Source: Bacteroidales bacterium (GTDB lineage Bacteria > Bacteroidota > Bacteroidia > Bacteroidales > UBA10428). From it: a stretch of 64,000 nucleotides of DNA. The position numbers were made by a program, and so were the translations under genes. Every line of letters begins with the position of its first letter. The stretch's first letter is position 1. Shown in pieces: positions 1 through 64,000 of this stretch. The stretch lies in NCBI GenBank assembly GCA_041737175.1, contig JBGSSF010000034.1, positions 143,606-207,605 of the forward strand. Reading direction: 5' to 3'. Under the pieces are notes generated by a model. It did no database searches. It saw only the letters and a list, made by a program, of their open reading frames with translations, and was not told the DNA's origin.

Positions 1-1079
1 AATCCTCCGGATACAATTCCCCAGGAACAAGCTTCCACGAGATCAGGATTTTTATTGCCGTTTGTCAACTGCTGAACAACAGATGCAATTACTCCCCCGG
101 TGAAATTGTCACCACAGCCGGTTGTGTCACCTCCGTGGAAACTTTTCAGTTCGGTACGGATATGATGCGATACCGGCAGGGTCATGAGTTCCGCTTTATT
201 GAAAAATGATCCGTCTGAATAAGCATGAATGTTATCTGCCCCATTGGTCACAATGAGTGACCGGACCTTTTTCGCCATGAAAAACCTGATTGCCTCATCC
301 AGGCCGGCTTCACCGCTGAGCCGCAATGCCTCTTCCTTATCCGTAATCAGGATATCCATGTGCATATAGCTTTCATCATTTTCGCCCAAAGGCCATCTTC
401 GGGACGGATTAGCCTTTTCATTCCTGAAATCGAAGACTGTATTGACAATTGTAATACAACCCTGTGATTTGGTTTTTTTGAGCAACGAAGTCAGGTGATC
501 ATGGATGTTGGGAACAAGGGCGGTACCTCCAAAAACAACAATATCGGAGTTGAAAAAATCATCATCCAGTTCATCCGCTTGGTAATTCCATGCGGCGCCT
601 ATCGAATTGATAAACATCCTTTCGCCATGGCCGTTATCATAAGCGGGATCAGATAGTACAAGCGTTGACGGTGTCCGGTTTTTAATCAGTCTATAGTCTT
701 TCAGCACAACGGGTGTTTTTCGAAGGAACTTTGTCAGATATTCACCATTCTCATCATTTCCCGCTCTTCCGTAAAACCGAACTTCGCATTTGTCCCGATT
801 GGTCAGCTGCGCTGCATGAATTAAAGAAACAACAGATGGGCCGCCGATATTGATCTTATCGCAGTCCCGGCCTCCGGTTATTGCATGGATAAATTGATCC
901 AGCATGATGCCGCTGAATTTCTCAAATTCTTCCTGCAGGACAAGCTTACCGGGTGACAGTCCGCCATCTCCGCGATTTCTGGCGAGATAAGGCTTGATAA
1001 CCTGGCTATTGAAATCAATGTTATTGTATAATACGTCCACAAGGCAGCAACCTACCCCGGAAACGATGATTTTATCCAT
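1..1079 (-). CDS. PfkB-family carbohydrate kinase (C-terminus runs off the window edge)
   Basis: My own translation of the minus strand from the ATG at 1079-1077 gives MDKIIVSGVGCCLVDVLYNN... Near position 1 it reads ...HGGDTTGCGDNFTGGVIAS, which is the PfkB DTxGxGD signature. It is absent from the ORF track because it is open at the window edge. It lies 19 nt downstream of the cupin isomerase gene on the same strand. Confidence 0.8.
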   Translation of the reverse strand, partial: MDKIIVSGVGCCLVDVLYNNIDFNSQVIKPYLARNRGDGGLSPGKLVLQEEFEKFSGIMLDQFIHAITGGRDCDKINIGGPSVVSLIHAAQLTNRDKCEVRFYGRAGNDENGEYLTKFLRKTPVVLKDYRLIKNRTPSTLVLSDPAYDNGHGERMFINSIGAAWNYQADELDDDFFNSDIVVFGGTALVPNIHDHLTSLLKKTKSQGCITIVNTVFDFRNEKANPSRRWPLGENDESYMHMDILITDKEEALRLSGEAGLDEAIRFFMAKKVRSLIVTNGADNIHAYSDGSFFNKAELMTLPVSHHIRTELKSFHGGDTTGCGDNFTGGVIASVVQQLTNGNKNPDLVEACSWGIVSGG

Positions 1080-1098
1080 ATTTTAAGTGGAATACTGA

Positions 1099-1773
1099 TT
1101 ATAAATACTTCAAATAATCGTTGACCAAAAGATGAATAGGTTCCACATCTTCCTCTATTTCAGGGAAACGCCCTACTTTGTCGTAGAAACGATTGTCATT
1201 TGCATCATCATTAACCATGCTTACTTCCCCGATGAGCACTTCACCTTTGTTCATTTCACCATAAAACCGGTGATAAAGTCCCGGCTTGAGGCATATGCTC
1301 TGGCCGGGTTTCAAAATAAGCGGTTCACCAGCCCGGATGGTAACAAGAATACCATCAACACTCACAGTTACCGGCTCGTGTGAAAGTTGTTCATCAGAAT
1401 CTGCCAGGTAGAGTTCCATTACCAGGTCACCTCCGCCCCTGTTGATGATATCTTCAGTTTTATTCCAGTGAAAATGCATGGGAGTAACCTGTCCCTCTCC
1501 TGCAACCATGATTTTCTCACAGTACAATTTGTCCTTCTTTTCCCAACTTCCGTTTCTGATAGTGAAGAGTGCCAGTCCCTTTTTATAGAAATCACCACTT
1601 CCGAAATCAGTGATATCCCATCCAAGTTTATTGTCAACTATTTCAGAGCATTTCTTATAGGCACCTTTCCAATCACCCGGAGCCCAGTATGCCCATCCGG
1701 GCAGCATGAACCTGTGAAAAGCTAAAAAGTGCTTTACATCCGTAATGATTGCATTGACTTCACTTCGTCTCAT
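1099..1773 (-). CDS. D-lyxose/D-mannose-type ketol-isomerase (cupin)
   Basis: 224 aa. The size and the cupin metal-site pattern (TPMHFHWNKTEDIINRGGG ... GLYHRFYGE) match what I recall of the D-lyxose isomerase family. It forms an operon with the PfkB kinase. Confidence 0.7.
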   Translation of the reverse strand: MRRSEVNAIITDVKHFLAFHRFMLPGWAYWAPGDWKGAYKKCSEIVDNKLGWDITDFGSGDFYKKGLALFTIRNGSWEKKDKLYCEKIMVAGEGQVTPMHFHWNKTEDIINRGGGDLVMELYLADSDEQLSHEPVTVSVDGILVTIRAGEPLILKPGQSICLKPGLYHRFYGEMNKGEVLIGEVSMVNDDANDNRFYDKVGRFPEIEEDVEPIHLLVNDYLKYL

Positions 1774-1991
1774 GGTACCATTCTATTTTGATTTGGTTTC
1801 TACCATAGTCCCGGATATCAATTCAAAGATAGTACATACCTCAATGCCTGAATAAGAGTAATCAGGAAATATTCTATTCGTAAACAGAAAATCCAGAATA
1901 TTCATAAGTGTACAAATTATAAGTGAATATATTCTTGTTAAAGCTCATAATTGATGTATTTTTAATCAAGCAATTACTAAACCTGAATCAA

Positions 1992-2951
1992 ATGAACAAA
2001 CTTTCTCGCAAGGATTTTATCCGTTTATCCATGGCCTCTTCCCTGGCCATACCCTTCATTGGATGTACCGGAAAATCAGCCGGAGCAGGGAAATCGGAAG
2101 ATCAACAATCAATAGTAAAAACCTATACAGATACCATCGGTCTTCAGGTTTTTGCATTCAGGGATATGCTTGTGAAGGACGCTCCGAATCTGTTTAAATC
2201 ATTTGCCTCGGCCGGCGTCAAATCCGTTGAGTTTTTCAATCCTGCCACTTTGAATGAATATGTCCCCATTGTTAAAGATTGCGGAATGCTTCCTTTAAGC
2301 ACGCATTTTATGCCGGGATATGTTACCGGAAACTGGGAAATGGCCAGGACAATGAACATGGCACCTCCGGACAATTACCACTATGAGAACATCATTGAGG
2401 ACTGCGTGAAGAACGGCATAAAATATATGGGCATTGCCATTCTGCTTGAGGAAGACAGGCCTACCCTGGACGACTACAAACGGTTTGCTGAAAAATTCAA
2501 TGCATGTGGCGAAAAGAGTAAATCTGCCGGCATTCAACTATTCTACCACAACCATTCTTTTGAATTTGAACCCATGCAGGGAACTACACCCTATGACGAA
2601 ATGCTGAAGATCTTCGACAAAGAACTTGTCAAACTTGAGCTGGACGTCTTTTGGATCACCGTAGGCGGACAGGATCCTCTGCTATGGCTTCAGAAAACAG
2701 GGGACAGACTTTTATTTCTTCATATGAAGGACCTGAAGAAAGAATCACAAACAGGCATTTTTAATTTCAATATCCCTGAGGATAGCTATACAGAGCTGGG
2801 TACCGGAATGCTTGATTATAAGGCCATACTGAAGCTTACACGCACGCTGGGGATTCAATATGCTATTGTGGATCAGGACAGCACCCAGATGACGGATAAG
2901 ATAGCCAGTGTAAGGCAGAATTGCGAGTATATTAAATCTCTGGGAATATGA
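1992..2951 (+). CDS. Exported sugar-phosphate isomerase/epimerase (xylose-isomerase-like TIM barrel)
   Basis: The track ORF starts at GTG 1923. An in-frame ATG at 1992 gives MNKLSRKDFIRLSMASSLAIPFIGC, a Tat-like SRKDF motif followed by a lipobox-like Cys. Internal FYHNHSFEF, LELDVFW and LHMKD are typical of the AP-endonuclease-2/xylose-isomerase-like TIM family. Confidence 0.7.
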   Translation: MNKLSRKDFIRLSMASSLAIPFIGCTGKSAGAGKSEDQQSIVKTYTDTIGLQVFAFRDMLVKDAPNLFKSFASAGVKSVEFFNPATLNEYVPIVKDCGMLPLSTHFMPGYVTGNWEMARTMNMAPPDNYHYENIIEDCVKNGIKYMGIAILLEEDRPTLDDYKRFAEKFNACGEKSKSAGIQLFYHNHSFEFEPMQGTTPYDEMLKIFDKELVKLELDVFWITVGGQDPLLWLQKTGDRLLFLHMKDLKKESQTGIFNFNIPEDSYTELGTGMLDYKAILKLTRTLGIQYAIVDQDSTQMTDKIASVRQNCEYIKSLGI

Positions 2952-4363
2952 TACGATACTTTTCATCTGTTTTTTTGACAATTCTTTTGCCTTTCAACGT
3001 TGCTTCCCAAGTCAATTGGGTATCAACTACCCATGATCACCCATGGGTACAGCAGCAGGCCAGGTTTGCCAGACCATCGAAAACAACTGCTGATGTGACT
3101 ATCCTGACTGATGGACCGGAACAGCTTATTGACGGTTTTGGAATCTGTTTCAACGAATTAGGCTGGATGGCTCTGTCGGACCTTGATGAGCAGGGGCGTG
3201 AGAACATACTTGAAAAACTTTTCGATCCGAAGGAAGGTCTGAAACTCAACATTTGCCGGATGCCCATCGGCGCCAATGACTATGCCCGGAATTACTATTC
3301 ATTAAACGATTCGGTGAATGATTTTGAAATGAAGCATTTCAATATTGAGCGTGACAGAACCATATTGATTCCTTTTATAAAGGCAGCCATGAAATACAGG
3401 CCTGATCTAAAGGTATGGGGTTCCCCCTGGTGCCCTCCATCCTGGATGAAAACAAACAGCCATTATGCATGCCGGCCCGGTTCGGATAATGGACTTCTGC
3501 CACAACAGGAGGGGAAGGAAGGCGTCACGCAATTCCGCATGGAACCTGCCTTCCTGAATGCCTATGCCCTGTATTTTGAAAATTATATCGATTCTTATCG
3601 GAATGAAGGAATTCACCTCACCGGCATTCATGTACAGAATGAAATGAACTCCTGCCAGAACTTCCCTTCATGCATTTGGACTGCCACTGATCTGGGACAT
3701 TTTATCGGTAAATACCTGGGTCCCAAGTTAAAAACCAGTTTTCCCGATGCGGAAATATGGTACGGGACGTATGAGAGACCTTCAGTGGAAAATATTGACA
3801 CCATCATGCAGAATCCTGGAATAGCCAGATACATTACCGGTGTCAGCTTCCAGTGGGCCGGTAAGCAGGCCATACCGGGAGTGCATGCAAAATATCCCGA
3901 TCTTAAACTTATGCAGTCTGAAACCGAATGCGGCAACGGATCGAACGACTGGAAAGCTGCAGAATACACCTTTTCGTTGATGAAGCATTATTTTGAGCAC
4001 GGCATTGGTGTGTATTCATTCTGGAATAGTGTGCTCGATGAAACAGGCAAAAGCATGTGGGGCTGGAAGCAGAATTCCATGATTACCGTCGACAGTAAAA
4101 CCAAAGAAGTGAAGTATAATCCTGAATTTTACCTGCTGAAACACTTCAGTTATTTTATTCACCCTGGAGCAAGAAAGCTAAAAACTACCGGTAAGAATGA
4201 TGAACTGCTTGCATTTTTGAATCCGGACAACAACCTTATCGTGATTATTGAGAATAAGGAGGATGCTGCCCGAGAAATACGGATGAATATTGGTAAAAAG
4301 AACCTGAATGTTATTCTGGAACCTCATTCATTCAATACATTCAGGTGGAAGGTTGTGAAATAA
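2948..4363 (+). CDS. Glycoside hydrolase family 30 (glucosylceramidase / beta-1,6-glucanase-like)
   Basis: 471 aa with signal peptide MIRYFSSVFLTILLPFNVASQ. Motifs are GFGICFNELGW, RMPIGANDY, GSPWCPPSWMK and HVQNEMN (compare the QNEP acid/base region). Its ATG overlaps the upstream stop (ATGA). Confidence 0.8.
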   Translation: MIRYFSSVFLTILLPFNVASQVNWVSTTHDHPWVQQQARFARPSKTTADVTILTDGPEQLIDGFGICFNELGWMALSDLDEQGRENILEKLFDPKEGLKLNICRMPIGANDYARNYYSLNDSVNDFEMKHFNIERDRTILIPFIKAAMKYRPDLKVWGSPWCPPSWMKTNSHYACRPGSDNGLLPQQEGKEGVTQFRMEPAFLNAYALYFENYIDSYRNEGIHLTGIHVQNEMNSCQNFPSCIWTATDLGHFIGKYLGPKLKTSFPDAEIWYGTYERPSVENIDTIMQNPGIARYITGVSFQWAGKQAIPGVHAKYPDLKLMQSETECGNGSNDWKAAEYTFSLMKHYFEHGIGVYSFWNSVLDETGKSMWGWKQNSMITVDSKTKEVKYNPEFYLLKHFSYFIHPGARKLKTTGKNDELLAFLNPDNNLIVIIENKEDAAREIRMNIGKKNLNVILEPHSFNTFRWKVVK

Positions 4364-4380
4364 TACTTCCAACCGGCATT

Positions 4381-5526
4381 TCACCTCACTATAGTTACAT
4401 TTCCCATAAAACTACCCCCGTCGGTATACCGGATCCCGAACTGATAGATGCCCATGGGCAGTGCCTGCCCTGAAATGGTTGTACCGCTCCAGGTGACAGG
4501 CTCGCTGCCGGTAAATCGCACTGAATAAACCATTGTGCCAACTTTGGAAAAGATATTGAGCGTTCCGCTGCGGTCCGGGTCAATGGGAATTGTCCATATC
4601 TCTCCTCTTGACGGGGCAAATACCGCCTGGTAAAGGTTTGCGCAATCAACAGAACGGATAAGCGCTAAGCCGATGCGGCTGATGCAATTGTTGGCGTCCC
4701 TGGCGTACAGGGCATAACTGCCCGGATACAAACCGGAAAAAAGTGATGTGTCCCTGAAGTTGACCTGGCTCATGGAGAAGGTATACGGAGCCTGGCCACC
4801 GGTCAACGATTGCCTGTCGATGGCAATGCTGCCGGTTGGTTTGTCGTCGCAGCTTTCGGATTCAAGGAAACTGCCTTCTATTTTTACCTTGCGGCAATCC
4901 GGTTTTCCAGTTGCTTCCGGTTTTACCGGAATCGGTTTATTTTCAGAATAGGGCTCAGAAACCTGCTTTTCAGTTTTGGGTACCTCGTTTTTAACCGGTA
5001 CAGCGGTTTGGATCTCTTCCTTTATGAGGACTGTATCAACCTGAAACGTTCTATCCGGAATTCTATCATCCGCGGGATTCTGATCAGCTGAAGGTGCCCT
5101 CAAACTTTTGATGCTGGCGGTTTCCTGGTTTCTTTTAGATAACGGAACCTCCTGATAGGTAACAGCCATGGAATCCTCAAGCACGGATATGGGTTGTTCA
5201 TTGCTATTTTTTTCTCTGTTCAGCCAGCCTGGCTGCATCCACAGAAGAATTACCCCGATCATCAGTCCACCCAAACCAAAACCAGTTATTCGTTTTATCC
5301 TCTTTGTAATTATTGTCTTTCCCAGGTGAATGGATTTCAGCTCACTTTTTATGTTCAGGTATGCCCCGTCGGTGATGATATCCCTCAACTGCCTGTGCAA
5401 TTCAACTTTGTGGGCAAAATCCGGATCTTCTTCCAGTTTTTTCCGGAAGCTTACCCTTTCATTCGCCGGCAGATCGCCGTTTAGAAAGCTCTCAATCCAT
5501 TCGTTTATTTCAATGTCCTGCTTCAT
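4381..5526 (-). CDS. Anti-sigma-like single-pass membrane protein with extracytoplasmic SprB-type repeat and T9SS type-B CTD-like end
   Basis: 381 aa, with a 4-nt overlap with the ECF sigma gene upstream. The N-terminal ~75 aa are helical, followed by KRIKR and one hydrophobic helix (ITGFGLGGLMIGVILLW), then a P/K/E-rich linker. The extracytoplasmic part reads C..GSIAID..GGQAPYTFS..YPGSYALYARDANNC and ends ...LPMGIYQFGIRYTDGGSFMGNVTIVR. Confidence 0.6.
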   Translation of the reverse strand: MKQDIEINEWIESFLNGDLPANERVSFRKKLEEDPDFAHKVELHRQLRDIITDGAYLNIKSELKSIHLGKTIITKRIKRITGFGLGGLMIGVILLWMQPGWLNREKNSNEQPISVLEDSMAVTYQEVPLSKRNQETASIKSLRAPSADQNPADDRIPDRTFQVDTVLIKEEIQTAVPVKNEVPKTEKQVSEPYSENKPIPVKPEATGKPDCRKVKIEGSFLESESCDDKPTGSIAIDRQSLTGGQAPYTFSMSQVNFRDTSLFSGLYPGSYALYARDANNCISRIGLALIRSVDCANLYQAVFAPSRGEIWTIPIDPDRSGTLNIFSKVGTMVYSVRFTGSEPVTWSGTTISGQALPMGIYQFGIRYTDGGSFMGNVTIVR

Positions 5527-6098
5527 AGTTTCTGCAAGGCGCTTTTTAATCCCGGTCTTTCTTCAATATAAGTGATCAGTTTCTGCATGCACTTGTATTT
5601 TCGTGTTTTAACAGCATTTTCAGTGCTGAATTTCATCTTTTCACATATCTCCGTATTTTTCATCCTGTAAAAGATGGAATACCTTAACAGCTCCTCGCAC
5701 CGTTCTCCCAGCTTTGTAAGTAATTCTGATACAGCTTCCTCTCTTTCCCTGGTTATGATAAGATCCATGATATTCCCGCCGGTATCGGAGAAATCGACAT
5801 ATTCCGGAAGTACAATCTCCCGGCTTTCTTTTCGTAACCTGTTAAGCCAAAGATTCTTGCTTACAGTGAAAATAAAAGCGCCGATATCGTATTTCGGATC
5901 AAATTTATCCTCCTTCACATATCTGTAAAATACCATGATGCTGTCCTGAAAAATATCAAAAGCGGCATCCTGATTTCCTGAATTATGCTTTATGTATCTG
6001 CTCACCTTTGGAAAGTATGTATTATAGATGAATTTCAAAACGTCCTTGTCTTGACCGGACTTTAAAGCCTGTAATATTTCATCATCAGAATACTTCAT
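5523..6098 (-). CDS. ECF-type RNA polymerase sigma-70 factor
   Basis: 191 aa. A region-2-like segment (FDIFQDSIMVFYRYV...FIFTVSKNLWLNRLRK) and a region-4 HTH-like segment (MKNTEICEKMKFSTENAVKTRKYKCMQKL) are present. It is translationally coupled to the downstream membrane protein. Confidence 0.85.
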   Translation of the reverse strand: MKYSDDEILQALKSGQDKDVLKFIYNTYFPKVSRYIKHNSGNQDAAFDIFQDSIMVFYRYVKEDKFDPKYDIGAFIFTVSKNLWLNRLRKESREIVLPEYVDFSDTGGNIMDLIITREREEAVSELLTKLGERCEELLRYSIFYRMKNTEICEKMKFSTENAVKTRKYKCMQKLITYIEERPGLKSALQKL

Positions 6099-6205
6099 GA
6101 ATCATGAAGGGCGTTTGCAGTATCTACAAATTAGAGAATAAAAGGTAACCTCTTTTTGAAAAATACTTACTTTTAATCTTTCTTGGGTAAGTTAGTAAAT
6201 TGTAA

Positions 6206-7147
6206 ATGTCTTTGCCAAAAATAATCAATACATGGAATGAAATCCGTTACCGGATTGTTGTTTTGAGCAGATCAATCCGGGCAGGCATTATTCTCTCGTT
6301 CCTGTTTTTTACCTGTCAAGCCCAGACAACCAATAAAAACTACCCTGTACAGTCGAGCCAGTTCATGTATGCTTATTCGCTCATCAATCCATCAAGCATT
6401 GGTATTAACTCAAATTATGAGGTTCTGATGGGATATCAGCGACCCGTTTCCGGTTTCACAGGCTTATCAACGTATTTCTGCAACCTTAGTTTTGTACCCT
6501 ATAAAATCAGGGCATCGGCAAAAAGCAAAAACATCGCCGGTCTGCGGTTTTTTAACGACAATGAAGGAGCCTATATCAACAGGATGCGGTTTTATGGTAT
6601 GTATTCTTTTCATACCAGAATTAACAGTCGGCTCAGTTTTGCGGGCGGCATTGATTTTGGGGGAATGAATTTCTCGGTAAAAGCTACCCCCACCACCGAA
6701 GGGGCATCTGTATTTAAAGCAGATGCCAATACCGGCATTTGGGTATATAATGAAAAATTTCATTTTGGGTTTTCGGTGAATCAGCTTTTCAACAGCGTTT
6801 TTCAGCCTATTGACGAAAGAACTGTGCTTCCCACGCATCTCAATCTGACGGGTTCATACACCATTGTAAAGAATGATAATGTGGAATTGACACCCCATCT
6901 GCTGATTACCTATCCCTATTATTCAAAAACCGACATTCAGGCTGGTCTTCACGGATTATTCCTCGAAAAAATCATTGCTTCAGTAAGCTGGAATCATAAG
7001 ACCAGCGTATCGGCCATGCTGGGGGTGAATGATCTGACCATTTATAAAAGCAATATGAATATCATTCTGTCCTATGTTACCAATACAGGGAAGGCCGCTC
7101 TCGGTATCAACAAGCTGGAGATATCCATTTTATATTCTTTTCAATGA
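6206..7147 (+). CDS. PorP/SprF-family type IX secretion system membrane protein
   Basis: 313 aa. After the signal peptide comes AQ...QSSQFMYAYSLINPSSIG then GYQRPVSGF, which is the family N-terminal pattern (Q.sQy.. ..NPA..G ... YR.QW.G). The rest is rich in alternating beta-strand-like segments and ends in an aromatic residue. Confidence 0.75.
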   Translation: MSLPKIINTWNEIRYRIVVLSRSIRAGIILSFLFFTCQAQTTNKNYPVQSSQFMYAYSLINPSSIGINSNYEVLMGYQRPVSGFTGLSTYFCNLSFVPYKIRASAKSKNIAGLRFFNDNEGAYINRMRFYGMYSFHTRINSRLSFAGGIDFGGMNFSVKATPTTEGASVFKADANTGIWVYNEKFHFGFSVNQLFNSVFQPIDERTVLPTHLNLTGSYTIVKNDNVELTPHLLITYPYYSKTDIQAGLHGLFLEKIIASVSWNHKTSVSAMLGVNDLTIYKSNMNIILSYVTNTGKAALGINKLEISILYSFQ

Positions 7148-7209
7148 GCAAGGGGTTACTTTTCAGTTTCTGTTGTGAAGTTCAGTTGTAATCAATAAAC
7201 TAACTTCAT

Positions 7210-8205
7210 ATGAAAAAGGCAAATTTGAAATTCCTGTTATTCCTGTCAATCCTTTCGCTAGCCATTGCATGCGAGAAGGAAAACCTGACAGAAAGTGAAA
7301 GCCCGCAACCCGAAGATTCATTTCTTAAATCACTGGAAGGAGATACTACGATTTCCGATGTCCCGGATGTAGTGGTGGATGACACCATACTCATGGCCCA
7401 GGCTTTGGTGTCACAAAATCATGAAAACCTGCTGACATACACCTATGACCGGTCAGGCAGGCTGGATTATATCAGCTATATCAGGAAATGTGCAATTACT
7501 CCTGCATCCGATGACAATCTTGTGCCCAGGTACACATACATGCGTGACAGGTTTGTTTATGGAAATTCAGGTCAACTCGCTGAGGTGCATAGATATACCC
7601 TGACTGAAAAACCGCAGGAGACAAACCTGAACCTGGTAGAATACTTTAAGTACAATTCCATCGGACAATTGGAACAGATCATTACGAGAAGGCCTGATGT
7701 ATCCTACAAGTGGGATAAGTTTGAATACCTGTTTTATGACCCATCCGGGAACATGATCCGGAAGCTTGTAAGGGAACCCGGTCAGCCGACGCTTTACTTT
7801 AGTTATTCCTACGACAAATCGAACAGGCTGGTCAGGGTAACGGGTTATACCAATGAGATTAACCGCTTACTGTTTGTCTGTGACTTGTTTTACGATAGCT
7901 TTGATAACATTGAACGCAAAGAGTTTTATTACCCGATGATGACTACAAGCGCAAGTGAGAATGATGTGGTAAGGAAATGGGTTGTGTATTACAAGTATGA
8001 TAATTACAACAACCCGTTTAAAGATCTCAAACTCCCGGTTGCATCCCTGTTCGAGTGGATGGATTTGGTATCAACGAATAATATCAGGGCGATCTTATTT
8101 GACAATGGTTCATTGGACAGAATGGTATATTACAAATACCGCTATAACAATACAGGCTACCCGGTGATGCGTTTCAGAATAAGCCCACTGACAATGGATG
8201 AGTAA
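7210..8205 (+). CDS. Lipoprotein with about seven YD-type repeats
   Basis: Lipobox LSLAIAC. Recurrent Y/F-x-Y-D/N-x-x-G-x-L units are visible: YTYDRSGRLDYISY, FVYGNSGQLAEV, FKYNSIGQLEQI, LFYDPSGNMIRK, YSYDKSNRLVRV and LFYDSFDNIERK. Confidence 0.6.
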   Translation: MKKANLKFLLFLSILSLAIACEKENLTESESPQPEDSFLKSLEGDTTISDVPDVVVDDTILMAQALVSQNHENLLTYTYDRSGRLDYISYIRKCAITPASDDNLVPRYTYMRDRFVYGNSGQLAEVHRYTLTEKPQETNLNLVEYFKYNSIGQLEQIITRRPDVSYKWDKFEYLFYDPSGNMIRKLVREPGQPTLYFSYSYDKSNRLVRVTGYTNEINRLLFVCDLFYDSFDNIERKEFYYPMMTTSASENDVVRKWVVYYKYDNYNNPFKDLKLPVASLFEWMDLVSTNNIRAILFDNGSLDRMVYYKYRYNNTGYPVMRFRISPLTMDE

Positions 8206-8244
8206 ATGGAATAATTAGTAAATTTGAATGAACTAAAACCTGCA

Positions 8245-9582
8245 ATGGTATCCTTTCTCAGGCATATTATCCCGGCTTTTTGCCTTTTTGGTGTGATTGA
8301 CCTGTCAGCCCAGGATGTTCCCTGGCTCACACCTTCCGCATCCCTGAATGCAGTGCCGCTGACTATCAATTGCATTCCCCGGGCAGATGGTCAGTCCCTG
8401 CGTGAAGGTGATTACATTGGGATATTTAACGAGCAGAACAAATGCTTTGGACTTGCCCGGTGGAAGGATACCATTACTTTTAATATAACAGTCTATGGAT
8501 CTGATGGTACAATAGATGGATTTAACACCGGAGAAAAACTTACAATGAAGATCTGGCTCAGCGATGAGGATTGTATCCTGGAAAAACTATCCCAGGTAGC
8601 TTCCGATAATCCGCTGGTTTTCTCCAATGCAGTAACCAACCGGATCAATGTGCTTGATTTTGAACGGCTGTCTGTTTCCTATCCTACGGAAGGTCATTGT
8701 ATGAATGAAGGGATCCTGTTACCTGATATGAATTATAGGACGGATGATTTGCATTTTACCTCAACATCAGGCATAAACCTGAATCTTACCTCAGGAGCCG
8801 TTGATCCGTTGAGAAGTTCACCTGGCACATACGCGATCGAAATGAATTCGGGAACCTGTTTAACCAATAATAAGCTGACCCTGACATTGAAAGATTTTCC
8901 GCGCTTTTCATCTCCTCTTCCGGATACGGTATTGTGCGGGGAAGAAACTCTGGAGATAGCTTTGACCAATGAGTATGCTTCCGTTCAGTGGTCAACCGGG
9001 GCAACCACACCCCGGGTGAATCTGGAGGAACCGGCAACCGTGTGGTATTACGTCACAAACAGCCAGGGATGTGGCAACGCCGACACTTTCGTCATCAGGC
9101 AGATTGCCATTAAAAAACTTGAATATATCGTGGACAAGGCGGATTGTTACCAGAAGGGAAGGATCACGATCGGTGAAAGTTATATTGAAAACGGAAGGGC
9201 ACCTTACAGTTACATATTGAGCAATCAGCTTGAAAATCGTGAACAGGATGACCTGAGTGATGTTCCGGAGGGGGTGTACACGATGGAGGTGAGGAATGCC
9301 AACGGATGTATTCTCCGGCACGCGCAAAAGATCATCGTAGAAAAGGATTGTCTGAATGATGTTCCCGTTTTTACACCCAATGATGACGGGCAGGATGACA
9401 GGTATTTCATCAACCTTGAAGGGAAAATTAGAATTTTTGACAGGAATGGTACACTAAAGCGAAGGTTAACTGCCCCATGTTATTTCGATGGCAATGATGA
9501 ATCAGGCAGCCCGCTTCCCATGGGCGTATACATGGTAACCTCCGAAAAGGGAGAGAAAGTGGAATTGACCATAATCAGGTAA
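8245..9582 (+). CDS. Secreted protein with SprB-type repeat and T9SS type-B (gliding-motility-associated) C-terminal sorting domain
   Basis: The track ORF starts at TTG 8224. ATG 8245 gives the signal peptide MVSFLRHIIPAFCLFGVIDLSAQ. The C-terminus reads VPVFTPNDDGQDDRYFINLEGKIRIFDRNGT...LPMGVYMVTSEKGEKVELTIIR, matching the type-B CTD consensus (FTPNGDG.ND...I.NR.G...G.Y.Y...G.v.l.R). It is preceded by C..GRITIG..GRAPYSYI..GVYTMEVRNANGC. Confidence 0.8.
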   Translation: MVSFLRHIIPAFCLFGVIDLSAQDVPWLTPSASLNAVPLTINCIPRADGQSLREGDYIGIFNEQNKCFGLARWKDTITFNITVYGSDGTIDGFNTGEKLTMKIWLSDEDCILEKLSQVASDNPLVFSNAVTNRINVLDFERLSVSYPTEGHCMNEGILLPDMNYRTDDLHFTSTSGINLNLTSGAVDPLRSSPGTYAIEMNSGTCLTNNKLTLTLKDFPRFSSPLPDTVLCGEETLEIALTNEYASVQWSTGATTPRVNLEEPATVWYYVTNSQGCGNADTFVIRQIAIKKLEYIVDKADCYQKGRITIGESYIENGRAPYSYILSNQLENREQDDLSDVPEGVYTMEVRNANGCILRHAQKIIVEKDCLNDVPVFTPNDDGQDDRYFINLEGKIRIFDRNGTLKRRLTAPCYFDGNDESGSPLPMGVYMVTSEKGEKVELTIIR

Positions 9583-9619
9583 TTCAGCATCAGTCTCTCC
9601 CGTAGTTATCAATAGTTAA

Positions 9620-10342
9620 TCAGGGTTTCACAAAGATTGCCTCGTCAACCGGCACATTAATCTCTACTTTGGTAACGGTCATTGTCATGGCAAACTGCCC
9701 GCCGGCCATGTCCATTTCCATCTTATGAGGGGCCGTATACCCGTTGGTTTCCTGGTAATCGGAGAATGTGATCACATTTTCAATCATCTGACCCTGCATT
9801 TCTGTCTGTTGAATGCTTTTGATAAGAAGAAATGTAGTCGGGTCAAAGAAATAGAGAGCTGATGAACTGTCGGGAAGTGTCATCTTCACTTTGAAGGCAT
9901 TGACATCACCTACGGCTTCACTCTCCAGTAATTCTGCCTTGTATCCGATTTCGGCATAGTTGGTGAAAGGTCCACCGATAAATATATTGTCCTTTCCCTG
10001 GTTGTATTGTGCTTCGGGCATGGGTTCAGCAGCAGAGCTTCCGGCCATCGGATTGATGGTCCAGCCACCCTGATCGGTATAACAGGTAGCAATGATATTT
10101 CCCATGATGTCCATCTCCTGTTTCATGCCTTTGCCATTCAGGGTTGTGGACTTGACAAGTCCCTGCATGCCCATGATTTCCAGAGTGCTTTCGGTATAAA
10201 GGGAAGTGATTTTGCTCAGCTGATCTTTACCGCCAATCGCCTGAACGTATTTGGCAAGAACTTCATCGGCCGTCTGCGCTGAAATAAAGGAGGCACCCAT
10301 GAGTGCCAGAACAGAAAGTGCAAGTATTCTTTTGTTTTTCAT
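9620..10342 (-). CDS. Secreted protein of unknown function (possibly LolA / lipoprotein-sorting-like fold)
   Basis: 240 aa with signal peptide MKNKRILALSVLALMGASFISAQ. The N-terminal TADEVLAKYVQAIGGKD pattern resembles outer-membrane lipoprotein-sorting-like proteins. The fold assignment is a guess. Confidence 0.4.
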   Translation of the reverse strand: MKNKRILALSVLALMGASFISAQTADEVLAKYVQAIGGKDQLSKITSLYTESTLEIMGMQGLVKSTTLNGKGMKQEMDIMGNIIATCYTDQGGWTINPMAGSSAAEPMPEAQYNQGKDNIFIGGPFTNYAEIGYKAELLESEAVGDVNAFKVKMTLPDSSSALYFFDPTTFLLIKSIQQTEMQGQMIENVITFSDYQETNGYTAPHKMEMDMAGGQFAMTMTVTKVEINVPVDEAIFVKP

Positions 10343-10572
10343 GTTGTTGAAGATTAAGTTGAATCTACCGCAAGTTAATCAAGTATTTTAGTATTAAAAG
10401 AATTTTCTACGGATATTTTATTTCTTAGGTATACCTGATAATCAGATGCAATACATAAAGTTTACCCATCTATCCATAAAAACGTTCCCTTTGCCGATTT
10501 CATTTTTTAAGGCCCTGCCAGTTTCTGAACTTAGAATGATATTAATTTCTAAATCTTAAACAAATTTAGCGT

Positions 10573-10950
10573 ATGAAAAAGACATTGCTTTTAACATTTG
10601 TAGCATGGTTTGCACTTGTTTTGGCAGTTCATGCCCAGCCAGGCGGCGGACCGCCTTCGCCCGATGAAATGGCCAAAAGGGAAACGGAACAAATGAAATC
10701 GGGTTTGAACCTCACCACCGATCAGCTGCCCAAAGTGGAGGCCATTAACCTGAAATATGCCCAGAAAATGGGTGAAATGTTCCAGGCAGGTCCTCCCTCT
10801 GATTTTGCAGAAATGCAGAAAAATATGGAGGAAATTCAAAAAGCCAAAAGGGCAGATCTTGAAAAGGTTTTGACAGCCGATCAGCTGAAGAAGTACGATC
10901 AGATGATGGAAGAACGGATGAAAAACAGACCAGGTGGTCCTCCGATGTAG
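10573..10950 (+). CDS. Periplasmic LTXXQ-motif protein (Spy/CpxP-like)
   Basis: 125 aa with signal peptide ...ALVLAVHAQ. Two LTxDQL motifs (LTTDQL, LTADQL) sit in a helical, K/E/M-rich sequence flanked by G/P-rich ends. Confidence 0.5.
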   Translation: MKKTLLLTFVAWFALVLAVHAQPGGGPPSPDEMAKRETEQMKSGLNLTTDQLPKVEAINLKYAQKMGEMFQAGPPSDFAEMQKNMEEIQKAKRADLEKVLTADQLKKYDQMMEERMKNRPGGPPM

Positions 10951-10980
10951 GATTGATTATTTGTTGAATGAATTTATGAA

Positions 10981-11024
10981 ACACCTGTAGAGACGGATTG
11001 CAATCCGTCTCTACAGGTGTTTTA
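10981..11024. terminator. Bidirectional intrinsic terminator (perfect 40-nt palindrome)
   Basis: acacctgtagagacggattg/caatccgtctctacaggtgt followed by tttatt. It lies between convergent genes ending at 10950 (+) and 11030 (-). Confidence 0.8.
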
Positions 11025-11029
11025 TTATA

Positions 11030-12229
11030 TCATTTCTTTGGGGAGACTTTCCGGGCAGTTGACAGTATTCGTTGTATTACCCTATGGTCATTTGCCGGAT
11101 TTAAACCGCATATATGACTCAGAACATAGGCCAGGCCTTTTTTATCCAGGATACGGGAAAATTGAGCATCACTAGGCAACAGGTTTCCATTTTCATCCCT
11201 GGCCTGAAAACAAAGTCCATAGGCAAAGGTCAGCAGGATTCTATTTACAGGTGACTTTATCTCCATGCCATCGATCAGTGGACTCAGGATCCTGTCATTG
11301 CGGTGCAGTTTTCGCTTTAGATCACAGCCTACCCTGAAAACGGTATCTCCGAGTGCACGATTGCTAAAACGAAACAGCAGATCATCCACATGATCCGTAA
11401 GATCTGCGGGGGTAAACTCGCCAGGGTATTTTCTCATCAGCACCTCAGCGCTTTGCAGCATGGCACTCCGGGCGAAATGTTTCACTGTTTTGTTTTTCAG
11501 TGCATCGGCCAGGTAAATAGCATTTGGTTCTGCCAGGAATCCTGCATAGGCTGCCGCAGCATGGCCAAAATTATGAATATGCGATTTACGGTCGACCCAG
11601 GCTTTCATATTGTCCTTCGGAGCAAGTCCTGCGACATCAGGGATCGGATTTTTAAAAGCTTTTTTGTCGAGTATCAGTGTGTTGTAAGGTTCTGCATATA
11701 CCAGCAGGCAATCTTTTTCCTGGATTTCATTCTGCATAATCGGCACCATTTTGCCAATACTTGTTTCTACCAGACCCACCAATTCATTCAAAGGAAATTC
11801 TTTTCCCAGGATCTTTTGTAAAATGCCTTTCACATACTGATCGGCATCGCGAAGGTTTTCCGCCAAGATGATGTCAAGTGGTTTTTTACCATATATCTTC
11901 CATCGAAGCTTCAGACCTTCGGCCAGTGTGGCAATAGCCTGCGGAAGCCCCTTCTGACCGACTGAAACGGCTGCAATATCGCAGTCAGATAATTCCATAG
12001 CCACTTTATCCACGTCTTTGCCTGATACACCCCGGACATTTTCAACATGCAGGATCTCATCTGCTCCGGCGCTCTTAATCACAACCTGATAGCCTTTACG
12101 GCTGTTCAATTCCCGGATGACCCGCTCGGCGATATCCACAAAAACCACTTCATATCCCGACCGGGCAAAAAGCTGACCGATAAAGGAACGTCCGATCTTA
12201 CCGGCACCAAAGAGAACCAGTTTTTTCAT
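11030..12229 (-). CDS. Mannitol-dehydrogenase-family polyol(-phosphate) dehydrogenase (MtlD-like)
   Basis: 399 aa. The N-terminal Rossmann motif is MKKLVLFGAGKIGRSFIGQLF. VDRKSHIHNFGHAAAAYAG parallels the E. coli MtlD segment VERKLFTLNTGHAITAYLG. Confidence 0.7.
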   Translation of the reverse strand: MKKLVLFGAGKIGRSFIGQLFARSGYEVVFVDIAERVIRELNSRKGYQVVIKSAGADEILHVENVRGVSGKDVDKVAMELSDCDIAAVSVGQKGLPQAIATLAEGLKLRWKIYGKKPLDIILAENLRDADQYVKGILQKILGKEFPLNELVGLVETSIGKMVPIMQNEIQEKDCLLVYAEPYNTLILDKKAFKNPIPDVAGLAPKDNMKAWVDRKSHIHNFGHAAAAYAGFLAEPNAIYLADALKNKTVKHFARSAMLQSAEVLMRKYPGEFTPADLTDHVDDLLFRFSNRALGDTVFRVGCDLKRKLHRNDRILSPLIDGMEIKSPVNRILLTFAYGLCFQARDENGNLLPSDAQFSRILDKKGLAYVLSHICGLNPANDHRVIQRILSTARKVSPKK

Positions 12230-12244
12230 GCATTATTACTAAAA

Positions 12245-13252
12245 TCAGATATAGTCGCTAACCAGGACTTCAATCACATTGCTTGTACTTTCTCCCGGTT
12301 GCAGCATGGGTAAAGCGTTCTCGTCGCGGAGGGCTTTCCGTGATTTGCATAGCACATTACAGGGTTCGATCCCCAATACGTATTCACCATATCCCATCAT
12401 TTTCCACTCCGTTATATAAGGAAGCTGGTTCACATTGAAGATAATACTTACAGCAACTCCGGCCTGCTTGTTTTGCAGAGTGACCGTGGTTTCTCCCCGG
12501 GCATTGCCCTTCATGGTATGAAAAAAAACCTGTTCCAGGTATGAAGGCTGGGGCTTTATGAAGTTCCTGTATTCCTTTATCCCGGGAACAGCATTTGCGT
12601 CACGGGGTGAAGAATCCAGGGGGTCGATCACCAGTTCGGCATCCTCGGTCAGGAGAGGGTAACCAAGGTTCATGTGATAGAGAATGGTATAAGGACTAGG
12701 AGCGCTCCCGAAATTGGTGATCCTGTCTTTAATACGGATCATGTTCTGGCCGCAGACAGAAGATATGTCACGTTCCATCCTCAGCTTGTTCCCAAAAATA
12801 TAACCTTCTTCGATGATTCCCGTGACCCGGCAGATGTAATCATTGCCATTCCAACCCGACAGGTCGGAAAATTGCCTGGCAGGGAGTGTGGAAAACCTCC
12901 CATGCAGTCCGAGTTGCTCGCCACCATCCTCACAGGGAGGGCCGAGGTAGGTTAGTCCGCAGGTAGTGAGCAGACCGGCGGCAAATGTGCGAAGCCAGCC
13001 AATCCCTTCCGGTTCATAGTATGCCGGGTGAGTTTCGCCATTGCAGGTAAGGTAAACCAGGTTCATTCCCTTGTAACTTGCCAGTGAAATATCCATTCCA
13101 CGGTCAGGCAGAATCGTGTACTGCAGTCCGCTCCCGGTATTTATATCAGTAGCCCTCAGTCCTCGTCCCCAGCCGTCGTTTAGTGTATAATGACGACAAC
13201 CACCCTGCTGGGAAAGGTTTCCGATGTATTTTAATTTTTCCGATTTATCCAT
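12245..13252 (-). CDS. Aldose-1-epimerase-like protein (DUF4432 family)
   Basis: 335 aa. LPDRGMDISLASYKG, GWLRTFAAGLLTTCGLTYLG and GLHGRFSTLPA match the DUF4432 pattern as I recall it. Confidence 0.7.
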   Translation of the reverse strand: MDKSEKLKYIGNLSQQGGCRHYTLNDGWGRGLRATDINTGSGLQYTILPDRGMDISLASYKGMNLVYLTCNGETHPAYYEPEGIGWLRTFAAGLLTTCGLTYLGPPCEDGGEQLGLHGRFSTLPARQFSDLSGWNGNDYICRVTGIIEEGYIFGNKLRMERDISSVCGQNMIRIKDRITNFGSAPSPYTILYHMNLGYPLLTEDAELVIDPLDSSPRDANAVPGIKEYRNFIKPQPSYLEQVFFHTMKGNARGETTVTLQNKQAGVAVSIIFNVNQLPYITEWKMMGYGEYVLGIEPCNVLCKSRKALRDENALPMLQPGESTSNVIEVLVSDYI

Positions 13253-13287
13253 GACATTACATGTAAAGTTTATAGAAAGATACGGAT

Positions 13288-14796
13288 TTAATCTGTTTGT
13301 TTTTCTGACCAGAATTGTTTCAGAACAGGATAAAGCTGTTTGTAGGTAATGAATTTCTTATCATAAATTATTGCATTTTCCGGATTAGGTGTGAATTCCT
13401 CCGTTTTTGAAGTGTTATCCCTGAGTAATTCCAAAACAGGTATGTTTTCTGTGGCGCTCTTAGCGAGCATTGCTGCGCCAAAACATCCTGCTTCGCTGAC
13501 GTCATGTACGATGATCTTTTTGTTCAGTACATCTGCCTTGAGTTGTGTCCATTTGGGATTACGGGTTCCACCCCCGGTAGCAATCAGTGAGTTGATTTTC
13601 ATTCCTGATTTCTCCATCAGCTGAAGATTCAGTTTCATTTCAAGGGCCACACCTTCGAGCAATGCCCTGGTTATTTCGCCTTTGGTGGTTGACAGCTGAA
13701 GCCCAATAATCGCTCCCTTGGCCCTGGTATCAAAATAGGGGGTCCCGGTGGCAGAAAAATAGGGCAGTACAAGCAGATCGGAAGGAAGGGAGGTCATGGC
13801 ATCCAGAAGAAGAGTATAGGTATTTTGCCCGGAACTTGCTGCCATGGCTTTTTCCGATTGTCCCAATTCATCGCGCATCCACCGCAGGATATTGCCTCCT
13901 GTCAGGCTGTAGGCAACACTGGTGTACTTCCCCCTGACAGTGAAATCATAGCAGCAAAGGTTATTCCTATGCAGCTCTTCTGAGAAGCTTGGCCTATCAA
14001 GTATGGGACAGAAACATTCAACAGTGCCGGTGGCATACATGCACATACCTGTCTCAATCACCCCTGCCCCTAATGCCGCACAGGTTTGATCATGGCCACC
14101 GGCTACCAAAGTAACCCTATCCGTAAAGCCCACTTTAAGACCGTTTTCTGGTTTGATGATTCCGGTTATTTCGCCTGACGCAATGGGTATTGCCAGCTTT
14201 TCAGGCAGCAAACCGACAGCCTCGAGAATTTCTGTACTCCATTGGTGATGCAGAACGTCAAAAAGCATTGTCCTTCCTGCCAAGGGCCAGCTGATCTTTG
14301 GCTCAAGCCCCATCCTGTAATGGAATAAATCTTCGAAGCACAGAAAATACCTGGCATTATTCCATATTTCAGGTTGATTTTCCTTAATCCAGATTATTTT
14401 AAATAAAGTGAACAAAGGATGCGGTGTATGTCCTGTAATGTGATAGATTTTCTCATTTCCGAAACCGCTGCTCCAACTGGCTGCAATATCCCTTGCCCTG
14501 GAATCCGAAGAAACCATGGCATTCCCCAGTATTTTCCCATCACCACCGACCGGCGCAAACGCTTCTCCCTGGCTTGAGATACTCATAGCTTTTACAGGAT
14601 CGGAAACATTCTCATTTACCTCTGTAATCACTTCAAAACATTTAAAGATCACTTCTTCCGGATTGAGCTCCGCCCAGCCGGGATGAGGATGCAAAACAGC
14701 ATATTCCCGGAAGGAAGAAGCCAGTTCCTTCCCTTTGTCGTCAAATACAACCGCCTTGCATCCTCCGGTGCCTATGTCCAAACCCAGGTAACTCAA
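13288..14796 (-). CDS. FGGY-family carbohydrate kinase (xylulokinase / ketose kinase-like)
   Basis: 502 aa with an apparent TTG start. The N-terminal sequence SYLGLDIGTGGCKAVVFD and ...ATGGGTRNPKWTQLKADV are the two FGGY signatures. Confidence 0.85.
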   Translation of the reverse strand: MSYLGLDIGTGGCKAVVFDDKGKELASSFREYAVLHPHPGWAELNPEEVIFKCFEVITEVNENVSDPVKAMSISSQGEAFAPVGGDGKILGNAMVSSDSRARDIAASWSSGFGNEKIYHITGHTPHPLFTLFKIIWIKENQPEIWNNARYFLCFEDLFHYRMGLEPKISWPLAGRTMLFDVLHHQWSTEILEAVGLLPEKLAIPIASGEITGIIKPENGLKVGFTDRVTLVAGGHDQTCAALGAGVIETGMCMYATGTVECFCPILDRPSFSEELHRNNLCCYDFTVRGKYTSVAYSLTGGNILRWMRDELGQSEKAMAASSGQNTYTLLLDAMTSLPSDLLVLPYFSATGTPYFDTRAKGAIIGLQLSTTKGEITRALLEGVALEMKLNLQLMEKSGMKINSLIATGGGTRNPKWTQLKADVLNKKIIVHDVSEAGCFGAAMLAKSATENIPVLELLRDNTSKTEEFTPNPENAIIYDKKFITYKQLYPVLKQFWSEKQTD

Positions 14797-14807
14797 GATA
14801 TTTTGTT

Positions 14808-16214
14808 TTAAATTTCAGTGATTTCATAACCCAGATATCGTGTGCAGGCTTCCCGCAATGCCGGAGCAAAAAGTCCGGGCGTCACGCTCACATGATGCCG
14901 GTATCCGTTATAACCGATTTTATATAATTTTTCCTGCAGATTATCGATCTGCGCAACTCCTCCGCAACCGAAAAAGCCTTCCTGTATTGGATCTTTGGTA
15001 AACTTACCTTCGCCCATATACACAAAAAGTTTCCCATCCTGTGTTTTTGAGCTGGCAAAGGTGATCGGGTTGGGTGCAATGCGTCCGACATTGCAGCCAA
15101 AGCCACAGCCTGCACCAAATGACTTGGCAAACATGGGATGTTCAATAACTTCTCCTTTGGCGGTCATTAGACTTTGTGGTACAGGTCCGCAATGGAAGAG
15201 TATGCATTTATCGGGCTCATCACCGTAATTGTTGTTCCAGTCGAGACAGGTTGCCGGTTTCCCCGATGCCAGGTTCAGAGCATACATGGTGATGGCATTG
15301 CAGATATCCAGTTCACAGGCTGCCGGTATACCACGATCGTTGATTTCACTAAGAAGAACACAGGGAGCTACGCCAAAATCCTTTTCCATTTCGATCCAGC
15401 AACGCAAGGCGAGAGTATCCATCCTATATTCATCAATGATCTCGTCGATCACGACACCAAATCGCACCAGGTTTTCAAATGCTTTTTCAGGAACTTTTTT
15501 AAAGTTGGTATAGTTTTTCAGTCTGTTCGCTTTTTCTTTCGATGCCTTGTTAGTTATGTCCAGCTTGCGTACCCTGCTGAATACTTCTGACAAATCGAGG
15601 GCTTCAGTTGTTATCCCGTATTTCTGCAGAGCCAGTTCATCAAAACGAACCGTTTTAAATGCTGTGGTCCTTGCCCCTATAGCTCCTACGGTCATCCTTT
15701 TCATGCCTTTGACGATTTTGCATACCTTATCGAATGCGTCAATTTGCTGTTTGAACTCTTTTGAAGATGGATGCAAAGTGTGGGGAGGGAAGACAGTATA
15801 GGGCAGCCGGTACTGGTAAAACACATCCATGATGGAGAATTTCCCGCAGAAAGCGTCACGGCGCTGCTGGAAATCCATTTTGTCCAGTTCATCCGGATAA
15901 GCGAGGATATAAATGGGCACTCCTGCATCCTGTAAAGCCGCAGCTGCCCCGTTTTCATCTCCGAAGTTCGGAAGTACCAGGATGACACCATCAAATTTAC
16001 CCCGGTTGTCCTGCAGGAATTTTGCATATTTCCTGCCTTCTTCAGTAGTCTCAATGGCTCCGTAACGGGTCAGGTGGCTGTCCATCATCAGGGTGCTGTG
16101 TCCCAGTTTTTTAAGTGTCTCGCTGACTTCCTTGCGGGCTATGGCAATCAATGATTCAGGAAAGAATCCCCTGTTGCCAAAATACAATGCGAATGTTGAT
16201 TCTTGATCTTTCAT
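14808..16214 (-). CDS. L-fucose/L-arabinose-isomerase-family sugar isomerase
   Basis: The track ORF extends to 16319 and would overlap the upstream aldolase. The ATG at 16214 (MKDQESTFALYFGNRGFFPE...) lies 13 nt after that gene's stop. A ~468 aa FucI-like protein results, judged on the N-terminal pattern and size. Confidence 0.7.
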   Translation of the reverse strand: MKDQESTFALYFGNRGFFPESLIAIARKEVSETLKKLGHSTLMMDSHLTRYGAIETTEEGRKYAKFLQDNRGKFDGVILVLPNFGDENGAAAALQDAGVPIYILAYPDELDKMDFQQRRDAFCGKFSIMDVFYQYRLPYTVFPPHTLHPSSKEFKQQIDAFDKVCKIVKGMKRMTVGAIGARTTAFKTVRFDELALQKYGITTEALDLSEVFSRVRKLDITNKASKEKANRLKNYTNFKKVPEKAFENLVRFGVVIDEIIDEYRMDTLALRCWIEMEKDFGVAPCVLLSEINDRGIPAACELDICNAITMYALNLASGKPATCLDWNNNYGDEPDKCILFHCGPVPQSLMTAKGEVIEHPMFAKSFGAGCGFGCNVGRIAPNPITFASSKTQDGKLFVYMGEGKFTKDPIQEGFFGCGGVAQIDNLQEKLYKIGYNGYRHHVSVTPGLFAPALREACTRYLGYEITEI

Positions 16215-16227
16215 AGGATTAGTAGTA

Positions 16228-17151
16228 TTATATATTACTGTCGTCAAATATGCGGTTTGCGGATCCGGCAATTTCAAGCTGTTTCCGGATGATATCCAGC
16301 ATTTCGTTATAAACAGCATCCTGGGCCGCTTTTACTGAGCTGTTCATTAATTTCTCATAGGGCTGCCGGATGGCTGTTGCAATATTGATTTTGGCTATAC
16401 CCTGTTTGAACGATTGCATCAGGTATTCTTTAGCAATTCCTGTTCCTCCGTGAAGGACAAGCGGAATGTGAAGGGTATTGTTAATTTTCTCAAGGTGGGG
16501 AATGGCCAGCCGGGCTTCAATCTTTTTTTCTGTACGCGATGCAGCAGATATGGCTCCGTGAACATTACCTATGGCAACGGATAACCAGTCGGTTTGTGTT
16601 TCCTGAATGAACTTCAGAGCCTCTTCAGGTGAAGTGAATCCTTTGCCGGTTGCAAACAGCTCCTCATAGGGTGTTAATGGTCCCGATTCATGGCCCATCA
16701 CGGCACCCAGTTCGGCCTCCACCGGGATTCCTGCACTGTGTGCGAGAGCTGTAATTTTCCGTGTGCTTTTGATATTGTCATCCAGTGAAAGCCTCGATCC
16801 GTCGATCATAACCGAATCATATCCCAGTTCAATCGCTTCAGAGATGATGGCTTTAAAATCGGTAAGCAGGTTGTCTTCATCAATGACCGGCACATGATCG
16901 AGGTGAAGGCGGGTGAATCGAAGATCTTTCTGCATTTCATATTCATCACGGATACTTTTCATACTGCCGGATTTGAATTTAATCCATTCCAGCCTCGCAA
17001 CCATGATCAGTCCGAATGTACCAGTGTCCCGCAACGCCCTGACGACTGGTTCCATCATCGGAAGGTAGGGGATGTTAAACCCGGGTACAACAATACCTTT
17101 CTTCCATGCATGGTGCACAATCACTCTTGTGCCTAAAATTGCATGATCCAT
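16228..17151 (-). CDS. Class II ketose-bisphosphate aldolase (FBA/tagatose-bisphosphate aldolase family)
   Basis: 307 aa. LHLDH, AELG..G.E and LVLHGGTG are class II aldolase metal and phosphate-site motifs. Confidence 0.85.
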   Translation of the reverse strand: MDHAILGTRVIVHHAWKKGIVVPGFNIPYLPMMEPVVRALRDTGTFGLIMVARLEWIKFKSGSMKSIRDEYEMQKDLRFTRLHLDHVPVIDEDNLLTDFKAIISEAIELGYDSVMIDGSRLSLDDNIKSTRKITALAHSAGIPVEAELGAVMGHESGPLTPYEELFATGKGFTSPEEALKFIQETQTDWLSVAIGNVHGAISAASRTEKKIEARLAIPHLEKINNTLHIPLVLHGGTGIAKEYLMQSFKQGIAKINIATAIRQPYEKLMNSSVKAAQDAVYNEMLDIIRKQLEIAGSANRIFDDSNI

Positions 17152-17282
17152 TTTAAAGCAGGTTACTTTTAGAAGCCTAACGAATTTACAAAGTTAAAAT
17201 CCTGAAATGTAGCAACTGATTTGCCATATCTTGTACTATATTTACATTGTTGTCCTTCTTTAAACTAATTACGGTTAATATT

Positions 17283-18137
17283 ATGCAGATTTCATACGAA
17301 AAACTGGTAGTGGATGAGAACAGCTTATTTCATCACCAGGAGTTTATACAAACCCGGTTCACATCTCCTTTTCACCTGCACGACGAGTTTGAACTGATCC
17401 TTATTAAAAAAAGCAATGGCAAGCTTTACGTGGGCAACAATGTGACCAATTTTAATGATGGGGATGTTTTTCTTCTTGCCCCTGGCCTGCCACATTGTTT
17501 CTACAATAACCGTGGTTATGAAAAGGGAAATATACCGGCTCATGCTGTGGTAATTCTTTTCAGGCGCGACTTCCTGGGCATTAATTTCTTCAGTAAAACT
17601 GAAGTTTCACAACTTAACAGGCTTATAAAAAAAGGTGAATTTGGTGTACAAATATTGAATCCATCAAAAGCCCTAATCAATAGAATGTTAGAACTCAATC
17701 ATAAAAAAAACCTGGAGAGGCTCGGGAATTTCTTACTGATCCTTAATGAATTGGCAGGGAAGCGAAATACAAAACTTCTGAGTGCCGGGAATAACCTGAG
17801 TGCTGCAAGTCTTAGTGAATCCAAAGTAATCAATGATGTATATAAATACGTGGCTGAAAATTTCCAGAAAGAAATTACATTCGGGATGGCAGCGTCGGTC
17901 GCCAACATGCAAAAGGCCGCCTTTTGCAGGTACTTTAAGCGCAAAACCAAAAAGAAGTTTACGGAATTCGTGAATGAAACACGAATCATGCATGCCAGGA
18001 AATTGCTGGCTGAAACGGATAAAACCATCGGTGAAGTGGCTTTCGAGTGCGGATATGAAAATATCTCCTATTTCAACCGGCAGTTCAGATTGTGCTGCAA
18101 TACCTCCCCCGGAATCTTTCGCGATCAGATGAAGTAG
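17283..18137 (+). CDS. AraC-family transcriptional regulator (cupin sensor + HTH)
   Basis: An ATG at 17283 is preferred over the longer track ORF. The N-terminus is cupin-like (FHLHDEFELILI). The C-terminus holds an AraC double HTH (...ETRIMHARKLLAETDKTIGEVAFECGYENISYFNRQF). It is divergent from the 5-gene sugar operon. Confidence 0.85.
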   Translation: MQISYEKLVVDENSLFHHQEFIQTRFTSPFHLHDEFELILIKKSNGKLYVGNNVTNFNDGDVFLLAPGLPHCFYNNRGYEKGNIPAHAVVILFRRDFLGINFFSKTEVSQLNRLIKKGEFGVQILNPSKALINRMLELNHKKNLERLGNFLLILNELAGKRNTKLLSAGNNLSAASLSESKVINDVYKYVAENFQKEITFGMAASVANMQKAAFCRYFKRKTKKKFTEFVNETRIMHARKLLAETDKTIGEVAFECGYENISYFNRQFRLCCNTSPGIFRDQMK

Positions 18138-18160
18138 AGACGCATTGCAATGCGTCTCTA
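18135..18160. terminator. Bidirectional terminator hairpin of the AGAGACG family
   Basis: tagagacgcattg/caatgcgtctcta is a perfect 26-nt palindrome that includes the AraC stop codon. It lies between convergent genes (18137 + / 18180 -). Confidence 0.7.
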
Positions 18161-18179
18161 AACACGTTTCATAATAACA

Positions 18180-20717
18180 TTATCTTTCAGTGATTATTTC
18201 CACCATTCCATCCGTCAATCCATCCGATTTTGCTGTCAGCAAAATCTTTCCTGCCTCTCCTTTTGGCCGCACTATCGCCAGGCACCTGCCCTGCCAGCTT
18301 TTCTTCCGGGGCTGCTGAAAACTTGACATATCCGTGGGACTTCCGCTGCCAACGCCGGCAATTTCTCCGTTGCCGGAGATCTCAAAATGCACGAGCACAT
18401 CATCGGCGAAGGGTACAACATTACCTTCCGCATCCAGGATCTCCACCATCACATAGGACAAGTCATTCCGGCTGGCTTTGATGGCGGACCGGTCGGCGGT
18501 CAGCTTGATTACTGCCGGCTTGCCCACCGTTTTGATGGTCTCGGATGCCGTTTCCATGTCGTTGTCGAAACAACGGGCTGTAAGTGTACCTGCCTCATAG
18601 GGGACTTCGAAAGTTGCCGTAATAGATTTGCTGTCATCCACAGCCTGTTCACCGATCATTTTTCCGTTCAATTCAAGTTTTACAAGCTTGCTGCGGGTAT
18701 ACACATGAACCTGCATTTTTTCCCCTTCATGACCTTCCCAGCTCCAGCTCTTCAGTTCGTCGGGGAAGCCCCATGGACTCACAATTTCCATTTTACCAGA
18801 CGGAATGGGCCGGTGAACGAACATTTCAATTTTGCTCTCTTTCCAAACCACATGCTGATAATAATAGGGCGTTTTTGGATGGCCGATCAAGTCAAGGTCT
18901 CCCTGAAAATTGTTAAAAACAGGCCAGGAATCGGGACTGAAAAACTGCATCATACCTGCCATGGGATTTGATCCTGAACCGGATTTACCGGCCGGGATGT
19001 CAATCAGGCGCGGCAAGCCGACCCCCGCTTCTCCAAGGTAATCCATGGCCGTCCAACTGAAGTTTCCGATCACATAAGGCAATTCTTCGACCTTTTGCCA
19101 GTTCTGAAGTGAAAGAGGCGGCATGAACTCTGAAGCATACATGATCCGATCGGGATACTTCTCGTGATCTCCCCCGTATCTTTCAAATCCGTAATTGTAG
19201 CCGACAACATCGAGTTGGGCCATGTGCGGCGCCTGCTTGTCCCAACCGCTTTTACCAGTCGTAAAGGCCATAAAATCCACCATGGCTTCGGTGACCGGCC
19301 GGGTCGGATCGAGTCGGCGTACTTCAGAAGCCAAGTTTTTGGCTATCCTTAAACCGGATGTGTCAGCAGCCTCCGGGATCTCATTCCCGATGCTCCACAT
19401 GATCACCGACGGATGATTCCGGTCACGAAGTATTATGGATCCTAAATCGGTTTTCCAGTGGGTCCGAATATATTTTGAATAATCATCCGGAGATACCTTT
19501 GGTTTTTCCCACATATCTGCGAACTCATCGATCACGAGCATACCCAATCTGTCACATGCATCAAGCAGACCAGGGGAAGGAGGATTGTGACTGCACCGTA
19601 TGGCATTAAATCCTGCCTTTTTTAATAATTCGATTTTTCTTTCTTCAGCCCGGTCGATTGCGGCTGATCCCAAAGGTCCGTTGTCATGATGAAAACAACC
19701 GCCCTTCATTTCCACATTTTTGCCATTCAGACTGAAGCCGTTTTCAGCATCAATCCTGATGGTGCGGATACCAAAAGGAGTGGTCATCTGATCCAGTTCC
19801 TTGTCATTGTCTGACACAATTACTTTGGTAGTATACAGAACAGGGGTTTCAACAGACCAGAGTTCAGGACTTTCAATGGAAATTTTTTGTATCAGATCTG
19901 TTGATTGCCCTGATGAAAGAGTCATATCATTCTCAGTATTACCAACCACTTTCCCTGATGGATCGATGATCTGGGCCTGTATTTTGACAGGTGTATTTTC
20001 CTTACCCGAGTTGATGATCGTGGTCTGGATATTAATCTCAGCTTTACTTTCCGTAATAGCCGGAGCGGTTACATAAACCCCCCATACACCTATGTGAACG
20101 GGATTCACGAAGGTCAGCCAGGTATGCCGGTATATTCCTGAACCGGAATACCAGCGGGCATTCCTGCCTTCATTCTTCACCTGCACCGCTATGACATTGT
20201 CTTGTCCTGCCGGATTCAGAAAAGAGGTGATATCATAATAAAAGGATGTATAACCGTAAGGATGATTGCCAACATGTTTTCCATTGACCCAAACATCTGA
20301 GTTCATATAAACACCGTCGAACTGCAGGTACGCATTTTTATCCGCATCTGCTTTGTCAATTGTAAAGCTTTTCCTGTACCAGGCTGTGCCACCAACCGTA
20401 TAACCTGTGCCCATTTTGCCGATGGATGACTTGGCAAACGGTCCGATTATGCTGTCATCCTGCTGATTGATTAAACCCGCCTTTCCGTCGGGCAGGTCTT
20501 CAATACTCCAGTCATGCGGTAAATCAATCATTCGCCATTGTGAGTCATCGAACGACGGGTTTTCTGCACCAGCAGGATTATCCTTAATGAACCGCCAGCC
20601 TTCATCGAAGGACGCGATACGGTCATGAACGACAGTTTTTTGCGCCGTATTGCATGAAATTACGAATACAAATAGACCAAATAACAGCAAGGGTGTTAAA
20701 AATGCTTGTTTTTTCAT
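18180..20717 (-). CDS. Glycoside hydrolase family 2 (beta-galactosidase-like)
   Basis: 845 aa with a lipoprotein-type signal (VFVISC). Motifs are NAIRCSHNPPSP and SVIMWSIGNE (acid/base Glu), with the GH2 domain order. Confidence 0.85.
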   Translation of the reverse strand: MKKQAFLTPLLLFGLFVFVISCNTAQKTVVHDRIASFDEGWRFIKDNPAGAENPSFDDSQWRMIDLPHDWSIEDLPDGKAGLINQQDDSIIGPFAKSSIGKMGTGYTVGGTAWYRKSFTIDKADADKNAYLQFDGVYMNSDVWVNGKHVGNHPYGYTSFYYDITSFLNPAGQDNVIAVQVKNEGRNARWYSGSGIYRHTWLTFVNPVHIGVWGVYVTAPAITESKAEINIQTTIINSGKENTPVKIQAQIIDPSGKVVGNTENDMTLSSGQSTDLIQKISIESPELWSVETPVLYTTKVIVSDNDKELDQMTTPFGIRTIRIDAENGFSLNGKNVEMKGGCFHHDNGPLGSAAIDRAEERKIELLKKAGFNAIRCSHNPPSPGLLDACDRLGMLVIDEFADMWEKPKVSPDDYSKYIRTHWKTDLGSIILRDRNHPSVIMWSIGNEIPEAADTSGLRIAKNLASEVRRLDPTRPVTEAMVDFMAFTTGKSGWDKQAPHMAQLDVVGYNYGFERYGGDHEKYPDRIMYASEFMPPLSLQNWQKVEELPYVIGNFSWTAMDYLGEAGVGLPRLIDIPAGKSGSGSNPMAGMMQFFSPDSWPVFNNFQGDLDLIGHPKTPYYYQHVVWKESKIEMFVHRPIPSGKMEIVSPWGFPDELKSWSWEGHEGEKMQVHVYTRSKLVKLELNGKMIGEQAVDDSKSITATFEVPYEAGTLTARCFDNDMETASETIKTVGKPAVIKLTADRSAIKASRNDLSYVMVEILDAEGNVVPFADDVLVHFEISGNGEIAGVGSGSPTDMSSFQQPRKKSWQGRCLAIVRPKGEAGKILLTAKSDGLTDGMVEIITER

Positions 20718-20854
20718 GGCAGGTTTTGTTATATGGGTATCAAATTAACGCTTTTTTTGGTAAAAATCCCTTCTTAACGGCAGAAAACAGCTGTTTGTCG
20801 ATCGAATTTCAGATTTTAACGGAATTGCATTTACTTTGCATTTATTTTATAAAT

Positions 20855-23098
20855 ATGCACATTAGGAACAACTGGTTTTTCTTTTATATTCTTTTATTCC
20901 AGGTATTAAGTGTCTCCCTTTCAGCCGTTGAACCCTTAAAAATATTCCATCTTCGGGAGAATATTGAATTTGATGGACTACCCTTCGAAGATGCATGGAC
21001 CGAGGCGGAAATGTTCCCTCTCGTGATGCACCGGCCCAACTTCGGTGCTGAGCCCTCAGAAAAGAGCGAGGTCATGATTGCTTATGACAATGATTTCATG
21101 TGGGTAGGAGCCAGACTTTTTACCAAAGATGCGTCTACCATAAGATCTACCAGTAAAAAGCGGGACGAGCAATCCAGGAATTCCGATGCATTTACAATTA
21201 TCCTCGATACGTTTAATGACAATGAGAATGCCATGGGTTTCGGAACCATGCCCTCGGGATTAAGGATTGATTATACGGTCTCAAACGATGCAAATATGTC
21301 CAGTGGTGGCCAGATGGGAGCTCCCGGTGGAGGCACGATAAACCTCAGCTGGAATACTTTCTGGGATGTGAAAACTTCCCGCGACGACAAAGGCTGGTAT
21401 GTTGAGATGAGAATCCCTTTTTCCAGCCTGCGGTTCCAGGCCCAGGGTGAGTCCGTATCCATGGGACTCATCGTGCAAAGGTCCATCAGTTCCAGGAATG
21501 AAGTGGATACCTATCCGGCGATTGATCCAAAATATGGTATGACGGCGCCCATTAAGCCTTCCCAGGCTGCGGAAGTTGCGTTCTCGGGCATTAAATCAAG
21601 CAAACCGGTTTATGTATCTCCATATGCCATTGGCGGTTATGCCCGTCATTACGACCTGAATGACGAGGAAATCCGGTATTTGAAAGAAAATGATCCGAAA
21701 ATAGATGTAGGTCTTGATGTGAAATACAGCCTGACGAGCAACATGACCATGGATGTAACCCTGAATACTGATTTTGCCCAGGTTGAAGCGGATGATCAGC
21801 AGGTAAACCTGACCAGGTATTCATTGTATTTCCCGGAAAAACGATTATTTTTCCAGGAACGTTCCAGTATTTTCAGTTACAAGCTTGGCGGAACCTCAGA
21901 TATGTTTTACAGCCGCAGGATCGGTATTGAAGAGGAAGAACGGGTGCGGATATTCGGCGGTGTCAAACTCATTGGCCGGGCCGGAAAATGGGATATCGGA
22001 TTCCTCGATATGCAAACCCAGAGACTGGATACCATTCCATCTAACAATTTCGGGGTGGCCCGCTTGAGAAGGCAGGTGTTCAATCCAAACAGCTATGTGG
22101 GAGGATTGGTAACCACCAAGATTGGTGCTGACGGTACCTACGATGTGGCCTATGGATTGGACGGACTGGTCCGCGTTTTCGGCGATGATTATGTGGATTT
22201 GAAACTGGCGCAAAACCAGAATAAGGATGCAGGAACCGATGCCATGTCGATGAAACCGACCATGATCAGGGCTAATTGGGAACGCAGGTCCGATAAGGGA
22301 TTTGCTTATAACCTGACTTATGCCTATTTCGGTGACCATTTTGATCCCCAGGTAGGATTTATGAAGTACATTGGTTCGCAAGGATTTGAAGGAGAAATGA
22401 GGTATGGTTGGCTACCGGGATCAGAATCAAAAATATTCAGCACTGCAGCCGGGGTTCGCGTGGAAAGGATGGCAAGAACAACGGGCGGAGATATCGAAAC
22501 TTTCATGGTGGCCCCCGGTTTCGAAATATTTGGTAAAAGCGGTCTGGGGGGTATGTTTAGCCTAATGTATAAACAGGAAGGCGTGGATGAGGCTTTTGAT
22601 CTTTCCGATGATGTGAGTATACCGGTTGGCCAGTATAAATTTTACGGAGCCGAGGCTGTGATATTTACCCCGATGTCGAAACCTTATAACGCCATGATCA
22701 TGATCAATGGAGGGGAGTATTATGACGGAAGAAATTTCAGCATCATGATCATGCCCACGATGAGCATTTCCCAAAGCCTTCAGGTGAAAGGATCATACCA
22801 GTTCAATTATGTGAATTTTCCCGGTCGTGACAAGTTTTTCAGAAGTCATGTCACCAATGTGAGCATGCTATATATGTTCAGCATCAAATTGTCGACCAGC
22901 CTTCTGGTTCAATACAACAGCCTAACCGGTGACTTTGTCGGGAATTTCAGATTACGCTTTAATCCTAAGGAGGGCAATGATTTCTACCTGGTCATCGATG
23001 AAAACGAATACATCGGCAATGTTCACCCCGATCCTGATCCACCGGTATTCTACAACAGGGCGGTGATGGTAAAGTATACGCATACGTTCAGGTTGTAG
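20855..23098 (+). CDS. DUF5916 / CBM9-like outer-membrane-type protein
   Basis: The track ORF start (20654) overlaps the GH2 gene. The ATG at 20855 gives MHIRNNWFFFYILLFQVLSVSLSA. DTFNDNENAMGF and DFAQVEADDQQVNLTRYSLYFPEKRLFFQE are the family motifs as I recall them. The C-terminus is beta-barrel-like and ends HTFRL. Confidence 0.65.
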   Translation: MHIRNNWFFFYILLFQVLSVSLSAVEPLKIFHLRENIEFDGLPFEDAWTEAEMFPLVMHRPNFGAEPSEKSEVMIAYDNDFMWVGARLFTKDASTIRSTSKKRDEQSRNSDAFTIILDTFNDNENAMGFGTMPSGLRIDYTVSNDANMSSGGQMGAPGGGTINLSWNTFWDVKTSRDDKGWYVEMRIPFSSLRFQAQGESVSMGLIVQRSISSRNEVDTYPAIDPKYGMTAPIKPSQAAEVAFSGIKSSKPVYVSPYAIGGYARHYDLNDEEIRYLKENDPKIDVGLDVKYSLTSNMTMDVTLNTDFAQVEADDQQVNLTRYSLYFPEKRLFFQERSSIFSYKLGGTSDMFYSRRIGIEEEERVRIFGGVKLIGRAGKWDIGFLDMQTQRLDTIPSNNFGVARLRRQVFNPNSYVGGLVTTKIGADGTYDVAYGLDGLVRVFGDDYVDLKLAQNQNKDAGTDAMSMKPTMIRANWERRSDKGFAYNLTYAYFGDHFDPQVGFMKYIGSQGFEGEMRYGWLPGSESKIFSTAAGVRVERMARTTGGDIETFMVAPGFEIFGKSGLGGMFSLMYKQEGVDEAFDLSDDVSIPVGQYKFYGAEAVIFTPMSKPYNAMIMINGGEYYDGRNFSIMIMPTMSISQSLQVKGSYQFNYVNFPGRDKFFRSHVTNVSMLYMFSIKLSTSLLVQYNSLTGDFVGNFRLRFNPKEGNDFYLVIDENEYIGNVHPDPDPPVFYNRAVMVKYTHTFRL

Positions 23099-23101
23099 AG
23101 T

Positions 23102-23173
23102 CATGCAGTCTTACCCGCCGAAGCCTTGGCGAAGGAGGGTCTTGCCATCTTGCAGTCTTGCAGTCTTGCAGTC
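23102..23173. repeat. Short tandem repeat (cttgcagt x3, plus degenerate copies upstream)
   Basis: Perfect 8-mers lie at 23149-23156, 23157-23164 and 23165-23172. Related catgcagtctt and gtcttgccat lie upstream. The repeat is intergenic, just after the stop at 23098. Confidence 0.8.
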
Positions 23174-23321
23174 GGAACTACATTGAAATCTTACTGATAA
23201 TCTATAAAAAACACCTGTCTGTCTATTTTATTTATCCTCACCTGGTAAATCACTAACTTTACCTGAGAAGCCCCGCAATGAATGAAAACGGGCACTTGAA
23301 ACTTAACAAAAGGTAAATATT

Positions 23322-25769
23322 ATGAAAAAGGTAAGGAATGTGTTGATCTTAACACTTGGCTTTTATTACCTGTCTGCTGCATCTTTGACGGCACAGGCAC
23401 CTCAGGTTCCCCAATTGGGGAAGGCTTCCGTAAAACAGGTGGTCGCAGCAATGACGCTGGAAGAAAAGGCAAAATTAGTAGTTGGTACCGGCATGAACAT
23501 GCCAGGTATGCCAGCAGGTGGTCCGGGTGCACCGGGTGGTCCGGGTGCTCCTGCTGCTGCCCCTGCCGCTGCTCCTTCACCCACGGGTCCGGTAATCGGA
23601 GAAACCAAATCACTGGTGGACGGCGCTGCCGGAACCACATTTGGCATTCCCAGGCTTGGCATAACTCCTTCGGTAGTGGCTGATGGCCCTGCCGGTGTGC
23701 GCATCAGCCCGACACGCGATAAAGACAATAATACTTATTATTGTACTGCATTCCCGGTTGGAACCCTGTTGGCTTCCACCTGGAATACAGAGCTGGTAAA
23801 TCAGGTAGGACAGGCCATGGGGAATGAAGTGCTGGAATATGGCATTGATGTGCTTTTGGGACCGGGTTTGAATATTCAGCGAAATCCGCTATGCGGAAGG
23901 AACTTTGAATATTACTCCGAAGATCCTTACATTTCAGGGAAAATAGCTGCTGCCATGATAAACGGTGTGGAATCAAATGGAGTCGGCACTTCTGTCAAGC
24001 ATTTCGCAGCCAATAATGCTGAAACGAATCGAAATACGTTGAATGTCATCGCCGGTGAAAGAGCATTGCGTGAGATTTACCTCGAAGGTTTCAGGATCGC
24101 TGTTCAGGAAGCACAACCCTGGACTGTCATGTCTTCCTACAATTATATAAATGGCCCGTATGCTTCCGAAAACCATGATCTGCTGACAAAAATACTCAGG
24201 AATGACTGGGACTTTAAAGGTTATGTGATGACTGACTGGTTTGGCGGAAAGGATGCTGCTGCCCAGGTGGCAGCAGGGAATGATTTGCTGATGCCCGGAA
24301 ATCAAAACCAGACACAGGCTATTATTAAAGCTGTTCAGGAAAATAAGCTCGATGTCAGGTTACTGGATCAGAATGTTGAAAGAATTTTGAACATAATCCT
24401 GCAAGGTCCCCGGTATAAAGGATATAAATATTCCAATAAGCCCGATCTGAAAGCCCACGCCCAGGTTACCCGTCAGGCTGCCACAGAGGGCATGGTATTG
24501 CTGAAAAACAGCGATTCATCTCTTCCTCTGGCATCAACTGTAAAGAAACTGGCTGTTTTCGGGACTACTTCCTATGATATTATCACGGGGGGAACAGGCA
24601 GTGGTGATGTCAATGAAGCCTACAGCGTTTCATTGGTCGAGGGACTTCAGGGCGCAGGTTACACCATTCATGAAAACCTGCAGGCCATGTATAAAGCATA
24701 CCGGGATGCAGTTAAAGAGGGCAGACCCAAAAGAGAGGGCTTTATGGCCATGATGATGGGATCAGAACCTACTCCTGAGTTTGGCGTAAATGAAGGTTTG
24801 GCAACCAGCCTGGCAGTCACATCAGATGCAGCAATTATTACCATCGGCAGAAATTCAGGCGAAGGCCGCGATCGTTCCAGCGGTGAGGGTGACTTTCAGC
24901 TTACCGCTACTGAGAAGGAATTGATCAAAAATGTATCTGCAGCTTTTCAGGCAAAGGGAAAAAAGACCATAGTCATTCTGAATGTGGGCGGCGTTGTTGA
25001 AACGGCCAGTTGGAAAGACATACCTGATGCCATTTTGCTGGCATGGCAGGCCGGACAGGAAACGGGCAATTCAATAGCAGACATCCTCAGCGGCAAGGAA
25101 AATCCTTCGGGAAAATTAGCTGTGACATTTCCTGCCCGTTATGAAGATGTTCCGTCCTCGGCAACATTTCCGGGCAAAGAGCTTCCCTCCAATGAACCCA
25201 AGGATAGCAGGCCCGGCGGATTCATGCGCGGAAGACCTGCCGAGGATACTTATACCGAGGGCATCTATGTTGGTTACCGGTATTATGAAACCTTTGGTGT
25301 GAAACCGTCCTATGAATTCGGTCATGGACTTTCCTATACTGAGTTTGGTTATAGCAACCTGAAATTAAGCTCGGCAAAATTCAACAGTAAAATGACAATC
25401 ACTGTTGATGTTAAAAACACGGGGAAGGAAGCGGGAAAAGAGGTGGCTCAGCTTTACCTGAGTGCCCCGTCCAAAAAGCTTGATAAACCCGCACTGGAAT
25501 TGAAAGGATTTGCCAAAACCCGTTTATTGCAGCCCGGTGAAACACAAACACTGACTTTTGTGATCGATGCTTATAACCTGGCTTCATTCGATGCATCCTG
25601 TTCTTCCTGGATAGCTGATGCAGGGGCTTATATGGTGAAGCTGGGTTCTTCTTCCAGGGATATCAGGCAAAGCGCCTCCTTTATGCTGGCAAAAGACCTG
25701 ACTGTGAAGAAAGAGTCGGTTGCCCTGGTTCCCCAACAAAATATCAATGAATTAAAACCTGCAAAATAA
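23322..25769 (+). CDS. Glycoside hydrolase family 3 beta-glucosidase (BglX-like)
   Basis: 815 aa. Motifs are MTLEEKAKLVVGTG, KHFAANNAETNR and GYVMTDW (nucleophile Asp region), followed by a C-terminal Fn3-like domain. A P/A/G-rich insert lies near the N-terminus. Confidence 0.9.
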   Translation: MKKVRNVLILTLGFYYLSAASLTAQAPQVPQLGKASVKQVVAAMTLEEKAKLVVGTGMNMPGMPAGGPGAPGGPGAPAAAPAAAPSPTGPVIGETKSLVDGAAGTTFGIPRLGITPSVVADGPAGVRISPTRDKDNNTYYCTAFPVGTLLASTWNTELVNQVGQAMGNEVLEYGIDVLLGPGLNIQRNPLCGRNFEYYSEDPYISGKIAAAMINGVESNGVGTSVKHFAANNAETNRNTLNVIAGERALREIYLEGFRIAVQEAQPWTVMSSYNYINGPYASENHDLLTKILRNDWDFKGYVMTDWFGGKDAAAQVAAGNDLLMPGNQNQTQAIIKAVQENKLDVRLLDQNVERILNIILQGPRYKGYKYSNKPDLKAHAQVTRQAATEGMVLLKNSDSSLPLASTVKKLAVFGTTSYDIITGGTGSGDVNEAYSVSLVEGLQGAGYTIHENLQAMYKAYRDAVKEGRPKREGFMAMMMGSEPTPEFGVNEGLATSLAVTSDAAIITIGRNSGEGRDRSSGEGDFQLTATEKELIKNVSAAFQAKGKKTIVILNVGGVVETASWKDIPDAILLAWQAGQETGNSIADILSGKENPSGKLAVTFPARYEDVPSSATFPGKELPSNEPKDSRPGGFMRGRPAEDTYTEGIYVGYRYYETFGVKPSYEFGHGLSYTEFGYSNLKLSSAKFNSKMTITVDVKNTGKEAGKEVAQLYLSAPSKKLDKPALELKGFAKTRLLQPGETQTLTFVIDAYNLASFDASCSSWIADAGAYMVKLGSSSRDIRQSASFMLAKDLTVKKESVALVPQQNINELKPAK

Positions 25770-25776
25770 TACTGCC

Positions 25777-27339
25777 ATGAAACAAACGGGAATTCTGTTG
25801 ACTGTCATTATGCTGGCTGCCTGTTCTTCGGCGCCTAAAAGCAAGAGCAGTATGATCATTGATATCAATGCCGTAAAAACAGAAGCCGGGCTTGTTTCAG
25901 GAGTGCCCGGAGGGGATGGAACTGTCAGGATATTCAAGGGCATCCCCTTCGCAGCGCCTCCCGTGGGTGATTTGCGGTGGAAAGCACCGGCTCCGGTACC
26001 CCACTGGGAAGGTATACGCAATTGTGAAGTTTTTCCACCCAGCGCCATGCAGTCCAGGCCGGCACCATTTGCCATGTGGAGCAAAGAGTTCATGGCACCC
26101 GAGGAATTCCTGAGCGAGGACTGCCTTTACCTGAACCTCTGGACAGCTGCTAAAACAGCGGATGAGAAACGTCCTGTCATCCTTTGGATCCATGGTGGTG
26201 CTTTCACAAGCGGATCAGGTTCAGTGCCCCTGTACGACGGCGAGGAAATGGCCAAAAAGGGTGTTGTGTTTATCACCATCAATTACCGCCTGGGAATTTT
26301 TGGTTTTCTTGCTCACCCGGAATTAACTAGGGAATCGCCCAACAAGGTTTCCGGCAATTACGGAATCCTGGATCAGATTGCTGCCCTGCAATGGGTGAAA
26401 AACAATGTAGCCGCATTCGGAGGTGATCCCGAAAGGGTCACCATTGCCGGGCAATCAGCAGGATCATTCAGTGTCAATGCGCTTATGGTATCATCCCTGG
26501 CAAAAGGACTATTTCACAGGGCAATCGGACAGAGCGGTGCGATGTTCAGTTCGGAACTGGGACTCGGGCAAACGCTGGATGCTGCTGAGAAGTCTGGACT
26601 TAAATTCTTCGATGCATTGAAGATAAAAACCCTGGAAGAACTTCGGAAGATACCCGCTGAAGAGATGATGAAAGCAGGCGGGAGGGCCAGCTATAATATT
26701 GATGGTTATGTCCTTCCTGAAGTGATTCCCGCATTTGAAGCCGGACTTCAGAATGATGTTCCACTTATCAGTGGGTGGAATGCCGACGACGGAGTTTCAT
26801 TCGGTTCTATGCCTGGTGCAGCCAAATTTAAAGCTGATGCTGAAAAGAAATATGGTACGATGGCCCCTGAATTTTTCAGATTTTTCCCTGCCAATTCGGA
26901 TGAGGAAGCCGGGAAATCACAGAAAATATTGAACGTTCTGACTTTTGGCTGGTTGAACTATAAATGGGCCTCTATGCAAACCAAAACGGGGAAAAACAAG
27001 GCATATTTATATTATTTTACACATGTGCCTCCCGGTGAACCCAATTACGGGGCCTTTCATTCAGCCGAATTCGGCTATGCCCTCAAGACGCTGAAATACT
27101 GGAACAAGCCTTTTGTGTCCTGGGATCACCAGCTGGCAGAAATCATGTCGTCTTATTGGGTGAATTTCGCTGCAACAGGCAATCCCAATGGTGACGGGCT
27201 ACCGGAATGGCCGGTTTTCCAGACGGAAGATATCAAAGTAATGCAATTTGGAGAGAAGGCGGAAGCCATTGATCTGCCCATGGAAGACCAGTTGAAATTT
27301 CTGGATCGTTACCAGGGAACAACAATCACCGGAAAATAA
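25777..27339 (+). CDS. Type-B carboxylesterase/lipase family protein (lipoprotein)
   Basis: 520 aa with lipobox LAAC. Motifs are GIPFAAPPVGDLRW, ILWIHGGAF and the nucleophile elbow GQSAGS. Confidence 0.9.
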   Translation: MKQTGILLTVIMLAACSSAPKSKSSMIIDINAVKTEAGLVSGVPGGDGTVRIFKGIPFAAPPVGDLRWKAPAPVPHWEGIRNCEVFPPSAMQSRPAPFAMWSKEFMAPEEFLSEDCLYLNLWTAAKTADEKRPVILWIHGGAFTSGSGSVPLYDGEEMAKKGVVFITINYRLGIFGFLAHPELTRESPNKVSGNYGILDQIAALQWVKNNVAAFGGDPERVTIAGQSAGSFSVNALMVSSLAKGLFHRAIGQSGAMFSSELGLGQTLDAAEKSGLKFFDALKIKTLEELRKIPAEEMMKAGGRASYNIDGYVLPEVIPAFEAGLQNDVPLISGWNADDGVSFGSMPGAAKFKADAEKKYGTMAPEFFRFFPANSDEEAGKSQKILNVLTFGWLNYKWASMQTKTGKNKAYLYYFTHVPPGEPNYGAFHSAEFGYALKTLKYWNKPFVSWDHQLAEIMSSYWVNFAATGNPNGDGLPEWPVFQTEDIKVMQFGEKAEAIDLPMEDQLKFLDRYQGTTITGK

Positions 27340-27363
27340 AGATTGTGCTGCCGGACAAACCCA

Positions 27364-28725
27364 CTACTCGGAGTCTTCCTTTTCCCTGCGGGCCTCCAGT
27401 TCTGTTTTTATCAGATCGGTGGTTTTTGCATCAATATTGTAAAAATACATGAATATGGCACAGGACATGTACAGAACACCAGGAATAACTGAAACCAGCA
27501 ATTTGATACCGGTAATCGAGGTTTCTGTCTGCACGGCATTGGCCACATAATTGAACATTGAAAGTATTACACCGACCAATGCGGCCCCAATTCCCCATCC
27601 TGCTTTTTGAGCAAATACGGCTGCCGAGAAATACAGTCCAGTTGCCCTGCGCCCGGTTTTCCATTCACCGTAATCAGCTGAATCGGCTATCATTGTCCAT
27701 AATAACGGAACTGCCGGCGCATACGCCATTTTAGCCAAAATATTAAACACATATATTGTAACAATATTCTGTGCTGTAGGAATATAAATGGCTATAAAGA
27801 ATATTCCTGAAATAATTGAACTGGCTATAAAAACATTCCTGTTGCCGAATTTTTTGGCCAAAGGTTTTGAGAATGGCAGGGCAACAATCAAAGCCACTGT
27901 TCCGATTACATTAAATAACTGCACATTTTCTTCATTACCAATATAGTATTTAAAGTAATAAACCACAGCCGCATTTTGAATCGCAAACATTACAAAAGAT
28001 ACTATGCCGACAATGGCTAAAATAATCCAGGCCCTGTTGGTAAAGAGATTTTTTAAATCGGCACCAAGAGAATTAACCTGTGATTTCGGGGGATGCACTT
28101 TCTCCTTTGTGGCTTTGAAAGTTATAAAGAAGAATACCAGACTCAGGCCGGCAAATAATACCACCGTATATTGGAAACCCTGAGCTTTGTCGCCACCTCC
28201 AAAGAATTTTGCCAAAGTAAGAGCGAGCCCGGTAACAATAAATTGTCCGGCAAAACCAGCAATAAACCTATATGTGTTTAACCCGGCCCGTTCGTATGAG
28301 TCGTTGGTCATTACTGCGCCTAATGCGGAATAGGGCAAGTTTACCGAGGCATATGCGGTCATTAACAAAATATAGGTTGCTGCGGCATATATGATCTTTC
28401 CTGCTTCACCAAAATTTGGTGTTGTGAAAGTCAAAATAGCCAAAACTGCATAGGGTACTGCTCCAAATAAGATATATGGCCTGAATTTCCCCCACTTTGT
28501 ATTGGTACGGTCGGATACGATACCAATAACAGGATCGATAGCCATATCCCAGAACCGGGCTATGAGCATAATTGTCCCGGCTGCAATTGCTGAAATTCCA
28601 TAAACATCGGTATAAAAAAACATGAGCCAGAAACCCACCATATCCCAAACAAAATGAGATGCGGTGTCTCCCAAACCATATCCTAATTTTTCTTTGAATG
28701 TCAATGACGAATTAATACTGTTCAT
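27364..28725 (-). CDS. GPH-family glycoside/pentoside/hexuronide:cation symporter (MFS)
   Basis: 453 aa and polytopic. The N-terminal LGYGLGDTASHFVWD and DPVIGIVSDRTNTKWGKFRPY are MelB/XynP-type signatures. Confidence 0.85.
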   Translation of the reverse strand: MNSINSSLTFKEKLGYGLGDTASHFVWDMVGFWLMFFYTDVYGISAIAAGTIMLIARFWDMAIDPVIGIVSDRTNTKWGKFRPYILFGAVPYAVLAILTFTTPNFGEAGKIIYAAATYILLMTAYASVNLPYSALGAVMTNDSYERAGLNTYRFIAGFAGQFIVTGLALTLAKFFGGGDKAQGFQYTVVLFAGLSLVFFFITFKATKEKVHPPKSQVNSLGADLKNLFTNRAWIILAIVGIVSFVMFAIQNAAVVYYFKYYIGNEENVQLFNVIGTVALIVALPFSKPLAKKFGNRNVFIASSIISGIFFIAIYIPTAQNIVTIYVFNILAKMAYAPAVPLLWTMIADSADYGEWKTGRRATGLYFSAAVFAQKAGWGIGAALVGVILSMFNYVANAVQTETSITGIKLLVSVIPGVLYMSCAIFMYFYNIDAKTTDLIKTELEARREKEDSE

Positions 28726-28936
28726 AACATCGGGGGGTGTTAAAATGGTTTATGAATATTGACAATTACAATTTTTTTTTGCATTAATAGGGCTAATTGC
28801 ACAGCAATATACATAAATATCCCGAAAAGAAAATGCTCCTTACTATAAATTCTATAATTGAGAATAAACGAATGATACGGATTTTTTAATAAATTGCTAT
28901 CCATAATTAATTTTTTACACCTAAAATTAATGTAAA

Positions 28937-30514
28937 ATGAAGAAGCAAAATGTTTTTATAATTCTGATTTCATTAATCGTAGCTCTCGGAGGATTTCTCC
29001 TGGGTTTTGACAGTGCAGTTATTTCCGGGGCGGTCCCTTTTTACAGGAATGTGTTTGGATTAGAAAGTGGTTCTTTATTGCTGGGTCTCTCAGTTTCTGC
29101 CATCATCTTTGGCGCTATGGGCGGAAATTTTATCGGGGGAATTCTGGCTGATATTTATGGCCGAAAGTTGGTGCTTATTATGACTGCCGCTCTCTTTACA
29201 TTTTGTGCCCTGGCTACTTCTTTAACCAGTAATCTTGCTTTTTTTATCATTGCCAGAATAATAGGAGGCTTGGGGGTTGGCATGTCAATCCTGGTCGCCC
29301 CGATGTACATTGCTGAAATTGCACCACGCGAAAAAAGGGGAACTTTGGTATCAATAAATCAGTTAAATATTGTATTGGGTATTTCGGTTGCCTATTTCTC
29401 CAATTATTTTATTTTACAGAAAGTTACCGATCCAAATCTGAACTGGAGATGGATGTTGGGAATCGGTGCTATACCTGCAGTACTCTATTTCCTGTTGTTG
29501 TATTTTATTCCACAGAGTCCCCGCTGGCTGGCATTGAAAAACAGGGATGAAGAGGCAAAGAGGACTTTGGTCAGTATTGGAGGTGAGGAATATGCAACAC
29601 AGGTATTCAAAGAAATAAAAGAAAATATCGGGAAATCTGAAAAACATTCCGGCATCAGCTTTCGCGAAGTGTTTACGAAGAAAATGACCCTAATATTGAT
29701 TATTGGGCTTGGTATTGCATTCTTTCAACAAATTACAGGGATAAATGCTATTTTTTATTACGCACCTATGATCTTCGGGATGGCTGGTGGTGGTCAGGAT
29801 GCGGCATTTGCCCAGGCCATAATATTAGGATTGACAAATGTAGTATTCACGGTTGTTGCCATGTTTCTGATTGACAGGTTGGGCAGAAAGCCCCTTTTGA
29901 TTATTGGGTCAATCGGGATTATGATATCCCTTTCGATCGCTGGATTTGCATTTAAATCAGCTAAGTATAGCATTTCAGATCAAGGACTTGTGAAGATTAT
30001 GCAGGAAGCTGCTAAAAACAAGGAAAGTGAACCGGCAGATCTTACAGTTTTGGAAAGTGGATTGAGAAATCTTACAAACACATCTTTCGATAAAGAATTG
30101 ACTTTTTTTCAAGATGTCAAAAAAGAAATTGGCGCCAAGAATTATAACAATTTTAAATCGGTTATCCTGGAAAACTCTATATCAATGAATGCTATTCTTG
30201 TATTAATTGGATTGATTTTATATGTTGCCTCATTTGCTATTTCTCTTGGACCAGTGATGTGGACTTTGCTTTCGGAGATATTTCCCAACAAGATGAGGGG
30301 AGTTATGATCTCAATAGTCGGTACATGGAACTCTGTAGTTAGTTTCTCCGTTGCTACGGTTTTTCCTAAAGAACTTGAGGTTATCGGTTCAGGTTATACT
30401 TTTCTGATTTATGCTTTTTTAGGATTTCTAACCCTGTTATTTGTTTTGAAATTTGTGCCTGAAACAAAGGGTAAATCATTGGAAGAACTCGAGACCATTT
30501 TGGTGAGACAATAG
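28937..30514 (+). CDS. Sugar-porter-family MFS transporter (XylE/GLUT type) with an inserted hydrophilic loop
   Basis: 525 aa. Motifs are GFDSAVISGA, GRK, PQSPRWL and PETKGKSLEELE. About 75 extra hydrophilic residues lie between predicted TM9 and TM10. Confidence 0.85.
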   Translation: MKKQNVFIILISLIVALGGFLLGFDSAVISGAVPFYRNVFGLESGSLLLGLSVSAIIFGAMGGNFIGGILADIYGRKLVLIMTAALFTFCALATSLTSNLAFFIIARIIGGLGVGMSILVAPMYIAEIAPREKRGTLVSINQLNIVLGISVAYFSNYFILQKVTDPNLNWRWMLGIGAIPAVLYFLLLYFIPQSPRWLALKNRDEEAKRTLVSIGGEEYATQVFKEIKENIGKSEKHSGISFREVFTKKMTLILIIGLGIAFFQQITGINAIFYYAPMIFGMAGGGQDAAFAQAIILGLTNVVFTVVAMFLIDRLGRKPLLIIGSIGIMISLSIAGFAFKSAKYSISDQGLVKIMQEAAKNKESEPADLTVLESGLRNLTNTSFDKELTFFQDVKKEIGAKNYNNFKSVILENSISMNAILVLIGLILYVASFAISLGPVMWTLLSEIFPNKMRGVMISIVGTWNSVVSFSVATVFPKELEVIGSGYTFLIYAFLGFLTLLFVLKFVPETKGKSLEELETILVRQ

Positions 30515-30532
30515 CGAATTCTAAAGAACACT

Positions 30533-31441
30533 ATGGCAATAGTTTTAAAGAACAGTATTCTTTGCCTGACTATTGAAGAACCAGGTCAGGTTTATAGTAA
30601 TTCACGGTTCGATTGGACTGGAAATATTTCTCAGGTTTTATTTGAGAACAAATTTATTTTCTGTTCGGTAGAGACAGCCAAAGGATTTGATCTTAAACGG
30701 CATGGTCAGGGTTTGTATAACGAATTTGGAATAACCAAACCGATAGGATACGAAGATTGTTTCGTGGGTGAGAAATTCCCTAAAATAGGCGTTGGACTGC
30801 TAACCAGAAAAAGTAACGATGCCTATCATTTTCTTGAAGCATACGAGATAGATCCTTTTGAAATTCAAATAGAAAAGGGAGAGGAATGGATAAAGTATAC
30901 GGTTTTTCCAAAAGATTGCAGAGGGTACAGTACAAAACTAATCAAGAAGATCAAACTCTCCGGTAATTCATTTACCCTTGATTATGAGTTGGAAAATACA
31001 GGAACAAGGAAAATACAAACGAATGAATACTGTCATAATTTTATGGCCGTTAACAGGTCGGATATTAATGAACACTATACGCTTAGGGTGCCATGCAAAA
31101 TAATTAAACCGTCATTTATGTTCGAAGCATTAAACCCTGAGAATGCCGTTGTGCTGAATGCAAACTCTGTAAATTTTAAATTCTCACCTGAAAAAGATTT
31201 TTTCTTTAGCCCTTTGACTGAATTTCAATCGGAAAATGGGGAATGGGAAATTACCCATGACGGCATGGGTATCGGAATGAAAGAAAGTACCGATTTCGTG
31301 CCTGAAATGATGAATGTATGGGGATGCAAACATGTACTCAGTCCGGAATTGTTCATTGGCATCGATCTGGATCCCGGACATAAACTAAAATGGCGGAGAA
31401 CCTACAAGTTCTATTATCTATTGCCGGATAGGCAACTGTGA
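30533..31441 (+). CDS. Hypothetical cytoplasmic protein (possibly mutarotase-like beta-sandwich)
   Basis: 302 aa with no signal peptide. It is tightly linked to the flanking genes (18-nt and 27-nt gaps). I recognise no diagnostic motif with confidence. Confidence 0.4.
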   Translation: MAIVLKNSILCLTIEEPGQVYSNSRFDWTGNISQVLFENKFIFCSVETAKGFDLKRHGQGLYNEFGITKPIGYEDCFVGEKFPKIGVGLLTRKSNDAYHFLEAYEIDPFEIQIEKGEEWIKYTVFPKDCRGYSTKLIKKIKLSGNSFTLDYELENTGTRKIQTNEYCHNFMAVNRSDINEHYTLRVPCKIIKPSFMFEALNPENAVVLNANSVNFKFSPEKDFFFSPLTEFQSENGEWEITHDGMGIGMKESTDFVPEMMNVWGCKHVLSPELFIGIDLDPGHKLKWRRTYKFYYLLPDRQL

Positions 31442-31468
31442 AATAATTAACCAATAATACGGAACCTG

Positions 31469-34400
31469 ATGGCTGAAAATAAATTATTGATCGGTAAGAA
31501 TGTATTCCAAACATGGGACAAAGAAGTCAAAGGTAAATTTGTGACAATTGATGGGGAAGATTTCTATGAAATCAGGAATTTTGACTCGATGTTGCCTTTT
31601 TTTATGAGTCTTGCAAGCGATTCTGACCACTGGATGTTTATTTCCAGCACCGGTGGTTTGTCAGCAGGAAGGATCAACCCCGAAAGCGCACTTTTCCCGT
31701 ATTATACAGATGATAAACTTCAGGAATCAGCAGAGACAACCGGGAGCAAATCAATTTTCAGGGTATTGTCAGAAGATAAAGAATATTTATGGGAGCCTTT
31801 TTCTGAGAGGTATGACGGTGTGTACAAAACCGAAAGGAACCTGTATAAAAATACTTGCGGCAATAAGCTCATTTTCGAAGAAAACAACCTCGATTTGGGA
31901 TTGTCCTTTCGGTATGGCTGGATGAACTCTGATCATTTCGGTTGGATCAGGAAAAGTATCCTGGTGAACAAATCGGTGACATCAGTCAGGGTGGAACTAA
32001 TGGATGGCCTGCAAAACCTGTTGCCATATGGAGTTGAGAGGTTTATGCAAAATCAGTTTTCCACCTTGCTCGACGGTTATAAAAAATCCGAGCTTGTGAA
32101 GGAATATTCGCTCGGATTGTTCCGGCTCGAATCTATTCCTGTTGATAAAGCCGAACCAAGCGAAGCACTAAAGGTTACAACTGTTTGGACTTGCGGCCTC
32201 GAAAAAAATATTTTTCTGTTAAGTTCAAGACAACTGGGACAGTTCAGAAAGGGAAAAAAAGTTGTTGAAGAGCAGGAATCAAAAGGAGTGAAAGGGGCAT
32301 TCTTTGCAAACGCCAAAATTAAACTTAATGCCGGCGAAAGCAAGGTATGGTATTTTGCTGCCGAGGTCAACCAGGATTCGGTGAAAGTGAATAACCTGAT
32401 TGATTTTTTGTCCAGGACCAAGGATAAAATGGATGCGTTAGAAAAGAATATTCAGGAAGGCACCCTTAACCTGAAAGTTATTGTTGCCGATGCAGATGGT
32501 ATTCAGAATTCATCCGACAAACTTGTGGTTTCAAGACACTTTTCGAATGTTTTGTTCAATGTCATGCGGGGGGGCATATTCAGCGAGGGTTATTCAATTG
32601 ATAAAAGTGATTTCCTCAAGCATGTCAAACACTTTAATAAACAAGTGCTGGAAGGGCACCGAAAACTCTTCGATCAGTTACCTGACACCCTCAAATATGA
32701 AGAGCTCGATAAAATAATAACCAAAGAGGGTGATGAAGATCTTCATCGTCTGTTTCTTGAATATCTGCCGCTTACCTTCAGCCGAAGGCATGGCGATCCA
32801 AGCCGCCCGTGGAACCTTTTTTCAATAAACATTAAAGATGTAAGCGGCAATAAGCTGCTATATTACCAGGGTAATTGGCGCGATATTTTCCAGAATTGGG
32901 AGGCATTGGCATTGTCTTATCCCGGTTATATAAGCGGTATGATCGCCAAGTTCGTGAATGCTTCATCGGCCGATGGATACAATCCGTATCGTGTAACCCG
33001 CGATGGAATAGACTGGGAAGTGCCTGAACCAGGTAATCCGTTCTCAAATATCGGCTATTGGGGCGATCATCAGATAATTTATCTGCTAAAATTGCTGGAG
33101 GTATCGGAGAAATATTTTCCGGGACATCTTAATTCATGGCTGGTCAAGGATATGTTTGCATATGCCAATATTCCTTACCGGATTAAATCCTATCAGGAGA
33201 TTGTTGATAACCCGCATGATTCTATTGACTTTGATTTTGATGCACATCATAAAATAGATGAAGATGTGGCCCGGATAGGAGCCGATGGCAAATTACTTCT
33301 TGATAAATCGGGTTTGGTATTTAAGGTTAATCTTACCGAAAAAATTCTGGCCCCGCTGTTATCCAAGCTTAGCAATTTTATTCCCGAGGCGGGCATTTGG
33401 ATGAATACCTTGCGTCCCGAATGGAACGATGCCAACAATGCACTGGTCGGGTATGGAGTATCCATGGTTACACTCTATTATATGAGGCGGTTCATTCATT
33501 TTATTGCCGGGTTGTTGTCGGCATTTTCTCATACAAGCCTTGAGATTACAGAGGAAATGGCAGACTTTCTTTCGGCAATTGATGATGCCCTGAAAGACCA
33601 TGAATCATTGCTCAACGAGGGATTCAATGACACGCAGCGTAAGCTGTTGGCAGATCGACTTGGCAATGCAGGAAGTGAATTCAGAGCTAAAGCATACAAG
33701 GGATTCTCCGGTAAAAAGGCATCTGTAAAGAAGCAGTACCTCATTAAATTTCTCAAAACAGCACAAGCTTTTATAGATCAGAGTATTGCTGCAAATAAAA
33801 GAACCGATAAACTCTACAATGCTTATAATCTATTGACTATCGGCGACAACGGCTTTTCAATCAGGCATTTGTATGAGATGCTTGAAGGACAGGTTTCAGT
33901 GCTGAGTTCCGGCAAACTTTCACCCGAAGAGTCGCTGGAAGTGCTCGATACCTTGAGAAATAGCAAGTTGTACCGTGCGGATCAGGAAAGCTATATTCTG
34001 TATCCGGACAAGAGATTGCCATGGTTTCTTGAAAAGAATATAGTACCCCCTGAAGATGTTAAGAGAATTCCACTGTTGTCGAAATTGATTGAAATGGGCG
34101 ATACAAGTATAATTGCCAGGGATACCAGGGGCCAGTACCATTTTAATGGTACATTCAATAATGCAGGTTTTCTGAAAAAAGCCTTGCAGAAGCTGACTGA
34201 TAGTGCAGTTGTAAAAGTTATGCCGGCGGAGATGAAACAGGTAATGGCGGTATATGAGAAAATATTTGATCATCAATCTTTTACTGGTAGGTCAGGTACT
34301 TTCTACAAGTATGAAGGGCTTGGTTCGATATACTGGCATATGGTTTCAAAGCTATTGCTCGCGGTTGGTGAAAACATTGAACTAGCCAGAAAAGGGGGTG

Positions 34401-34894
34401 CCACCGAAGATATCCTGCGTAAGCTGGCGGATCATTATGCAGAGATTAAAGAAGGCATTGGAGTTCATAAAACGCCTGATAAATATGGGGCATTCCCGAT
34501 TGATCCATACTCCCATACCCCCCGGATGGCAGGGGTGCAGCAGCCGGGTATGACCGGTCAGGTGAAAGAAGATGTTATCAGCCGGTTCTTTGAGCTTGGC
34601 CTGGTTGTAAATAACGGACAAATATCATTTAATCCCGTCGTTCTGAAAAAGAATGAATATATTCTCCCGGGAACAAAAGATTCCCATGGCCATTCTGTGC
34701 CGCACCTTTATTTTACTTACTGCAAAGTTCAGGTAATTTACCTGCTTGACGGTAAAGATGGAATAGACCTGGTTTTTAACAATGGGAATTCTTTAAATAT
34801 CCAGGGATCTGCTATTGACAAAGTAAACAGCCATTCTATTTTTAATCGGGAAGGAAAAATAAGTAAAATACATGTTCATCTGACCCTTGAATAA
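31469..34894 (+). CDS. Large uncharacterised protein, putative GH94-superfamily-like glycan phosphorylase/hydrolase
   Basis: 1141 aa, cytoplasmic, with no signal peptide. WRDIFQNW (32876-32899) and RPEWNDANNAL (EWND at 33419-33430) resemble my recollection of the RDxxQD and DWND motifs of GH94-type (alpha/alpha)6 phosphorylases. The size is similar to GH149/GH161 beta-1,3-glucan phosphorylases. The family assignment is unverified. Confidence 0.35.
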   Translation: MAENKLLIGKNVFQTWDKEVKGKFVTIDGEDFYEIRNFDSMLPFFMSLASDSDHWMFISSTGGLSAGRINPESALFPYYTDDKLQESAETTGSKSIFRVLSEDKEYLWEPFSERYDGVYKTERNLYKNTCGNKLIFEENNLDLGLSFRYGWMNSDHFGWIRKSILVNKSVTSVRVELMDGLQNLLPYGVERFMQNQFSTLLDGYKKSELVKEYSLGLFRLESIPVDKAEPSEALKVTTVWTCGLEKNIFLLSSRQLGQFRKGKKVVEEQESKGVKGAFFANAKIKLNAGESKVWYFAAEVNQDSVKVNNLIDFLSRTKDKMDALEKNIQEGTLNLKVIVADADGIQNSSDKLVVSRHFSNVLFNVMRGGIFSEGYSIDKSDFLKHVKHFNKQVLEGHRKLFDQLPDTLKYEELDKIITKEGDEDLHRLFLEYLPLTFSRRHGDPSRPWNLFSINIKDVSGNKLLYYQGNWRDIFQNWEALALSYPGYISGMIAKFVNASSADGYNPYRVTRDGIDWEVPEPGNPFSNIGYWGDHQIIYLLKLLEVSEKYFPGHLNSWLVKDMFAYANIPYRIKSYQEIVDNPHDSIDFDFDAHHKIDEDVARIGADGKLLLDKSGLVFKVNLTEKILAPLLSKLSNFIPEAGIWMNTLRPEWNDANNALVGYGVSMVTLYYMRRFIHFIAGLLSAFSHTSLEITEEMADFLSAIDDALKDHESLLNEGFNDTQRKLLADRLGNAGSEFRAKAYKGFSGKKASVKKQYLIKFLKTAQAFIDQSIAANKRTDKLYNAYNLLTIGDNGFSIRHLYEMLEGQVSVLSSGKLSPEESLEVLDTLRNSKLYRADQESYILYPDKRLPWFLEKNIVPPEDVKRIPLLSKLIEMGDTSIIARDTRGQYHFNGTFNNAGFLKKALQKLTDSAVVKVMPAEMKQVMAVYEKIFDHQSFTGRSGTFYKYEGLGSIYWHMVSKLLLAVGENIELARKGGATEDILRKLADHYAEIKEGIGVHKTPDKYGAFPIDPYSHTPRMAGVQQPGMTGQVKEDVISRFFELGLVVNNGQISFNPVVLKKNEYILPGTKDSHGHSVPHLYFTYCKVQVIYLLDGKDGIDLVFNNGNSLNIQGSAIDKVNSHSIFNREGKISKIHVHLTLE

Positions 34895-34901
34895 TAAGTT
34901 A

Positions 34902-35255
34902 ATGATGGATACCAGGGATATAACATATATCGTCAGGGGACGGATCTGGATAGAGGTTCACCGTAAAACCCTGTTGGGTGAGGGCAAGGTCCATTTGCTG
35001 AGGAAAACAGCTGAACACGGCTCCCTGCGAAAAGCAGCAAAAGAAATGAATCTTTCTTACAGAAAAGCCTGGTACAGCCTGTACCAGATGAATAATGCCG
35101 CCGGCATGCCGCTGATAGTTCTTAAACGGGGAGGCAGACAAGGCGGTATTGCCCAGATTACCCCTTATGGGAAAGAAATTCTTGGAAAATTTGAAAAAGC
35201 GGAAGAGGAATTCATTGCTTTTTTGGATGCGCAGACCAGGCGTCTGAATGTATAA
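34902..35255 (+). CDS. ModE-N-terminal-like winged-helix regulator (no Mop/TOBE domains)
   Basis: The track start is TTG 34887, so ATG 34902 is preferred. GSLRKAAKEMNLSYRKAWYSLYQMN ... GGRQGGIAQITPYGKEIL parallels E. coli ModE GSISQGAKDAGISYKSAWDAINEMN ... GGKGGGGAVLTRYGQRL. Confidence 0.7.
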   Translation: MMDTRDITYIVRGRIWIEVHRKTLLGEGKVHLLRKTAEHGSLRKAAKEMNLSYRKAWYSLYQMNNAAGMPLIVLKRGGRQGGIAQITPYGKEILGKFEKAEEEFIAFLDAQTRRLNV

Positions 35256-35367
35256 CTCTTCTGATGTAAACAAAGATTTTGTCGTCTTAGGCGGAATTTA
35301 TATCTTCACAAACGTTATTCCTTAATCGAATAACGAAGTATCCTTTACTACCATTTTGAAAATCAGA

Positions 35368-37347
35368 ATGAAAAGAGTTCCATTACTACTCCTATTTTTT
35401 ACCCTGTCTTTTAACTGCCTCGCACAGCAGGAAACAGATACGGCAGCATATCCGGTGAAATCGTTCCAGCTTGGAGAAGTCATCATAACCGGGACCATTG
35501 ACAGGGAAATGATAGGGACGAATGAGCTGCACAGATATAATGCCCACGATGTAAGTTCTTCACTTGGCATACTGCCTTCCATTACCCTAAGCAACCTGGG
35601 TCCTCGCAACGAAAGTGCCGTTTACCTGAGAGGTTTCGACATTCGCAGTATACCTGTGTTTGTTGATGGCATTCCTGTGTATGTGCCTTATGATGGTTAT
35701 ATGGATCTGGCCCGTTTTACCACCTACGACGTATCCAAAATAGATGTTTCCAAAGGATTTTCTTCCATGATGTACGGTGCCAATACCCTCGGAGGGGCCA
35801 TCAACCTGGTCGGCATGAAACCATCCTATCCATTGGAAATCAGCGCCAAAGCCGGTATCATGAGCGGCAATGGTTATGATGCCCGGCTCAACCTGGGCAG
35901 CAAAATGGGGAAGGCCTATATTCAATCGGGTTTCTCCATAATGAACAGGGAGTTTGTTCCCTTATCGGCGGATTTTGACACTTCGGCGCTTGAAAATAAC
36001 CGCAGTCGCGACAATTCTTACCGTAAAGACATTAAAGGAAGCCTAAAAATTGGTTATGCACCCAATCCTACTGATGAATACAGCATTAACTATATTATTT
36101 CCCACGGGAGCAAAGGAAACCCGGTTTATCTCGGGGATGACAACACGATCAGGGTCCGCTATTGGGATTGGCCTTACTGGGATAAACAAAGCGTTTATTT
36201 GATTTCTAAAACAGCCATCGGACAGAAATCCTATCTGAAAGCACGTTTGTTTTTCGACGAATTCAAGAATAAGCTCAGGAGTTATGATGATAATAGCTAC
36301 ACCACACAGCTAAAAGGATATTCCTTTAACAGCTACTTCAAGGATTATACACTGGGTGGCAATCTTGAATTCTCAAGAGATGCGGGCAAAAATAACACCC
36401 TCAGATTCTCGGCACACCTGAAAAACGACAACCACAGCGAGCACAATGAAGGTGAACCTGCCATACACATTGCCGACAATACTGTTTCAATCAGCTTTGA
36501 AAGTGTTTACAAACCGGTCAGTAGACTTACCTTAATACCTGGTGTGGGTTACAATGTCAGGTACAGCTTAAAAGCAGAGAATTATAATTCCGCTGATCAG
36601 ACCATAACTGAATTGCCCGGTAATTCAAATGATGCATTCAATGCGCAACTGGCTGCCTATTATCAGTTATCGAATGCTTTTTCAGCAAATTTCAATGTCG
36701 CCTATAAAAACCGTTTTGCTACCATGAAAGATCGGTATTCATACCGTCTTGGCGTAGCCATTCCGAATCCCGATCTAACATCAGAATCAGCACTTAACCT
36801 TGAACTGGCGGCCAACCTGATTGTGGCTGAAAAACTTAAACTGCGGCCTGAATTATTTTACAGCCGCCTCTACAACACCATTCAGCCGGTGGACAATGTG
36901 CAGGATGACCTGTCACAGATGCAGAATACCGGTTCATCGCGATTTGTTGGTGCTGATCTCAGTCTGATTTACCAGCCGTATAAGAGTTTCAGGCTCTATG
37001 CGGTTTATTCTTATATTCAACGTGATAACCTGAGCAATCCGGAACTTTTATTCACTGATGTTCCGGAAAACAAAGTATTTGTTTCTGCAGAATTCAGTTT
37101 TGCCGAAAAACTTTCCGTCCAATTATCTGGTGAATATAATTCCGAACGCATCAATGCCAGTGATGGTTCAAGAATATCACCTGCCTTTGCCATTGCCAAT
37201 GCGGAAATTTCGTACCGCTTTGCCGGATTTATGGATGCAGAATTCGGTGTAAACAATCTACTCGATAATAACTATACCCTGGATGAAGGATACCCCGAAA
37301 TGGGCCGGAATCTTTATGCTTCATTGCATTTCAATTTCCATAAATGA
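35368..37347 (+). CDS. TonB-dependent outer-membrane receptor (small, BtuB/siderophore-receptor size)
   Basis: ATG 35368 gives MKRVPLLLLFFTLSFNCLAQQ. Plug motifs are VIITG, SVYLRGF, PVFVDGIPV and KGFSSMMYGANTLGGAINLV. The C-terminus is a beta-barrel ending in an aromatic-rich terminal strand (SLHFNFHK). Confidence 0.9.
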   Translation: MKRVPLLLLFFTLSFNCLAQQETDTAAYPVKSFQLGEVIITGTIDREMIGTNELHRYNAHDVSSSLGILPSITLSNLGPRNESAVYLRGFDIRSIPVFVDGIPVYVPYDGYMDLARFTTYDVSKIDVSKGFSSMMYGANTLGGAINLVGMKPSYPLEISAKAGIMSGNGYDARLNLGSKMGKAYIQSGFSIMNREFVPLSADFDTSALENNRSRDNSYRKDIKGSLKIGYAPNPTDEYSINYIISHGSKGNPVYLGDDNTIRVRYWDWPYWDKQSVYLISKTAIGQKSYLKARLFFDEFKNKLRSYDDNSYTTQLKGYSFNSYFKDYTLGGNLEFSRDAGKNNTLRFSAHLKNDNHSEHNEGEPAIHIADNTVSISFESVYKPVSRLTLIPGVGYNVRYSLKAENYNSADQTITELPGNSNDAFNAQLAAYYQLSNAFSANFNVAYKNRFATMKDRYSYRLGVAIPNPDLTSESALNLELAANLIVAEKLKLRPELFYSRLYNTIQPVDNVQDDLSQMQNTGSSRFVGADLSLIYQPYKSFRLYAVYSYIQRDNLSNPELLFTDVPENKVFVSAEFSFAEKLSVQLSGEYNSERINASDGSRISPAFAIANAEISYRFAGFMDAEFGVNNLLDNNYTLDEGYPEMGRNLYASLHFNFHK

Positions 37348-39101
37348 ACGACAGGTATTTACTCAATGATGTCTGGTTGAAGGCATCTATTTTGGGCGCC
37401 AACTGGGCAGCATCCGAAATCATACTGGGAAGTTTTCTGCACAATCTGAATATTCCTTTCAAAGGAAATATACTCACTGCAATCGGGCTTATCCTGATGA
37501 TCTCGGTGGCCTATAAATGGAAGGACAGGGGGCTGTTCTGGCGCAGCGGACTGATCTGCGCCCTGATGAAAACCATGTCGCCAAGCGCTGTTCTTTTGGG
37601 ACCCATGGTGGCCATTATTATGGAAGCTTTATTGCTTGATATTTCCGTCAGGCTGGTGGGAAGAAACCTGGCCGGCTTTTTTTTGGGTTCCGCCCTGGCT
37701 ATGTCATGGATTCTGACACAGAAAATCATCAACTATATCATCTACTATGGAAACAATATCGTTGAAATATATGCAAACGTTCTGAAATATGCCGAACAAC
37801 AATTAAATATACTATTCGATATTTTTTGGCTTCCGGTGATGATTTTACTAGCCGTATATATTCTTTTCGGCCTGCTTGCTGCAGTGGTTGGAGCAAAGAT
37901 GGCGAGGAGCATAGCCGGCAATCAGGATATCAGAGGACAGGTACCCCAGAAACGGCCTGTTGAGTTGCAGAACAGCGAGTATGCTGATTTTCCTTATTCA
38001 ATAAATTGGCTCATACTGAGCTTCGCAGGACTTGTTACGGCTTTCATTTTGATTAACAAAAGTCCGATGTACATATGGATACCTGTGTCGGTGCTTTTGG
38101 TCACTTTATGGGTCTCGCGTTATAAACGGGCAATGCGTCAGCTTTCACGTCCCAGGTTCTGGATTTTCTTTGTGGTGATTACTGTTTTATCTGCCGTGTT
38201 AATAACGTCACTTAATGGCGGTCAGCGTCATTGGACAGACGGACTGATCATTGGTCTGCAGATGAATTTCAGAGCAGCTGTTGTTATCTTTGGCTTTTCG
38301 GCATTGGGAACAGAATTGTACAATCCCGTAATCAGAAATTTTTTAGCGAAAACAGTATTCAAACAACTTCCGGCTGCCCTTGAACTGGCATTTGAATCGC
38401 TCCCGTTTGTGGTTGCCAACCTGCCGGATGCAAAGACCTTCATTAAGAAACCTGCGGATGTAATAGCACTTTTAATAAGTTATACGGAGGATCGTTTCAA
38501 CACACTGAAAAAACAGCAGCAGGCATCGGTTTTTATCATTACTGGTGATGTTTCTGAAGGGAAAACAGGTTTTTTGGTTGAGCTTCTCCATAGATTACGG
38601 AACAAAGACTTATTGATCGGAGGCTTTTATGCGCCCCGCATTATGCTGGATGGAAAAACGCTGGGTTATGACCTGGTCTTTGTTGAGACTGAAAATAAAT
38701 TGCGTTTTTTGAGTATAAAGCAAAATGGAGAGCCCGGTGGAATTGGAAAATATGAAATCGATACTGAGACCCTGGAACAGGGCAAAAGGATACTTTCCAC
38801 TGAAAACTGCAGGAAGAAAGATGTCGTAATCATCGATGAGATCGGCAGGCTCGAACTGCAGGGGTGTGGTTGGAGCAGTTGTCTTGAAAACCTGCTTGCC
38901 AAACCGGATTTATGCTTGATAATCACCGTAAGGAAGGACATTCTGAACCTTGTTCTTGAAAAATATGAAATCAGAAATCCCGCCATTTATAGTGTTTACG
39001 AAAACAACCTGCACAAGGCAGAAACATCGATTGTGGACAGGATATTATGTCACAAAGAGGAAAAGCAAACTGCGAACTTTAGGCTTGGTAATATAACATA
39101 A
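37344..39101 (+). CDS. Polytopic membrane protein fused to a C-terminal THEP1/DUF2478-like P-loop NTPase
   Basis: 585 aa, with an ATGA overlap with the TBDR stop. About 390 aa contain many hydrophobic helices. These are followed by Walker A GDVSEGKTG (38544-38570), a G-F/Y segment (IGGFYAPR) and Walker B VVIIDEIGRLE. Confidence 0.6.
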   Translation: MNDRYLLNDVWLKASILGANWAASEIILGSFLHNLNIPFKGNILTAIGLILMISVAYKWKDRGLFWRSGLICALMKTMSPSAVLLGPMVAIIMEALLLDISVRLVGRNLAGFFLGSALAMSWILTQKIINYIIYYGNNIVEIYANVLKYAEQQLNILFDIFWLPVMILLAVYILFGLLAAVVGAKMARSIAGNQDIRGQVPQKRPVELQNSEYADFPYSINWLILSFAGLVTAFILINKSPMYIWIPVSVLLVTLWVSRYKRAMRQLSRPRFWIFFVVITVLSAVLITSLNGGQRHWTDGLIIGLQMNFRAAVVIFGFSALGTELYNPVIRNFLAKTVFKQLPAALELAFESLPFVVANLPDAKTFIKKPADVIALLISYTEDRFNTLKKQQQASVFIITGDVSEGKTGFLVELLHRLRNKDLLIGGFYAPRIMLDGKTLGYDLVFVETENKLRFLSIKQNGEPGGIGKYEIDTETLEQGKRILSTENCRKKDVVIIDEIGRLELQGCGWSSCLENLLAKPDLCLIITVRKDILNLVLEKYEIRNPAIYSVYENNLHKAETSIVDRILCHKEEKQTANFRLGNIT

Positions 39102-39178
39102 AATCATTAATTTGCATTTGACATCTGAATTGTCAAATATCTCCTTAATGATCACACCAGGTTTAAGGTAAGAATTTT

Positions 39179-40519
39179 ATGGAAAGAAATAAGGGTGACC
39201 AGAATGCACATTTGAAGAAAAAAATCCGTGAGCTTGAAAAACAGGTCAGGGAACATGCCACTGAACATAAACAGACTGAAGAACAGCTATTGAAGAAAAA
39301 CAAGGACCTGGCCAGACTTTTCAATATGAGTCTTCATCTCCTTGAATCATTGGACAGGAAGGAAGTGCTGCTAAAAATTGTTGAAAATGCAGCAAATCTG
39401 GTTGGTACAGATACAAGTGCCATTTACTTTGTAAAGGGAAATGACCTGTTCCTCGAAGCCACATTCCCCCCGCTTCCTGCAGAATACCCGGAAGAATTCA
39501 GATATGCAAAATTGGATAACCATCCCTATATTAGGGCTGTCATTGAATCCCGGACGACAATCATCGTCAACGATGTATCGAAGGCCACGTTAACTGAGGA
39601 AGAAAGACTGATCACAAGAATAAGAAATCTGGGATCACTCGTCTATATCCCTTTGCTGGTCCAGAAGAAAGTGGAAGGGGTTATCATTCTGGGAACGATA
39701 GGACGAATACATGAATTTGAACAGGTAGAAATTGATCTGTTCAGCACCTTCTCAAACATCACTTCTCTGGCGCTGGAAAATTCTTATTTATTCGGGAATT
39801 TAAGAATTGCCATGGAGAAAGCTGAAGAGAGCAACCACCTCAAAACCGCTTTTCTGCATAATATATCTCATGAAATCAGAACACCTCTGAATGCTATCAT
39901 CGGCTTTTCAGGATTTCTCGTGCAGGAAGGAATCTCGCCCAAATTGAAAAGGAATTACATGGACATCATATCGCAAAGCAACAACCAGTTGCTTTCCATC
40001 ATCGATGATATTCTGAACATTTCCCAGATCGAAGCCGGCCAGGTCATTATCAACGAAACTACTGCAGATCTGAATGTTATTCTGAATAACCTGTACCGCC
40101 AATATCTTCCGCTGGCCGCGAAAAAAAAGCTTGGATTCAGTGTGAACAATAATTTTCCGGGTCACAAAGGCAATGTGAGGATTGATGAAAACAAAGTGAT
40201 CGGTATCTTTGCCAACCTCCTGAACAATGCCTTTAAATTTACGCACAAGGGATCAGTCGAGATGGGATGTACATTGCAGGATGATTGGATTGAATTTTTT
40301 GTCTCGGATACCGGGATTGGCATTCCCGAGAATGAACATGCCAGAATTTTTGACCGGTTTTACCAGATCGATAAATCCGATATGGGAACTTATGGGGGCA
40401 TGGGTCTGGGTCTTTCAATCAGTGCGGCCTATGTGGATATGCTTGGCGGGCAGTTCCTGCTTGATTCTGTCCCTGGGAAAGGGTCCAGGTTTGCTTTTAG
40501 GTTACCAGTCAATAAGTAA
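39179..40519 (+). CDS. Cytoplasmic sensor histidine kinase (coiled coil + GAF-like + HisKA + HATPase_c)
   Basis: 446 aa. The H-box is SHEIRTPLNAI, the N-box LLNNAFKFT, G1 DTGIGI and G2 GGMGLGLS. There are no TM segments and no adjacent response regulator. Confidence 0.85.
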   Translation: MERNKGDQNAHLKKKIRELEKQVREHATEHKQTEEQLLKKNKDLARLFNMSLHLLESLDRKEVLLKIVENAANLVGTDTSAIYFVKGNDLFLEATFPPLPAEYPEEFRYAKLDNHPYIRAVIESRTTIIVNDVSKATLTEEERLITRIRNLGSLVYIPLLVQKKVEGVIILGTIGRIHEFEQVEIDLFSTFSNITSLALENSYLFGNLRIAMEKAEESNHLKTAFLHNISHEIRTPLNAIIGFSGFLVQEGISPKLKRNYMDIISQSNNQLLSIIDDILNISQIEAGQVIINETTADLNVILNNLYRQYLPLAAKKKLGFSVNNNFPGHKGNVRIDENKVIGIFANLLNNAFKFTHKGSVEMGCTLQDDWIEFFVSDTGIGIPENEHARIFDRFYQIDKSDMGTYGGMGLGLSISAAYVDMLGGQFLLDSVPGKGSRFAFRLPVNK

Positions 40520-40551
40520 CAGGTAGCCACCATGGTGAAGAAACACCTGAA

Positions 40552-41217
40552 ATGAGTATTATGCCAAAAGAAATGAAACGGGTATTACTGTTGCTGGCAG
40601 AGGGTTTCGAAACCTATGAAGCCAGCGTTTTCATTGATGTTATGGGCTGGAACCTGGTGGAAGGTAATGGCGCAACACAATTATTCACCTGTGGATTGAA
40701 AAGGGAAATTAAAAGTTCATTTAACCAAAGATTTCTGGTTGATTATCTGATACAGGAAATAGAGGTTGATTCTTTTGATGCACTGGCCATTCCCGGTGGT
40801 TTTGAAGTATATGATTTTTATAGGGATGCCTATGATGAAAGAATTCTTGATTTGATCCGTGAATTCAAAAAGCAAGATAAGATCATAGCATCCATATGTG
40901 TGGCGGCTTTGGCTTTGGGAAAGAGCGGGATTCTGAAGGGTAAAAAGGGAACAACCTATAACAAAAAGCCTGTCAGGCAGGAAACCCTGAGATCTTTTGG
41001 TGTAAAGGTAATCCATGAGCCGATTGTGATTGACGATAACATAATTACTTCCTGGAATCCTTCAACTGCAATGGATGTGGCATTGATCCTGTTAGAGATG
41101 CTGACTACCAAACAAAATGCAAATTATATCAGGGAGATCATGGGATTTGAAAACAAATCGCATGGCAACCCTATGGCTAAAAACAATCAATTAGGCGGAG
41201 TTACAAACTCCGCCTAG
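40552..41217 (+). CDS. DJ-1/PfpI-family protein
   Basis: 221 aa. ALAIPGGF and the nucleophile-elbow Cys in IIASICVAALALGKSG are present. Confidence 0.75.
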   Translation: MSIMPKEMKRVLLLLAEGFETYEASVFIDVMGWNLVEGNGATQLFTCGLKREIKSSFNQRFLVDYLIQEIEVDSFDALAIPGGFEVYDFYRDAYDERILDLIREFKKQDKIIASICVAALALGKSGILKGKKGTTYNKKPVRQETLRSFGVKVIHEPIVIDDNIITSWNPSTAMDVALILLEMLTTKQNANYIREIMGFENKSHGNPMAKNNQLGGVTNSA

Positions 41218-41327
41218 CATATTATAATGAATATCTATGTATTACGCTAAGCATAGTTTGCAGCTACACTTTTCTTCTATCAGTTGATACAACCTCTCTT
41301 AGGTACGAATTATAGGAGAACAATATC

Positions 41328-42533
41328 CTACCTGATCTTCGAACCCTTCACAGCAAAGAAAGTAATGTAAGCGTAATAAATAAACAGGCAGCAGATAGCG
41401 ACAACCAGACCGATGCTTTTTTGAATGCCACCCATCATGATGGGCAATATGGCTGCTCCGATGACAGAGGTGGCAATAACACCTGATCCCACCTTGGAAT
41501 GCGGGCCGAGATCCTCAAGCGCCAGGTTGTATATGCAGGGCCACATGATTGAATGCATCAAGCCGGTTCCGAGGAAAAGCACCAGCGAAATTGTAGCCAT
41601 ATTCATGTTGCCCAGAACAAGTGATAAGAGCAGCATTACTGCACCTGCTATGGCACAGAAACTCAGGATCTGGCTCGCTGAGTATTTACGAAGGATAAAA
41701 ATCCCTAAAATACGGCCGATCATCAATCCCAACCAATAATAAGCCAACAGCTTGGTTCGCATTTCGCCGTCAAAAGTGAAGCCCAGTTTGGCCGAATAAT
41801 CAGCAAAGAAACTGGGAATTCCGATCTCAACGCCCATGTATACAAAGATTGCCAGTGAACCCAGCCACATATGGGGATACTTGTAGGCGCTTGACTTAAA
41901 CTTTTTCGCTACTCCTTCGGCAGATTCATCACCCTTAATCTCAGGCAGGTGAAGGAAAAACATGATGACCACAATGACCAGTGTCGCAATGCCGATACCG
42001 GCAAAAGGACCTTGCACGGTTTTCGGATCTGTGGCACCCGGTGTATTGGATGATACAATCAGCATGGAAACAAATATGGGAGCAATCACCGTTGCCAGTG
42101 AATTAAGCGCGTTGGTAAGTGTCAGCCGGCTGGCGGCAGTTTCCGGTTTACCCAGGGCGTTTACATAAGGATTGGCAGCCACCTGCAGCAGAACAACACC
42201 GATGGCAAATACCGATACAGCACTCAGGAATCCATAGTATCCTGCGGCAACACCGGGGATGCATAGGAAGAAACCGGCACTGACAAGGGCAAGACCAGCC
42301 AGCACACCATTTTTATAACCTATTCTGTTCAGCAAGTACCCAACCGGGATGGATAAAATGTAAGCGCCGTAGAAAAAAGTATTGGGCAATTGTTTTTCGA
42401 CTTCATTGAGATTGAATGCATCTTTCAGGTAATCGATCAACGAGTTGTTCATGGTAGTGATGAAGCCAAAAAGGAAAAACAGGGAGGCCATCACGATCAA
42501 CGGGAACAGGAATTTTGAGTTTTCTTTTTGCAT
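41328..42533 (-). CDS. MFS glucose/galactose (FucP/GluP-type) transporter
   Basis: 401 aa and polytopic. The N-terminal LFFLFGFITTMNNSLI pattern is typical of FucP/GluP transporters. It is the last gene of the galK-galM cluster. Confidence 0.8.
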   Translation of the reverse strand: MQKENSKFLFPLIVMASLFFLFGFITTMNNSLIDYLKDAFNLNEVEKQLPNTFFYGAYILSIPVGYLLNRIGYKNGVLAGLALVSAGFFLCIPGVAAGYYGFLSAVSVFAIGVVLLQVAANPYVNALGKPETAASRLTLTNALNSLATVIAPIFVSMLIVSSNTPGATDPKTVQGPFAGIGIATLVIVVIMFFLHLPEIKGDESAEGVAKKFKSSAYKYPHMWLGSLAIFVYMGVEIGIPSFFADYSAKLGFTFDGEMRTKLLAYYWLGLMIGRILGIFILRKYSASQILSFCAIAGAVMLLLSLVLGNMNMATISLVLFLGTGLMHSIMWPCIYNLALEDLGPHSKVGSGVIATSVIGAAILPIMMGGIQKSIGLVVAICCLFIYYAYITFFAVKGSKIR

Positions 42534-42552
42534 GGTAAATGATGTTTAAAGT

Positions 42553-43605
42553 TTATTTCGTTGAAAATTTATGCACACAACTATGCCTGTACTCCTCTCC
42601 GGGATTAAGTATGGTTGACGGAAAATGAGGCTGGTTAATGCCATCTGGGAAGTGCTGTGTCTCCAGACAAAATGCCCATCTCCTGCCGTATTTCTTGCCG
42701 CCCTTGCCTTTCTCGCCATCTATCCAGTTGGCCGTGTAAAGCTGAACACCAGGCTGGGTTGTATATACCTCCATCACCCTCCCTGATACCGGATCATGGG
42801 CGACAGCAGCAAGTCCCAGAGTGCCGGTGCGATGCCGCAAAACCCAGTTCTGATCGTACCCGGCTCCAAATTTCAGCTGTTCATCCTCCCTGTCAATATC
42901 CCTGCCTATTTTTTTTACCACTGTAAAATCCAGTGGAGTTCCTATCACGCTCCTGATTTCACCAGTAGGAACCGAGGTTTCATCGGTAGGTGTGAAAAAG
43001 GAACCATTGATCATCAATTCCTGATCGTAAATGCTGCCGGACCCTTCACCTGCCAGGTTAAAATAGGAATGACTGGCCAGAGCGATCACGGTAGATTTAT
43101 CCGTAGTCGCCAGGTAATCCAGCCTGAGTTCGTTATTGCCAGTAAGTGTATAGGTGACCGAAACCTTGAGATTTCCGGGATATCCTTCCTCCATATCCCG
43201 GGATACATACTCCAGTTGCACCTGGTCTGATGAAACCTTCATTACATCCCACACCACTTTACTGAAGCCGGTAATCCCACCGTGCAAATGATTGGGCCCG
43301 TTATTTGTAGCCAGGGTATACTGTTTGCCTGCAAGTGTGAACTTCCCTTTTGCTATGCGATTGGCGCATCTTCCACATACAGCACCCATATAAGGTCCAT
43401 TGCCTTGGGTGTATTCCTGGATGGTGTCATATCCCTGTACAATGTCGGCAAGATTTCCGTTACGGTCGGGAACATATATGCTGACTATGATAGCGCCGTA
43501 GTTCGTGATCTGGGCTATGAGACCGTTTTTGTTTTTTAATGTATAAAGTCCGGTTGGTTTGCCATTATGCATGCCTTTAAAGGATGCTTCCTGAATTATA
43601 TTCAT
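42553..43605 (-). CDS. galM: Aldose 1-epimerase (galactose mutarotase)
   Basis: 350 aa. Motifs are NNGPNHLHGG, SHSYFNL and FCLETQHFPD. Confidence 0.9.
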   Translation of the reverse strand: MNIIQEASFKGMHNGKPTGLYTLKNKNGLIAQITNYGAIIVSIYVPDRNGNLADIVQGYDTIQEYTQGNGPYMGAVCGRCANRIAKGKFTLAGKQYTLATNNGPNHLHGGITGFSKVVWDVMKVSSDQVQLEYVSRDMEEGYPGNLKVSVTYTLTGNNELRLDYLATTDKSTVIALASHSYFNLAGEGSGSIYDQELMINGSFFTPTDETSVPTGEIRSVIGTPLDFTVVKKIGRDIDREDEQLKFGAGYDQNWVLRHRTGTLGLAAVAHDPVSGRVMEVYTTQPGVQLYTANWIDGEKGKGGKKYGRRWAFCLETQHFPDGINQPHFPSTILNPGEEYRHSCVHKFSTK

Positions 43606-43672
43606 ATTGGATTTTCTATAAAGAACCTAAAAATGTTGTATACCCTTACAGGGATTGATTATTTATTTATCA

Positions 43673-43708
43673 CCCTTCAAGGGTCCAGGACCGCTTGAAG
43701 GGTTTTTT
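43673..43708 (+). terminator. GC-rich hairpin plus T6 tract, oriented for plus-strand termination
   Basis: cccttcaag (43673-43681) pairs with cttgaaggg (43694-43702). The loop contains an inner ggtcc/ggacc pair, and tttttt follows (43703-43708). It lies between two minus-strand genes. Confidence 0.45.
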
Positions 43709-43722
43709 CTCCTTACTCCCTA

Positions 43723-45006
43723 CTATATTTCCACTCTTCCCGCTCCGGCCTGCCTGATGAATAACTTGTGACAGGATCCCGGGCCATAAACATGTTCCAG
43801 TGTAGTGATATATTTATCAAGCAATTTATTGGGAACAAAGGCCTGGATGGTACCTGCAAATCCGCCACCGTGAACGCGCCATGCACCTTCCCCCTTCAGC
43901 ACCAGGTCACTCAGGGCCAGTGCCAGGGAAACACCCTGCTCTTTCACATTATTGACAGGATAGATATTCTGATTGTACATATAAGAGCTGTAACCTGAAT
44001 CGACAACCAGATCGAGGAATGATCTGAAATCATTTCTTTCGAGTGCAGCAACCTGGTCGACAACGCGCTGGTTATCTCCCTGAAAATGAATGGCTCTCAG
44101 GATTGCCCTGTCGCCCACCTTTTCACGGATTTTTGGCGCTATCTGCAGAACCTGATCCAGGCTGACCTGACGCAACACCTTGGCCCCCAGCTCAGCGGCA
44201 ACCGCTTTCATATCTGTGGGAAGTGAAGCATATTCATCATTCAGATCTGCATGATTTCCACCGGTATCGGTAATTACCAGGGCAAATCCCGTTGACACAA
44301 AATCGAAATTCACTTTTTTTACAACTGGATTGGCCGGATCCTTGAAATCGATGGTGATCAGGCCTCCCATGGCACAGGCTGTCTGGTCCATGAGCCCGCA
44401 AGGCTTGCCGAAATAATTGTTTTCGGCATATTGTCCGATAATGGCATTCTGAATCGGATCAACCTTTCCGTTGTTAAATAATTCACTGACAATTGCCCCG
44501 ATCAGCACCTCAAAGGAAGCAGATGAGCTGAGACCTGAACCTTTGGGAACGCCACCGTCAATACAGGCGTCAAAACCGCCAATGGCATAGCCAGTCTCCT
44601 TCAGATGCGAGCATATTCCGCGCACCAGGGCTGCTGAAGTAAACTGCTCGTTTTTATCCGGTTTAAGTGAGGACAGGTTCACTTCGAACCTGGGATATCC
44701 GGCTGATTCAATACGAATCACATCCGTATTGTTTTTGGCTGCAACTGATACATTATCAAGGTTCACCGCTCCGGCAAGCACACGGCCGTAATTATGGTCG
44801 GTATGGTTACCGCCTATTTCGGTTCTGCCAGGTGAGCTGAAAAACTTGACTTCCTTACTGCCAAAAGCAGTTTCGAACTGTTTCAGAAGATCCAAATACC
44901 TTTTGGATTGTCTCGCCAGTTCTGCGGTTTCGTCACCGTATAGTTTTCTGAAGGCACTGTTGTTGCCGTTATTGATTTTTTGGATGAAGGTTTCTGATAA
45001 TGACAT
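43723..45006 (-). CDS. galK: Galactokinase (GHMP kinase)
   Basis: An ATG at 45006 (MSLSETFIQK...) is preferred over the track start at 45051. Motifs are GRTEIGGNHTDHNYG and the GHMP motif PKGSGLSSSASFEV. Confidence 0.9.
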   Translation of the reverse strand: MSLSETFIQKINNGNNSAFRKLYGDETAELARQSKRYLDLLKQFETAFGSKEVKFFSSPGRTEIGGNHTDHNYGRVLAGAVNLDNVSVAAKNNTDVIRIESAGYPRFEVNLSSLKPDKNEQFTSAALVRGICSHLKETGYAIGGFDACIDGGVPKGSGLSSSASFEVLIGAIVSELFNNGKVDPIQNAIIGQYAENNYFGKPCGLMDQTACAMGGLITIDFKDPANPVVKKVNFDFVSTGFALVITDTGGNHADLNDEYASLPTDMKAVAAELGAKVLRQVSLDQVLQIAPKIREKVGDRAILRAIHFQGDNQRVVDQVAALERNDFRSFLDLVVDSGYSSYMYNQNIYPVNNVKEQGVSLALALSDLVLKGEGAWRVHGGGFAGTIQAFVPNKLLDKYITTLEHVYGPGSCHKLFIRQAGAGRVEI

Positions 45007-45098
45007 AGGAATGCTTTTTTTGGATATAATGTGATAGTGTAAATATAACATTAAGTTGGAAAAAGTATAAAGGGCAGACAGGAAATGTGAAAAACTCG

Positions 45099-45122
45099 CA
45101 GAGACGCAAAAACTTGCGTCTC
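45099..45122 (-). terminator. Terminator hairpin of the AGAGACG family, downstream of asnA
   Basis: agagacgcaa-aaac-ttgcgtctct, 10 nt after the asnA stop (45133) on the minus strand. Confidence 0.65.
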
Positions 45123-45132
45123 TATAGCTGGT

Positions 45133-46173
45133 TTATAATAAAAATATATTGTTTTTCCTGCATTCTTCCAGCAATTCCGGTGGCCACACACTCGCCTGCA
45201 CCTCACCGATATGCGCTTTTCGAAGGTAAAACATGCAAATCCTCGATTGTCCGATACCTCCTCCTATGGATAGCGGAAGTTCTCCACTGATTAGCCTTTT
45301 ATGGAACTGCATTTCAGCACGTTCAGGCACGCCGACGATCTCCAGTTGTTTCAGCAAGGCATCCCTGTCAACCCGGATGCCCATGGATGAAACTTCAAAG
45401 GCACTTTCAAGCACAGGGTTCCACAGGATAATATCGCCGTTAAGTCCCCGGTATTCGTTCACCGTGGGGGTGGTCCAGTCGTCGTAGTCAGGTGCGCGCC
45501 CGTCATGCAGTTCACCATTGGCCAACATACCACCGATACCGATTACAAATATGGCTCCGTATTTCCTGGCGGCTTCAAATTCCCTCTCGCGTGCCGTGAG
45601 ATGCGGATAATCCGCAAGCAATTCCTCTGCATGTAAAAAAGTTATTTCATGTGGCAATATGGGTTTGATGTTGGTATAGTTTTCATAAACAACATATTCA
45701 GTACGTTTCAGGGCTTCATAGATCTTGCGGACTATATATTTAAGAAACTCGAGGTTACGGTCCTTTTGCGCAATTACCCTCTCCCAGTCCCACTGATCCA
45801 CATAAAGCGAATGAATGTTGCTGAACTCCTCATCGGGTCTGATGGCATTCATATCGGTGTAAATGCCGTTTCCGTGCGGAATACAGTAATCAGCCAGCGC
45901 CATCCGTTTCCATTTGGCCAGTGAGTTTACCACCTCGGCAACAGATTCACCCATGTCCTTTACCGGAAAACTGACCTTGCGTTCAATCCCATTCAGGTCA
46001 TCATTAATTCCTGTTCCCCTAAGTACAAAGAGGGGAGCGGTCACCCTGCGCAGGTTGAGTTCGGCGGATAACTGCTGTTGAAAGGTGTCCTTGACAAGTT
46101 TAATGGCTTTTTCAGTCTGGTTCAGATCGAGCTGACTTTTGTAATTGGAAGGCACTATTAAGGGCTTGCTCAT
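45133..46173 (-). CDS. asnA: Aspartate--ammonia ligase
   Basis: 346 aa. HSLYVDQWDWERV, APDYDDW, LNGDIILWNPVLESAFEVSSMGIRVD and IGGGIGQSR are near-identical to E. coli AsnA motifs. Confidence 0.95.
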   Translation of the reverse strand: MSKPLIVPSNYKSQLDLNQTEKAIKLVKDTFQQQLSAELNLRRVTAPLFVLRGTGINDDLNGIERKVSFPVKDMGESVAEVVNSLAKWKRMALADYCIPHGNGIYTDMNAIRPDEEFSNIHSLYVDQWDWERVIAQKDRNLEFLKYIVRKIYEALKRTEYVVYENYTNIKPILPHEITFLHAEELLADYPHLTAREREFEAARKYGAIFVIGIGGMLANGELHDGRAPDYDDWTTPTVNEYRGLNGDIILWNPVLESAFEVSSMGIRVDRDALLKQLEIVGVPERAEMQFHKRLISGELPLSIGGGIGQSRICMFYLRKAHIGEVQASVWPPELLEECRKNNIFLL

Positions 46174-46397
46174 AAATCTAAAGTTTAGTTAATTTCCCTG
46201 GGATTCAATTGTCAATGCTTAATTGTAATAAAAACATACAAAAAGTATTAAATTGCAATCATGGATGCAAAAGTAATTTTAATTTAAATTTACGCACCCG
46301 ATTAAGTGATACTATGACACAAAAATTTCAAACTTGCTTACAAAGATATGTTTATCAAATATCCCGTGTTAATAAATGCAATTAAATCCCGCATAAA

Positions 46398-46877
46398 TTG
46401 AAAAACAGCTTTCAAATTGATAGTCTGGACAGGAAAATTCTATCGATCCTGACGAAAAATGCCCGCGCGTCTTTTCTCGAAGTGGCCAGGGCCTGCAATA
46501 TTTCGGGAGCAGCTGTTCATCAGCGTGTTCAGCGACTGATCCGCCTGGGAATAATCAGTGGTTCGCAATTCAATGTAGATCCAAAAAAACTGGGCTATAA
46601 AACATGCGCTTTCGTAGGCATCTTTCTTGACAATGCTGCATTATTCCATAACGTCTCTGAAAAGCTTATAAAAATTCAGGAAATCACGCAATGCCATTAT
46701 ACCACCGGGGAATATGCCATGTTCGTGGAGGTTTACACCCGAGACAACGAGCACCTGCGTGCCGTTCTGGCGGATAAGATCCAATCCATCAAGGGGGTGT
46801 CGAGAACCGAAACTTTCATTTCGCTCGACGTATTGATTGACAGGCAGTTGCCGGTATTGGAGGAAAGTGATTTGTAG
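46398..46877 (+). CDS. asnC: Lrp/AsnC-family transcriptional regulator
   Basis: 159 aa with an apparent TTG start. LDRKILSILTKNARASFLEVARACNISGAAVHQRVQRL is the AsnC-type HTH. It is divergent from asnA, as in E. coli. Confidence 0.85.
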   Translation: MKNSFQIDSLDRKILSILTKNARASFLEVARACNISGAAVHQRVQRLIRLGIISGSQFNVDPKKLGYKTCAFVGIFLDNAALFHNVSEKLIKIQEITQCHYTTGEYAMFVEVYTRDNEHLRAVLADKIQSIKGVSRTETFISLDVLIDRQLPVLEESDL

Positions 46878-46954
46878 GGACAGGCTATAGCCTGTCCATT
46901 TCACAGACAGGCTAAAGCCTGTCCATTTCACAGGCAGGCGTGTTGTGCCTGTCC
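46878..46954. repeat. Three tandem ~28-nt units, each carrying a hairpin (ggacaggc-nnnn-gcctgtcc)
   Basis: Hairpin 1 is at 46878-46897 (loop tata) and hairpin 2 at 46906-46923 (loop taaa). A degenerate third copy lies at about 46933-46954. The units are joined by catttcaca and begin immediately after the asnC stop. Confidence 0.8.
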
Positions 46955-46999
46955 AATAATGAACCAATGCATAAATATATACCTGTTTGATTTAAAGAT

Positions 47000-47446
47000 A
47001 TGGATACAACAACACAAAAAGCAATTTCTGGTTTCCGGGAAGGACTGAACTGCTCACAGGCCGTAATAACGGCCTATGCAGACGATATGCAATTTGATAA
47101 AAACCTTGCGTTAAGCATCTCTTGCGGATTTGGCGGTGGAATGGGCCGGCTTCAGGAGACCTGCGGCGCGGTGACAGGATCCTTTATGGTTCTGGGGATC
47201 CACAACTGCAGGAAGTACAATGATAACAAGGAAAGGAAGGAAAAAACCTATGCCATGGTGCAGGACTTCAGCAGGAGGTTTAAGTCAATTCATGGCACAC
47301 TCGATTGCATGGATCTGATGCAATGTGATATGAATACAGATGAAGGAAAGCAGTATGTAAAAGAAAACAACCTGCATGAGGTAGTGTGTGAAAAATGCAT
47401 TGCGGATGCGATTGGGATCATTTCCCAACTTCTTCAACCTGCCTGA
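47000..47446 (+). CDS. C_GCAxxG_C_C-family putative redox protein
   Basis: 148 aa. GLNCSQAV, CGFGGG...ETCGAVTG, and the later CMDLMQC and CEKC pairs follow the family cysteine pattern. Confidence 0.75.
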   Translation: MDTTTQKAISGFREGLNCSQAVITAYADDMQFDKNLALSISCGFGGGMGRLQETCGAVTGSFMVLGIHNCRKYNDNKERKEKTYAMVQDFSRRFKSIHGTLDCMDLMQCDMNTDEGKQYVKENNLHEVVCEKCIADAIGIISQLLQPA

Positions 47447-48644
47447 ATACCCGCAGGAAATTTCCACCCCAGATTTTGGCAATATCACTGGGGGAATAAC
47501 CTCGTTTTAGCAGCTCTGCCGTAATCCGGGGGTAATCAGCCACACTGGTGCAATCGGACAAACCGCCTCCACCGTCAAAGTCACTTCCGATACCCACATG
47601 ATCAATACCAGCAAGCTTCACGACATGATCAATGTGGTCCACTGCCTGTGCGACGGAAGGCAAAACCGGAGGATATTGTTTCTCAATGGAATCCCATTCA
47701 CTCCAGGCCGCCTTGCGTTCCTCGTCATTTTTATATTGGAAACCATGGTATTTGATCCGGAGCTCTTTGTGTTTGAGATAATTAACCGATGTTGTATCTT
47801 GAGGAACAATGTATGCACCGAGAATGCAGATCTGAATAACACCGTCCCTGGCTGCCAGTTCCCTGATCATATCATCGCTCAAATTGCGGGGATGGTCGCA
47901 CAATGACCGGACGCTTGAATGGGACGCAATTACAGGAGCCCTGGAAACAGCCAAAACATCATAGAACGATTTGTCGGAGATATGTGAGACATCCACGATC
48001 ATTCCCAGCCTGTTCATTTCGGCTACAACTTCTTTTCCGAATTTGCTTAAGCCATCGTTCTCAGCACCCTTCGGATCGGTGGATGAATCACAGATATCAT
48101 TGTTGTAACTGTGGCAAAGGGTGATGTACCGCACCCCCCTGTTGTAGAATTCCTTTATCCTGGCAATGTCTTTTGCCAAAGGGAATCCGTTTTCCATCCC
48201 CAGGCAGATGGCGCTTTTATTGTTTTTTGAGGATCTGATGATCTCTTTTACGCTTGCAGCAAGGATCACGGTTTTACTGTTCCTCTTTACCGCAGCAATT
48301 GTCGAATCCAGCATGCTTCCTGCCATTTTATAGGCCTGTGCATAATTTTCGGGAGTTCTTTCACGCTGATTGGTGAAGATCGCAAAAAAGACAGCATCCA
48401 CGTCGCCCTCGCGCAAACGGGGAAAGTCCACCCTGGATTCAGGAGCTTCATGTCGCTCAGCGGGATCAAAGTCACCATCTATCAGTTTCATGGGTGTGTC
48501 GGTATGGGTGTCGATTACATAAGCTTTGTGGTGAACCTGATTTATCATTTCCGGCGAGTTTTGGGCATGGGAGTAACTGATGGATGCTTCTAACGCAATG
48601 AGGATTAGCGCAGCAGAATAAAAGTGGGCTGACTTCATGATCAT
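47418..48644 (-). CDS. Membrane dipeptidase (peptidase family M19)
   Basis: The start is probably ATG 48644 or 48638 (MIMKSAHFYSAALILIALEA...) rather than 48710. Motifs are DTHTDTP, TLCHSYNN, VDVSH, ASHSS and DFDGGGG. The 3' end overlaps the convergent gene by 29 nt. Confidence 0.85.
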   Translation of the reverse strand: MIMKSAHFYSAALILIALEASISYSHAQNSPEMINQVHHKAYVIDTHTDTPMKLIDGDFDPAERHEAPESRVDFPRLREGDVDAVFFAIFTNQRERTPENYAQAYKMAGSMLDSTIAAVKRNSKTVILAASVKEIIRSSKNNKSAICLGMENGFPLAKDIARIKEFYNRGVRYITLCHSYNNDICDSSTDPKGAENDGLSKFGKEVVAEMNRLGMIVDVSHISDKSFYDVLAVSRAPVIASHSSVRSLCDHPRNLSDDMIRELAARDGVIQICILGAYIVPQDTTSVNYLKHKELRIKYHGFQYKNDEERKAAWSEWDSIEKQYPPVLPSVAQAVDHIDHVVKLAGIDHVGIGSDFDGGGGLSDCTSVADYPRITAELLKRGYSPSDIAKIWGGNFLRVFRQVEEVGK

Positions 48645-48864
48645 GTTAGCTGAATATTTTTGGTGCTCTAAAGTAAGAATTTTATTTATAGCATTTCGCT
48701 GTACGTTCATCGATTCGTGCCGCGGCTCATCCTTTATCTTAGGTCATTCACCGATTAATTTCATAACGGTGCTTTAAATATGCTATTTTTATACAATGAT
48801 TTGAAATCTGACATAAGGTATTAAAGCATAAACTAAAAACCTGAAGAACCAGTCAAAAATCTTA

Positions 48865-48872
48865 TATTTTTG
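48865..48872 (+). promoter_or_regulatory. Candidate Bacteroidota -7 promoter box (TAnnTTTG)
   Basis: tatttttg lies 46 nt upstream of the ATG at 48919. This is a motif match only. Confidence 0.3.
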
Positions 48873-48918
48873 TAATAATTTTTTAAACCATTCATAAACC
48901 TAAAACCAATTCAAGAAA

Positions 48919-49635
48919 ATGTCTGAAAAAGATAAGGGTTTCAAATTCAAGCGACTTTTTTTCAGGGATGCAGATCAGGATGCACCAGAGGTAAAGCAGG
49001 ACCAGAACACACCACCGGAAGGTTATCCAATGCAGGCGGATTATATTACAGGCTCTAAACTGCAGATGCCTGAAGGAGGTCAGGGACAGCAACTTGTGGA
49101 AGATTTCGTTCAGCGGCTTCAAAACCTGATCAATCAGAATAATCAAACCGGTTTTGATTTTCTGGAATTCACAGAATCTCTTTTTGAAGAAAAGCAAAAT
49201 CCCAATGCTGAAATTTATAAAACAGTTTTCAGGATTGCACAAAAGATGGACAAATCATTAACGCCGTCCCGGTTAATTGACAGCGCTATGTTTTATAAAG
49301 ATCTGGTTCAGCGGACTGCTGATTCTGAAATTCACAAGGGAGATTCCAAGAAACAGGAATTGCAAGCTGAAAAGGATAATGAAAAAAACAATCTCGACAG
49401 CAGCCTTAAAAATACAAGGACAAAAATACAACAGCTCACCAAGCAGATTCAGGAACTCCAGAACCAGGAAGTAGCTTTGAATAACCAACTCATGGCCATC
49501 GATCAGAAATACCAGGGCAAGTTTATTGATATCGACAGGAAAATAAATGCCATTCGAAATGCCAAGGAGCAGGTCATTGTAAGCATTGTTGACATTGAAG
49601 CCGGAATTAAATCGAACCTTACTTCAAATAAATAA
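48919..49635 (+). CDS. Coiled-coil protein of unknown function
   Basis: 238 aa with no TM. The N-terminus is basic/aromatic (KGFKFKRLFFRD). A Q/N/K/E-rich heptad-like C-terminal half follows (KIQQLTKQIQELQNQEVALNNQLMAIDQKY). Confidence 0.5.
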   Translation: MSEKDKGFKFKRLFFRDADQDAPEVKQDQNTPPEGYPMQADYITGSKLQMPEGGQGQQLVEDFVQRLQNLINQNNQTGFDFLEFTESLFEEKQNPNAEIYKTVFRIAQKMDKSLTPSRLIDSAMFYKDLVQRTADSEIHKGDSKKQELQAEKDNEKNNLDSSLKNTRTKIQQLTKQIQELQNQEVALNNQLMAIDQKYQGKFIDIDRKINAIRNAKEQVIVSIVDIEAGIKSNLTSNK

Positions 49636-49644
49636 AGTAATACC

Positions 49645-50766
49645 ATGCAAACAGAAACCAAAACAATTACCCAGCTGCCAATTATGAAATACTTCGATGA
49701 TGCCAAGCTGGTTGAAAAAGGTAAAGAAACACTCGCCAAATGGCGCAAGGGCGAAAAGCCCATTGCTTCCATGATTGGTTTAATACTGATCGGGATTGTT
49801 GGATATGGTGTATTCAAATGGGTAATCCCGGCGGTTTTTGGAGCTTTAAGCCAGGTTCTTGCGGTTATTGTCTCCGTTCTGGCAGTTGTCCTCGTCATTT
49901 TTCTCCTGCCTGCGATTTTTAAACTTTTCCGCAGAATTGTACGCTGGTTCCACAAAGCCATCATTCGTTGGAATCCTTTCGATGAGCTTGAAGAGCAAAA
50001 GCAGAAAATGTGGGAAACACACGATTTGTTCCTGAAACACAAATCAAAAATAAAACAGCTGCGGACCGACTTTGAGCAAATGTCAAATGATACCCGGAAG
50101 GTGGCTGATAACTCCAAAACTGAAGTTCAGCGGCAGACCAAAAAAGCCGGTGAAATAAAGCAAAAGATGGATCAGTTGATTGCTGAAAAAGGGGAAGGTA
50201 TTAAGGAAACCGACGATTATGTTGACCTGCAGCAACAATTCATCAATGCCACTTCCGCGGGAACGCGTGCAAATACTACCCTCGAGAAAAATATAGAATG
50301 GACAACCAAGTATGCGGCACGTTCGAATATTTTCGCCAATCTCGACCGTAAACTGGCCATTGGTGCAACACTCCTCGAAAATAAAATTAAGGATTTTGAG
50401 GAAAGTATAAACATCATGAAAAAGGACTGGGAAATGGCAGCTGCATCCCGTGGCGCAACGGCTATACTGAAGGAAATCCTGGGCCCGGGAGGACAAAACT
50501 GGAAGTTGGAGTATGCCGTAGAGTTTGTTGCCGGACGTATTTCGGAGGACCTCGCCACTACGGCACAAAACCTTGAGGATCTTGAAAAAAATACCTCTGA
50601 GTTCAATTTTGACAGTGATGAAGCATACGAAAAGCTTCTCGCCATTGGCAATAAGTTGGATGCCGGACAGCTGGATATTCCGAATCCTTCGAAAATTTCT
50701 AATCCGAATCATAAGCTGACACGTGAGGAAAAAAACGCAGCCGGGCCGCTTGGTGATATTTTCTAA
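49645..50766 (+). CDS. Membrane-anchored coiled-coil protein of unknown function (weak PspA/IM30-like pattern)
   Basis: 373 aa with two hydrophobic helices (IASMIGLILIGIVGYGVF, ALSQVLAVIVSVLAVVLVIFLLPAIF). Next comes LFRRIVRWFHKAIIRWNPFDELEEQKQKM... and a long helical K/E/Q-rich region. It starts 9 nt after the previous gene. Confidence 0.45.
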   Translation: MQTETKTITQLPIMKYFDDAKLVEKGKETLAKWRKGEKPIASMIGLILIGIVGYGVFKWVIPAVFGALSQVLAVIVSVLAVVLVIFLLPAIFKLFRRIVRWFHKAIIRWNPFDELEEQKQKMWETHDLFLKHKSKIKQLRTDFEQMSNDTRKVADNSKTEVQRQTKKAGEIKQKMDQLIAEKGEGIKETDDYVDLQQQFINATSAGTRANTTLEKNIEWTTKYAARSNIFANLDRKLAIGATLLENKIKDFEESINIMKKDWEMAAASRGATAILKEILGPGGQNWKLEYAVEFVAGRISEDLATTAQNLEDLEKNTSEFNFDSDEAYEKLLAIGNKLDAGQLDIPNPSKISNPNHKLTREEKNAAGPLGDIF

Positions 50767-50805
50767 ACTTAAAATTTTGTTATCAATCCTTAAATTCAAA
50801 TAAAA

Positions 50806-52359
50806 ATGACAACTGATTATCAAGACAAACCAGGAAGAACAATTCCGGGATTTCCTAAAAAGTGGACTTTTGGATTTCAATTGATAGTGCTTCTGCTTAT
50901 CATTGGCTTGATTGCTGCAGGTGTTTATTTTGGCTATCCTTATCTGAATAAGGCATCCAAAGGAAACACGGCCGATCTGCGCGCCGGATTTAACAATTTC
51001 GTTGGCTTTGCCCCGGGGATCCACATGAATGGCGGAGCTGCTCCCAATAAGGAATCGAGGATGTACAAGGAGTTTGGCATTACCTTCGAAGCCATCAGAA
51101 TGGATGATATGCAAAAACTCAATGATGCTTTGAAAAATGGAGACCTTGACTTTATTTTTACAACCACCGATATTTCTCCTATTGGAATGGACCGGACCAG
51201 CGACCTGGCAAAAATGTCGGTTGTGCAGTTTTTGAAAATAGATGATTCCCGGGGAGCGGATGTTTTTATTGTTGATGCATCCATCAATTCGGTCGCTGAT
51301 CTTAGGGGCAAAAAGATCGCCTGCGCCCTGGGTTGGCCAAGCAATACGTTGCTTCATGCTACTCTTGAGGCCGGAGGTCTTACTGAACAGGATGTCCAGA
51401 TTTTACCCATGGGTGATCCCTTTGCCGCGAAAACTGCATTTACTACCGGAAATGCTGATGCTACCGTGGTTTGGTCGCCCGACGATGAGGAATGCCTTAA
51501 ATCAAGGGCATCCAAAGTTCTGACGAGTACTGATTTACTGCCAAATATCATCATGGATGGATTTATCGCCCGGAAGGAAGTCCTTGAAGAGAAAAAAGAC
51601 CTTTTTGTTAAACTGTCCAGGGCCTGGCTGGTGGCCAATTCAGAAATGAATGATCCGGAAAAAATGGCAGCAGCCGCACAAACCTATAAGGTAGCATTCG
51701 AAGTTCCTGATGATGTCAGCATTATCCTGGACGGAATGAAAAAAATCCATTTTGCAACCTATGGTGACAACATAAACTTTTTTGGGTTGAGCACGGATTA
51801 CACGGGTATCACCGGACAGCAGCTTTATACAAAAATGGCACGTGTTTATAAAACCGGTTATGGCAACAATTTAACCAACATAGTGCCCTGGGCCGAGGCC
51901 TCTTATCCTGGTGTCGTGCAGGCTATTAATGATCTGCAGGGTGATGCGCATGCAGCAGAAGGCCTGATCCGGTTTGAATCCCCAACAGAAGCTGATGCCA
52001 CACTACCTGCTGTTGCTATAAAACCTATCATTATCAATTTCGCAACTGCTTCATGGGCACTTACACCTGATATGAAGGAAAAAATCGAAAACGAGCTCGG
52101 ACAATTGTCAGTTGAGTTCGCCGGCATGAAAGTCCGTATTGAAGGAAACACAGACAATGTGGGCGGAGCAGGTATGAACAGGGAACTCTCTTACAAGCGG
52201 GCCAAATCAGTTGCTGATTATCTGGTAAAAACCTATAATTTCGATCCCAACAGGTTTGTCATTGTTGGAAACGGACCCGATAAGCCGGTCGCAGATAACA
52301 ATTCGGAAAATGGCAGAGCTGCCAACCGGCGGACGGAGTTTCAGCTATTGGGGAAATAA
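50806..52359 (+). CDS. Membrane-anchored NMT1/SsuA-type ABC substrate-binding domain fused to a C-terminal OmpA/MotB peptidoglycan-binding domain
   Basis: 517 aa with an N-terminal TM (FGFQLIVLLLIIGLIAAGVYF). The central region is SBP-like (DFIFTTTD...ADLRGKKIACALGWPSNTLLHATLEAGGL). The C-terminus reads VRIEGNTDNVG....NRELSYKRAKSVADYL......GNGPDKPVADNNSENGRAANRRTEF, the OmpA_C signature. Confidence 0.75.
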   Translation: MTTDYQDKPGRTIPGFPKKWTFGFQLIVLLLIIGLIAAGVYFGYPYLNKASKGNTADLRAGFNNFVGFAPGIHMNGGAAPNKESRMYKEFGITFEAIRMDDMQKLNDALKNGDLDFIFTTTDISPIGMDRTSDLAKMSVVQFLKIDDSRGADVFIVDASINSVADLRGKKIACALGWPSNTLLHATLEAGGLTEQDVQILPMGDPFAAKTAFTTGNADATVVWSPDDEECLKSRASKVLTSTDLLPNIIMDGFIARKEVLEEKKDLFVKLSRAWLVANSEMNDPEKMAAAAQTYKVAFEVPDDVSIILDGMKKIHFATYGDNINFFGLSTDYTGITGQQLYTKMARVYKTGYGNNLTNIVPWAEASYPGVVQAINDLQGDAHAAEGLIRFESPTEADATLPAVAIKPIIINFATASWALTPDMKEKIENELGQLSVEFAGMKVRIEGNTDNVGGAGMNRELSYKRAKSVADYLVKTYNFDPNRFVIVGNGPDKPVADNNSENGRAANRRTEFQLLGK

Positions 52360-52381
52360 TGAGTTTGTAAAAATCAAAAAC

Positions 52382-52460
52382 AAGCGTAGTTGCAAACTAC
52401 GCTTAGCAAAACATACAGATAACCAGATTATTAGGCTAAGCGTAGTTTCAAACTACGCTT
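52382..52460 (+). repeat. Duplicated hairpin aagcgtagtt-(g/t)ca-aactacgctt in an intra-operon spacer
   Basis: Copy A is at 52382-52404 and copy B at 52438-52460. Copy B is followed by ttctttc. Both lie between the SBP-OmpA stop (52359) and the permease start (52515). Confidence 0.8.
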
Positions 52461-52514
52461 TTCTTTCAATATTTTGATACAACCGCTTGTTTTACTATAA
52501 GGAGAAAAAGAAAT

Positions 52515-53327
52515 ATGGACTTGATCAAAAAGCTTTTCAAATTCGCCGGTGAAGTAGACAGAAAAACTGAATTGGCTCTGAATATCCTGGGATGGATCCT
52601 GCTGATTTTTTTCTGGTGGCTGGTAACGACTCTCGGATGGATTAAATCCACCATTCTTCCATCGCCCATTGATGTCATCCAATGTTACAAAACCCTTTTT
52701 GTAGAGCGAAACCTTTTATTCAACACGGGATATTCCATTTTTATTAACCTGGGCGGTTATTTGCAGGCAATTGTTATTGCAATTCCGCTTGGTTTGATGG
52801 TTGGACTGATCCCTTTTTTCAGACACCTTGTCAGCAAACAGATTGAAGCAATCCGTTTTACACCACTACCGGCAACAACGGGAATATTTATGGCTCTGTT
52901 CGGATTGGGACTGGGAGTTAAAGTTGAGTTTCTGGCTTTTGGTATTTTTGTATACCTGCTTCCGGCCATTACGCAAAGAATTAAGGATATTGAAACCGAC
53001 GATCATCTGAAAGCGCTCAAGCAAACCATGTGGACTTTGAATGCCAGTCCCTGGATGACGCTAAAGCATTTCTATATTCCATCTGTCCTCAGCAGGTTTT
53101 CGATGGATGTTATTAACCTGGTAGCCGTCAGCTGGACATACATCGTAATTGCCGAGATGGTTAACGCTCAGGGCGGACTTGGCTCGATGATTTACATGGC
53201 AACTTCACGTGGCTCGCATGTCGACCAACTTTATGCCGTATTGTTGCTGATCATCTTTATCGGTTTTGTCCAGGACAAATTGCTTAAACTGCTCGATAGA
53301 AAACTATTTAACTTTAAATACGCCTGA
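52515..53327 (+). CDS. ABC transporter permease (NitT/TauT-type, SsuC/TauC-like)
   Basis: 270 aa with about 6 TM. The pattern is that of a binding-protein-dependent transport inner-membrane component (EAIRFTPLPATT... loop region). Confidence 0.8.
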   Translation: MDLIKKLFKFAGEVDRKTELALNILGWILLIFFWWLVTTLGWIKSTILPSPIDVIQCYKTLFVERNLLFNTGYSIFINLGGYLQAIVIAIPLGLMVGLIPFFRHLVSKQIEAIRFTPLPATTGIFMALFGLGLGVKVEFLAFGIFVYLLPAITQRIKDIETDDHLKALKQTMWTLNASPWMTLKHFYIPSVLSRFSMDVINLVAVSWTYIVIAEMVNAQGGLGSMIYMATSRGSHVDQLYAVLLLIIFIGFVQDKLLKLLDRKLFNFKYA

Positions 53328-53329
53328 AC

Positions 53330-54247
53330 ATGAAGCGGAATATTTTTCAAAAACAGGATGACAGTGAAATTGCCAAGCCTGTAGGACCTGAAACCGTTGC
53401 TGATGAAAGCGATAAGTCGACTTCAGTTCATGTGGATTCAGATAAGCCGTCAGATATCATAAATCTTGTCAATATCAGCCAGGTTTACACAGATCATAGT
53501 CCTCCTAACATCGTTTTTAAAGATTTCAACCTGGATATAAAGGACATTAAAACCCGGGGACAATTTATTACCATCATGGGTAAATCGGGTTGTGGAAAAT
53601 CCACTTTGCTCCGCTATATTTCGGGGCTACAGGAACCGACTTCGGGAGATGTATATATTTATGGAAAGAAGCGGACGGATAAGGATAGAATTCCCATGGT
53701 TTTTCAGCAATATACCTCATTTGAATGGAAAACGGTGCTGCAAAACGTTGCTCTGCCGCTGATTTTGAAGGGTGTGCCCAAGGAGGAAGCCCATGAAAAG
53801 GCCATGAACATGATAGAAATTGTTGGATTGGCCGGGCATGAAAACAAATGGGCCAAGTATCCGATCCTGTCCGGAGGGCAATTGCAACGGGTTGCCATTG
53901 CGAGGAATCTTGTCGTAAATCCGCAGATCTTATTAATGGACGAACCTTTTGGAGCATTAGATACCATAACCCGCAAACAAATACAGGTTTTTCTGCGTTC
54001 CATATTCGAAAACGCCAAAATCGATCCGACCGTAATCTTTGTAACTCACTCCGAAAGTGAGGCTGTTTTCCTATCCACGGATATTTTCATTCTCGATTCA
54101 GGTCCGGCTACCGTCAGACACCATTATAAAATTGATTTGCCACAAAACCGTGATGACTCAATAAGGTATTCCACCGAGTTTACTGATTACGTAAACAAAC
54201 TGGGCTCGCTACTCGAAGATCTGAAAAAGGAAACCAGGAAGGATTAA
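53330..54247 (+). CDS. ABC transporter ATP-binding protein (NitT/TauT-type)
   Basis: 305 aa. Walker A is GKSGCGKST, the signature LSGGQLQRVAIARNL and Walker B LLMDEPFGALD. There is an acidic/Ser-rich N-terminal extension of about 45 aa. Confidence 0.9.
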   Translation: MKRNIFQKQDDSEIAKPVGPETVADESDKSTSVHVDSDKPSDIINLVNISQVYTDHSPPNIVFKDFNLDIKDIKTRGQFITIMGKSGCGKSTLLRYISGLQEPTSGDVYIYGKKRTDKDRIPMVFQQYTSFEWKTVLQNVALPLILKGVPKEEAHEKAMNMIEIVGLAGHENKWAKYPILSGGQLQRVAIARNLVVNPQILLMDEPFGALDTITRKQIQVFLRSIFENAKIDPTVIFVTHSESEAVFLSTDIFILDSGPATVRHHYKIDLPQNRDDSIRYSTEFTDYVNKLGSLLEDLKKETRKD

Positions 54248-54255
54248 ACATCATA

Positions 54256-56031
54256 ATGAAAATCCACAATTACCTGTCGCGTTTCATCAATTTTATTTCT
54301 GAACACCTGAATCACAGACAGCAGATGTATGTGTTCAGTTTGTTCGTTGGCATAATCAGCGGCCTGGCAGCCGTACTTTTAAAAAATGCCGTTCATTTTA
54401 CCCATCAGTTTATATTAAGACAGGGTAGTTTGTACAGTATCAACTTTCTTTACCTGGCTTTTCCCATGCTGGGGATACTCCTTACCATCCTCTATGTCAG
54501 GTTTTTTGTCAAGGATGAAATGGGACACGGCATCACCAAGGTTTTATATTCCATTTCCAAGAAAGGCGGATATTTGCGGCCTCATAACAGTTATTCCTCC
54601 ATCATTGCGTCAACTCTTACAGTCGGATTTGGCGGTTCAGTAGGATTGGAATCCCCCGTCGTGGTTACGGGATCCTCAATGGGTTCCACGCTGGGCCGGT
54701 TGTTTGGCATGAATTATAAATCAGTTATCACACTGATAGGATGTGGCGCTGCCGGTGCCATTGCCGGTATTTTCAAGGCTCCGGTGGCAGGAGTGATTTT
54801 TGCCCTCGAAGTCTTTATGCTGGATATCGCGGTTGGTTCCATCATTCCTTTATTGATTTCCGCTGTGACAGGGGCTACAATATCCTATCTCTTTCTCGAT
54901 CCCGGTGTCAGCCTGTATTACCCGATTAACGGAACATTCAATCTGAAGAATATTCCGTGGTATATGGTGCTGGGCATTATTACCGGAATGGTTTCCCTTT
55001 ATTTTACGAAAATTACCATTCGGATTGAATCGCTTTTCGGAAAAATAAAACAGCAATGGGTCAGGCTTCTGACAGGAGGGATGGTGGTGGGTATATTGAT
55101 TCTGTTTTTCCCGCTGCTTTACGGTGAAGGTTATGACATATTGAATGTAATACTTGCAGGTGATATTGCTGAAGTAGCCCGGGACAGCATGTTTTATGGT
55201 CATACGGATAACCTGCTGGTCTTCCTGTTATTCATCGTTTTGGTGCTCCTGTTCAAACCGGTGGCCATGACGGCAACCACAGGGGGTGGCGGAGTAGGCG
55301 GAATATTTGCCCCTACCATGTTTATGGGTGGTTTTACCGGCTACCTGGCTGCCCGGATTTTGAATCTTTTTGACTTTATCCAGGTACCTGAAAAGAACTT
55401 CGTGTTAACCGGGATGGCCGGTCTGATGGCAGGGGTCATGCACGCTCCCCTTTTTGCCATTTTTCTCATCGCCGAAATTACCGGAGGTTATGTTCTCTTT
55501 ATCCCGCTGATGATCACTTCGACAATCGCATTTATCACAAACCGATATTTTCAGCCGCATTCAATATATACGCACAGGCTTGCCAAAAGGGGAGAACTGA
55601 TCACCCATAACAAGGACAAAGCTATACTGACTTTGCTTGAAATGGATGCTCTGATTGAAAAAGATTTTATCCCGGTTTCTCCGGAGGATTCCCTGGGCAA
55701 ACTCGTCAAATCCATCGCCAGGTCAAAACGCAACCTGTTTCCGGTTGTCACCGGTCAGAATATGCTGATCGGGGTGGTACTGCTCGACAGCATCAGGCAT
55801 ATCATCTTCAACACGGATATGTATGACAGGGTATTTGTTCGCGATCTCATGCAGCCTCCTCCCATGCATATCTCTCCCGGTGATTCCATGGAAAGCGTTA
55901 TGAAGAAATTTGAGGAAAATGATGCCTGGAACCTGCCTGTGATCAATAATGGAGAGTACATTGGCTTTATTTCAAAATCAAAATTGTTTTCCTTCTACAG
56001 GAAATGGCTGATTGAGATTTCGGATGAATAA
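54256..56031 (+). CDS. ClC-family voltage-gated chloride channel/antiporter with C-terminal CBS pair
   Basis: 591 aa. GGSVGLESP, GIFKAPVAG and GIFAPTMF are selectivity-filter-like motifs. The C-terminal ~140 aa are CBS-like. It starts 8 nt after the ABC ATPase stop. Confidence 0.85.
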   Translation: MKIHNYLSRFINFISEHLNHRQQMYVFSLFVGIISGLAAVLLKNAVHFTHQFILRQGSLYSINFLYLAFPMLGILLTILYVRFFVKDEMGHGITKVLYSISKKGGYLRPHNSYSSIIASTLTVGFGGSVGLESPVVVTGSSMGSTLGRLFGMNYKSVITLIGCGAAGAIAGIFKAPVAGVIFALEVFMLDIAVGSIIPLLISAVTGATISYLFLDPGVSLYYPINGTFNLKNIPWYMVLGIITGMVSLYFTKITIRIESLFGKIKQQWVRLLTGGMVVGILILFFPLLYGEGYDILNVILAGDIAEVARDSMFYGHTDNLLVFLLFIVLVLLFKPVAMTATTGGGGVGGIFAPTMFMGGFTGYLAARILNLFDFIQVPEKNFVLTGMAGLMAGVMHAPLFAIFLIAEITGGYVLFIPLMITSTIAFITNRYFQPHSIYTHRLAKRGELITHNKDKAILTLLEMDALIEKDFIPVSPEDSLGKLVKSIARSKRNLFPVVTGQNMLIGVVLLDSIRHIIFNTDMYDRVFVRDLMQPPPMHISPGDSMESVMKKFEENDAWNLPVINNGEYIGFISKSKLFSFYRKWLIEISDE

Positions 56032-56108
56032 GACCGAAGACCGAAGACCGAAGACCTAAGGCATAAGACCTCCGACCTTTGGTCTTTGGCCTATTAGCCT
56101 TTGGCCTT
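56031..56108 (+). repeat. Heptamer tandem repeat (agaccga x3 plus degenerate copies) forming an imperfect dyad with cctttgg-type repeats
   Basis: agaccga lies at 56031-56037, 56038-56044 and 56045-56051. Next come agaccta, aggcata and agacctc, then cgacctttggtctttggcctattagcctttggcctt. Pairing of the two halves needs G-U wobbles, which are available only in the plus-strand RNA. It starts at the last base of the ClC stop codon. Confidence 0.7.
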
Positions 56109-56161
56109 AAAAAATCTGATAAACTATTCATCAATAATTTTTTTCCTCCTGATTAAACTAT

Positions 56162-56169
56162 TATTTTTG
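56162..56169 (+). promoter_or_regulatory. Candidate Bacteroidota -7 promoter box (TAnnTTTG) for glyA
   Basis: tatttttg lies 22 nt upstream of the glyA ATG. This is a motif match only. Confidence 0.35.
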
Positions 56170-56191
56170 AGTCAAATCAAACCATTGCATT

Positions 56192-57472
56192 ATGGAAAGG
56201 GATTCTCTCATATTCGACCTGATTCAAAAAGAAAACGATCGCCAGTTGCACGGTATTGAACTGATTGCATCTGAAAACTTTGTGTCTGACCAGGTACTGC
56301 AGGCCATGGGCTCATGCCTTACCAATAAATATGCTGAGGGGCTGCCCGGTAAGCGTTATTATGGTGGATGTCAGGTGGTTGATGAGGTGGAAGAACTTGC
56401 CATCCAGCGAATCAAAACCCTGTTCAATGCAAGCTGGGCCAATGTTCAGCCCCATTCCGGGGCTCAGGCCAATTCCGCCGTTATGCTGGCTGTATTGACG
56501 CCGGGGGATAAATTCATGGGCCTCGATCTGTCGCATGGCGGTCACTTGTCACACGGTTCACCTGTGAATTCATCCGGAATACTGTATCACCCGGTTGCAT
56601 ACACGCTGAATCCAGATACAGGCAGGGTAGATTATGATAAAATGGAGGAAACGGCATTACAGGAAAAGCCCAAACTGATTATTGCCGGGGCATCGGCTTA
56701 TTCACGCGACTGGGACTATGCCCGGATGAGGGCCATTGCCGATAAGGTTGGCGCTCTGCTGATGGCTGACATTGCGCATCCGGCGGGACTGATAGCCAAA
56801 GGATTGCTGAATCATCCTTTCCCACATTGTCATATCGTCACCACCACAACACACAAAACACTGCGGGGCCCAAGGGGCGGATTGATCCTGATCGGTGAAG
56901 ATTTCCCCAATCCATGGGGCTATACTACTCCCAAGGGTGAGATCAAAATGATGTCCAATCTTCTGGACCTTGCCGTATTCCCAGGTACCCAGGGAGGACC
57001 GCTGGAACATGTTATAGCCTCCAAAGCTGTGGCTTTTGGTGAAGCGCTTACTGATTCTTACCGCGATTATGTAACACAGGTCAAAAAAAATGCCGCTGTC
57101 ATGGCCAGGTGCTTTATCGATAAGGGCTATAAAATTGTTTCCAACGGAACTGACAATCATTCCATGCTGATTGACCTGCGCACCAAAGTACCTGATGTTA
57201 CAGGCAAAATGGCGGAGAATGTCCTGGTGAAAGCCGATATTACACTGAATAAAAACATGGTCCCCTTTGATTCAAGAACTCCTTTTACTACTTCGGGTGT
57301 AAGGGTTGGCACTCCGGCCATCACTACAAGAGGAGCCAAAGAAGATCTTATCGAAACCGTGGTTGAGCTCATTGATGAGGTCATCATGCACATCGAAAAT
57401 GAAAAGGTGATCAGTTCGGTAAAAGCAAAGGTGAATCAACTGATGAAGGGCTATCCCCTGTTCGCCTATTAA
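56192..57472 (+). CDS. glyA: Serine hydroxymethyltransferase
   Basis: 426 aa. Motifs are [21 protein letters not shown], and [15 protein letters not shown] carrying the PLP lysine. Confidence 0.95.
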
Positions 57473-57490
57473 AGACAAGAACCTGACATC

Positions 57491-58255
57491 ATGGATTTTG
57501 TCAACCTGGAATGGTACCAGTATCTGCTGATTATAGGAGCCGGCCTGATCGCCGGCTTTATTAATACGCTTGCCGGAAGCGGATCATTGCTCACCCTTCC
57601 CCTGTTAATCTTTATCGGTCTTCCTCCGAATGTGGCCAACGGAACCAACCGCATAGCCATCATGTTGCAGAGCCTGGTGGGATCAGTGGGCTTCAGAAAG
57701 CAGGGATCCCTCGACCTGAGGGCAGGTCTGCTGCTGGGTATACCTTCTGTTGCCGGATCTATCGTTGGAGCATTGATCGCCCTGTCCATTAACAACAAGA
57801 TGATGGAAAGGGTGGTGGGGGTATTGCTGGTTGTCATGTTTTTTGTTGTTTTACTGAAACCTGAGGCCTGGCTGAAAGGGAAAACTGAAAAGGGAATTGG
57901 CGGATCACTGTGGCTGAATATACTTGTATTCTTTGTGATAGGTGTATACGGAGGATTTATCCAGGCAGGTGTGGGTTTCTTTCTGCTGGCCGGGTTGGTT
58001 TTGGGGGCCGGACTTAACGTTGTAAGGGCAAATGCCATCAAGAACTTTTTGGTATTCCTGTATACGCCTTTTGCCCTGGCAGTATTTATGATCGGACATC
58101 AGGTTGATTACAGGGCCGGTCTGATTTTATCAATCGGCAGCATGACGGGAGCCTGGCTGGGAACCCGGTCAGCTGTAAGCTGGGGACCGACATTTGTGCG
58201 CTATGTTTTACTGGTTGCTGTGCTTGTATCTGCAGTGCAGTTGATATTCTTCTGA
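57491..58255 (+). CDS. TauE/SafE-family anion (sulfite) exporter
   Basis: 254 aa and polytopic. INTLAGSGSLLTLPLL and the duplicated G-rich helices are typical of the family. Confidence 0.75.
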   Translation: MDFVNLEWYQYLLIIGAGLIAGFINTLAGSGSLLTLPLLIFIGLPPNVANGTNRIAIMLQSLVGSVGFRKQGSLDLRAGLLLGIPSVAGSIVGALIALSINNKMMERVVGVLLVVMFFVVLLKPEAWLKGKTEKGIGGSLWLNILVFFVIGVYGGFIQAGVGFFLLAGLVLGAGLNVVRANAIKNFLVFLYTPFALAVFMIGHQVDYRAGLILSIGSMTGAWLGTRSAVSWGPTFVRYVLLVAVLVSAVQLIFF

Positions 58256-58256
58256 T

Positions 58257-59066
58257 CTACTGCAGTTTGAAATGATAAGTAATGGTGCCCACCTGTTGCT
58301 CCGGAGCATCATTCTTCAGGTTGAATTTTGATTCAAGAGCTGCTTTTTTGGCGGCAGCCCATAAGGTATTATCTACCAGGGTAGATCCTTTAGCGCCGGG
58401 TGCGGCTTTGATGACTTTGCCCGAACGGTCCACTGTGATTTCAACTTTTACAATCCCTTCCTTCTGAATATTGAATTCCGGTTTCTGCAGATGCAAAGGA
58501 CTTCTGCCGTTCAGATCGAATGCAATACCACCACCTCCAAGCCCCTTTGAATAATTGTCGGAATCCGGCGTGCCCGTCGGATCTCCCATATTGCCCGATC
58601 CTTTGTAGATTCCCTCTGATGTGCCTGCTTCCGCAGTGGATTGCCCCTTTGTGCCTTTGCTTGAATAAAGCGCTTTTTTATTGACAGTAGGTTTGGCCGG
58701 TTCTGCAGTAGTGGTTTGAGCAGGTTTTTTAACAGGCTGGGTAACCGGCTTGGTTTCGGGCTTTTTTTCAGTCTTCTTGGTTTCAGCCGGTTTCTTCACT
58801 GCCGGGGCTTCTTCAAAGTCCTGGGTCAGCATGCCGTCTTCGGCTTTGGGCTGACTGGCAGAAGGTGCAGGGGCGGCAGCCGATGATAAATCACTCATGG
58901 CCGGTTCTTCGGGTCCTCCGGCACTTTCCATATCCCCAAAATTAATCAGAATACCCCCTTCGGAGGGTGAGGGTTTTGTCAGGGTGATGTAAGTGAACAG
59001 AAGGATCAGCACAATAATATTGTGTATGATAAAAGTCCCCAACATACCGTAATGCTTTTCCGTCAT
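58257..59066 (-). CDS. tonB: Energy transducer TonB
   Basis: 269 aa with an N-terminal anchor helix, a P/A/K/T/E-rich spacer (KKPETKPVTQPVKKPAQ) and a C-terminal TonB_C-like domain. It is the last gene of the exbB-exbD-tonB operon. Confidence 0.8.
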   Translation of the reverse strand: MTEKHYGMLGTFIIHNIIVLILLFTYITLTKPSPSEGGILINFGDMESAGGPEEPAMSDLSSAAAPAPSASQPKAEDGMLTQDFEEAPAVKKPAETKKTEKKPETKPVTQPVKKPAQTTTAEPAKPTVNKKALYSSKGTKGQSTAEAGTSEGIYKGSGNMGDPTGTPDSDNYSKGLGGGGIAFDLNGRSPLHLQKPEFNIQKEGIVKVEITVDRSGKVIKAAPGAKGSTLVDNTLWAAAKKAALESKFNLKNDAPEQQVGTITYHFKLQ

Positions 59067-59071
59067 CTGCC

Positions 59072-59473
59072 TTATTTTTTGAGTTCAGGGCTGGTAGCCA
59101 GAATAACCTTGTAGTTATTTTTTTTGGCTATGTTCATGACTTCAACAATATATTCAATGGGAACGGACCTTTCAGCGTGAATGGCAATGGTGGGGTCCTC
59201 GGTTTTCCCGACCTTTCGCTGAAGCAAGAATTCAAGCTGGGATATGTCGACCGGTGTTTTTTCCACAAAAAAAGAAATATCCTTGGTTATGGATACCGTG
59301 GTGATCGGCCTGCTGGTTGTCTGACTGTTGCTTCGCGGAAGAAGCAGCTTGATCGCATTGGGTGAAACGAGTGTGGAGGTAAGCATAAAGAACAGCAGCA
59401 GCAGGAAAATAATATCCGTCATTCCTGCAACGCTATAACTGACTTCAACTTTATTTCTTGATCGCAGTGCCAT
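59072..59473 (-). CDS. exbD: Biopolymer transporter ExbD/TolR
   Basis: 133 aa. MTDIIFLLLLFFMLTS is the anchor helix carrying the conserved Asp. Confidence 0.85.
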   Translation of the reverse strand: MALRSRNKVEVSYSVAGMTDIIFLLLLFFMLTSTLVSPNAIKLLLPRSNSQTTSRPITTVSITKDISFFVEKTPVDISQLEFLLQRKVGKTEDPTIAIHAERSVPIEYIVEVMNIAKKNNYKVILATSPELKK

Positions 59474-59496
59474 ATATCGGGTATCAGATAAATCAA

Positions 59497-60198
59497 TTAT
59501 TTCTTTACGGGCTCATTCAACAGATCCATGAATTCCATGGAATATGCCTCAAGCCTGTTTACCAATTCTTCAACGCGGGCAACCAGGTAATTGTATGCGA
59601 AAAACGCAGGAATTCCTACCAGCAAACCGCCTACTGTCGTGATCAGCGCTATATAAATACCATTGGAAAGTATCCCGATATCCAGGCTGGTCCCGGCATT
59701 TGCCATGTCCATGAATGTTTTCACCATACCCAGAACGGTGCCGAAAAATCCCAGCATGGGAGCCCCCCCGGCGCATGAAGCCAGGATGGCCAAACCCTTT
59801 TCGAGTTTATATACTTCCACCTGGCCGATGTTCTGAATTGCCGTATTGATATCATTCAGCGGTCGCCCAATGCGGCTGACACCTTTTTCCATCATACGGG
59901 CCAGGGGATTGTTGGTCGACTGACACAGGGCCATGGCCGAATCAACTTTTCCGTCATGGATATAATCCTTGATCCTGTTCATGAAATTCTGGTCTATTTT
60001 TCCTGCATTCCGGATGGCCATAAACCGTTCTATGAAAATGTAAATCGCAATAATGGAAAGAATGGCAATGGGAACCATTACCCATCCTCCCTTTACGGCC
60101 AGTTCAAAATAAGACACCGGGGTTTCATTGGCAGCAGCGCTGGTAGCAAGACTGTCAGCATTGCTGCTCACAACATTCTGTAATAGTACAAGCAACAT
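59497..60198 (-). CDS. exbB: MotA/TolQ/ExbB proton-channel protein
   Basis: 233 aa. APMLGFFGTVLGMV and ALITTVGGLLVGIPA are the family motifs. Confidence 0.9.
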   Translation of the reverse strand: MLLVLLQNVVSSNADSLATSAAANETPVSYFELAVKGGWVMVPIAILSIIAIYIFIERFMAIRNAGKIDQNFMNRIKDYIHDGKVDSAMALCQSTNNPLARMMEKGVSRIGRPLNDINTAIQNIGQVEVYKLEKGLAILASCAGGAPMLGFFGTVLGMVKTFMDMANAGTSLDIGILSNGIYIALITTVGGLLVGIPAFFAYNYLVARVEELVNRLEAYSMEFMDLLNEPVKK

Positions 60199-60269
60199 AT
60201 ACGATTTTTTAAAGATTCGCTAAATTATATAAACGGTGAATACAGGTGTTTATTTTTACAACCAAGTTA

Positions 60270-63200
60270 TTAACCACCCGGGTCCGGTTCTTCGGATACT
60301 GCAGGTTGTTCCTCTTTTTTACCGAATATGGATTTTAAATACCTCCTCCAGAGTTCACCTACGGTATTGAACTCCTCTTTGTAAAATACCCCGAATCCCT
60401 GGGTATAGGGATTATCATAAAGCATGTCGTTGTTGATGTGATTGTAGGTCTTCAGCCTGAATTTGCCGTTTGGAACAAGCTTATAATCAATGTCAAATTC
60501 ACCGACAATATTGTCAGAAGCACTGGCTGCAGCATTGGTGGCCACATCAACACTTCCGTTGATGGTAAGCCGGTCATTGAACAACTGCGTGGATAGTGCC
60601 ACCTGGACCTCGTCGCTCTTCATTTCACGGTTTGTCCGGTAATTCACGCCGACATCCACATCGCTGTTGATCTGTGATAACCAGTTACTCAATTGATTGG
60701 AAAGGAATTCACTGGCATTTACTCCCGCGGCACTGGAGTATGGCGAAGCCGTGCCGCCGGGCTGGGATTGCAATCCTGACCGGGTGGTACTCAGAACGAA
60801 CCGGTTGAGGGTCAGCAGTGAAATGAACTGTTTGTTCAATTCCTCGCTTGAGCCGATAGCGCTGGCCACCATCAACCGGGTTGATTCATCGGCATTCGGA
60901 AGATAAATATCATATTTTACATTCGGTGACATCAGCTTGCCTGTCATCGTCACGCGGTCATGCACATTGATTTTCCTGTCATCAGTGGTGCCCAGCAAAT
61001 CTTTCAGCGATGCTTTGGTAGCGTAATTGGCAACAATATCAATAGCGGCATCCAGGGGATCTCCGTTCCAGCGGATGGTACCGCCGGGTTCAATGGTGAG
61101 TTTCTTGTTGATGATATTCTGCAGGGTGAACAAATAGTCTCCCTTTTCGATGGTGTATTCGCCAAACATAATGAAATCCCCCGAGGTGCTGATTTTCATA
61201 TCCAGATTGCCATTGCCGTTTCCCTTGATGATGTCCCCGAGTTTTGGATCGAAAATGATCTGGACTTCTGCATCAGGTGTGACGGTAAGTCCGAAATTGA
61301 TCTGCATGCCCGATGATTTAACCTGATAATCAATAATATCCAAATCATCCGGTTGTTTATCGTACAGATTGACAACAGTAATAAATTGGTATTCATCCAG
61401 TTCACCTGTATTTGAAAGGGGTAAACTGATGGTGGTGTTCTTATTTGTGGTTGCCTGAATATCCATGGTGATATTTTTAGGAGGTCCGGCGATTTTAATA
61501 TCACCGGTAGCATACGCGGTTCCGTAGAAAACCTGGTTATCAGCCTGGGTGGTATTCATGCAAAGAAAATTCTGGAATCGGATGGCAAGATCGAGCACAA
61601 AATCTTTCAGATACCTGTTGCGGATGGCTCCGGCGAGATATGCTGAATTTCCTTTCGGATCATATATCCTGATATCTTTAAAGTAAATGTTGTTATTTTC
61701 TATTTGCACTTTATCTGTGAAATTATAACGGGTCTGGAGGTAATTGACTGTAAAAGCAGTTTTCTGAAGATCAAGCTCACCGTTTAACAAAGGCCGGGCA
61801 AGAGTACCTGTTAGTTTTGCTTTGCCTGACGCCGCTCCCCGGAGGTCGCTGAATATCACCTTAACATAGGGATTGAAAAGGTTCAGTCTTAGTTTATCAA
61901 GTTTCAAATTGAAATCCAGCTTGCCTTCATGGGTTGGAAAGTATTCACCTTCCAAATCAATGGTTTTTAAATTGTCGCGCATGGCAAGTGCCATAAGATT
62001 CACTGACTTACGGTCATTGTTCCATTTCGAGCTGATTTGCGCGCTGCCAAGCATTTCATTATTGATCATCAGGCTGTCAATTTTCAACAAGCTGGTGAAA
62101 AGGATATTGCTGTATATGTCTGAAACCGAGGCATTGCCATTTAGTATCCCGCCCAGCTTATAGCCTGAGGTGGCAGCAATTCCATTCAGATTGCCCAGGT
62201 TAAAACGATGGAACAGAATATTCATATTATCTGAGGGAACTTCAGAAAGGACGCCTTCCAATTTGAAATATTCATTCCCATGGTTGATGACAAGATTGTC
62301 GAACGTGATTTTCGAGCTATCAATCATGATTTTCCCCGGTTGAATCGTCCACAGCGTATCATTGGTGACGAAACTGGCCGGCAAAAGCCCGATATCAAAA
62401 TGCGGGAACCGGCTTCCTCCCTTTCTGGTAACTCTGCCCACTGCGCTGATATCACCTTTGTGCTGCAAATCCTGCCAATTATTCCATCGGATCTTCAAAG
62501 ATGCTTCATCCTTTCCGACATTGGAATAGAGCGTGAAGTTATCCAGCGTGATCTTTTTTCCCAGAATCAGATTCTTGCCACCTGCTTCAATATCCAGGGA
62601 GTCATTATTTCCTGTCAGGATTACATTTAGATTATTCCAGGTGGTACCTTTTGCAATGAGCTTTGAGGTTTGCAAACTCATATTTATATTCTGATTATCA
62701 GGCAGGTAGGTAAGTTTTACCGTGCTGTTTTCAGCAATGCCATATTCAGGAAGAAAAAAATCCAGCAGAGGTTTGGCATTTTTAATGATTGCTGACAGCT
62801 GAAGGCTATGGTCGGGAGTGGCTGTCTTCAATACCGAAGAGTCTGCAAGTGAAGGAAGGTAGGTCAGGATGAAATACCTGACGGCGTCGCCAATTTTTGT
62901 CAGCTCATAATTGCCTTTCATATCAGCGTCTAAGAAATCTGATCGGAGGGTAATGTTACTGTAACCGGATGCGTTTTCTGACAGAACGCTGAAATCATAG
63001 ATTTGCAATTGTTTGTCTTTTTTTATAAATAGCGAATTCAGAAGTTTGACCTCACCATTGAGTGTATTGACAGAGTTGCCCCTGGCATTGGCGATCAGGT
63101 AAAAGGATGCCCTGAAATCCGGATCGGAATTTTCTAAATTCAAAGCGTAAAGATTTGCATCAGTTATATTCGCAGTGAAGTCAAATGCAGCCACGGAATC

Positions 63201-64000
63201 GGATAAATTAACCTTTCCCAGGAATTCAAGTTCCGCATTGGGGTCGTGCATATTTACTGATCCGTTAAAAGTTTTGTCATCCAGGTTGCCGGAAAGGCTG
63301 ATGTTGGTATATTTGTATTGCTTTAGTTCAACGCTTTGTATCAAACCTTTCAGAGACGCCTTGATCGATTTACCAGCGAGGGTAGCACCATTGATCGTGG
63401 CAGAAAGATTAATCTGTCCAACATTTTTAGATGCGTCCAGAAGATACCCAAGATCGAAATCCCTGGTAATTAGTTTTCCCTCAAAACTAACGTAATTGGA
63501 TGTATCCGGCCTGAAGAGCAGGTCGGTACTGAGTATTCCAATATCGGTGTTAAACTGGCCATAGGTCACGAAATCGTTGAAAAAACCGGTGAAGTTTCCA
63601 GTGAAAGTAACATTGCCAAGTTTTTCAAATTGTCCCGGAAGTTTAAGTCTTTTATTTCCGGGAAGTTCAAGGCTTTTTATATCTGATGCAGATGTGGTAA
63701 AATCATCGATATCGGCCAGGATAAATGTTTCACGGATATCAGGCAGACCTTCAAAATTTAACTCCCCTGCAAGCCTTGAACTATTGCCATAGGTGATATC
63801 AATTTTTCTCCCCTTCAGGTTGCTTACAGGTCCGGTTACCTTACCCGTGAAAGAAATTAGCTGGTTAGTATTCCGGAAAGCAGGTGCGAAATATCCTAAG
63901 TCATGCAGATTTACTTTTGAGTCCACCAGATCGATCCTTAACCTGACAAACCGGGTAAACGAATCTGCTTTAAACTGGTCCCAGTTATCGAAACGCAAGG
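60270..64000 (-). CDS. tamB: Translocation/assembly module protein TamB (N-terminus beyond the window edge)
   Basis: More than 1242 aa are open to the window end. The sequence is a very long beta-rich repetitive (N/G/D/L/T) run. The C-terminus has the DUF490-like pattern (LSTQLFNDRLTINGSVD ... DIDYKLVPNGKFRLKTYNH). Confidence 0.8.
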   Translation of the reverse strand, partial: LRFDNWDQFKADSFTRFVRLRIDLVDSKVNLHDLGYFAPAFRNTNQLISFTGKVTGPVSNLKGRKIDITYGNSSRLAGELNFEGLPDIRETFILADIDDFTTSASDIKSLELPGNKRLKLPGQFEKLGNVTFTGNFTGFFNDFVTYGQFNTDIGILSTDLLFRPDTSNYVSFEGKLITRDFDLGYLLDASKNVGQINLSATINGATLAGKSIKASLKGLIQSVELKQYKYTNISLSGNLDDKTFNGSVNMHDPNAELEFLGKVNLSDSVAAFDFTANITDANLYALNLENSDPDFRASFYLIANARGNSVNTLNGEVKLLNSLFIKKDKQLQIYDFSVLSENASGYSNITLRSDFLDADMKGNYELTKIGDAVRYFILTYLPSLADSSVLKTATPDHSLQLSAIIKNAKPLLDFFLPEYGIAENSTVKLTYLPDNQNINMSLQTSKLIAKGTTWNNLNVILTGNNDSLDIEAGGKNLILGKKITLDNFTLYSNVGKDEASLKIRWNNWQDLQHKGDISAVGRVTRKGGSRFPHFDIGLLPASFVTNDTLWTIQPGKIMIDSSKITFDNLVINHGNEYFKLEGVLSEVPSDNMNILFHRFNLGNLNGIAATSGYKLGGILNGNASVSDIYSNILFTSLLKIDSLMINNEMLGSAQISSKWNNDRKSVNLMALAMRDNLKTIDLEGEYFPTHEGKLDFNLKLDKLRLNLFNPYVKVIFSDLRGAASGKAKLTGTLARPLLNGELDLQKTAFTVNYLQTRYNFTDKVQIENNNIYFKDIRIYDPKGNSAYLAGAIRNRYLKDFVLDLAIRFQNFLCMNTTQADNQVFYGTAYATGDIKIAGPPKNITMDIQATTNKNTTISLPLSNTGELDEYQFITVVNLYDKQPDDLDIIDYQVKSSGMQINFGLTVTPDAEVQIIFDPKLGDIIKGNGNGNLDMKISTSGDFIMFGEYTIEKGDYLFTLQNIINKKLTIEPGGTIRWNGDPLDAAIDIVANYATKASLKDLLGTTDDRKINVHDRVTMTGKLMSPNVKYDIYLPNADESTRLMVASAIGSSEELNKQFISLLTLNRFVLSTTRSGLQSQPGGTASPYSSAAGVNASEFLSNQLSNWLSQINSDVDVGVNYRTNREMKSDEVQVALSTQLFNDRLTINGSVDVATNAAASASDNIVGEFDIDYKLVPNGKFRLKTYNHINNDMLYDNPYTQGFGVFYKEEFNTVGELWRRYLKSIFGKKEEQPAVSEEPDPGG

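Follow-up and report, generated by a model that had tools for sequence, protein, structure and literature searches.

A predicted ECF anti-sigma factor with a tethered, diverged type-B CTD-like module, conserved beside a PorP/SprF gene in Bacteroidales-like genomes and contigs

To our knowledge, little is understood of how Bacteroidota adjust T9SS cargo synthesis to their secretion capacity, and the sole circuit described, PorA-PorXY-SigP, comes from one species and operates through a free type A CTD protein that is itself secreted. In this species, Porphyromonas gingivalis, the PorA CTD binds the sensor kinase PorY in the periplasm, and PorA artificially tethered to the inner membrane was shown experimentally to retain signalling (PMC12152298). 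PorA is a protein in its own right, acting on the PorY histidine kinase and the PorX response regulator, which stabilise SigP, and no anti-sigma factor takes part (PMC7712824, PMC12152298). Type-B CTD proteins bind cognate PorP/SprF-like proteins, usually encoded adjacently, as in the pairs SprB-SprF, Fjoh_3952-Fjoh_3951 and PG1035-PorP, in which a TIGR04131-homologous C-terminal unit of 150-235 aa follows an SprB repeat (PMC9143113, PMC12618676). For published cognate pairs, predicted complexes score ipTM values above 0.8 (PMC12618676). In FecA-FecR-FecI and the Bacteroidetes SusC-like systems, the gene of an outer-membrane β-barrel, a TonB-dependent transducer with a signalling domain, lies beside those of an ECF sigma factor and a single-pass, N-in anti-sigma factor. 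A conceptual likeness is found in FlgM/sigma-28, where a secretion signal on the anti-sigma factor lets expression report the state of the secretion machine; FlgM is soluble, has no anchor and is fully secreted by the flagellar type III apparatus.

Here we describe a gene whose product is probably, to judge from its sequence and genetic context, the anti-sigma factor for an adjoining ECF sigma factor. It lies in the window, i.e. the whole 64-kb stretch of DNA analysed, where it and its neighbours are organised as follows (the evidence is given in brackets).

4381-5526, minus strand: gene of the anti-sigma-like protein, stop codon included (ORF, 381 aa).
5293-5526, minus strand: residues 1-78, three-helix cytoplasmic head, probable non-zinc anti-sigma domain (AF2, Foldseek, conservation).
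5227-5292, minus strand: residues 79-100, one Gly-rich transmembrane helix (ITGFGLGGLMIGVILLWMQPG) following KRIKR (hydropathy, charge, AF2).
4897-5226, minus strand: residues 101-210, disordered P/E/K-rich periplasmic tether (pLDDT, composition).
4642-4896, minus strand: residues 211-295, SprB-like repeat, an Ig-like β domain (Pfam, phmmer, AF2).
4384-4641, minus strand: residues 296-381, diverged type-B-CTD-like β-sandwich, ending GNVTIVR (hhalign, TIGR04131).
5523-6098, minus strand: gene of the ECF sigma factor, 191 aa (TIGR02937, 61.3 vs 42.9; Sigma70_r2, 29.2 vs 24).
6124-6150, minus strand: promoter-like motif, copy 1, GGTTACCTTTT-N11-TGTAG, ~25-55 nt upstream of the sigma ATG (conservation).
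6206-7147, plus strand: gene of a PorP/SprF-family outer-membrane protein, divergent from sigma (PF11751, 109.4 bits; TIGR03519, 102.1 vs 90.55).
7154-7180, plus strand: promoter-like motif, copy 2, GGTTACTTTTC-N11-TGAAG, between the PorP/SprF stop and the lipoprotein start (conservation).
7210-8205, plus strand: gene of a probable lipoprotein (LAIAC lipobox), 331 aa, predicted sigma target (ORF).
8245-9582, plus strand: gene of the cargo, 445 aa, with Sec signal, SprB-like repeat and type-B CTD, predicted sigma target (ortholog start, profile).

The coordinates and lengths that a preliminary description had given for the anti-sigma-like, sigma and PorP/SprF ORFs, and the cargo end at 9582, were recovered, every peptide string cited there was found in the translations, and its observation on gene 4381-5526(-) proved to be real. 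Its interpretation held for the non-cleaved anchor, the homology to type-B CTDs and the degeneracy of the module; the HMM matches that it called for stayed sub-threshold in this sequence, and the topological paradox did not hold.

The protein has 30 full-length homologs at 40-83% identity, with additional ones at 34-38%, labelled just ‘hypothetical protein’ in the source records; all hosts found were uncultured Bacteroidales-like MAGs or metagenome contigs, the source MAGs including GCA_040961665.1, DATEVU01 and JAFGRC01. A search of genome contigs with the N-terminal profile, run under a narrow pattern, gave two Bacteroidales MAG loci only, a result too narrowly based to establish rarity in genomes. 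An ECF sigma gene immediately precedes the anti-sigma gene in all of ~16 distinct loci, down to 34% identity, three short contigs with distant homologs contributing to this pairing; with few exceptions among the related loci, this sigma gene encodes 191 aa. The 4-nt overlap noted earlier is confirmed, the sigma stop and the anti-sigma ATG sharing ATGA, and is repeated in the seven related loci whose gene coordinates were called. Overlap and synteny thus indicate a gene directly downstream of, and co-transcribed with, that of an ECF sigma factor.

PorP/SprF, sigma and anti-sigma genes recur together in each related locus extending that far (~13 distinct, including the diverged locus L019), so that a PorP/SprF-family gene was found nearby wherever there was enough sequence. 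The lipoprotein and cargo pair is present in all loci but one; in this locus (L002/L003) both are absent and PorP/SprF, sigma and anti-sigma are kept. The synteny strengthens the link between the anti-sigma gene and PorP/SprF that had been proposed. Orthologs of the lipoprotein, at 48-88% identity, occur in all complete cassettes; the protein itself gave no significant match in Pfam, NCBIfam or the PDB, and only faint ones to RHS/YD repeats. No protease gene was seen in the cassette in the loci inspected, and no T9SS core genes were among 10 other ORFs sampled from the window. In most loci the cassettes sit amid glycoside hydrolase genes, and the flanking hydrolases vary by locus.

The cassette has in common with the Fec and SusC-like systems the β-barrel gene beside those of an ECF sigma factor and a single-pass N-in anti-sigma factor, a periplasmic part of the latter positioned toward the outer-membrane protein, and autoregulation together with a dedicated target operon, which is a prediction in the present case. 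It differs in its partner, a PorP/SprF T9SS protein instead of a TonB-dependent transducer, and in the anti-sigma factor, which carries a type-B-CTD-like unit on a disordered tether and no FecR or DUF4974 domain (none in 26 members scanned). Here the sigma factor is predicted to act on the cargo operon and not on the gene of the outer-membrane protein.

This prediction derives from a conserved promoter-like motif, GGTTAC-N16-TGAAGT, which is new here and occurs upstream of the sigma gene and of the lipoprotein/cargo pair; upstream of PorP/SprF it is absent. In copy 1, 13 loci share GGTTACCTTTT without variation, and three distant ones conserve the form GGTTAC[C/T]TTTT. Copy 2 is kept in 11 of the 11 distinct loci with a lipoprotein gene. 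The motif is thus found twice per cassette, and gGGTTACcTTTT-N11-TGaAGt is the consensus of 23 distinct instances. Three matches were observed in the window, with 0.10 expected; the third (54209-54235(-)) has two mismatches, lies inside a plus-strand ORF and was taken as a chance match. We predict from this conservation that the motif represents an autoregulated ECF promoter of the sigma gene and the promoter of the lipoprotein/cargo pair. The sigma-proximal copy would imply a single autoregulated sigma/anti-sigma operon.

The N-terminus, described previously as helical over ~75 aa, is modelled by AF2 as a 78-aa three-helix head with a pLDDT of 92.7 (helices 2-15, 21-33 and 35-77). Among the 27 Foldseek matches of this head in the PDB, 13 are ECF anti-sigma domains (RslA, RseA, MucA, RsiW) with rmsd values of 1.2-2.5 Å, all taken from structures of anti-sigma/sigma complexes. 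All of these have E values of at least 0.96, and with 0.96 as the best value for the head the fold match is statistically insignificant. The zf-HC2 family was matched by 4 of 22 members (best E 3.8e-4) with the zinc ligands missing, and NF052375 ‘anti-sigma factor’ by 1 of 26. A profile of the N-terminal 100 aa returned only noise from PDB sequences (ferritin, Spy, Pol kappa), and a protein search with the 78-aa N-terminal profile had zero matches, family members included, and is hence uninformative. The modelled head resembles ECF anti-sigma domains only weakly; we infer that it sequesters the ECF sigma factor.

The absence of a significant sequence or fold match to anti-sigma families, together with the profile search that found nothing and missed family members too, might suggest that the protein is no anti-sigma factor at all. 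It could be an ordinary protein related to the T9SS, either secreted or anchored in the membrane, that merely shares the sigma operon and has a mis-called N-terminus or a long signal-anchor. We regard this as very improbable. Mean identity across the family is 64% in the N-terminal 78 aa, i.e. as high as in the C-terminal module (65-66%), and conservation starts from an invariant M1; the linker averages 24%. The hydrophobic segment, at residue 80, is too far in for a Sec signal peptide, the overlap with sigma persists wherever gene coordinates were called, anti-sigma domains make up about half of the Foldseek matches of the head, and the sigma-proximal motif points to one autoregulated operon.

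The top Kyte-Doolittle 19-mer comprises residues 80-98 and is flanked by net charges of +5 on the N-side and −1 on the C-side, from which an N-in/C-out topology is predicted. In the AF2 model of the whole protein, helices extend over residues 2-97, helix 3 running on through the transmembrane segment, followed by disorder from 98 to 205 (pLDDT <50) and two β domains with a pLDDT of ~90. In the linker (101-210), E, P, K and V are abundant. Hydropathy, charge and composition thus agree with the hydrophobic helix and P/K/E-rich linker claimed before. Despite its low mean identity, the tether stays within 102-147 aa in the 31 family members compared.

The hydrophobic segment does not represent a cleaved signal peptide, as it is preceded by the conserved, confidently modelled 78-aa domain and starts at residue 80, too distant from the N-terminus for Sec recognition. 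A wrong start codon call was ruled out along with the cleaved signal peptide, since conservation begins at M1. The cleavable Sec signal peptide expected of type-B substrates, whose removal leaves them soluble in the periplasm, is thus missing, the N-in anchor being the sole hydrophobic segment. A CTD on such an anchor had been called topologically paradoxical, which is an overstatement. The periplasm is the usual site of CTD recognition, and an N-in, C-out anchor would place the CTD there; moreover, tethered PorA provides a precedent. Four invariant cysteines (C211, C226, C281 and C295), all inside the SprB-like repeat and hence within the C-terminal module, fit a periplasmic location. With the PorA circuit the cassette would have in common a T9SS CTD as a periplasmic signalling moiety that ultimately controls an ECF sigma factor; it differs in that a type-B-like CTD and an anti-sigma head are naturally joined in one polypeptide, with a PorP/SprF gene as partner.

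For the C-terminal module, HMM searches with TIGR04131, PF13585 and PF13573 had been suggested. In single-sequence Pfam and NCBIfam scans the 381-aa protein remained below every curated cutoff, with bit scores of 22.1 (cutoff 28) for SprB (PF13573), 21 (27) for CHU_C, 25.6 (27) for FlgD_ig, a generic Ig-like family and the top Pfam match, and 17.1 (35) for TIGR04131. Given these sub-threshold scores the protein does not qualify as a canonical type-B member. Member-wise scans and profile-profile comparison were then used. At E ≤ 0.01, SprB was matched by 26 of 26 members (best E 8e-8), and CHU_C and TIGR04131 by 22 of 26 each; the curated cutoffs of TIGR04131 and CHU_C were reached by 0 of 26, the best E values being 9.9e-7 and 1.1e-6, respectively. 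The type A CTD model TIGR04183 matched 0 of 26 members, and a type A identity was excluded.

Residues 222-294 match, in phmmer, tens of repeats per giant SprB-type protein in thousands of such proteins, and their homology to SprB repeats is clear. The module is colinear with these giant proteins to their C-termini, and those tails score 52-76 bits with TIGR04131. When the last 88 aa of the family were compared by hhalign with 57 type-B tails of giant SprB-repeat proteins, a probability of 98.3% (E 1.3e-14) was obtained. The alignment covers 77 columns and extends to the last residue, i.e. over the last ~80 residues, and so includes the β-sandwich at the extreme C-terminus ending G-x-V-t-[IL]-x-[RK]. 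Relative to the type-B profile, FAPxxGE stands in place of FTPNGDGxND, three residues being deleted, in accordance with the degeneracy reported previously, and IFSKxG in place of IYNRWG; W-x-G, G-x-LP-x-G-x-Y-x-[FY]-x-I and G-x-VTI-x-R are retained. By homology, the ~170-aa module of SprB repeat and β-sandwich is shown to correspond to a complete but diverged type-B T9SS signal unit. The periplasmic part consists of just this module and the tether, with no passenger or ligand-binding domain.

The length of the module matches that of the functional type-B unit, 150-235 aa in the published work (PMC12618676). There, each of five conserved type-B motifs (A-E) is needed for secretion of the SprB CTD or for shuttle recognition, so that with FTPNGDGxND lost PorP/SprF docking may be lost too. 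The anti-sigma protein thus shares with the cognate cargo pairs the C-terminal unit following an SprB repeat and the adjoining PorP/SprF-family gene. It differs from them in the N-in inner-membrane anchor, in having neither cleavable signal peptide nor passenger, and in a CTD that lacks FTPNGDGxND and scores under the family cutoffs.

The loss of this signature, the sub-threshold type-B scores and FlgD_ig as top Pfam match could also indicate that the module of an otherwise genuine anti-sigma factor is a relic, a generic Ig-like sensor derived from SprB repeat and CTD that makes no contact with PorP/SprF or the T9SS. The module would then bind the 331-aa lipoprotein, the passenger domain of the cargo, a glycan or a cell-envelope cue instead. 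With the whole model, Foldseek returned generic tandem Ig-like domains, including those of GhpA, PorU and PorZ; these matches are consistent with a type-B-derived sensor as well and do not discriminate. The glycoside hydrolase surroundings of most cassettes might likewise speak for such a cue, although the hydrolases differ between loci. We nevertheless consider a relic unlikely. The remaining type-B tail positions are kept through the C-terminal G-x-V-T-I-x-R/K, the module has exactly the size of the functional unit with nothing else in the periplasmic part, and PorP/SprF stays beside sigma and anti-sigma where cargo and lipoprotein are absent.

The neighbouring cargo retains FTPNDDGQDD in its CTD. 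Its orthologs begin at ATG 8245, the start given previously; TTG 8224 was rejected as an over-extension of the ORF listing. Its tail matches the type-B profile at 98.2% (E 3.2e-14), and its single-sequence scores, 24.5 for CHU_C and 18 for TIGR04131, are both sub-threshold. The proposed paralogy was borne out, residues 212-361 of the anti-sigma protein aligning with 292-436 of the cargo at 30% identity (E 9e-13), and the two are the only ORFs of the window matching a type-B tail HMM. The anti-sigma tail matches generic type-B tails (E 1.3e-14) better than the neighbouring cargo tail (E 1.1e-8). A recent local duplication or a common shuttle specificity of the two tails, either of which would have made the cargo tail the closest, is not indicated; by profile comparison they are old paralogs in the type-B family.

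Weighing this evidence from sequence and synteny, we lean towards an anti-sigma factor in which a tethered, diverged type-B CTD serves as the only periplasmic sensor, reporting to its cognate PorP/SprF or the T9SS. According to this model, the single-pass N-in protein would serve the co-translated ECF sigma factor, which its 78-aa cytoplasmic head would sequester. The disordered tether of ~110 residues is long enough to reach the outer membrane, where the signal unit would dock on the divergently encoded PorP/SprF, or on the translocon together with PorP/SprF, in parallel to or in competition with the cargo bearing the paralogous unit. Docking on PorP/SprF is proposed because of the synteny and of the published pairing of CTDs with cognate PorP/SprF proteins. 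It would alter the stability or conformation of the anti-sigma factor and hence lead to sigma release, most plausibly by regulated proteolysis via the Gly-rich transmembrane helix. The freed sigma factor would act on two GGTTAC-N16-TGAAGT promoters, its own and that of the lipoprotein/cargo pair, with PorP/SprF expressed independently of it. The net effect might be to tune cargo synthesis to the availability or occupancy of the dedicated shuttle; docking could either activate or silence sigma.

A bolder version, which we think unlikely, has the tethered CTD captured by the T9SS translocon and the PorP/SprF shuttle, such that the anti-sigma factor would transiently span the envelope on its ~110-residue tether and the secretion motor would pull or clip it, a FlgM-like but membrane-anchored checkpoint. 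If so, synthesis of the dedicated type-B cargo would await a vacant and functional shuttle or translocon, and this would be the first Bacteroidota anti-sigma factor under the control of a protein-export machine. That the CTD would act as a working export signal appears quite unlikely to us. The T9SS would in this case pull on the protein, or export the module after a cut in the linker, the stub would be degraded by intramembrane proteolysis, and sigma would be freed only with a functional secretion system and shuttle. Glycine-rich transmembrane helices such as the one found here are typical of site-2 protease substrates. The complete type-B unit at the extreme C-terminus, the long, disordered and protease-accessible tether of conserved length and the adjoining cognate PorP/SprF gene also fit such an export step. 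Against it stand the loss of the first type-B signature, each motif being needed for secretion of the SprB CTD (PMC12618676), and the cassette without a protease gene; a tethered substrate might also jam the translocon. The parallel with FlgM concerns the logic alone, the secretion system and the sigma family being unrelated.

In the literature, no description was found of an anti-sigma factor carrying a type-B CTD-like signal unit. For the preferred reading, in which the tethered CTD is the periplasmic sensor, our results suggest an undescribed way of linking the expression of secreted proteins to the secretion machinery. They suggest that, next to PorA-PorXY-SigP, the cassette represents a second, self-contained solution in which the secretion signal is hard-wired on the anti-sigma factor and combined with a dedicated PorP/SprF shuttle. 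If this is true, the five genes, with their predicted promoter motif, would form a compact module at hand for transfer to a tractable host. Since the anti-sigma CTD lacks one signature and keeps others, it would be a natural probe of which part of a type-B CTD is enough for recognition by the shuttle, as distinct from export. ECF anti-sigma factors would also gain a new class of sensor domain.

The genes of the cassette lie in the window as follows:

4381-5526, minus strand: anti-sigma-like gene (381-aa ORF)
5523-6098, minus strand: ECF sigma gene (191-aa ORF; TIGR02937 61.3 against a cutoff of 42.9)
6206-7147, plus strand: PorP/SprF family gene (313-aa ORF; PF11751 109 bits; TIGR03519 102 against 90.55)
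7210-8205, plus strand: probable lipoprotein gene (331-aa ORF; MKK...LAIAC)
8245-9582, plus strand: cargo gene (ATG start according to orthologs)

The ORF list agrees with the reading frames and the sigma/anti-sigma overlap of the preliminary description, the sequence ATGA being shared between the sigma stop codon and the start of the anti-sigma-like gene, and every peptide string quoted there was found. The longest cargo ORF begins with TTG at 8224; because orthologs in seven loci begin at an ATG equivalent to 8245 (MVSFLRHIIPAF...), the latter was taken as the start. From this ATG the cargo has a normal Sec signal peptide ending in SAQ. The 331-aa probable lipoprotein is conserved together with the cargo; it returned faint RHS/YD-repeat matches and otherwise no family, and no relative among PDB sequences.

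At least 30 full-length homologs of the 381-aa protein (40–83% identity) were found in metagenomes and MAGs, and an exhaustive search yielded further members at 34–48% identity. The sources name them only 'hypothetical protein'. A profile scan of species-representative genomes gave two matches, both 'Bacteroidales bacterium' MAGs, and all hosts of the family are uncultured. The regions of the protein and their mean identities across the family are:

Residues 1-78: N-terminal head, 64%
Residues 79-100: TM helix, 56%
Residues 101-210: linker, 24%
Residues 211-295: SprB-like repeat, 66%
Residues 296-381: CTD-like domain, 65%

The linker keeps its length (102–147 aa) despite its low identity. The best hydrophobic 19-mer, residues 80–98, is flanked by a charge of +5 N-terminally and −1 C-terminally, hence an N-in/C-out orientation. 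AF2 with the family alignment gave helices at 2–97, a pLDDT below 50 for 98–205, and beta domains at 217–290 and 300–379 with a pLDDT of about 90. All four invariant cysteines are inside the C-terminal module, which fits a periplasmic location. The 'topological paradox' seen earlier in a T9SS-type C-terminal domain (CTD) anchored at the inner membrane was overstated, since the C-terminus faces the periplasm, the usual site of CTD recognition, which the tether of ~110 residues can span.

The 78-aa head is predicted to form three helices (pLDDT 92.7). Among the 27 Foldseek matches listed, none significant (best E 0.96), 13 were cytoplasmic ECF anti-sigma domains; RslA, RseA, MucA and RsiW, for which structures with bound ECF sigma factors exist, superimposed with an rmsd of 1.2–2.5 Å over 44–51 residues. 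Matches to zf-HC2 occurred in 4 of 22 family members (best E 3.8e-4), with the zinc ligands absent, and to NF052375 'anti-sigma factor' in 1 of 26. An ECF sigma gene is immediately upstream at every locus, even at the three whose anti-sigma homologs share just 34–37% identity. The case for an anti-sigma domain is circumstantial, with all clues in one direction, and it is very improbable that the protein is something other than an anti-sigma factor.

As a single sequence, the C-terminal module scored below the curated cutoffs for SprB (22.1 against 28), CHU_C (21 against 27), FlgD_ig (25.6 against 27) and TIGR04131 (17.1 against 35). Scanned member by member, however, SprB was matched by 26 of 26, and CHU_C and TIGR04131 each by 22 of 26, while the type A model matched 0 of 26. 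Exhaustive phmmer mostly retrieved giant multi-SprB-repeat proteins, several of them colinear with residues 222–381 as far as their own C-termini; four of five giant-protein tails tested scored 52–76 bits with TIGR04131, the fifth (P0081) being type A. With hhalign, the 88 C-terminal residues of the family matched 57 giant-protein tails at 98.3% probability (E 1.3e-14) over 77 columns, last residue included. The proposed type-B and SprB assignments thus stood as homology and failed at the cutoffs, and the module, judged from its sequence, is therefore related to the type-B unit but has diverged from it, and is not a canonical member. Its conserved ~170 aa are within the 150–235 aa of the functional unit in Flavobacterium johnsoniae, where secretion needed each of five conserved motifs (PMC12618676).

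Aligned with type-B tails, the family has FAPxxGE with a 3-residue deletion in place of FTPNGDGxND, and IFSKxG in place of IYNRWG; W-x-G, G-x-LP-x-G-x-Y and, at the very end, G-x-VTI-x-R/K persist. The cargo retains FTPNDDGQDD, which bears out the degeneracy noted previously, and its tail fits the type-B profile just as closely (98.2%). The paralogy of the two modules was likewise confirmed (residues 212–361 against cargo 292–436, 30% identity, E 9e-13), and in the whole window the type-B tail HMM matched these two ORFs only. That the module is a relic, an Ig-like sensor domain binding some other ligand, is an unlikely reading, given the kept positions; the FlgD_ig score lies just under its cutoff.

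Elsewhere in the window, two consecutive ORFs (302 aa and 1141 aa; 30533-34894, plus strand) without a Pfam match at E <= 1e-5 lie between a sugar transporter gene and a TonB-dependent receptor-like ORF, partly in the window's lowest-GC stretch (GC 0.38–0.40 at 28–32 kb). A 1242-aa ORF with a TamB domain (189 bits; 60270-63998, minus strand), of envelope biogenesis and unrelated to the cassette, reaches the window edge.

Placement of the five window proteins on related loci by tblastn gave about 13 distinct cassettes; L018-L020 are three short contigs with more distant homologs. PorP/SprF, divergent from sigma/anti-sigma, was found at every locus reaching that far, and is followed by the lipoprotein and cargo genes at all loci but L002 and L003 (4376-7161). 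In these two, of one lineage, the PorP/SprF, sigma and anti-sigma core is intact, PorP/SprF is last on its strand and abutted by a DUF6807 gene, and the lipoprotein gene, cargo gene and second promoter-like motif are absent. The flanking genes, mostly glycoside hydrolases, vary by locus, and the cassette therefore behaves as an independent unit. Flanks in the window (1923-4363) and in L001, L002, L004 and L007-L009 comprise GH30, GH2, GH9, GH3, cellulase and fucosidase. This sugar-metabolism setting in nearly every locus could hint at a carbohydrate-related cargo role, or just at Bacteroidales gene content.

Alignment of the divergent intergenic regions revealed an invariant GGTTACCTTTT, followed after 11 nt by TG(T/A)AG. 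The window has two copies in the cassette:

6124-6150, minus strand: promoter-like motif copy 1, on the sigma strand about 25–55 nt upstream of the sigma start
7154-7180, plus strand: promoter-like motif copy 2, after the PorP/SprF stop and ahead of the lipoprotein start

The motif occupies the same positions in L001, L004-L009, L012, L013, L015 and L018-L020; in the last three, distant loci it is present upstream of the sigma gene. Copy 2 is kept at all loci carrying the lipoprotein gene. The consensus of 23 distinct instances, gGGTTACcTTTT-N11-TGaAGt, equals GGTTAC-N16-TGAAGT, a spacing typical for ECF promoters. The pattern matched three times in the window against 0.10 expected; the third match (54209-54235, minus strand), with two mismatches and inside the plus-strand ORF 53330-54247, is probably due to chance. 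The predicted regulon comprises the sigma/anti-sigma operon (autoregulation), the lipoprotein and the cargo. PorP/SprF has no copy upstream and is therefore presumably expressed independently of the ECF sigma.

Type-B CTD proteins bind cognate PorP/SprF-like proteins, usually adjacent (PMC9143113, PMC12618676), and in PorA-PorY the CTD is a periplasmic signalling ligand, and remains one when PorA is anchored in the inner membrane (PMC12152298). With the architecture, type-B homology, conserved synteny and conserved motifs as observed, we propose that the tethered CTD unit would engage either the PorP/SprF protein or the translocon, parallel to or competing with cargo. This docking would affect how stable the anti-sigma factor is, plausibly through regulated intramembrane proteolysis via the Gly-rich TM helix, and the freed sigma would drive cargo synthesis, so that cargo may be matched to shuttle availability. 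The missing PNGDGxND signature speaks for a module that binds but is not exported, though it could equally reflect a loss of binding. Genuine export-coupled release in the manner of FlgM, for which a type-B-related C-terminus would be apt, appears quite unlikely beside this loss.

Full-text literature searches found no description of an anti-sigma factor with a type B CTD, SprB repeat, SprF or T9SS sorting domain. The main text of the ECF classification paper (bioRxiv 10.1101/2019.12.11.873521) mentions neither SprF nor T9SS, its 'PorP' word-starts stemming solely from 'Porphyromonas' in SigP and SigH passages. Among described systems, FecR-type cell-surface signalling, PorA-PorXY-SigP and cognate type-B cargo/shuttle pairs come closest. 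The proposed novelty lies in an ECF sigma/anti-sigma module of which both the sensor domain and the outer-membrane partner would be new.

Follow-up and report, generated by a model that had tools for sequence, protein, structure and literature searches.

Gene content and organization of the locus

The DNA analyzed here (the window) is a 64,000-nucleotide stretch from an uncultured Bacteroidales bacterium recovered from a hot-spring metagenome. It contains a unit of three genes on the plus strand. The first encodes a 525-residue MFS transporter of the sugar-porter family (28937..30514, +; Sugar_tr, 6e-113; TIGR00879, 364 bits, above the cutoff). It is followed by a gene for a 302-residue protein of an unnamed family, assigned a galactose-mutarotase fold from an AF2 model, Foldseek, and hhalign (30533..31441, +), and by a gene for a 1141-residue protein predicted to be a GH149 β-1,3-(oligo)glucan phosphorylase from its matches to NF058639 and PDB 6HQ6 (31469..34894, +). 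The intergenic gaps measure 18 nt (porter to 302-residue protein) and 27 nt (302-residue protein to GH149), and neither contains a terminator-like site, which supports reading the unit as an operon. These three reading frames, their spacing, and two sequence motifs in the largest protein had been described in an earlier note, and all proved to be as stated there. The order of the three genes is kept in eight related genomes (L001-L008).

A GPH-family (MFS_2) glycoside:cation symporter (27364..28725, −; PF13347, 7e-114; TIGR00792, 399 bits, above the cutoff) is transcribed divergently, and its position is kept in L001-L006, L008, L014, and L015. The conserved cluster also includes a GH3 exo-glycosidase with N- and C-terminal Glyco_hydro_3 domains and an Fn3-like domain (23322..25769, +), whose ortholog in L002 is 92% identical and has the same relative position. 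A GH2 enzyme (18180..20717, −) and a GH30 homolog (2948..4363, +) are found in the window as well; all three glycoside hydrolases mentioned in the earlier note were thus located. A carboxylesterase and a DUF5916 protein are further members of the conserved cluster. Endo-glucanases of GH16 or GH17 are absent from the locus, and its vicinity lacks a SusC/D pair. A canonical GalM is encoded at 42553..43605.

The adjacent sugar porter is of the monosaccharide type, with XylE and GlcP as its best NCBIfam matches, and the GPH symporter is more likely to be the oligosaccharide importer of the locus. Because the adjacent transporter is of this type, the enzyme may naturally act on a short β-glucoside instead of laminarin.

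The 1141-residue protein belongs to GH149

The 1141-residue protein scores 1643.8 bits against the NCBIfam GH149 equivalog NF058639 (cutoff, 1150 bits; model length, 1134), with residues 18-1138 aligned to model positions 3-1133. It also matches the structures of Pro_7066 (PDB 6HQ6/6HQ8; E = 0, 1214 bits, residues 15-1138 on chain positions 34-1169), to which it is approximately 51% identical over its full length. Pro_7066 has been shown biochemically to be a β-1,3-glucan phosphorylase that acts on substrates with a DP of 2 and above (PMC5827456). Dom1 (residues 370-428) and Dom2 (residues 852-938), two GH149-specific insertions in the catalytic domain whose limits were taken from PMC6771811, appear to be covered by the 6HQ6 alignment with a gap of only two residues. 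Judged by its sequence, the protein is an ordinary GH149 β-1,3-glucan phosphorylase, neither an orphan nor the first of a new family. It is predicted to be a cytoplasmic, inverting phosphorylase of clan GH-Q, which also holds GH94, in a β-glucan context.

The resemblance to Pro_7066 extends to equal length and domain order, the absence of a signal peptide, a Bacteroidota origin, and clustering with GH3 and MFS transporter genes. Clustering of GH149 genes with those for GH3, GH30, and MFS transporters has been reported (PMC5827456). The present cluster differs in lacking GH16, GH17, and SusC/D genes and in its hot-spring community source. The surface oligosaccharide site of Pro_7066 is also not kept, with Y841 replaced by Glu, Y993 by Ala, E838 by Ala, and E990 by Asp.

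Two other families were considered and rejected. Similarity to the GH161 structures 9QQK and 9H8V is not full length and consists of weak, partial matches in three short stretches (approximately 1e-15). GH94 is likewise excluded, as the Pfam profile search of the protein returned no model at E ≤ 1, GH94 included, and the motifs are PEWND and RDIFQN rather than ADWND and RDxxQD. The earlier note had compared the size of the protein to GH149 and GH161. The comparison with GH149 was the right lead. Its proposal of a phosphorylase of the GH94 clan in a β-glucan setting correctly named the kind of enzyme. The descriptions orphan and new or divergent family do not survive, as the protein passes the GH149 equivalog cutoff and matches a solved structure along its full length. 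A confident match to a characterized family was the outcome that the note itself had named as refuting its claim of novelty, although it had specified an unrelated family and GH149 is related to GH94.

Active-site motifs and the role of Glu651

Each active-site residue named for Pro_7066 in PMC6771811 has an identical counterpart here (R471, D472, W652, N653, D654, and H957). The segment YYQGNWRDIFQNWEAL (residues 465-480) contains the RD motif, R471-D472 (32879..32884, +), which corresponds to R470/D471 of Pro_7066 and is predicted to recognize the sugar 1-phosphate in the −1 subsite. The segment NTLRPEWNDANNALVGYG spans residues 646-663. E651-W652-N653-D654 (33419..33430, +) includes the WND catalytic loop, in which D654 is the predicted catalytic acid; in Pro_7066, the catalytic Asp is D653, the last residue of WND (PMC6771811). 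The phosphate-site histidine is H957, within YWHM (34337..34339, +), which corresponds to H959 of Pro_7066. In a set of 14 diverse GH149 sequences, all 14 have the same RD motif, WND loop, and phosphate-site His.

GH149 and GH94 differ at the position preceding WND. PEWND is present in all 27 GH149 sequences compared, whereas all 11 GH94-type sequences contain ADWND. The sugar-recognition motif is RDIFQN in GH149 and RDxxQD in the GH94 laminaribiose phosphorylases of the fetched loci. By this comparison, E651 is an invariant, non-catalytic signature of GH149, and GH94 has Asp at the same position. The earlier note had given both GH94 motifs correctly, as the laminaribiose phosphorylases confirm, but its replacement of the catalytic Asp by Glu was an error of register: the catalytic Asp is D654, which is present. 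The alignment to GH149 that it proposed as a check, made here with Pro_7066, finds the RD motif, D654, and the phosphate-site His conserved. A divergent or new phosphorylase or hydrolase family with a Glu in place of the catalytic Asp might be read from the lack of a Pfam match and from PEWND in place of the GH94 ADWND. With D654 present, E651 invariant throughout GH149, and full-length matches to both the equivalog and a solved structure, this reading has virtually no probability left.

The clan relationship is evident in features common to GH149 and the GH94 laminaribiose phosphorylase (LBP; PsLBP, 6GGY) and cellobiose phosphorylases, namely inverting logic, the Asp of WND as acid, and the RD motif. 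However, GH94 enzymes have approximately 800-915 residues and lack Dom1 and Dom2, and GH94 LBP uses only a disaccharide substrate.

The 302-residue partner has a mutarotase fold

Sequence searches of the 302-residue protein against Pfam, NCBIfam, and PDB yielded no match, and a PDB profile search was likewise empty. The aldose 1-epimerase model PF01263 was matched by none of 30 family members, even at E ≤ 10. The family is large, comprising 469 homolog clusters in one search and 1,889 clusters at 50% identity in another. The AF2 model has a pLDDT of 95.4 and a pTM of 0.92. All top Foldseek matches are mutarotases or aldose-1-epimerases (E 9e-12 to 1e-7, TM approximately 0.6), led by 3K25, 3NRE, 3DCD, 4BZE, 3MWX, 3Q1N, 1LUR, and 1SNZ (9e-12 to 3e-8). 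A profile-profile alignment with hhalign links the family to a mutarotase with a probability of 87% (P = 5e-7). On the strength of the model, we place this soluble, cytoplasmic protein as a divergent member in the superfamily with the galactose-mutarotase fold, which agrees with the epimerase-like accessory suggested in the earlier note. As that note stated for the phosphorylase, neither it nor this protein has an N-terminus that resembles a signal peptide on inspection; homologs start alike, and residues 3-14 of the partner form β strands in the model.

The protein shares the β-sandwich with the aldose-1-epimerase superfamily (GalM, YphB [3NRE], Slr1438 [3K25], YeaD/Ymr099c, YihR, and maltose epimerase) and is similar in size to short-type mutarotases (approximately 290-310 residues). 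It also has an N-x-G...H-x-(Y/F) block with an invariant His at the catalytic-His position and a C-terminal PGE...Y-x-F motif. Identity to the superfamily is only approximately 11%. In 90 family sequences, with identities as low as 27%, some 20 polar positions show little or no variation. Column counts define an invariant core of R25, G88, N155, G157, H168, N169, and R289, with D27, E47, E64, K84, E165, E272, and W287 near-invariant. Within these, R25, D27, E47, E64, E165, N169, E272, W287, and R289 are the family's own set, unlike that of mutarotases.

The catalytic residues of GalM are kept in part. H168 (31034..31036, +), invariant in 90 of 90 sequences, aligns with the catalytic His175 of E. 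coli GalM and with the His of the YphB GWHP motif, a correspondence of moderate alignment confidence. GalM His104 and Asp243 are not kept in the hhalign alignment, where a gap faces the LHGG block and the non-conserved N235 lies opposite Asp243. GalM Glu309 is placed opposite G264, eight residues before E272. From its conservation (89/90) and an inferred strand order, E272 (31346..31348, +) is the candidate for the mutarotase catalytic Glu; E251 is conserved in 79 of 90.

Genomic neighbors of the partner family

Among 78 loci centered on the partner, 25 have a β-1,3-glucoside phosphorylase as the immediate neighbor (16 GH149 and 9 GH94 LBP, the latter identified by 6GGY at E = 0). Such a phosphorylase occurs within 10 kb in 37 of the 78 and a β-glucan CAZyme in 43, while 35 contain no glycan genes within this distance. 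An MFS gene is next door in 22. The loci with β-glucan context span Bacteroidota, Ignavibacteriota, KSB1, Lentisphaerota, and Bacillota. In Bacillota, a GH94 LBP takes the place next to the partner that GH149 has here, and in Paenibacillus these two genes stand by themselves as a pair, surrounded by housekeeping genes. Conversely, the partner is present in just 2 of 80 GH149-centered loci and is thus an optional accessory.

Proposed pathway and alternative readings

We interpret the locus as a cytoplasmic salvage module for β-1,3-gluco-oligosaccharides, in which a GH149 phosphorylase is joined by a mutarotase-fold partner that is possibly an anomerase (probability approximately 0.85). Laminari-oligosaccharides would enter through the neighboring MFS transporters. 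The phosphorylase would then use phosphate to remove the non-reducing-end glucose from imported chains with a DP of 2 and above, releasing α-D-glucose-1-phosphate and shortening the chain until glucose is left. D654 in the WND loop would serve as general acid, R471 and D472 would hold the −1 glucose, and H957 would lie at the phosphate site. Homology to a characterized and crystallized enzyme establishes this predicted phosphorylase step.

The GH149 homolog might instead have drifted to another substrate, such as a different β-glucoside or a glucoside bearing decorations or acyl groups, in place of linear β-1,3-gluco-oligosaccharides. Identity to the nearest characterized enzyme is only approximately 51%, the tyrosines that provide stacking in the surface site of Pro_7066 are replaced (Y841 by E840, Y993 by A991), the cluster has a carboxylesterase and DUF5916 but no GH16 or GH17, and a hot spring is not a marine laminarin setting. 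Yet the score is well above the equivalog cutoff, and no variation is seen among the residues of the −1 subsite, catalysis, or the phosphate site. Moreover, EgP1 and Pro_7066 have the same activity at only 45% identity (PMC5827456), and the surface site is reported to be poorly conserved in bacterial GH149 enzymes less identical to Pro_7066 (PMC6771811). Such a drift is improbable, at about one chance in ten.

For the partner, our leading hypothesis, to which we give somewhat less than even odds, is a pathway-dedicated reducing-end anomerase for imported β-glucan sugars. It would equilibrate the α and β reducing ends of imported glucose or laminari-oligosaccharides and thereby prevent slow spontaneous mutarotation from limiting later steps that prefer one anomer, either at the +1 subsite of the phosphorylase or at a kinase. 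Such a role would explain why the partner is helpful but dispensable. Counting against it are the canonical GalM of the same genome, the lack of similarity to PF01263, the loss of counterparts to GalM His104 and Asp243, the ambiguous register of the catalytic Glu, the rarity of the partner in GH149-centered loci, and the 35 partner loci with no glycan genes. A YeaD/Ymr099c-type hexose-6-phosphate 1-epimerase, acting downstream of the phosphorylase on glucose-6-phosphate derived from Glc-1-P, is unlikely. The yeast hexose-6-phosphate mutarotase (2CIQ/2CIR), of similar length, is among the Foldseek matches (E 7e-8 to 1e-7), four basic residues with little or no variation (R25, K84, K138, and R289) could bind phosphate, and the family pairs with enzymes that yield sugar phosphate. 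However, similarity to YeaD is not detectable in sequence, and transporters and extracellular-type GH16/GH30 enzymes often adjoin the partner, which fits free imported sugars equally well or better.

The protein may also be no anomerase, having either a non-catalytic carbohydrate-binding or regulatory role or a remodeled active site for another reaction on β-glucan sugars; we give this perhaps one chance in four. Only His175 of the canonical catalytic residues is clearly kept, 35 of the 78 partner loci are without glycan context, and the Foldseek list includes the same fold in non-catalytic domains (YidC P1, NDH subunits, and the N-terminal domains of cellobiose/chitobiose phosphorylases). Against a binding module, the approximately 20 invariant or near-invariant polar residues, including His, Glu, Asp, and Arg, form the pattern of an enzyme active site, and the best Foldseek matches are free-standing enzymes rather than domains.

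Tentatively, at about one chance in three, the 302-residue protein founds an undescribed and widespread enzyme family with a mutarotase fold and a remodeled active site, functionally coupled to inverting β-1,3-glucoside phosphorylases of two GH families, GH149 and GH94 LBP. If so, the protein and its phosphorylase would be, for example, a β-glucan counterpart of the maltose epimerase/maltose phosphorylase pair, and an anomerase for the reducing ends of laminari-oligosaccharides or glucose could feed an anomer-selective +1 subsite. There are precedents for the pathway-dedicated anomerase of our leading hypothesis: maltose epimerase is an aldose-1-epimerase-family enzyme with a disaccharide substrate (PMC3875567), and the sulfoglycolysis operon has its own mutarotase for sulfoquinovose, YihR (PMC5902678). 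The 302-residue protein resembles GalM, YihR, and maltose epimerase in being encoded in a sugar-catabolic operon. The E. coli annotation of YihR agrees with its sulfoquinovose mutarotase role.

Identity of the 1141-aa Protein

The 1141-aa product of 31469..34894 (+) is, by its sequence, a new member of GH149, a known and structurally characterised family that a curated model already captures. This model, the NCBIfam equivalog NF058639 ('1,3-beta-D-glucan phosphorylase, GH149 family'), gives the protein 1643.8 bits, where the curated cutoff is 1150, and its positions 3-1133 of 1134 align with residues 18-1138. A PDB sequence search returned the characterised bacterial GH149 enzyme Pro_7066, a beta-1,3-oligosaccharide phosphorylase (6HQ6/6HQ8; E=0, 1214 bits, query residues 15-1138), which is about 51% identical over 1135 columns, as counted from the printed alignments. 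PDB chains of GH161 and 'cellobiose phosphorylase' gave partial matches only, near 1e-15. The protein looked unassigned because a Pfam scan gave no match to it, GH94 domain included. This is a gap in the library and not evidence of novelty; the missing Pfam model makes GH149 genes look like orphans.

In Pro_7066, the WND motif consists of W651, N652, and the predicted catalytic residue D653. The RD motif (R470/D471) is implicated in sugar-1-phosphate recognition and H959 in the phosphate site (PMC6771811). A chain-to-paper offset of 19 was used for mapping and reproduces all residue letters cited in that study. Alignment to Pro_7066 gives W652-N653-D654, R471-D472, and H957 as the equivalents in the window protein. 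In an alignment of 14 diverse GH149 members, these residues do not vary, and neither does any position of the block R649-P-E-W-N-D-A-N-N-A-L-V-G661. The two motif peptides quoted in the earlier note lie at aa 465-480 and 646-663, and its GH94 motifs are correct, as the GH94 laminaribiose phosphorylases (LBPs) of the fetched loci read ADWND and RDxxQD. PEWND is found in 27 of 27 GH149 sequences. The Glu is the counterpart of the first Asp in the GH94 DWND motif, and the catalytic residue is the last Asp, which is present as D654. 'EWND' is thus a hallmark of GH149, with no catalytic substitution. The headline of the earlier note, an orphan enzyme of a possibly new family with Glu in place of the catalytic Asp, is not supported. 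The main claim itself carries little weight, since current NCBI models already give this further GH149 gene its right name.

Pro_7066 and a Euglena enzyme catalyse phosphorolysis of beta-1,3-gluco-oligosaccharides of DP 2 and above (PMC5827456). By homology, the window GH149 would attack beta-1,3-gluco-oligosaccharides at the non-reducing end, transferring the terminal glucose to phosphate with inversion and releasing alpha-Glc-1-P. It differs from Pro_7066 at a remote surface oligosaccharide-binding site, which corresponds to aa 837-840 and 988-992 of the window protein. Its stacking tyrosines are replaced (Y841 to E840 and Y993 to A991), and E838 and E990 are changed to A and D, respectively. 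Bacterial GH149 enzymes with lower identity to Pro_7066 conserve this site poorly (PMC6771811). If it targets long chains in Pro_7066, the window GH149 may prefer short oligosaccharides. A drift of the window enzyme to another substrate altogether is improbable; the surface site has changed and the active-site residues are kept.

Gene Neighborhood and the Three-Gene Unit

The genomes nearest to the window are uncultured Bacteroidales MAGs. The best of the homologous loci, L002, shares 92% identity in GH149, 89% in the sugar porter, and 76% in the 302-aa protein. The sole public run containing all sampled sequence words is a hot-springs metagenome. The conserved cluster has the order DUF5916 protein (20654..23098, +), GH3 (23322..25769), type-B carboxylesterase (25777..27339, +; 6e-104), divergent GPH-type MFS_2 symporter (27364..28725, -), sugar porter, 302-aa gene, and GH149. 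The window also holds a GH2 (18180..20717, -) and a GH30 homolog (2948..4363), so the glycoside hydrolases listed in the earlier note are all present. Bacteroidetes GH149 genes have been reported to cluster with GH3, GH30, GH16/17, and MFS transporters (PMC5827456). Neither GH16, GH17, nor a SusC/D pair was found near the window GH149 locus. The GPH symporter is of the kind reported for glycosides and oligosaccharides, and substrate may enter through it, the sugar porter, or both. The periplasmic GH3, with other enzymes encoded elsewhere, would trim the substrates. The carboxylesterase and the DUF5916 protein are kept in the GH3/GH149 cluster of L002 and L004-L006. This may point to a natural substrate that carries decorations such as acyl groups, as opposed to plain laminarin.

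The genes for the 525-aa sugar porter (28937..30514, +), the 302-aa partner (30533..31441, +), and GH149 appear in the six-frame ORF list as three same-strand ORFs, with the 18-nt and 27-nt gaps previously noted. This spacing, together with synteny in eight genomes, supports co-transcription of the three predicted genes. No terminator-like site lies within either gap according to a terminator scan whose output, like that of the promoter scan, was at chance level. Among public runs, the sequence was found in DNA runs only and in no RNA run. In Pfam the porter matches Sugar_tr/MFS_1. It belongs to the monosaccharide type; among equivalog-like NCBIfam models it scores best with XylE and GlcP, in each case below the cutoff. 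An insertion of ~70 aa (aa about 343-415), rich in charged residues, splits the Sugar_tr match into two stretches. It is kept in the 525-aa orthologs of L001-L008 and is unusual for XylE/GlcP-type porters.

Downstream, 34887..39101 (+) begins with a 122-aa ModE-N-terminal-like HTH ORF that has a TTG start and overlaps the GH149 stop by 8 nt. Next come genes for a TonB-dependent receptor (Plug domain) and for a 585-aa membrane protein whose C-terminal domain is NTPase_1. L002 carries these three ORFs after GH149 as well, and they are probably a separate uptake unit.

Predicted Fold and Conserved Residues of the Partner Family

Pfam and NCBIfam gave no match for the 302-aa partner, and against PDB sequences neither phmmer nor hmmsearch with a 30-sequence profile gave anything usable. 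Pfam scans of individual family members at E<=10 gave only scattered chance matches. A word-indexed search returned 469 homologs, nearly all named 'hypothetical protein'; a single UniRef entry is labelled 'Aldose 1-epimerase'. An exhaustive profile search recovered 1,889 clusters (50% identity) at E<=1e-3 and 740 at E<=1e-30. Among the homologs listed, almost all have a single domain and a length of about 290-300 aa. In 90 sequences, with identities as low as 27%, R25, G88, N155, G157, H168, N169, and R289 are invariant, and the near-invariant positions include D27, E47, E64, K84, E165, Y166, W238, W263, S270-P271-E272, and W287.

An AlphaFold2 model built on the alignment is all-beta, with a pLDDT of 95.4 and a pTM of 0.92. 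The top Foldseek matches in the PDB are free-standing mutarotases, namely Slr1438 (3K25; 9e-12), E. coli YphB (3NRE), a Lactobacillus mutarotase-related enzyme (3DCD), B. subtilis GalM (4BZE), human GALM, and yeast hexose-6-phosphate mutarotase, at TM about 0.6 and about 11% identity. Non-catalytic domains of the same fold rank lower. Comparison of the partner profile with the single E. coli GalM or YphB sequence by hhalign was not significant (probability below 1%). The informative comparison, run locally, set the 90-sequence partner profile against a 7-sequence epimerase profile (E. coli GalM, YphB, YeaD, and YihR plus Bacteroidales GalMs). Global alignment gave a probability of 87% (P=5e-7), and local alignment 65%. 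In the well-aligned middle block, partner N155-x-G157...H168-N-F falls on epimerase 'N-x-G...H-x-Y-F-N', and invariant H168 is therefore the counterpart of GalM His175. K84 aligns with the Arg of the epimerase NRI motif. Unlike in GalM, equivalents of His104 and Asp243 are not conserved in the partner family. The alignment sets G264 opposite GalM Glu309, and neither C-terminal sub-alignments nor alternative alignments settled the register. By strand order, E272 (89 of 90 sequences) is the favoured candidate for the Glu309 counterpart. E251 was rejected as the catalytic base, being conserved in only 79 of 90. The predicted structure and profile alignment place the family within the mutarotase fold superfamily, as a divergent member whose pocket is partly remodelled. 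It is not assigned to the aldose-1-epimerase family despite the shared fold.

Genomic Association of the Partner Family

Partner-centred loci were drawn from reference genomes as the best 80 of 567, a sample selected by similarity and thus biased; 78 had a called family ORF. The ORFs of the 80 loci were clustered and the recurrent clusters annotated. GH149 is the commonest neighbour cluster (28/78 loci), followed by MFS_2 (20), sugar porter (16), GH3 (14), GH16 (12), GH30 (11), and GH17 (5). A 915-aa protein in 10 loci is LBP (PsLBP 6GGY, E=0, 1406 bits). The gene directly beside the partner encodes a beta-1,3-glucoside phosphorylase in 25 of 78 loci (16 GH149 and 9 LBP), and 37 loci have such an enzyme within 10 kb. 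A beta-glucan CAZyme of some kind occurs in 43, and 35 have no glycan genes nearby. Adjacency to a phosphorylase spans Bacteroidales, KSB1, Ignavibacteriota, Lentisphaerota, and MAGs labelled beta-proteobacterial. It extends to Bacillota, where the phosphorylase is GH149 in Alkalibacterium and Natronobacillus and LBP in Paenibacillus and Chengkuizengella. The LBP-partner gene pair of Paenibacillus stands isolated among genes for glutamine synthetase, DAHP synthase, and an aminotransferase.

The reverse test used the best 80 GH149-centred metagenome loci by similarity, likewise a biased sample, about 50-59% identical to the window protein. A partner-family member lies within 6 kb of GH149 in 2/80, and in 1/46 of the loci with at least 1.5 kb on both flanks. 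The partner is clearly an optional accessory, repeatedly placed beside beta-1,3-glucoside phosphorylases, and not an obligate component. A role as an obligate GH149 subunit or chaperone was rejected on the 2/80 count.

Several other associations were seen in these loci. Proteins of cluster c8_422 (about 340-440 aa; e.g., L012:14409-15680) occur in 9 loci, in 5 of them immediately beside the 302-aa family. They have no Pfam match and show weak NCBIfam similarity to segments of the beta-galactosidases GalA and GalB, and may be another unannotated component of beta-glucan loci. In loci of Ignavibacteriota and Bacteroidota, the gene for the 302-aa homolog is preceded, 2-3 genes upstream, by one for a 1,100-aa DUF5107-TPR protein (cluster c33; L013, L020, L025, and L031). 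In the E. coli locus L082, YphB, the aldose 1-epimerase among the top structural matches, is clustered with the DUF5107 protein YphG, and the pairing of a mutarotase fold with DUF5107 could be a recurring one. L016:2926-9880 holds a tandem of a 302-aa homolog, GH149, and an 803-aa GH94-type phosphorylase (ADWND motif), a GH149-GH94 pairing analogous to published GH161-GH94 tandems.

Possible Role of the Partner

The partner may be an anomerase, a tentative reading with a probability of about 0.4. The predicted fold, the invariant His at the catalytic-His position, and a cytoplasmic location fit this role, as does the position of the gene between transporters and inverting phosphorylases. The dispensability of the partner is also consistent with it, since mutarotation occurs spontaneously as well. 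The anomeric centre is sensed at the +1 subsite of GH94-type enzymes; for GH149 and LBP, anomer selectivity is not documented in the literature examined. Maltose epimerase, which serves an alpha-maltose-specific maltose phosphorylase, offers a precedent. It is an aldose-1-epimerase-family protein with a disaccharide substrate (PMC3875567). YihR offers another, being a dedicated sulfoquinovose mutarotase within its catabolic operon (PMC5902678).

Two other roles have to be weighed against an anomerase. Yeast hexose-6-phosphate mutarotase is among the top Foldseek matches, and the partner might act as a sugar-phosphate mutarotase; this is improbable. A function other than that of an anomerase would agree with the remodelled pocket and less well with the invariant His, and is unlikely, though less so than action on sugar phosphates.

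The partner is a modestly interesting lead, from an unnamed, widespread mutarotase-fold family associated with two phosphorylase families. The family is a useful by-product of the analysis, as it is large and nameless, has polar core residues that do not vary and a mutarotase-fold model of high confidence, and recurs beside these phosphorylases in several phyla. It is unmentioned in the GH149, GH161, and LBP gene-cluster analyses within the literature searched, and nothing relevant pairing GH149, LBP, or laminarin loci with a mutarotase or epimerase was found in that collection. If the partner is an anomerase, an overlooked step would be added to cytoplasmic beta-glucan catabolism, and coupled phosphorylase reactions for making beta-1,3-glucans could be improved.

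Other mutarotase-superfamily proteins are encoded in the window. The block 41328..45051 (-) comprises an MFS transporter (41328..42533), a canonical galactose mutarotase (42553..43605; Aldose_epim 6e-91), and a galactokinase (43723..45051). It directly follows GH149 in L001, L003, L004, L005, and L014. Given a canonical GalM beside galactokinase, the organism has a standard GalM besides the 302-aa mutarotase-fold protein, and the partner was rejected as its galactose mutarotase (GalM adjoins galK at 42553..45051). A third superfamily protein, DUF4432 (12245..13252; 2e-97), belongs to a sugar-catabolic operon at 11030..17151 (-) that also encodes an FGGY kinase and fucose-isomerase-like, mannitol-dehydrogenase-like, and class II aldolase proteins. 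An AraC regulator (17247..18137) lies beside this operon.

Follow-up and report, generated by a model that had tools for sequence, protein, structure and literature searches.

The DNA analysed here (the window) is a 64-kb stretch from a Bacteroidales bacterium, in which a ModE-like regulator gene, a TonB-dependent receptor gene and a gene for a membrane protein fused to an NTPase lie together as follows.

34902..35255 (alternative start 34887), + strand: regulator gene, 117 aa, from the ORF list
35313..35335, no strand assigned: candidate operator, perfect inverted repeat CGTTATTC-N7-GAATAACG
35356..37347, + strand: TonB-dependent receptor gene, 663 aa, from the ORF list; probable true start ATG 35368
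37344..39101, + strand: fusion-protein gene, 585 aa; start overlaps the receptor stop (ATGA)
37356..37934, + strand: ECF S-component-like domain of the fusion, residues about 5-197; predicted fold
37971..38519, + strand: EcfT/CbiQ-like domain of the fusion, residues 210-392; moderate fold support only
38532..39020, + strand: THEP1/NTPase_1-type P-loop NTPase of the fusion, residues 397-559; PF03266
38544-38567, + strand: Walker A of the fusion NTPase, GDVSEGKTG in translation
38823-38840, + strand: Walker B of the fusion NTPase, VVIIDEIGRLE in translation

The three genes, both Walker motifs and the ATGA overlap (fusion ATG 37344-37346, receptor TGA 37345-37347) agree with the original prediction. 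The 100-nt spacer it placed between regulator and receptor is more likely about 112 nt, because ATG 35368 (MKRVPLLLLFF...) is a more likely receptor start than TTG 35356. Upstream, only 8 nt separate the stop of a GH149 gene from the start of the regulator ORF. As had been predicted, neither an ABC permease nor a binding protein was found within the cluster by ORF list and Pfam. Two long hydrophobic ORFs near the cluster (28937-30514 and 41328-42533), situated among sugar-metabolism genes, look permease-like by eye.

Judged from sequence comparison, the regulator is the DNA-binding (winged-helix) domain of ModE lacking the Mop/TOBE sensor. It matches Pfam HTH_1 (8e-9) and NCBIfam TIGR00637, the ModE repressor domain (2e-19; 69.5 bits, under the cut-off of 98.5), and no Mop/TOBE match was obtained in Pfam at E<=0.01. 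Its closest solved relative is PDB 2ijl (2.7e-15), a 135-aa "molybdenum-binding transcriptional repressor" that is likewise a ModE-N-only protein, and the E. coli ModE structures 1o7l/1b9m match at 2.5e-9. The predicted sensor-less regulator thus does group with ModE-type wHTH proteins. ModE-N-only proteins are also noted in Desulfovibrio in the accessible part of one report (PMC545781). Regulator-like ORFs are present at 16 of 80 metagenome loci of the fusion family and at two further loci, L001 and L002.

A palindromic operator had been anticipated in 35256-35367, and the conserved repeat at 35313..35335 lies there. The pattern CGTTAT-N9-15-ATAACG occurs once in the window (0.02 expected). 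It recurs in 10 related loci (L001, L002, L044, L074, L078, L086, L088, L089, L099, L102), in the gap that separates the regulator gene from the gene for the receptor or the DUF364 protein, and is absent from the 113 other loci. All nine related loci that hold both regulator and receptor genes have the palindrome between them. The E. coli ModE consensus, ATCGNTATATA-N6-TATATANCGAT in the available text of PMC545781, resembles the candidate operator in outline (CG-N-TAT...ATA-N-CG) and span (23-24 bp). Only two exact sites exist in the 4.32 Mb of the genome, the other preceding a Cys_Met_Meta_PP gene by 82 bp.

The receptor has a Pfam Plug domain (2.3e-16), and its residues 48-661 align with TonB-dependent receptor models with every score below the model cut-off, in line with its predicted identity. 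In L001, L002 and 10 metagenome loci the fusion gene is preceded by an orthologous receptor gene (45-94% identity). The synteny of regulator, receptor and fusion that the original prediction called for is kept in L001, L002 and seven metagenome loci (L044, L074, L086, L088, L089, L099, L102), and in two distant genomes (L036 and L038) a split membrane protein adjoins a 28%-identical receptor. The commonest partner of the fusion is a DUF364 protein (53/80 metagenome loci). The receptor is an accessory, since its orthologue was found at only 10 of those 80 loci and not at the other 70.

The 390-aa membrane part of the fusion has no Pfam family, and none was matched in 53 members. An ECF S-component fold is well supported by structure prediction for residues 5-197 (pLDDT 88.9, pTM 0.84): S-components make up 13 of the 16 best matches among solved chains (5edl_A, Z 12.8; 3p5n_B, 9.1; 4huq_S, 8.6; 4dve_A, 8.4, among others), across many S-component subfamilies. 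This domain carries the most conserved motifs of the fusion (E25, G29, L32, H33, P38, G41, P87). For residues 210-392, the best whole-domain matches weakly suggest an EcfT/CbiQ-like domain (5d3m_D, Z 7.0 over 177 residues; 5x41_Q, Z 5.3 over 176), and Atlas likewise points weakly to CbiQ (0.78); no sequence-profile relation to the CbiQ of this genome was detected (hhalign 0.15%). Its conserved residues are M307, R310 and A311, and in L036 residues 263-379 have a homologue (probability 94%) in a free-standing 182-aa protein. The membrane part, which could have mapped to an unrelated function, is thus predicted to have an importer fold, an S-component with a T-like domain.

The NTPase had been described as of THEP1/DUF2478 type. 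It is THEP1/NTPase_1 and not DUF2478, because PF03266 scores above its cut-off (74.2 against 23.9 bits) and DUF2478 below (19.6 against 22.3). THEP1 and the human cancer-related NTPase match by profile (1ye8, 2.8e-14; 2i3b, 6.1e-13) and by Foldseek (2i3b, 5e-6; 1ye8, 2e-5). As in THEP1, there are a Walker A and a Walker B with a DEIG-x-x-E signature; all of 21 sequences share G406, K407, T408, D498 and E499. Known THEP1 members are small soluble proteins, whereas here the domain is fused to a polytopic membrane module, or permuted with it in relatives. At least 1874 relatives of the fusion are present in a set of 5.8 billion proteins, and 548 were confirmed on metagenome contigs. They occur as fused S+T+NTPase, as S+T without NTPase, as separate S and T, and as permuted NTPase-first fusions; the existence of S and T without the NTPase implies that the membrane module functions in its own right.

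The closest known systems are the ECF (energy-coupling factor, type III ABC) importers, such as those for folate and pantothenate and CbiMNQO (PDB 5d3m, 4rfs, 5x3x), whose usual substrates are vitamins and cofactor precursors. The predicted S fold, the tentative T fold and the separate S and T genes of relatives are shared with them. However, the fusion has S and T in one chain, lacks sequence-level similarity to ECF proteins and is paired with a TonB-dependent receptor; a single fused THEP1-type NTPase stands where ECF transporters have ABC ATPases. BtuM transports cobalamin in Gram-negative bacteria as a solitary S-component-like protein, with no classical ECF module. Its structure (PDB 8ovv) matches the S-like domain with Z 6.8, but it has no T-like domain, NTPase or molybdenum link, and its conserved residues differ.

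The gene neighbourhoods are repeatedly molybdenum-related. In L044, regulator, receptor and fusion are followed by MobA-like, PhsA-like (63% identical to the PhsA-like protein of the window's genome), Fe-S subunit, NrfD, two YedE and rhodanese genes. In L048 and L051 dmsABC comes after the fusion. L085 has xdhC, DUF364 and fusion and, shortly downstream in the reverse orientation, a MobA-like gene; in L090 DUF364 and fusion precede a xanthine-dehydrogenase-family enzyme. The fusion is divergent from adjoining ThrC-like, SsnA and YgfK-like genes in L024, L025 and L028, where a xanthine-dehydrogenase-family gene of ~860 aa is also alongside. A PhsA-like enzyme is encoded 5-6 kb from the fusion in L029 and L030, with MobA too in L030; the nap operon (NapA) precedes S, T and receptor in L036 and L038; and a relative adjoins a tungsten-type AFOR in L037. 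Other neighbours are YedE/TsuA-like proteins, rhodanese, SsnA, YgfK-like proteins, Cys/Met PLP enzymes, methyltransferases and FeoB. Among 251 locus proteins scanned with Pfam, six MobA-like and one XdhC represent the late cofactor genes; MoeA, MoaA, MoaC, MoaE and MogA are absent from these.

The window's genome (4.32 Mb, 97.6% complete) encodes a PhsA-like enzyme and a MobA-like gene, and in it MoeA_N, Mob_synth_C (the MoaA C-terminal domain), MoaE and AFOR_C were not found. In a survey of 401 Bacteroidota genomes, with MoCoBD_1 marking the xanthine-dehydrogenase-family enzyme and MoeA_N marking MoeA, the fusion family is present in 19 of 24 genomes with MoCoBD_1 but without MoeA_N (missing from five of these auxotroph-like genomes), in 12/103 with both and in 10/274 without MoCoBD_1. 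The family thus tracks bacteria that own molybdenum enzymes without the cofactor-synthesis pathway. Within single taxonomic families, counted by hand, MoeA-negative against MoeA-positive genomes give 3/3 vs 1/4 (f42), 2/2 vs 0/6 (f26), 1/1 vs 1/9 (f28) and 1/2 vs 0/8 (f7). Among MoCoBD_1 genomes of f33 there is no contrast (8/9 each), so the overall enrichment is partly phylogenetic; with f33 left out it is 11/15 vs 4/94. Seven positive genomes lack both MoCoBD_1 and MoeA; of the five of these that were checked, three have no strong PF00384 enzyme. Searches for MoaC were positive in 3 of 31 MoeA-negative and 13 of 15 MoeA-positive genomes, and those for the MoaA C-terminal domain in none of 11 MoeA-negative genomes. 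The MoaE search matched 5 of 46 genomes, with many MoeA-positive ones unmatched too; it is uninformative, and pathway absence is therefore judged from MoeA_N, MoaC and Mob_synth_C alone.

Gene structure, folds, conserved operator, neighbourhoods and phyletic pattern, all obtained by comparative computational analysis, are the established ground for an explanation to which we give a probability of about 0.5, namely that the system takes up preformed molybdenum cofactor (Moco) or its pterin in a TonB-dependent manner. The ModE-type regulator would bind the palindrome before the receptor gene and control the operon, and the receptor would carry the ligand through the outer membrane. The fusion would carry it through the inner membrane, a non-canonical partnership already predicted and supported by importer fold and synteny. 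The S-like domain may bind the ligand within the membrane, and the T-like domain may couple it to the THEP1-type NTPase, which would stand in for the pair of ABC ATPases found in ECF transporters. Most likely the ligand would be a molybdopterin-type cofactor taken up ready-made (Moco, Mo-MPT or a closely related pterin), which MobA-like or XdhC-type proteins could finish and deliver to molybdoenzymes in hosts unable to synthesize it. A molybdate- or tungstate-related ligand or metallophore had originally been suggested; the neighbourhoods make the molybdenum link much stronger, and the phyletic pattern argues for ready-made cofactor and against molybdate or tungstate themselves. Free Moco is chemically labile, which counts against cofactor uptake, as does the lone MoaC retained in the window's genome. 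The exceptions in the genome survey (f33, the five auxotroph-like genomes without the family, the seven positives lacking both markers) and the weak T-like match, which has no sequence support, weigh against it as well. The frequent DUF364 partner also counts against it, since the available portions of the literature connect DUF364 with ABC transporters for molybdate and tungstate and not with Moco (PMC2954201; bioRxiv 10.1101/2024.03.05.583561).

The main rival, which we regard as rather unlikely, is a new importer of molybdate, tungstate, a thio-form or metallophore-bound metal, replacing ModABC, WtpABC or TupABC, with DUF364, where present, handling metal in the cytoplasm. The ModE-type regulator and ModE-like operator outline fit such an importer, as do DUF364 at 53/80 loci, described in the accessible sources as lying beside molybdate and tungstate transporters and as cofit with nifH in a modABC operon, and the L034 relative that follows the oxyanion system pstSCAB-phoU. 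It is also favoured by the failure to find a ModA-type binding protein in the window's genome. Unlike the ModE/ModABC system, the regulator lacks the molybdate sensor, and the cluster has neither an ABC permease nor an ABC ATPase. Yet imported molybdate is of no use without MoeA and the pterin pathway, the family is concentrated in genomes in which searches for MoeA_N, MoaC and the MoaA C-terminal domain were negative, and the 251 scanned proteins include late-acting MobA-like and XdhC proteins but no core synthesis gene. The ligands of solved S-components are vitamins, cofactor precursors or Ni/Co, none being known to bind oxyanions, and the titles of the S-domain structural matches agree with such ligands.

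It is improbable that the ligand is instead another cofactor or metal (an iron, sulfur or selenium compound, another pterin or a flavin) with an indirect molybdenum link. The sulfur- and selenium-related, PLP-enzyme, methyltransferase and FeoB neighbours, the second palindrome, and the flavin or pterin derivative suggested in the accessible part of a DUF364 structure paper would fit it. The sulfur/selenium genes, however, belong to molybdoenzyme clusters (Phs/Psr-type operons), the SsnA/YgfK cluster holds a xanthine-dehydrogenase-family enzyme, the sole denominator of all contexts is a Mo/W enzyme or late cofactor-handling gene, and the association with MoeA and MoaC loss would be left unexplained. 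Equally doubtful is a membrane-anchored maturation or sensing factor, such as a MobB-like nucleotide-dependent adaptor handing cofactor to membrane or Tat-exported molybdoenzymes: weak MobB (PF03205) cross-matches (9/53 members, best E 2e-4; L023, 3e-5, below cut-off), an NTPase not of transporter type and the 70 loci without the receptor are opposed by the ligand-binding transport fold of the S-component, by receptor genes coupled or adjacent to the membrane-protein gene in several distant lineages, and by the NTPase-free S and T.

The available text of PMC6147048 treats as a recognised puzzle the hundreds of "orphan molybdoprotein" genomes that have neither the cofactor pathway nor any known Mo transporter. 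Use of Moco made by other organisms is described, in the accessible parts of the reports, for dietary salvage in C. elegans (PMC7849362; PMC9026282), the only organism given there as taking up Moco (PMC9026282); it is a eukaryote and takes up protein-bound Moco, unlike the bacterial system proposed here. Literature searches found no bacterial counterpart. If uptake of the preformed cofactor is correct, this may be the first bacterial system that scavenges molybdenum cofactor.

The regulator-receptor-fusion operon of this Bacteroidales genome is best read as an uptake route tied to molybdoenzymes (probability about 0.8), on evidence that is comparative or predicted throughout. It comprises the following features.

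Features of the operon
34902..35255, + strand, ModE-N-type regulator (117 aa)
35313-35335, candidate operator in the regulator-receptor spacer, perfect inverted repeat CGTTATTC-N7-GAATAACG
35356..37347, + strand, TonB-dependent receptor
37344..39101, + strand, 585-aa fusion protein

ORF calls and the sequence bear out the three reading frames of the original prediction, including the overlap of the receptor's TGA with the ATG of the 585-aa ORF. The same prediction held that no ABC permease or binding protein is encoded here, and none is found in the operon cluster. ModABC, WtpABC and TupABC consist of a binding protein, a BPD-type permease and an ABC ATPase, of which the cluster encodes none. 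The gene directly upstream (31469-34894) encodes a GH149 beta-1,3-glucan phosphorylase (NF058639, 1643.8 bits), whose 302-aa partner (30533-31441) belongs to no family. The regulator ORF begins 8 nt past the GH149 stop, so transcription of the sugar cluster may read through into it. Past the fusion gene, after a gap of 78 nt, comes a cytoplasmic GAF-HisKA-HATPase histidine kinase (39179-40519), which is conserved in a related locus (L001) and not in more distant ones. As a candidate for the missing sensor it was set aside, with only weak kinase matches at 3/80 loci.

Residues 1-390 of the fusion match no Pfam or NCBIfam model, and a Pfam scan of 53 family members likewise placed the membrane part in no family. 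An alignment of 53 sequences, from fused and unfused relatives, yielded a confident model of residues 1-392 (pLDDT 88.9, pTM 0.84). In Foldseek searches against the PDB, the full model recovered the NTPase alone (2i3b, 1ye8) and the membrane-only model had no match at E<=0.001 and otherwise gave MFS-like rows at TM ~0.15; the domain assignment of the membrane part thus rests on VIA-align, in which the membrane model was compared with 48,161 solved chains. For residues ~5-197, S-components fill 13 of the 16 best rows (Z 12.8 to 6.8, 142-173 residues aligned), led by 5edl_A (Z 12.8), RibU (9.1), 4huq_S (8.6) and BioY (8.4), with FolT, PanT, the Ni/Co component, ThiT and BtuM also among the matches. 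Because the result is consistent across subfamilies, there is a strong case for a predicted ECF S-component-like fold. Residues 210-392 are fully spanned only by EcfT (5d3m_D, Z 7.0, 177 residues) and CbiQ (5x41_Q, Z 5.3, 176 residues). Here the case for a T-like domain is moderate, since unrelated helical proteins reach similar Z over shorter spans and a profile comparison with the genome's own CbiQ was empty (hhalign, 0.15%). PF02361 is matched neither by the window protein nor by the 53 family members, and the protein-atlas lead from the membrane part to CbiQ is weak (0.78).

The C-terminal domain (397-559) matches PF03266 at 74.2 bits, above the cut-off of 23.9. It scores 19.6 bits with DUF2478 (PF10649), under the cut-off of 22.3, which some relatives reach. 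From the proposed "THEP1/DUF2478" type, THEP1/NTPase_1 is accordingly retained and DUF2478 dropped. Profile search returns 1ye8 and 2i3b, the pair that Foldseek also found. Walker A and B are intact, and G406, K407, T408, D498 and E499 are invariant in 21 sequences. We know of no cellular role established for THEP1-type NTPases.

On these models S + T + THEP1-NTPase is the best description of the protein, which may work like an ECF importer. The protein shares with ECF transporters the six-helix S-component fold of its N-terminal membrane part. ECF transporters have two ABC-type ATPases (EcfA/EcfA'), whereas PF03266 is the sole nucleotide-binding domain of the fusion; ABC_tran is reported for 3/53 family members at E>=0.033 only, and the operon cluster holds no ABC ATPase gene. 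The fusion is not a member of the ECF family, because the defining ABC ATPases are missing. In the T-like domain M307, R310 and A311 are invariant. The coupling-helix motif of EcfT is Ala-Arg-Gly, and these three residues could act as such a motif; energy coupling itself we purely infer.

At least 1874 relatives of the fusion occur in a set of 5.8 billion proteins, and the membrane part, searched on its own, gives 1048 clusters (50% identity), of which 293 reach E<=1e-30. Fused (~570-aa) and unfused (~390-410-aa) forms both exist. Bacteroidota also carry a split form (244 + 156 aa), an NTPase-first permuted form (468-501 aa) and a separate 202-aa S protein with a 182-aa T protein, the latter matching fusion residues 263-379 (probability 94%). 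The joining of NTPase and membrane module in more than one order is good evidence of joint function. In five genomes (L032-L035 and L037; G010, G020, G200, G189 and G153) the permuted relatives have the THEP1-type NTPase N-terminal with the S-like domain behind, and among their neighbours are genes for the PTS proteins HPr and EI, pstSCAB-phoU and an AFOR.

A single-protein search of genome contigs found only two loci and was replaced by genome searches and a metagenome scan, in which 548 relatives were confirmed and 80 loci kept; gene calls in loci are our own longest-ORF calls. The predicted three-gene synteny recurs in L001 (fusion 88% identical), in L002 (58%) and in metagenome loci with regulator, receptor and fusion. 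Among the 80 metagenome loci, a regulator-like ORF is found in 16, an orthologous receptor (>=40% identity) in 10, and a DUF4213+DUF364 protein in 53. DUF364 lies immediately upstream on the same strand in 41/71 loci having >=900 bp of upstream sequence, and the fullest arrangement is regulator, receptor, DUF364, fusion (L074, L086, L088, L089, L099). The DUF364 gene is missing from the cluster in the window, L001, L002, L044 and L102. As DUF364 was found nowhere in this genome and in only 1 of 46 isolate genomes in a census, it belongs to the metagenome clade and not to the window operon.

Over its whole length the receptor aligns with models of TonB-dependent receptors. Its plug domain exceeds the PF07715 cut-off (2.3e-16, 60.6 bits) and the TIGR01785 alignment spans 48-661; PF00593 (beta-barrel), not reported for it at E<=0.01, is matched by the orthologues in L002 and L044. 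The regulator was proposed to be a ModE DNA-binding domain lacking Mop/TOBE, and this description stands. TIGR00637 aligns over residues 25-104 (2e-19, 69.5 bits, under the cut-off of 98.5), and solved structures match at 2.7e-15 (PDB 2ijl, a 135-aa ModE-N-only protein) and 2.5e-9 (E. coli ModE, 1o7l). Full-length ModE shares this N-terminal winged-helix domain but has two C-terminal Mop/TOBE molybdate-binding domains. In the 117-aa window protein no TOBE/Mop match appears at E<=0.01, and NF007957 covers just positions 17-89 of 263. ModE-N-only genes have been noted before, with a sensing mechanism described as unknown (PMC545781).

A palindrome of the kind expected in the regulator-receptor spacer is present as the candidate operator. 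The pattern CGTTAT-N9-15-ATAACG has one site in the 64-kb window (0.02 expected) and occurs in 10 fetched loci, always in the interval that separates the regulator gene from the receptor or DUF364 gene, and in some as two copies, with 0/113 in the other fetched loci. The candidate is alike in outline and span to the E. coli ModE consensus ATCGNTATATA-N6-TATATANCGAT, as quoted in the same paper (PMC545781). The sole other exact site in this genome, outside the window at C22:59198 (contig 22; L124 position 6199), is a perfect 24-bp palindrome, CGTTATTAACAATTGTTAATAACG, 82 bp upstream of the gene for a 414-aa Cys/Met-metabolism PLP enzyme. It may be a second regulator target, or chance. A cystathionine-gamma-synthase-family gene also stands divergent beside the fusion gene of locus L026.

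The link to molybdenum comes from gene neighbourhoods and from phyletic distribution. The neighbourhoods of related loci, which come from unrelated lineages, are listed below.

Molybdenum-related neighbourhoods of the family
L044: regulator, receptor, fusion, MobA-like, PhsA-like, Fe-S subunit, NrfD, two YedE, rhodanese
L048, L051: fusion, then dmsABC
L085: xdhC, DUF364, fusion; MobA-like gene just downstream, opposite strand
L090: DUF364, fusion, then a 973-aa xanthine-dehydrogenase-family enzyme
L078: NifX-type FeMo-cofactor-binding-family gene immediately downstream
L024, L025, L028: fusion divergent from ThrC-like, SsnA (TIGR03314 over cut-off) and YgfK-like genes; ~860-aa xanthine-dehydrogenase-family gene alongside
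L029, L030: PhsA-like enzyme at 5-6 kb, two YedE; L030 additionally rhodanese and MobA
L036, L038: napA-napD-napGH-like, then S, T, receptor
L037: adjoins tungsten-type AFOR

A MobA-like, DMSO-reductase-family, xanthine-dehydrogenase-family, XdhC or NifX-like gene is present at 9 of the 26 metagenome loci with >=4 kb on both sides, and at none of the other 17. The 251 neighbour proteins scanned by Pfam include six MobA-like and one XdhC, with no MoeA, MoaA, MoaC, MoaE or MogA. In six sampled genomes (G059, G265, G325, G173, G337, G097) S-domain profile matches lie 2-10 kb from molybdoenzyme matches, positions being compared by eye. A FeoB gene flanks the DUF364-fusion pair in four loci: in L092, L093 and L094 it is convergent and immediately downstream, in L076 ~4 kb upstream.

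One sample of 401 genomes of the phylum served for all marker searches, absence meaning not found with the models used. MoeA_N was positive in 212, MoCoBD_1, the xanthine-dehydrogenase-family marker, in 127 (E<=1e-30), and a 17-sequence S-domain profile in 41.

Occurrence of the family in 401 genomes
MoCoBD_1 present, MoeA_N not found: 19/24
MoCoBD_1 and MoeA_N both present: 12/103
MoCoBD_1 not found: 10/274

The Fisher value on this contrast is overstated, because relatives are not independent. Within one taxonomic family (f33) there is no contrast (8/9 MoeA-negative vs 8/9 MoeA-positive, hand count); with f33 left out, 11/15 MoeA-negative stand against 4/94 MoeA-positive MoCoBD_1 genomes. 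The contrast repeats in f42 (3/3 vs 1/4), f26 (2/2 vs 0/6), f28 (1/1 vs 1/9) and f7 (1/2 vs 0/8), and in f37 the fusion family occurs in 5/5 MoeA-less and 0/3 MoeA-bearing genomes, those three also being without MoCoBD_1; within-family counts, like the adjacency distances, were taken from tables by eye. The scarcity of MoaC (3/31 MoeA-negative vs 13/15 MoeA-positive genomes) and of the MoaA C-terminal domain (0/11 MoeA-negative) backs true pathway absence. The MoaE census (PF02391) was dropped as uninformative, because most MoeA-positive genomes were missed too. Two genomes (G141, G010) have MoeA_N, with MoaC and the MoaA C-terminal domain not found, which would fit import of metal-free pterin followed by Mo insertion.

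The present genome fits the phyletic pattern. One PhsA-like molybdopterin enzyme is encoded, on contig 7 together with NrfD, two YedE, rhodanese and DsrE, and there is a MobA-like gene on contig 34. At 97.6% completeness MoeA_N, Mob_synth_C, MoaE, AFOR_C and a ModA-type binding protein were not found (for the last, PF13531, controls were positive 14/14), and MoCF_biosynth matched CinA only. A lone MoaC (C29:241552-241944) lies 34 kb past the window end among unrelated genes and may be a relic or have another role. The contig 7 locus (~116200-123000) encodes the PhsA-like enzyme, NrfD, two YedE/TsuA-like half-proteins, rhodanese, a SAM methyltransferase and DsrE. In L044, whose PhsA-like protein is 63% identical to the one here, the same genes directly adjoin the regulator-receptor-fusion cluster.

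For the ligand, preformed molybdenum cofactor (Moco) or its pterin is favoured, at about even odds, because the family tracks MoeA loss and late-step genes and because the usual ligands of S-components are vitamins and cofactor precursors. Once Mo-molybdopterin is imported, late-step proteins (MobA/MocA-like, XdhC) would still be needed. Molybdate or tungstate as the substrate of a new Mo/W importer is less likely. DUF364, the commonest partner, does point that way, as two publications tie it to molybdate and tungstate ABC transporters (PMC2954201; bioRxiv 10.1101/2024.03.05.583561), although the paper on the DUF364 structure also proposes a pterin-type ligand. A Mo/W importer would however be expected to travel with MoeA and the pterin pathway; the family does the opposite, and is found beside late-step MobA/MocA-like and XdhC genes. 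A sulfur or selenium substrate ranks low.

That TonB-dependent uptake with a ModE-like regulator and an NTPase fusion is an undescribed system agrees with literature searches, which gave no description of the fusion family, of an ECF-like module paired with a THEP1 NTPase, or of bacterial Moco uptake, and no prior account of TonB-dependent uptake with molybdate and ModE or of ECF with molybdopterin or molybdate. According to reviews, Moco requires de novo synthesis and is not taken up, C. elegans being the sole known exception (PMC9026282). Preformed cofactor import would make this, tentatively and at slightly less than even odds, the first bacterial Moco/molybdopterin uptake system and a new class, ECF-like S+T driven by a THEP1-type NTPase and fed in some lineages by a TonB-dependent receptor.

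Several hundred prokaryotes, in a comparative-genomic survey (PMC6147048), have DMSO-reductase- or xanthine-oxidase-family enzymes without a cofactor pathway or known Mo transporter; unknown biosynthetic components or metal-free enzymes were proposed there for these orphan molybdoproteins. The family marks orphan-type Bacteroidota genomes and sits in molybdoenzyme, MobA and XdhC clusters, which makes the puzzle directly testable. Should the Mo/W alternative hold, it would still be a new kind of Mo/W importer. If import of preformed cofactor is true, it would couple an ECF-type toppling module to a non-ABC NTPase, provide the first physiological setting for THEP1-type NTPases, and explain how orphan bacteria have working molybdoenzymes without cofactor synthesis or a known Mo transporter.
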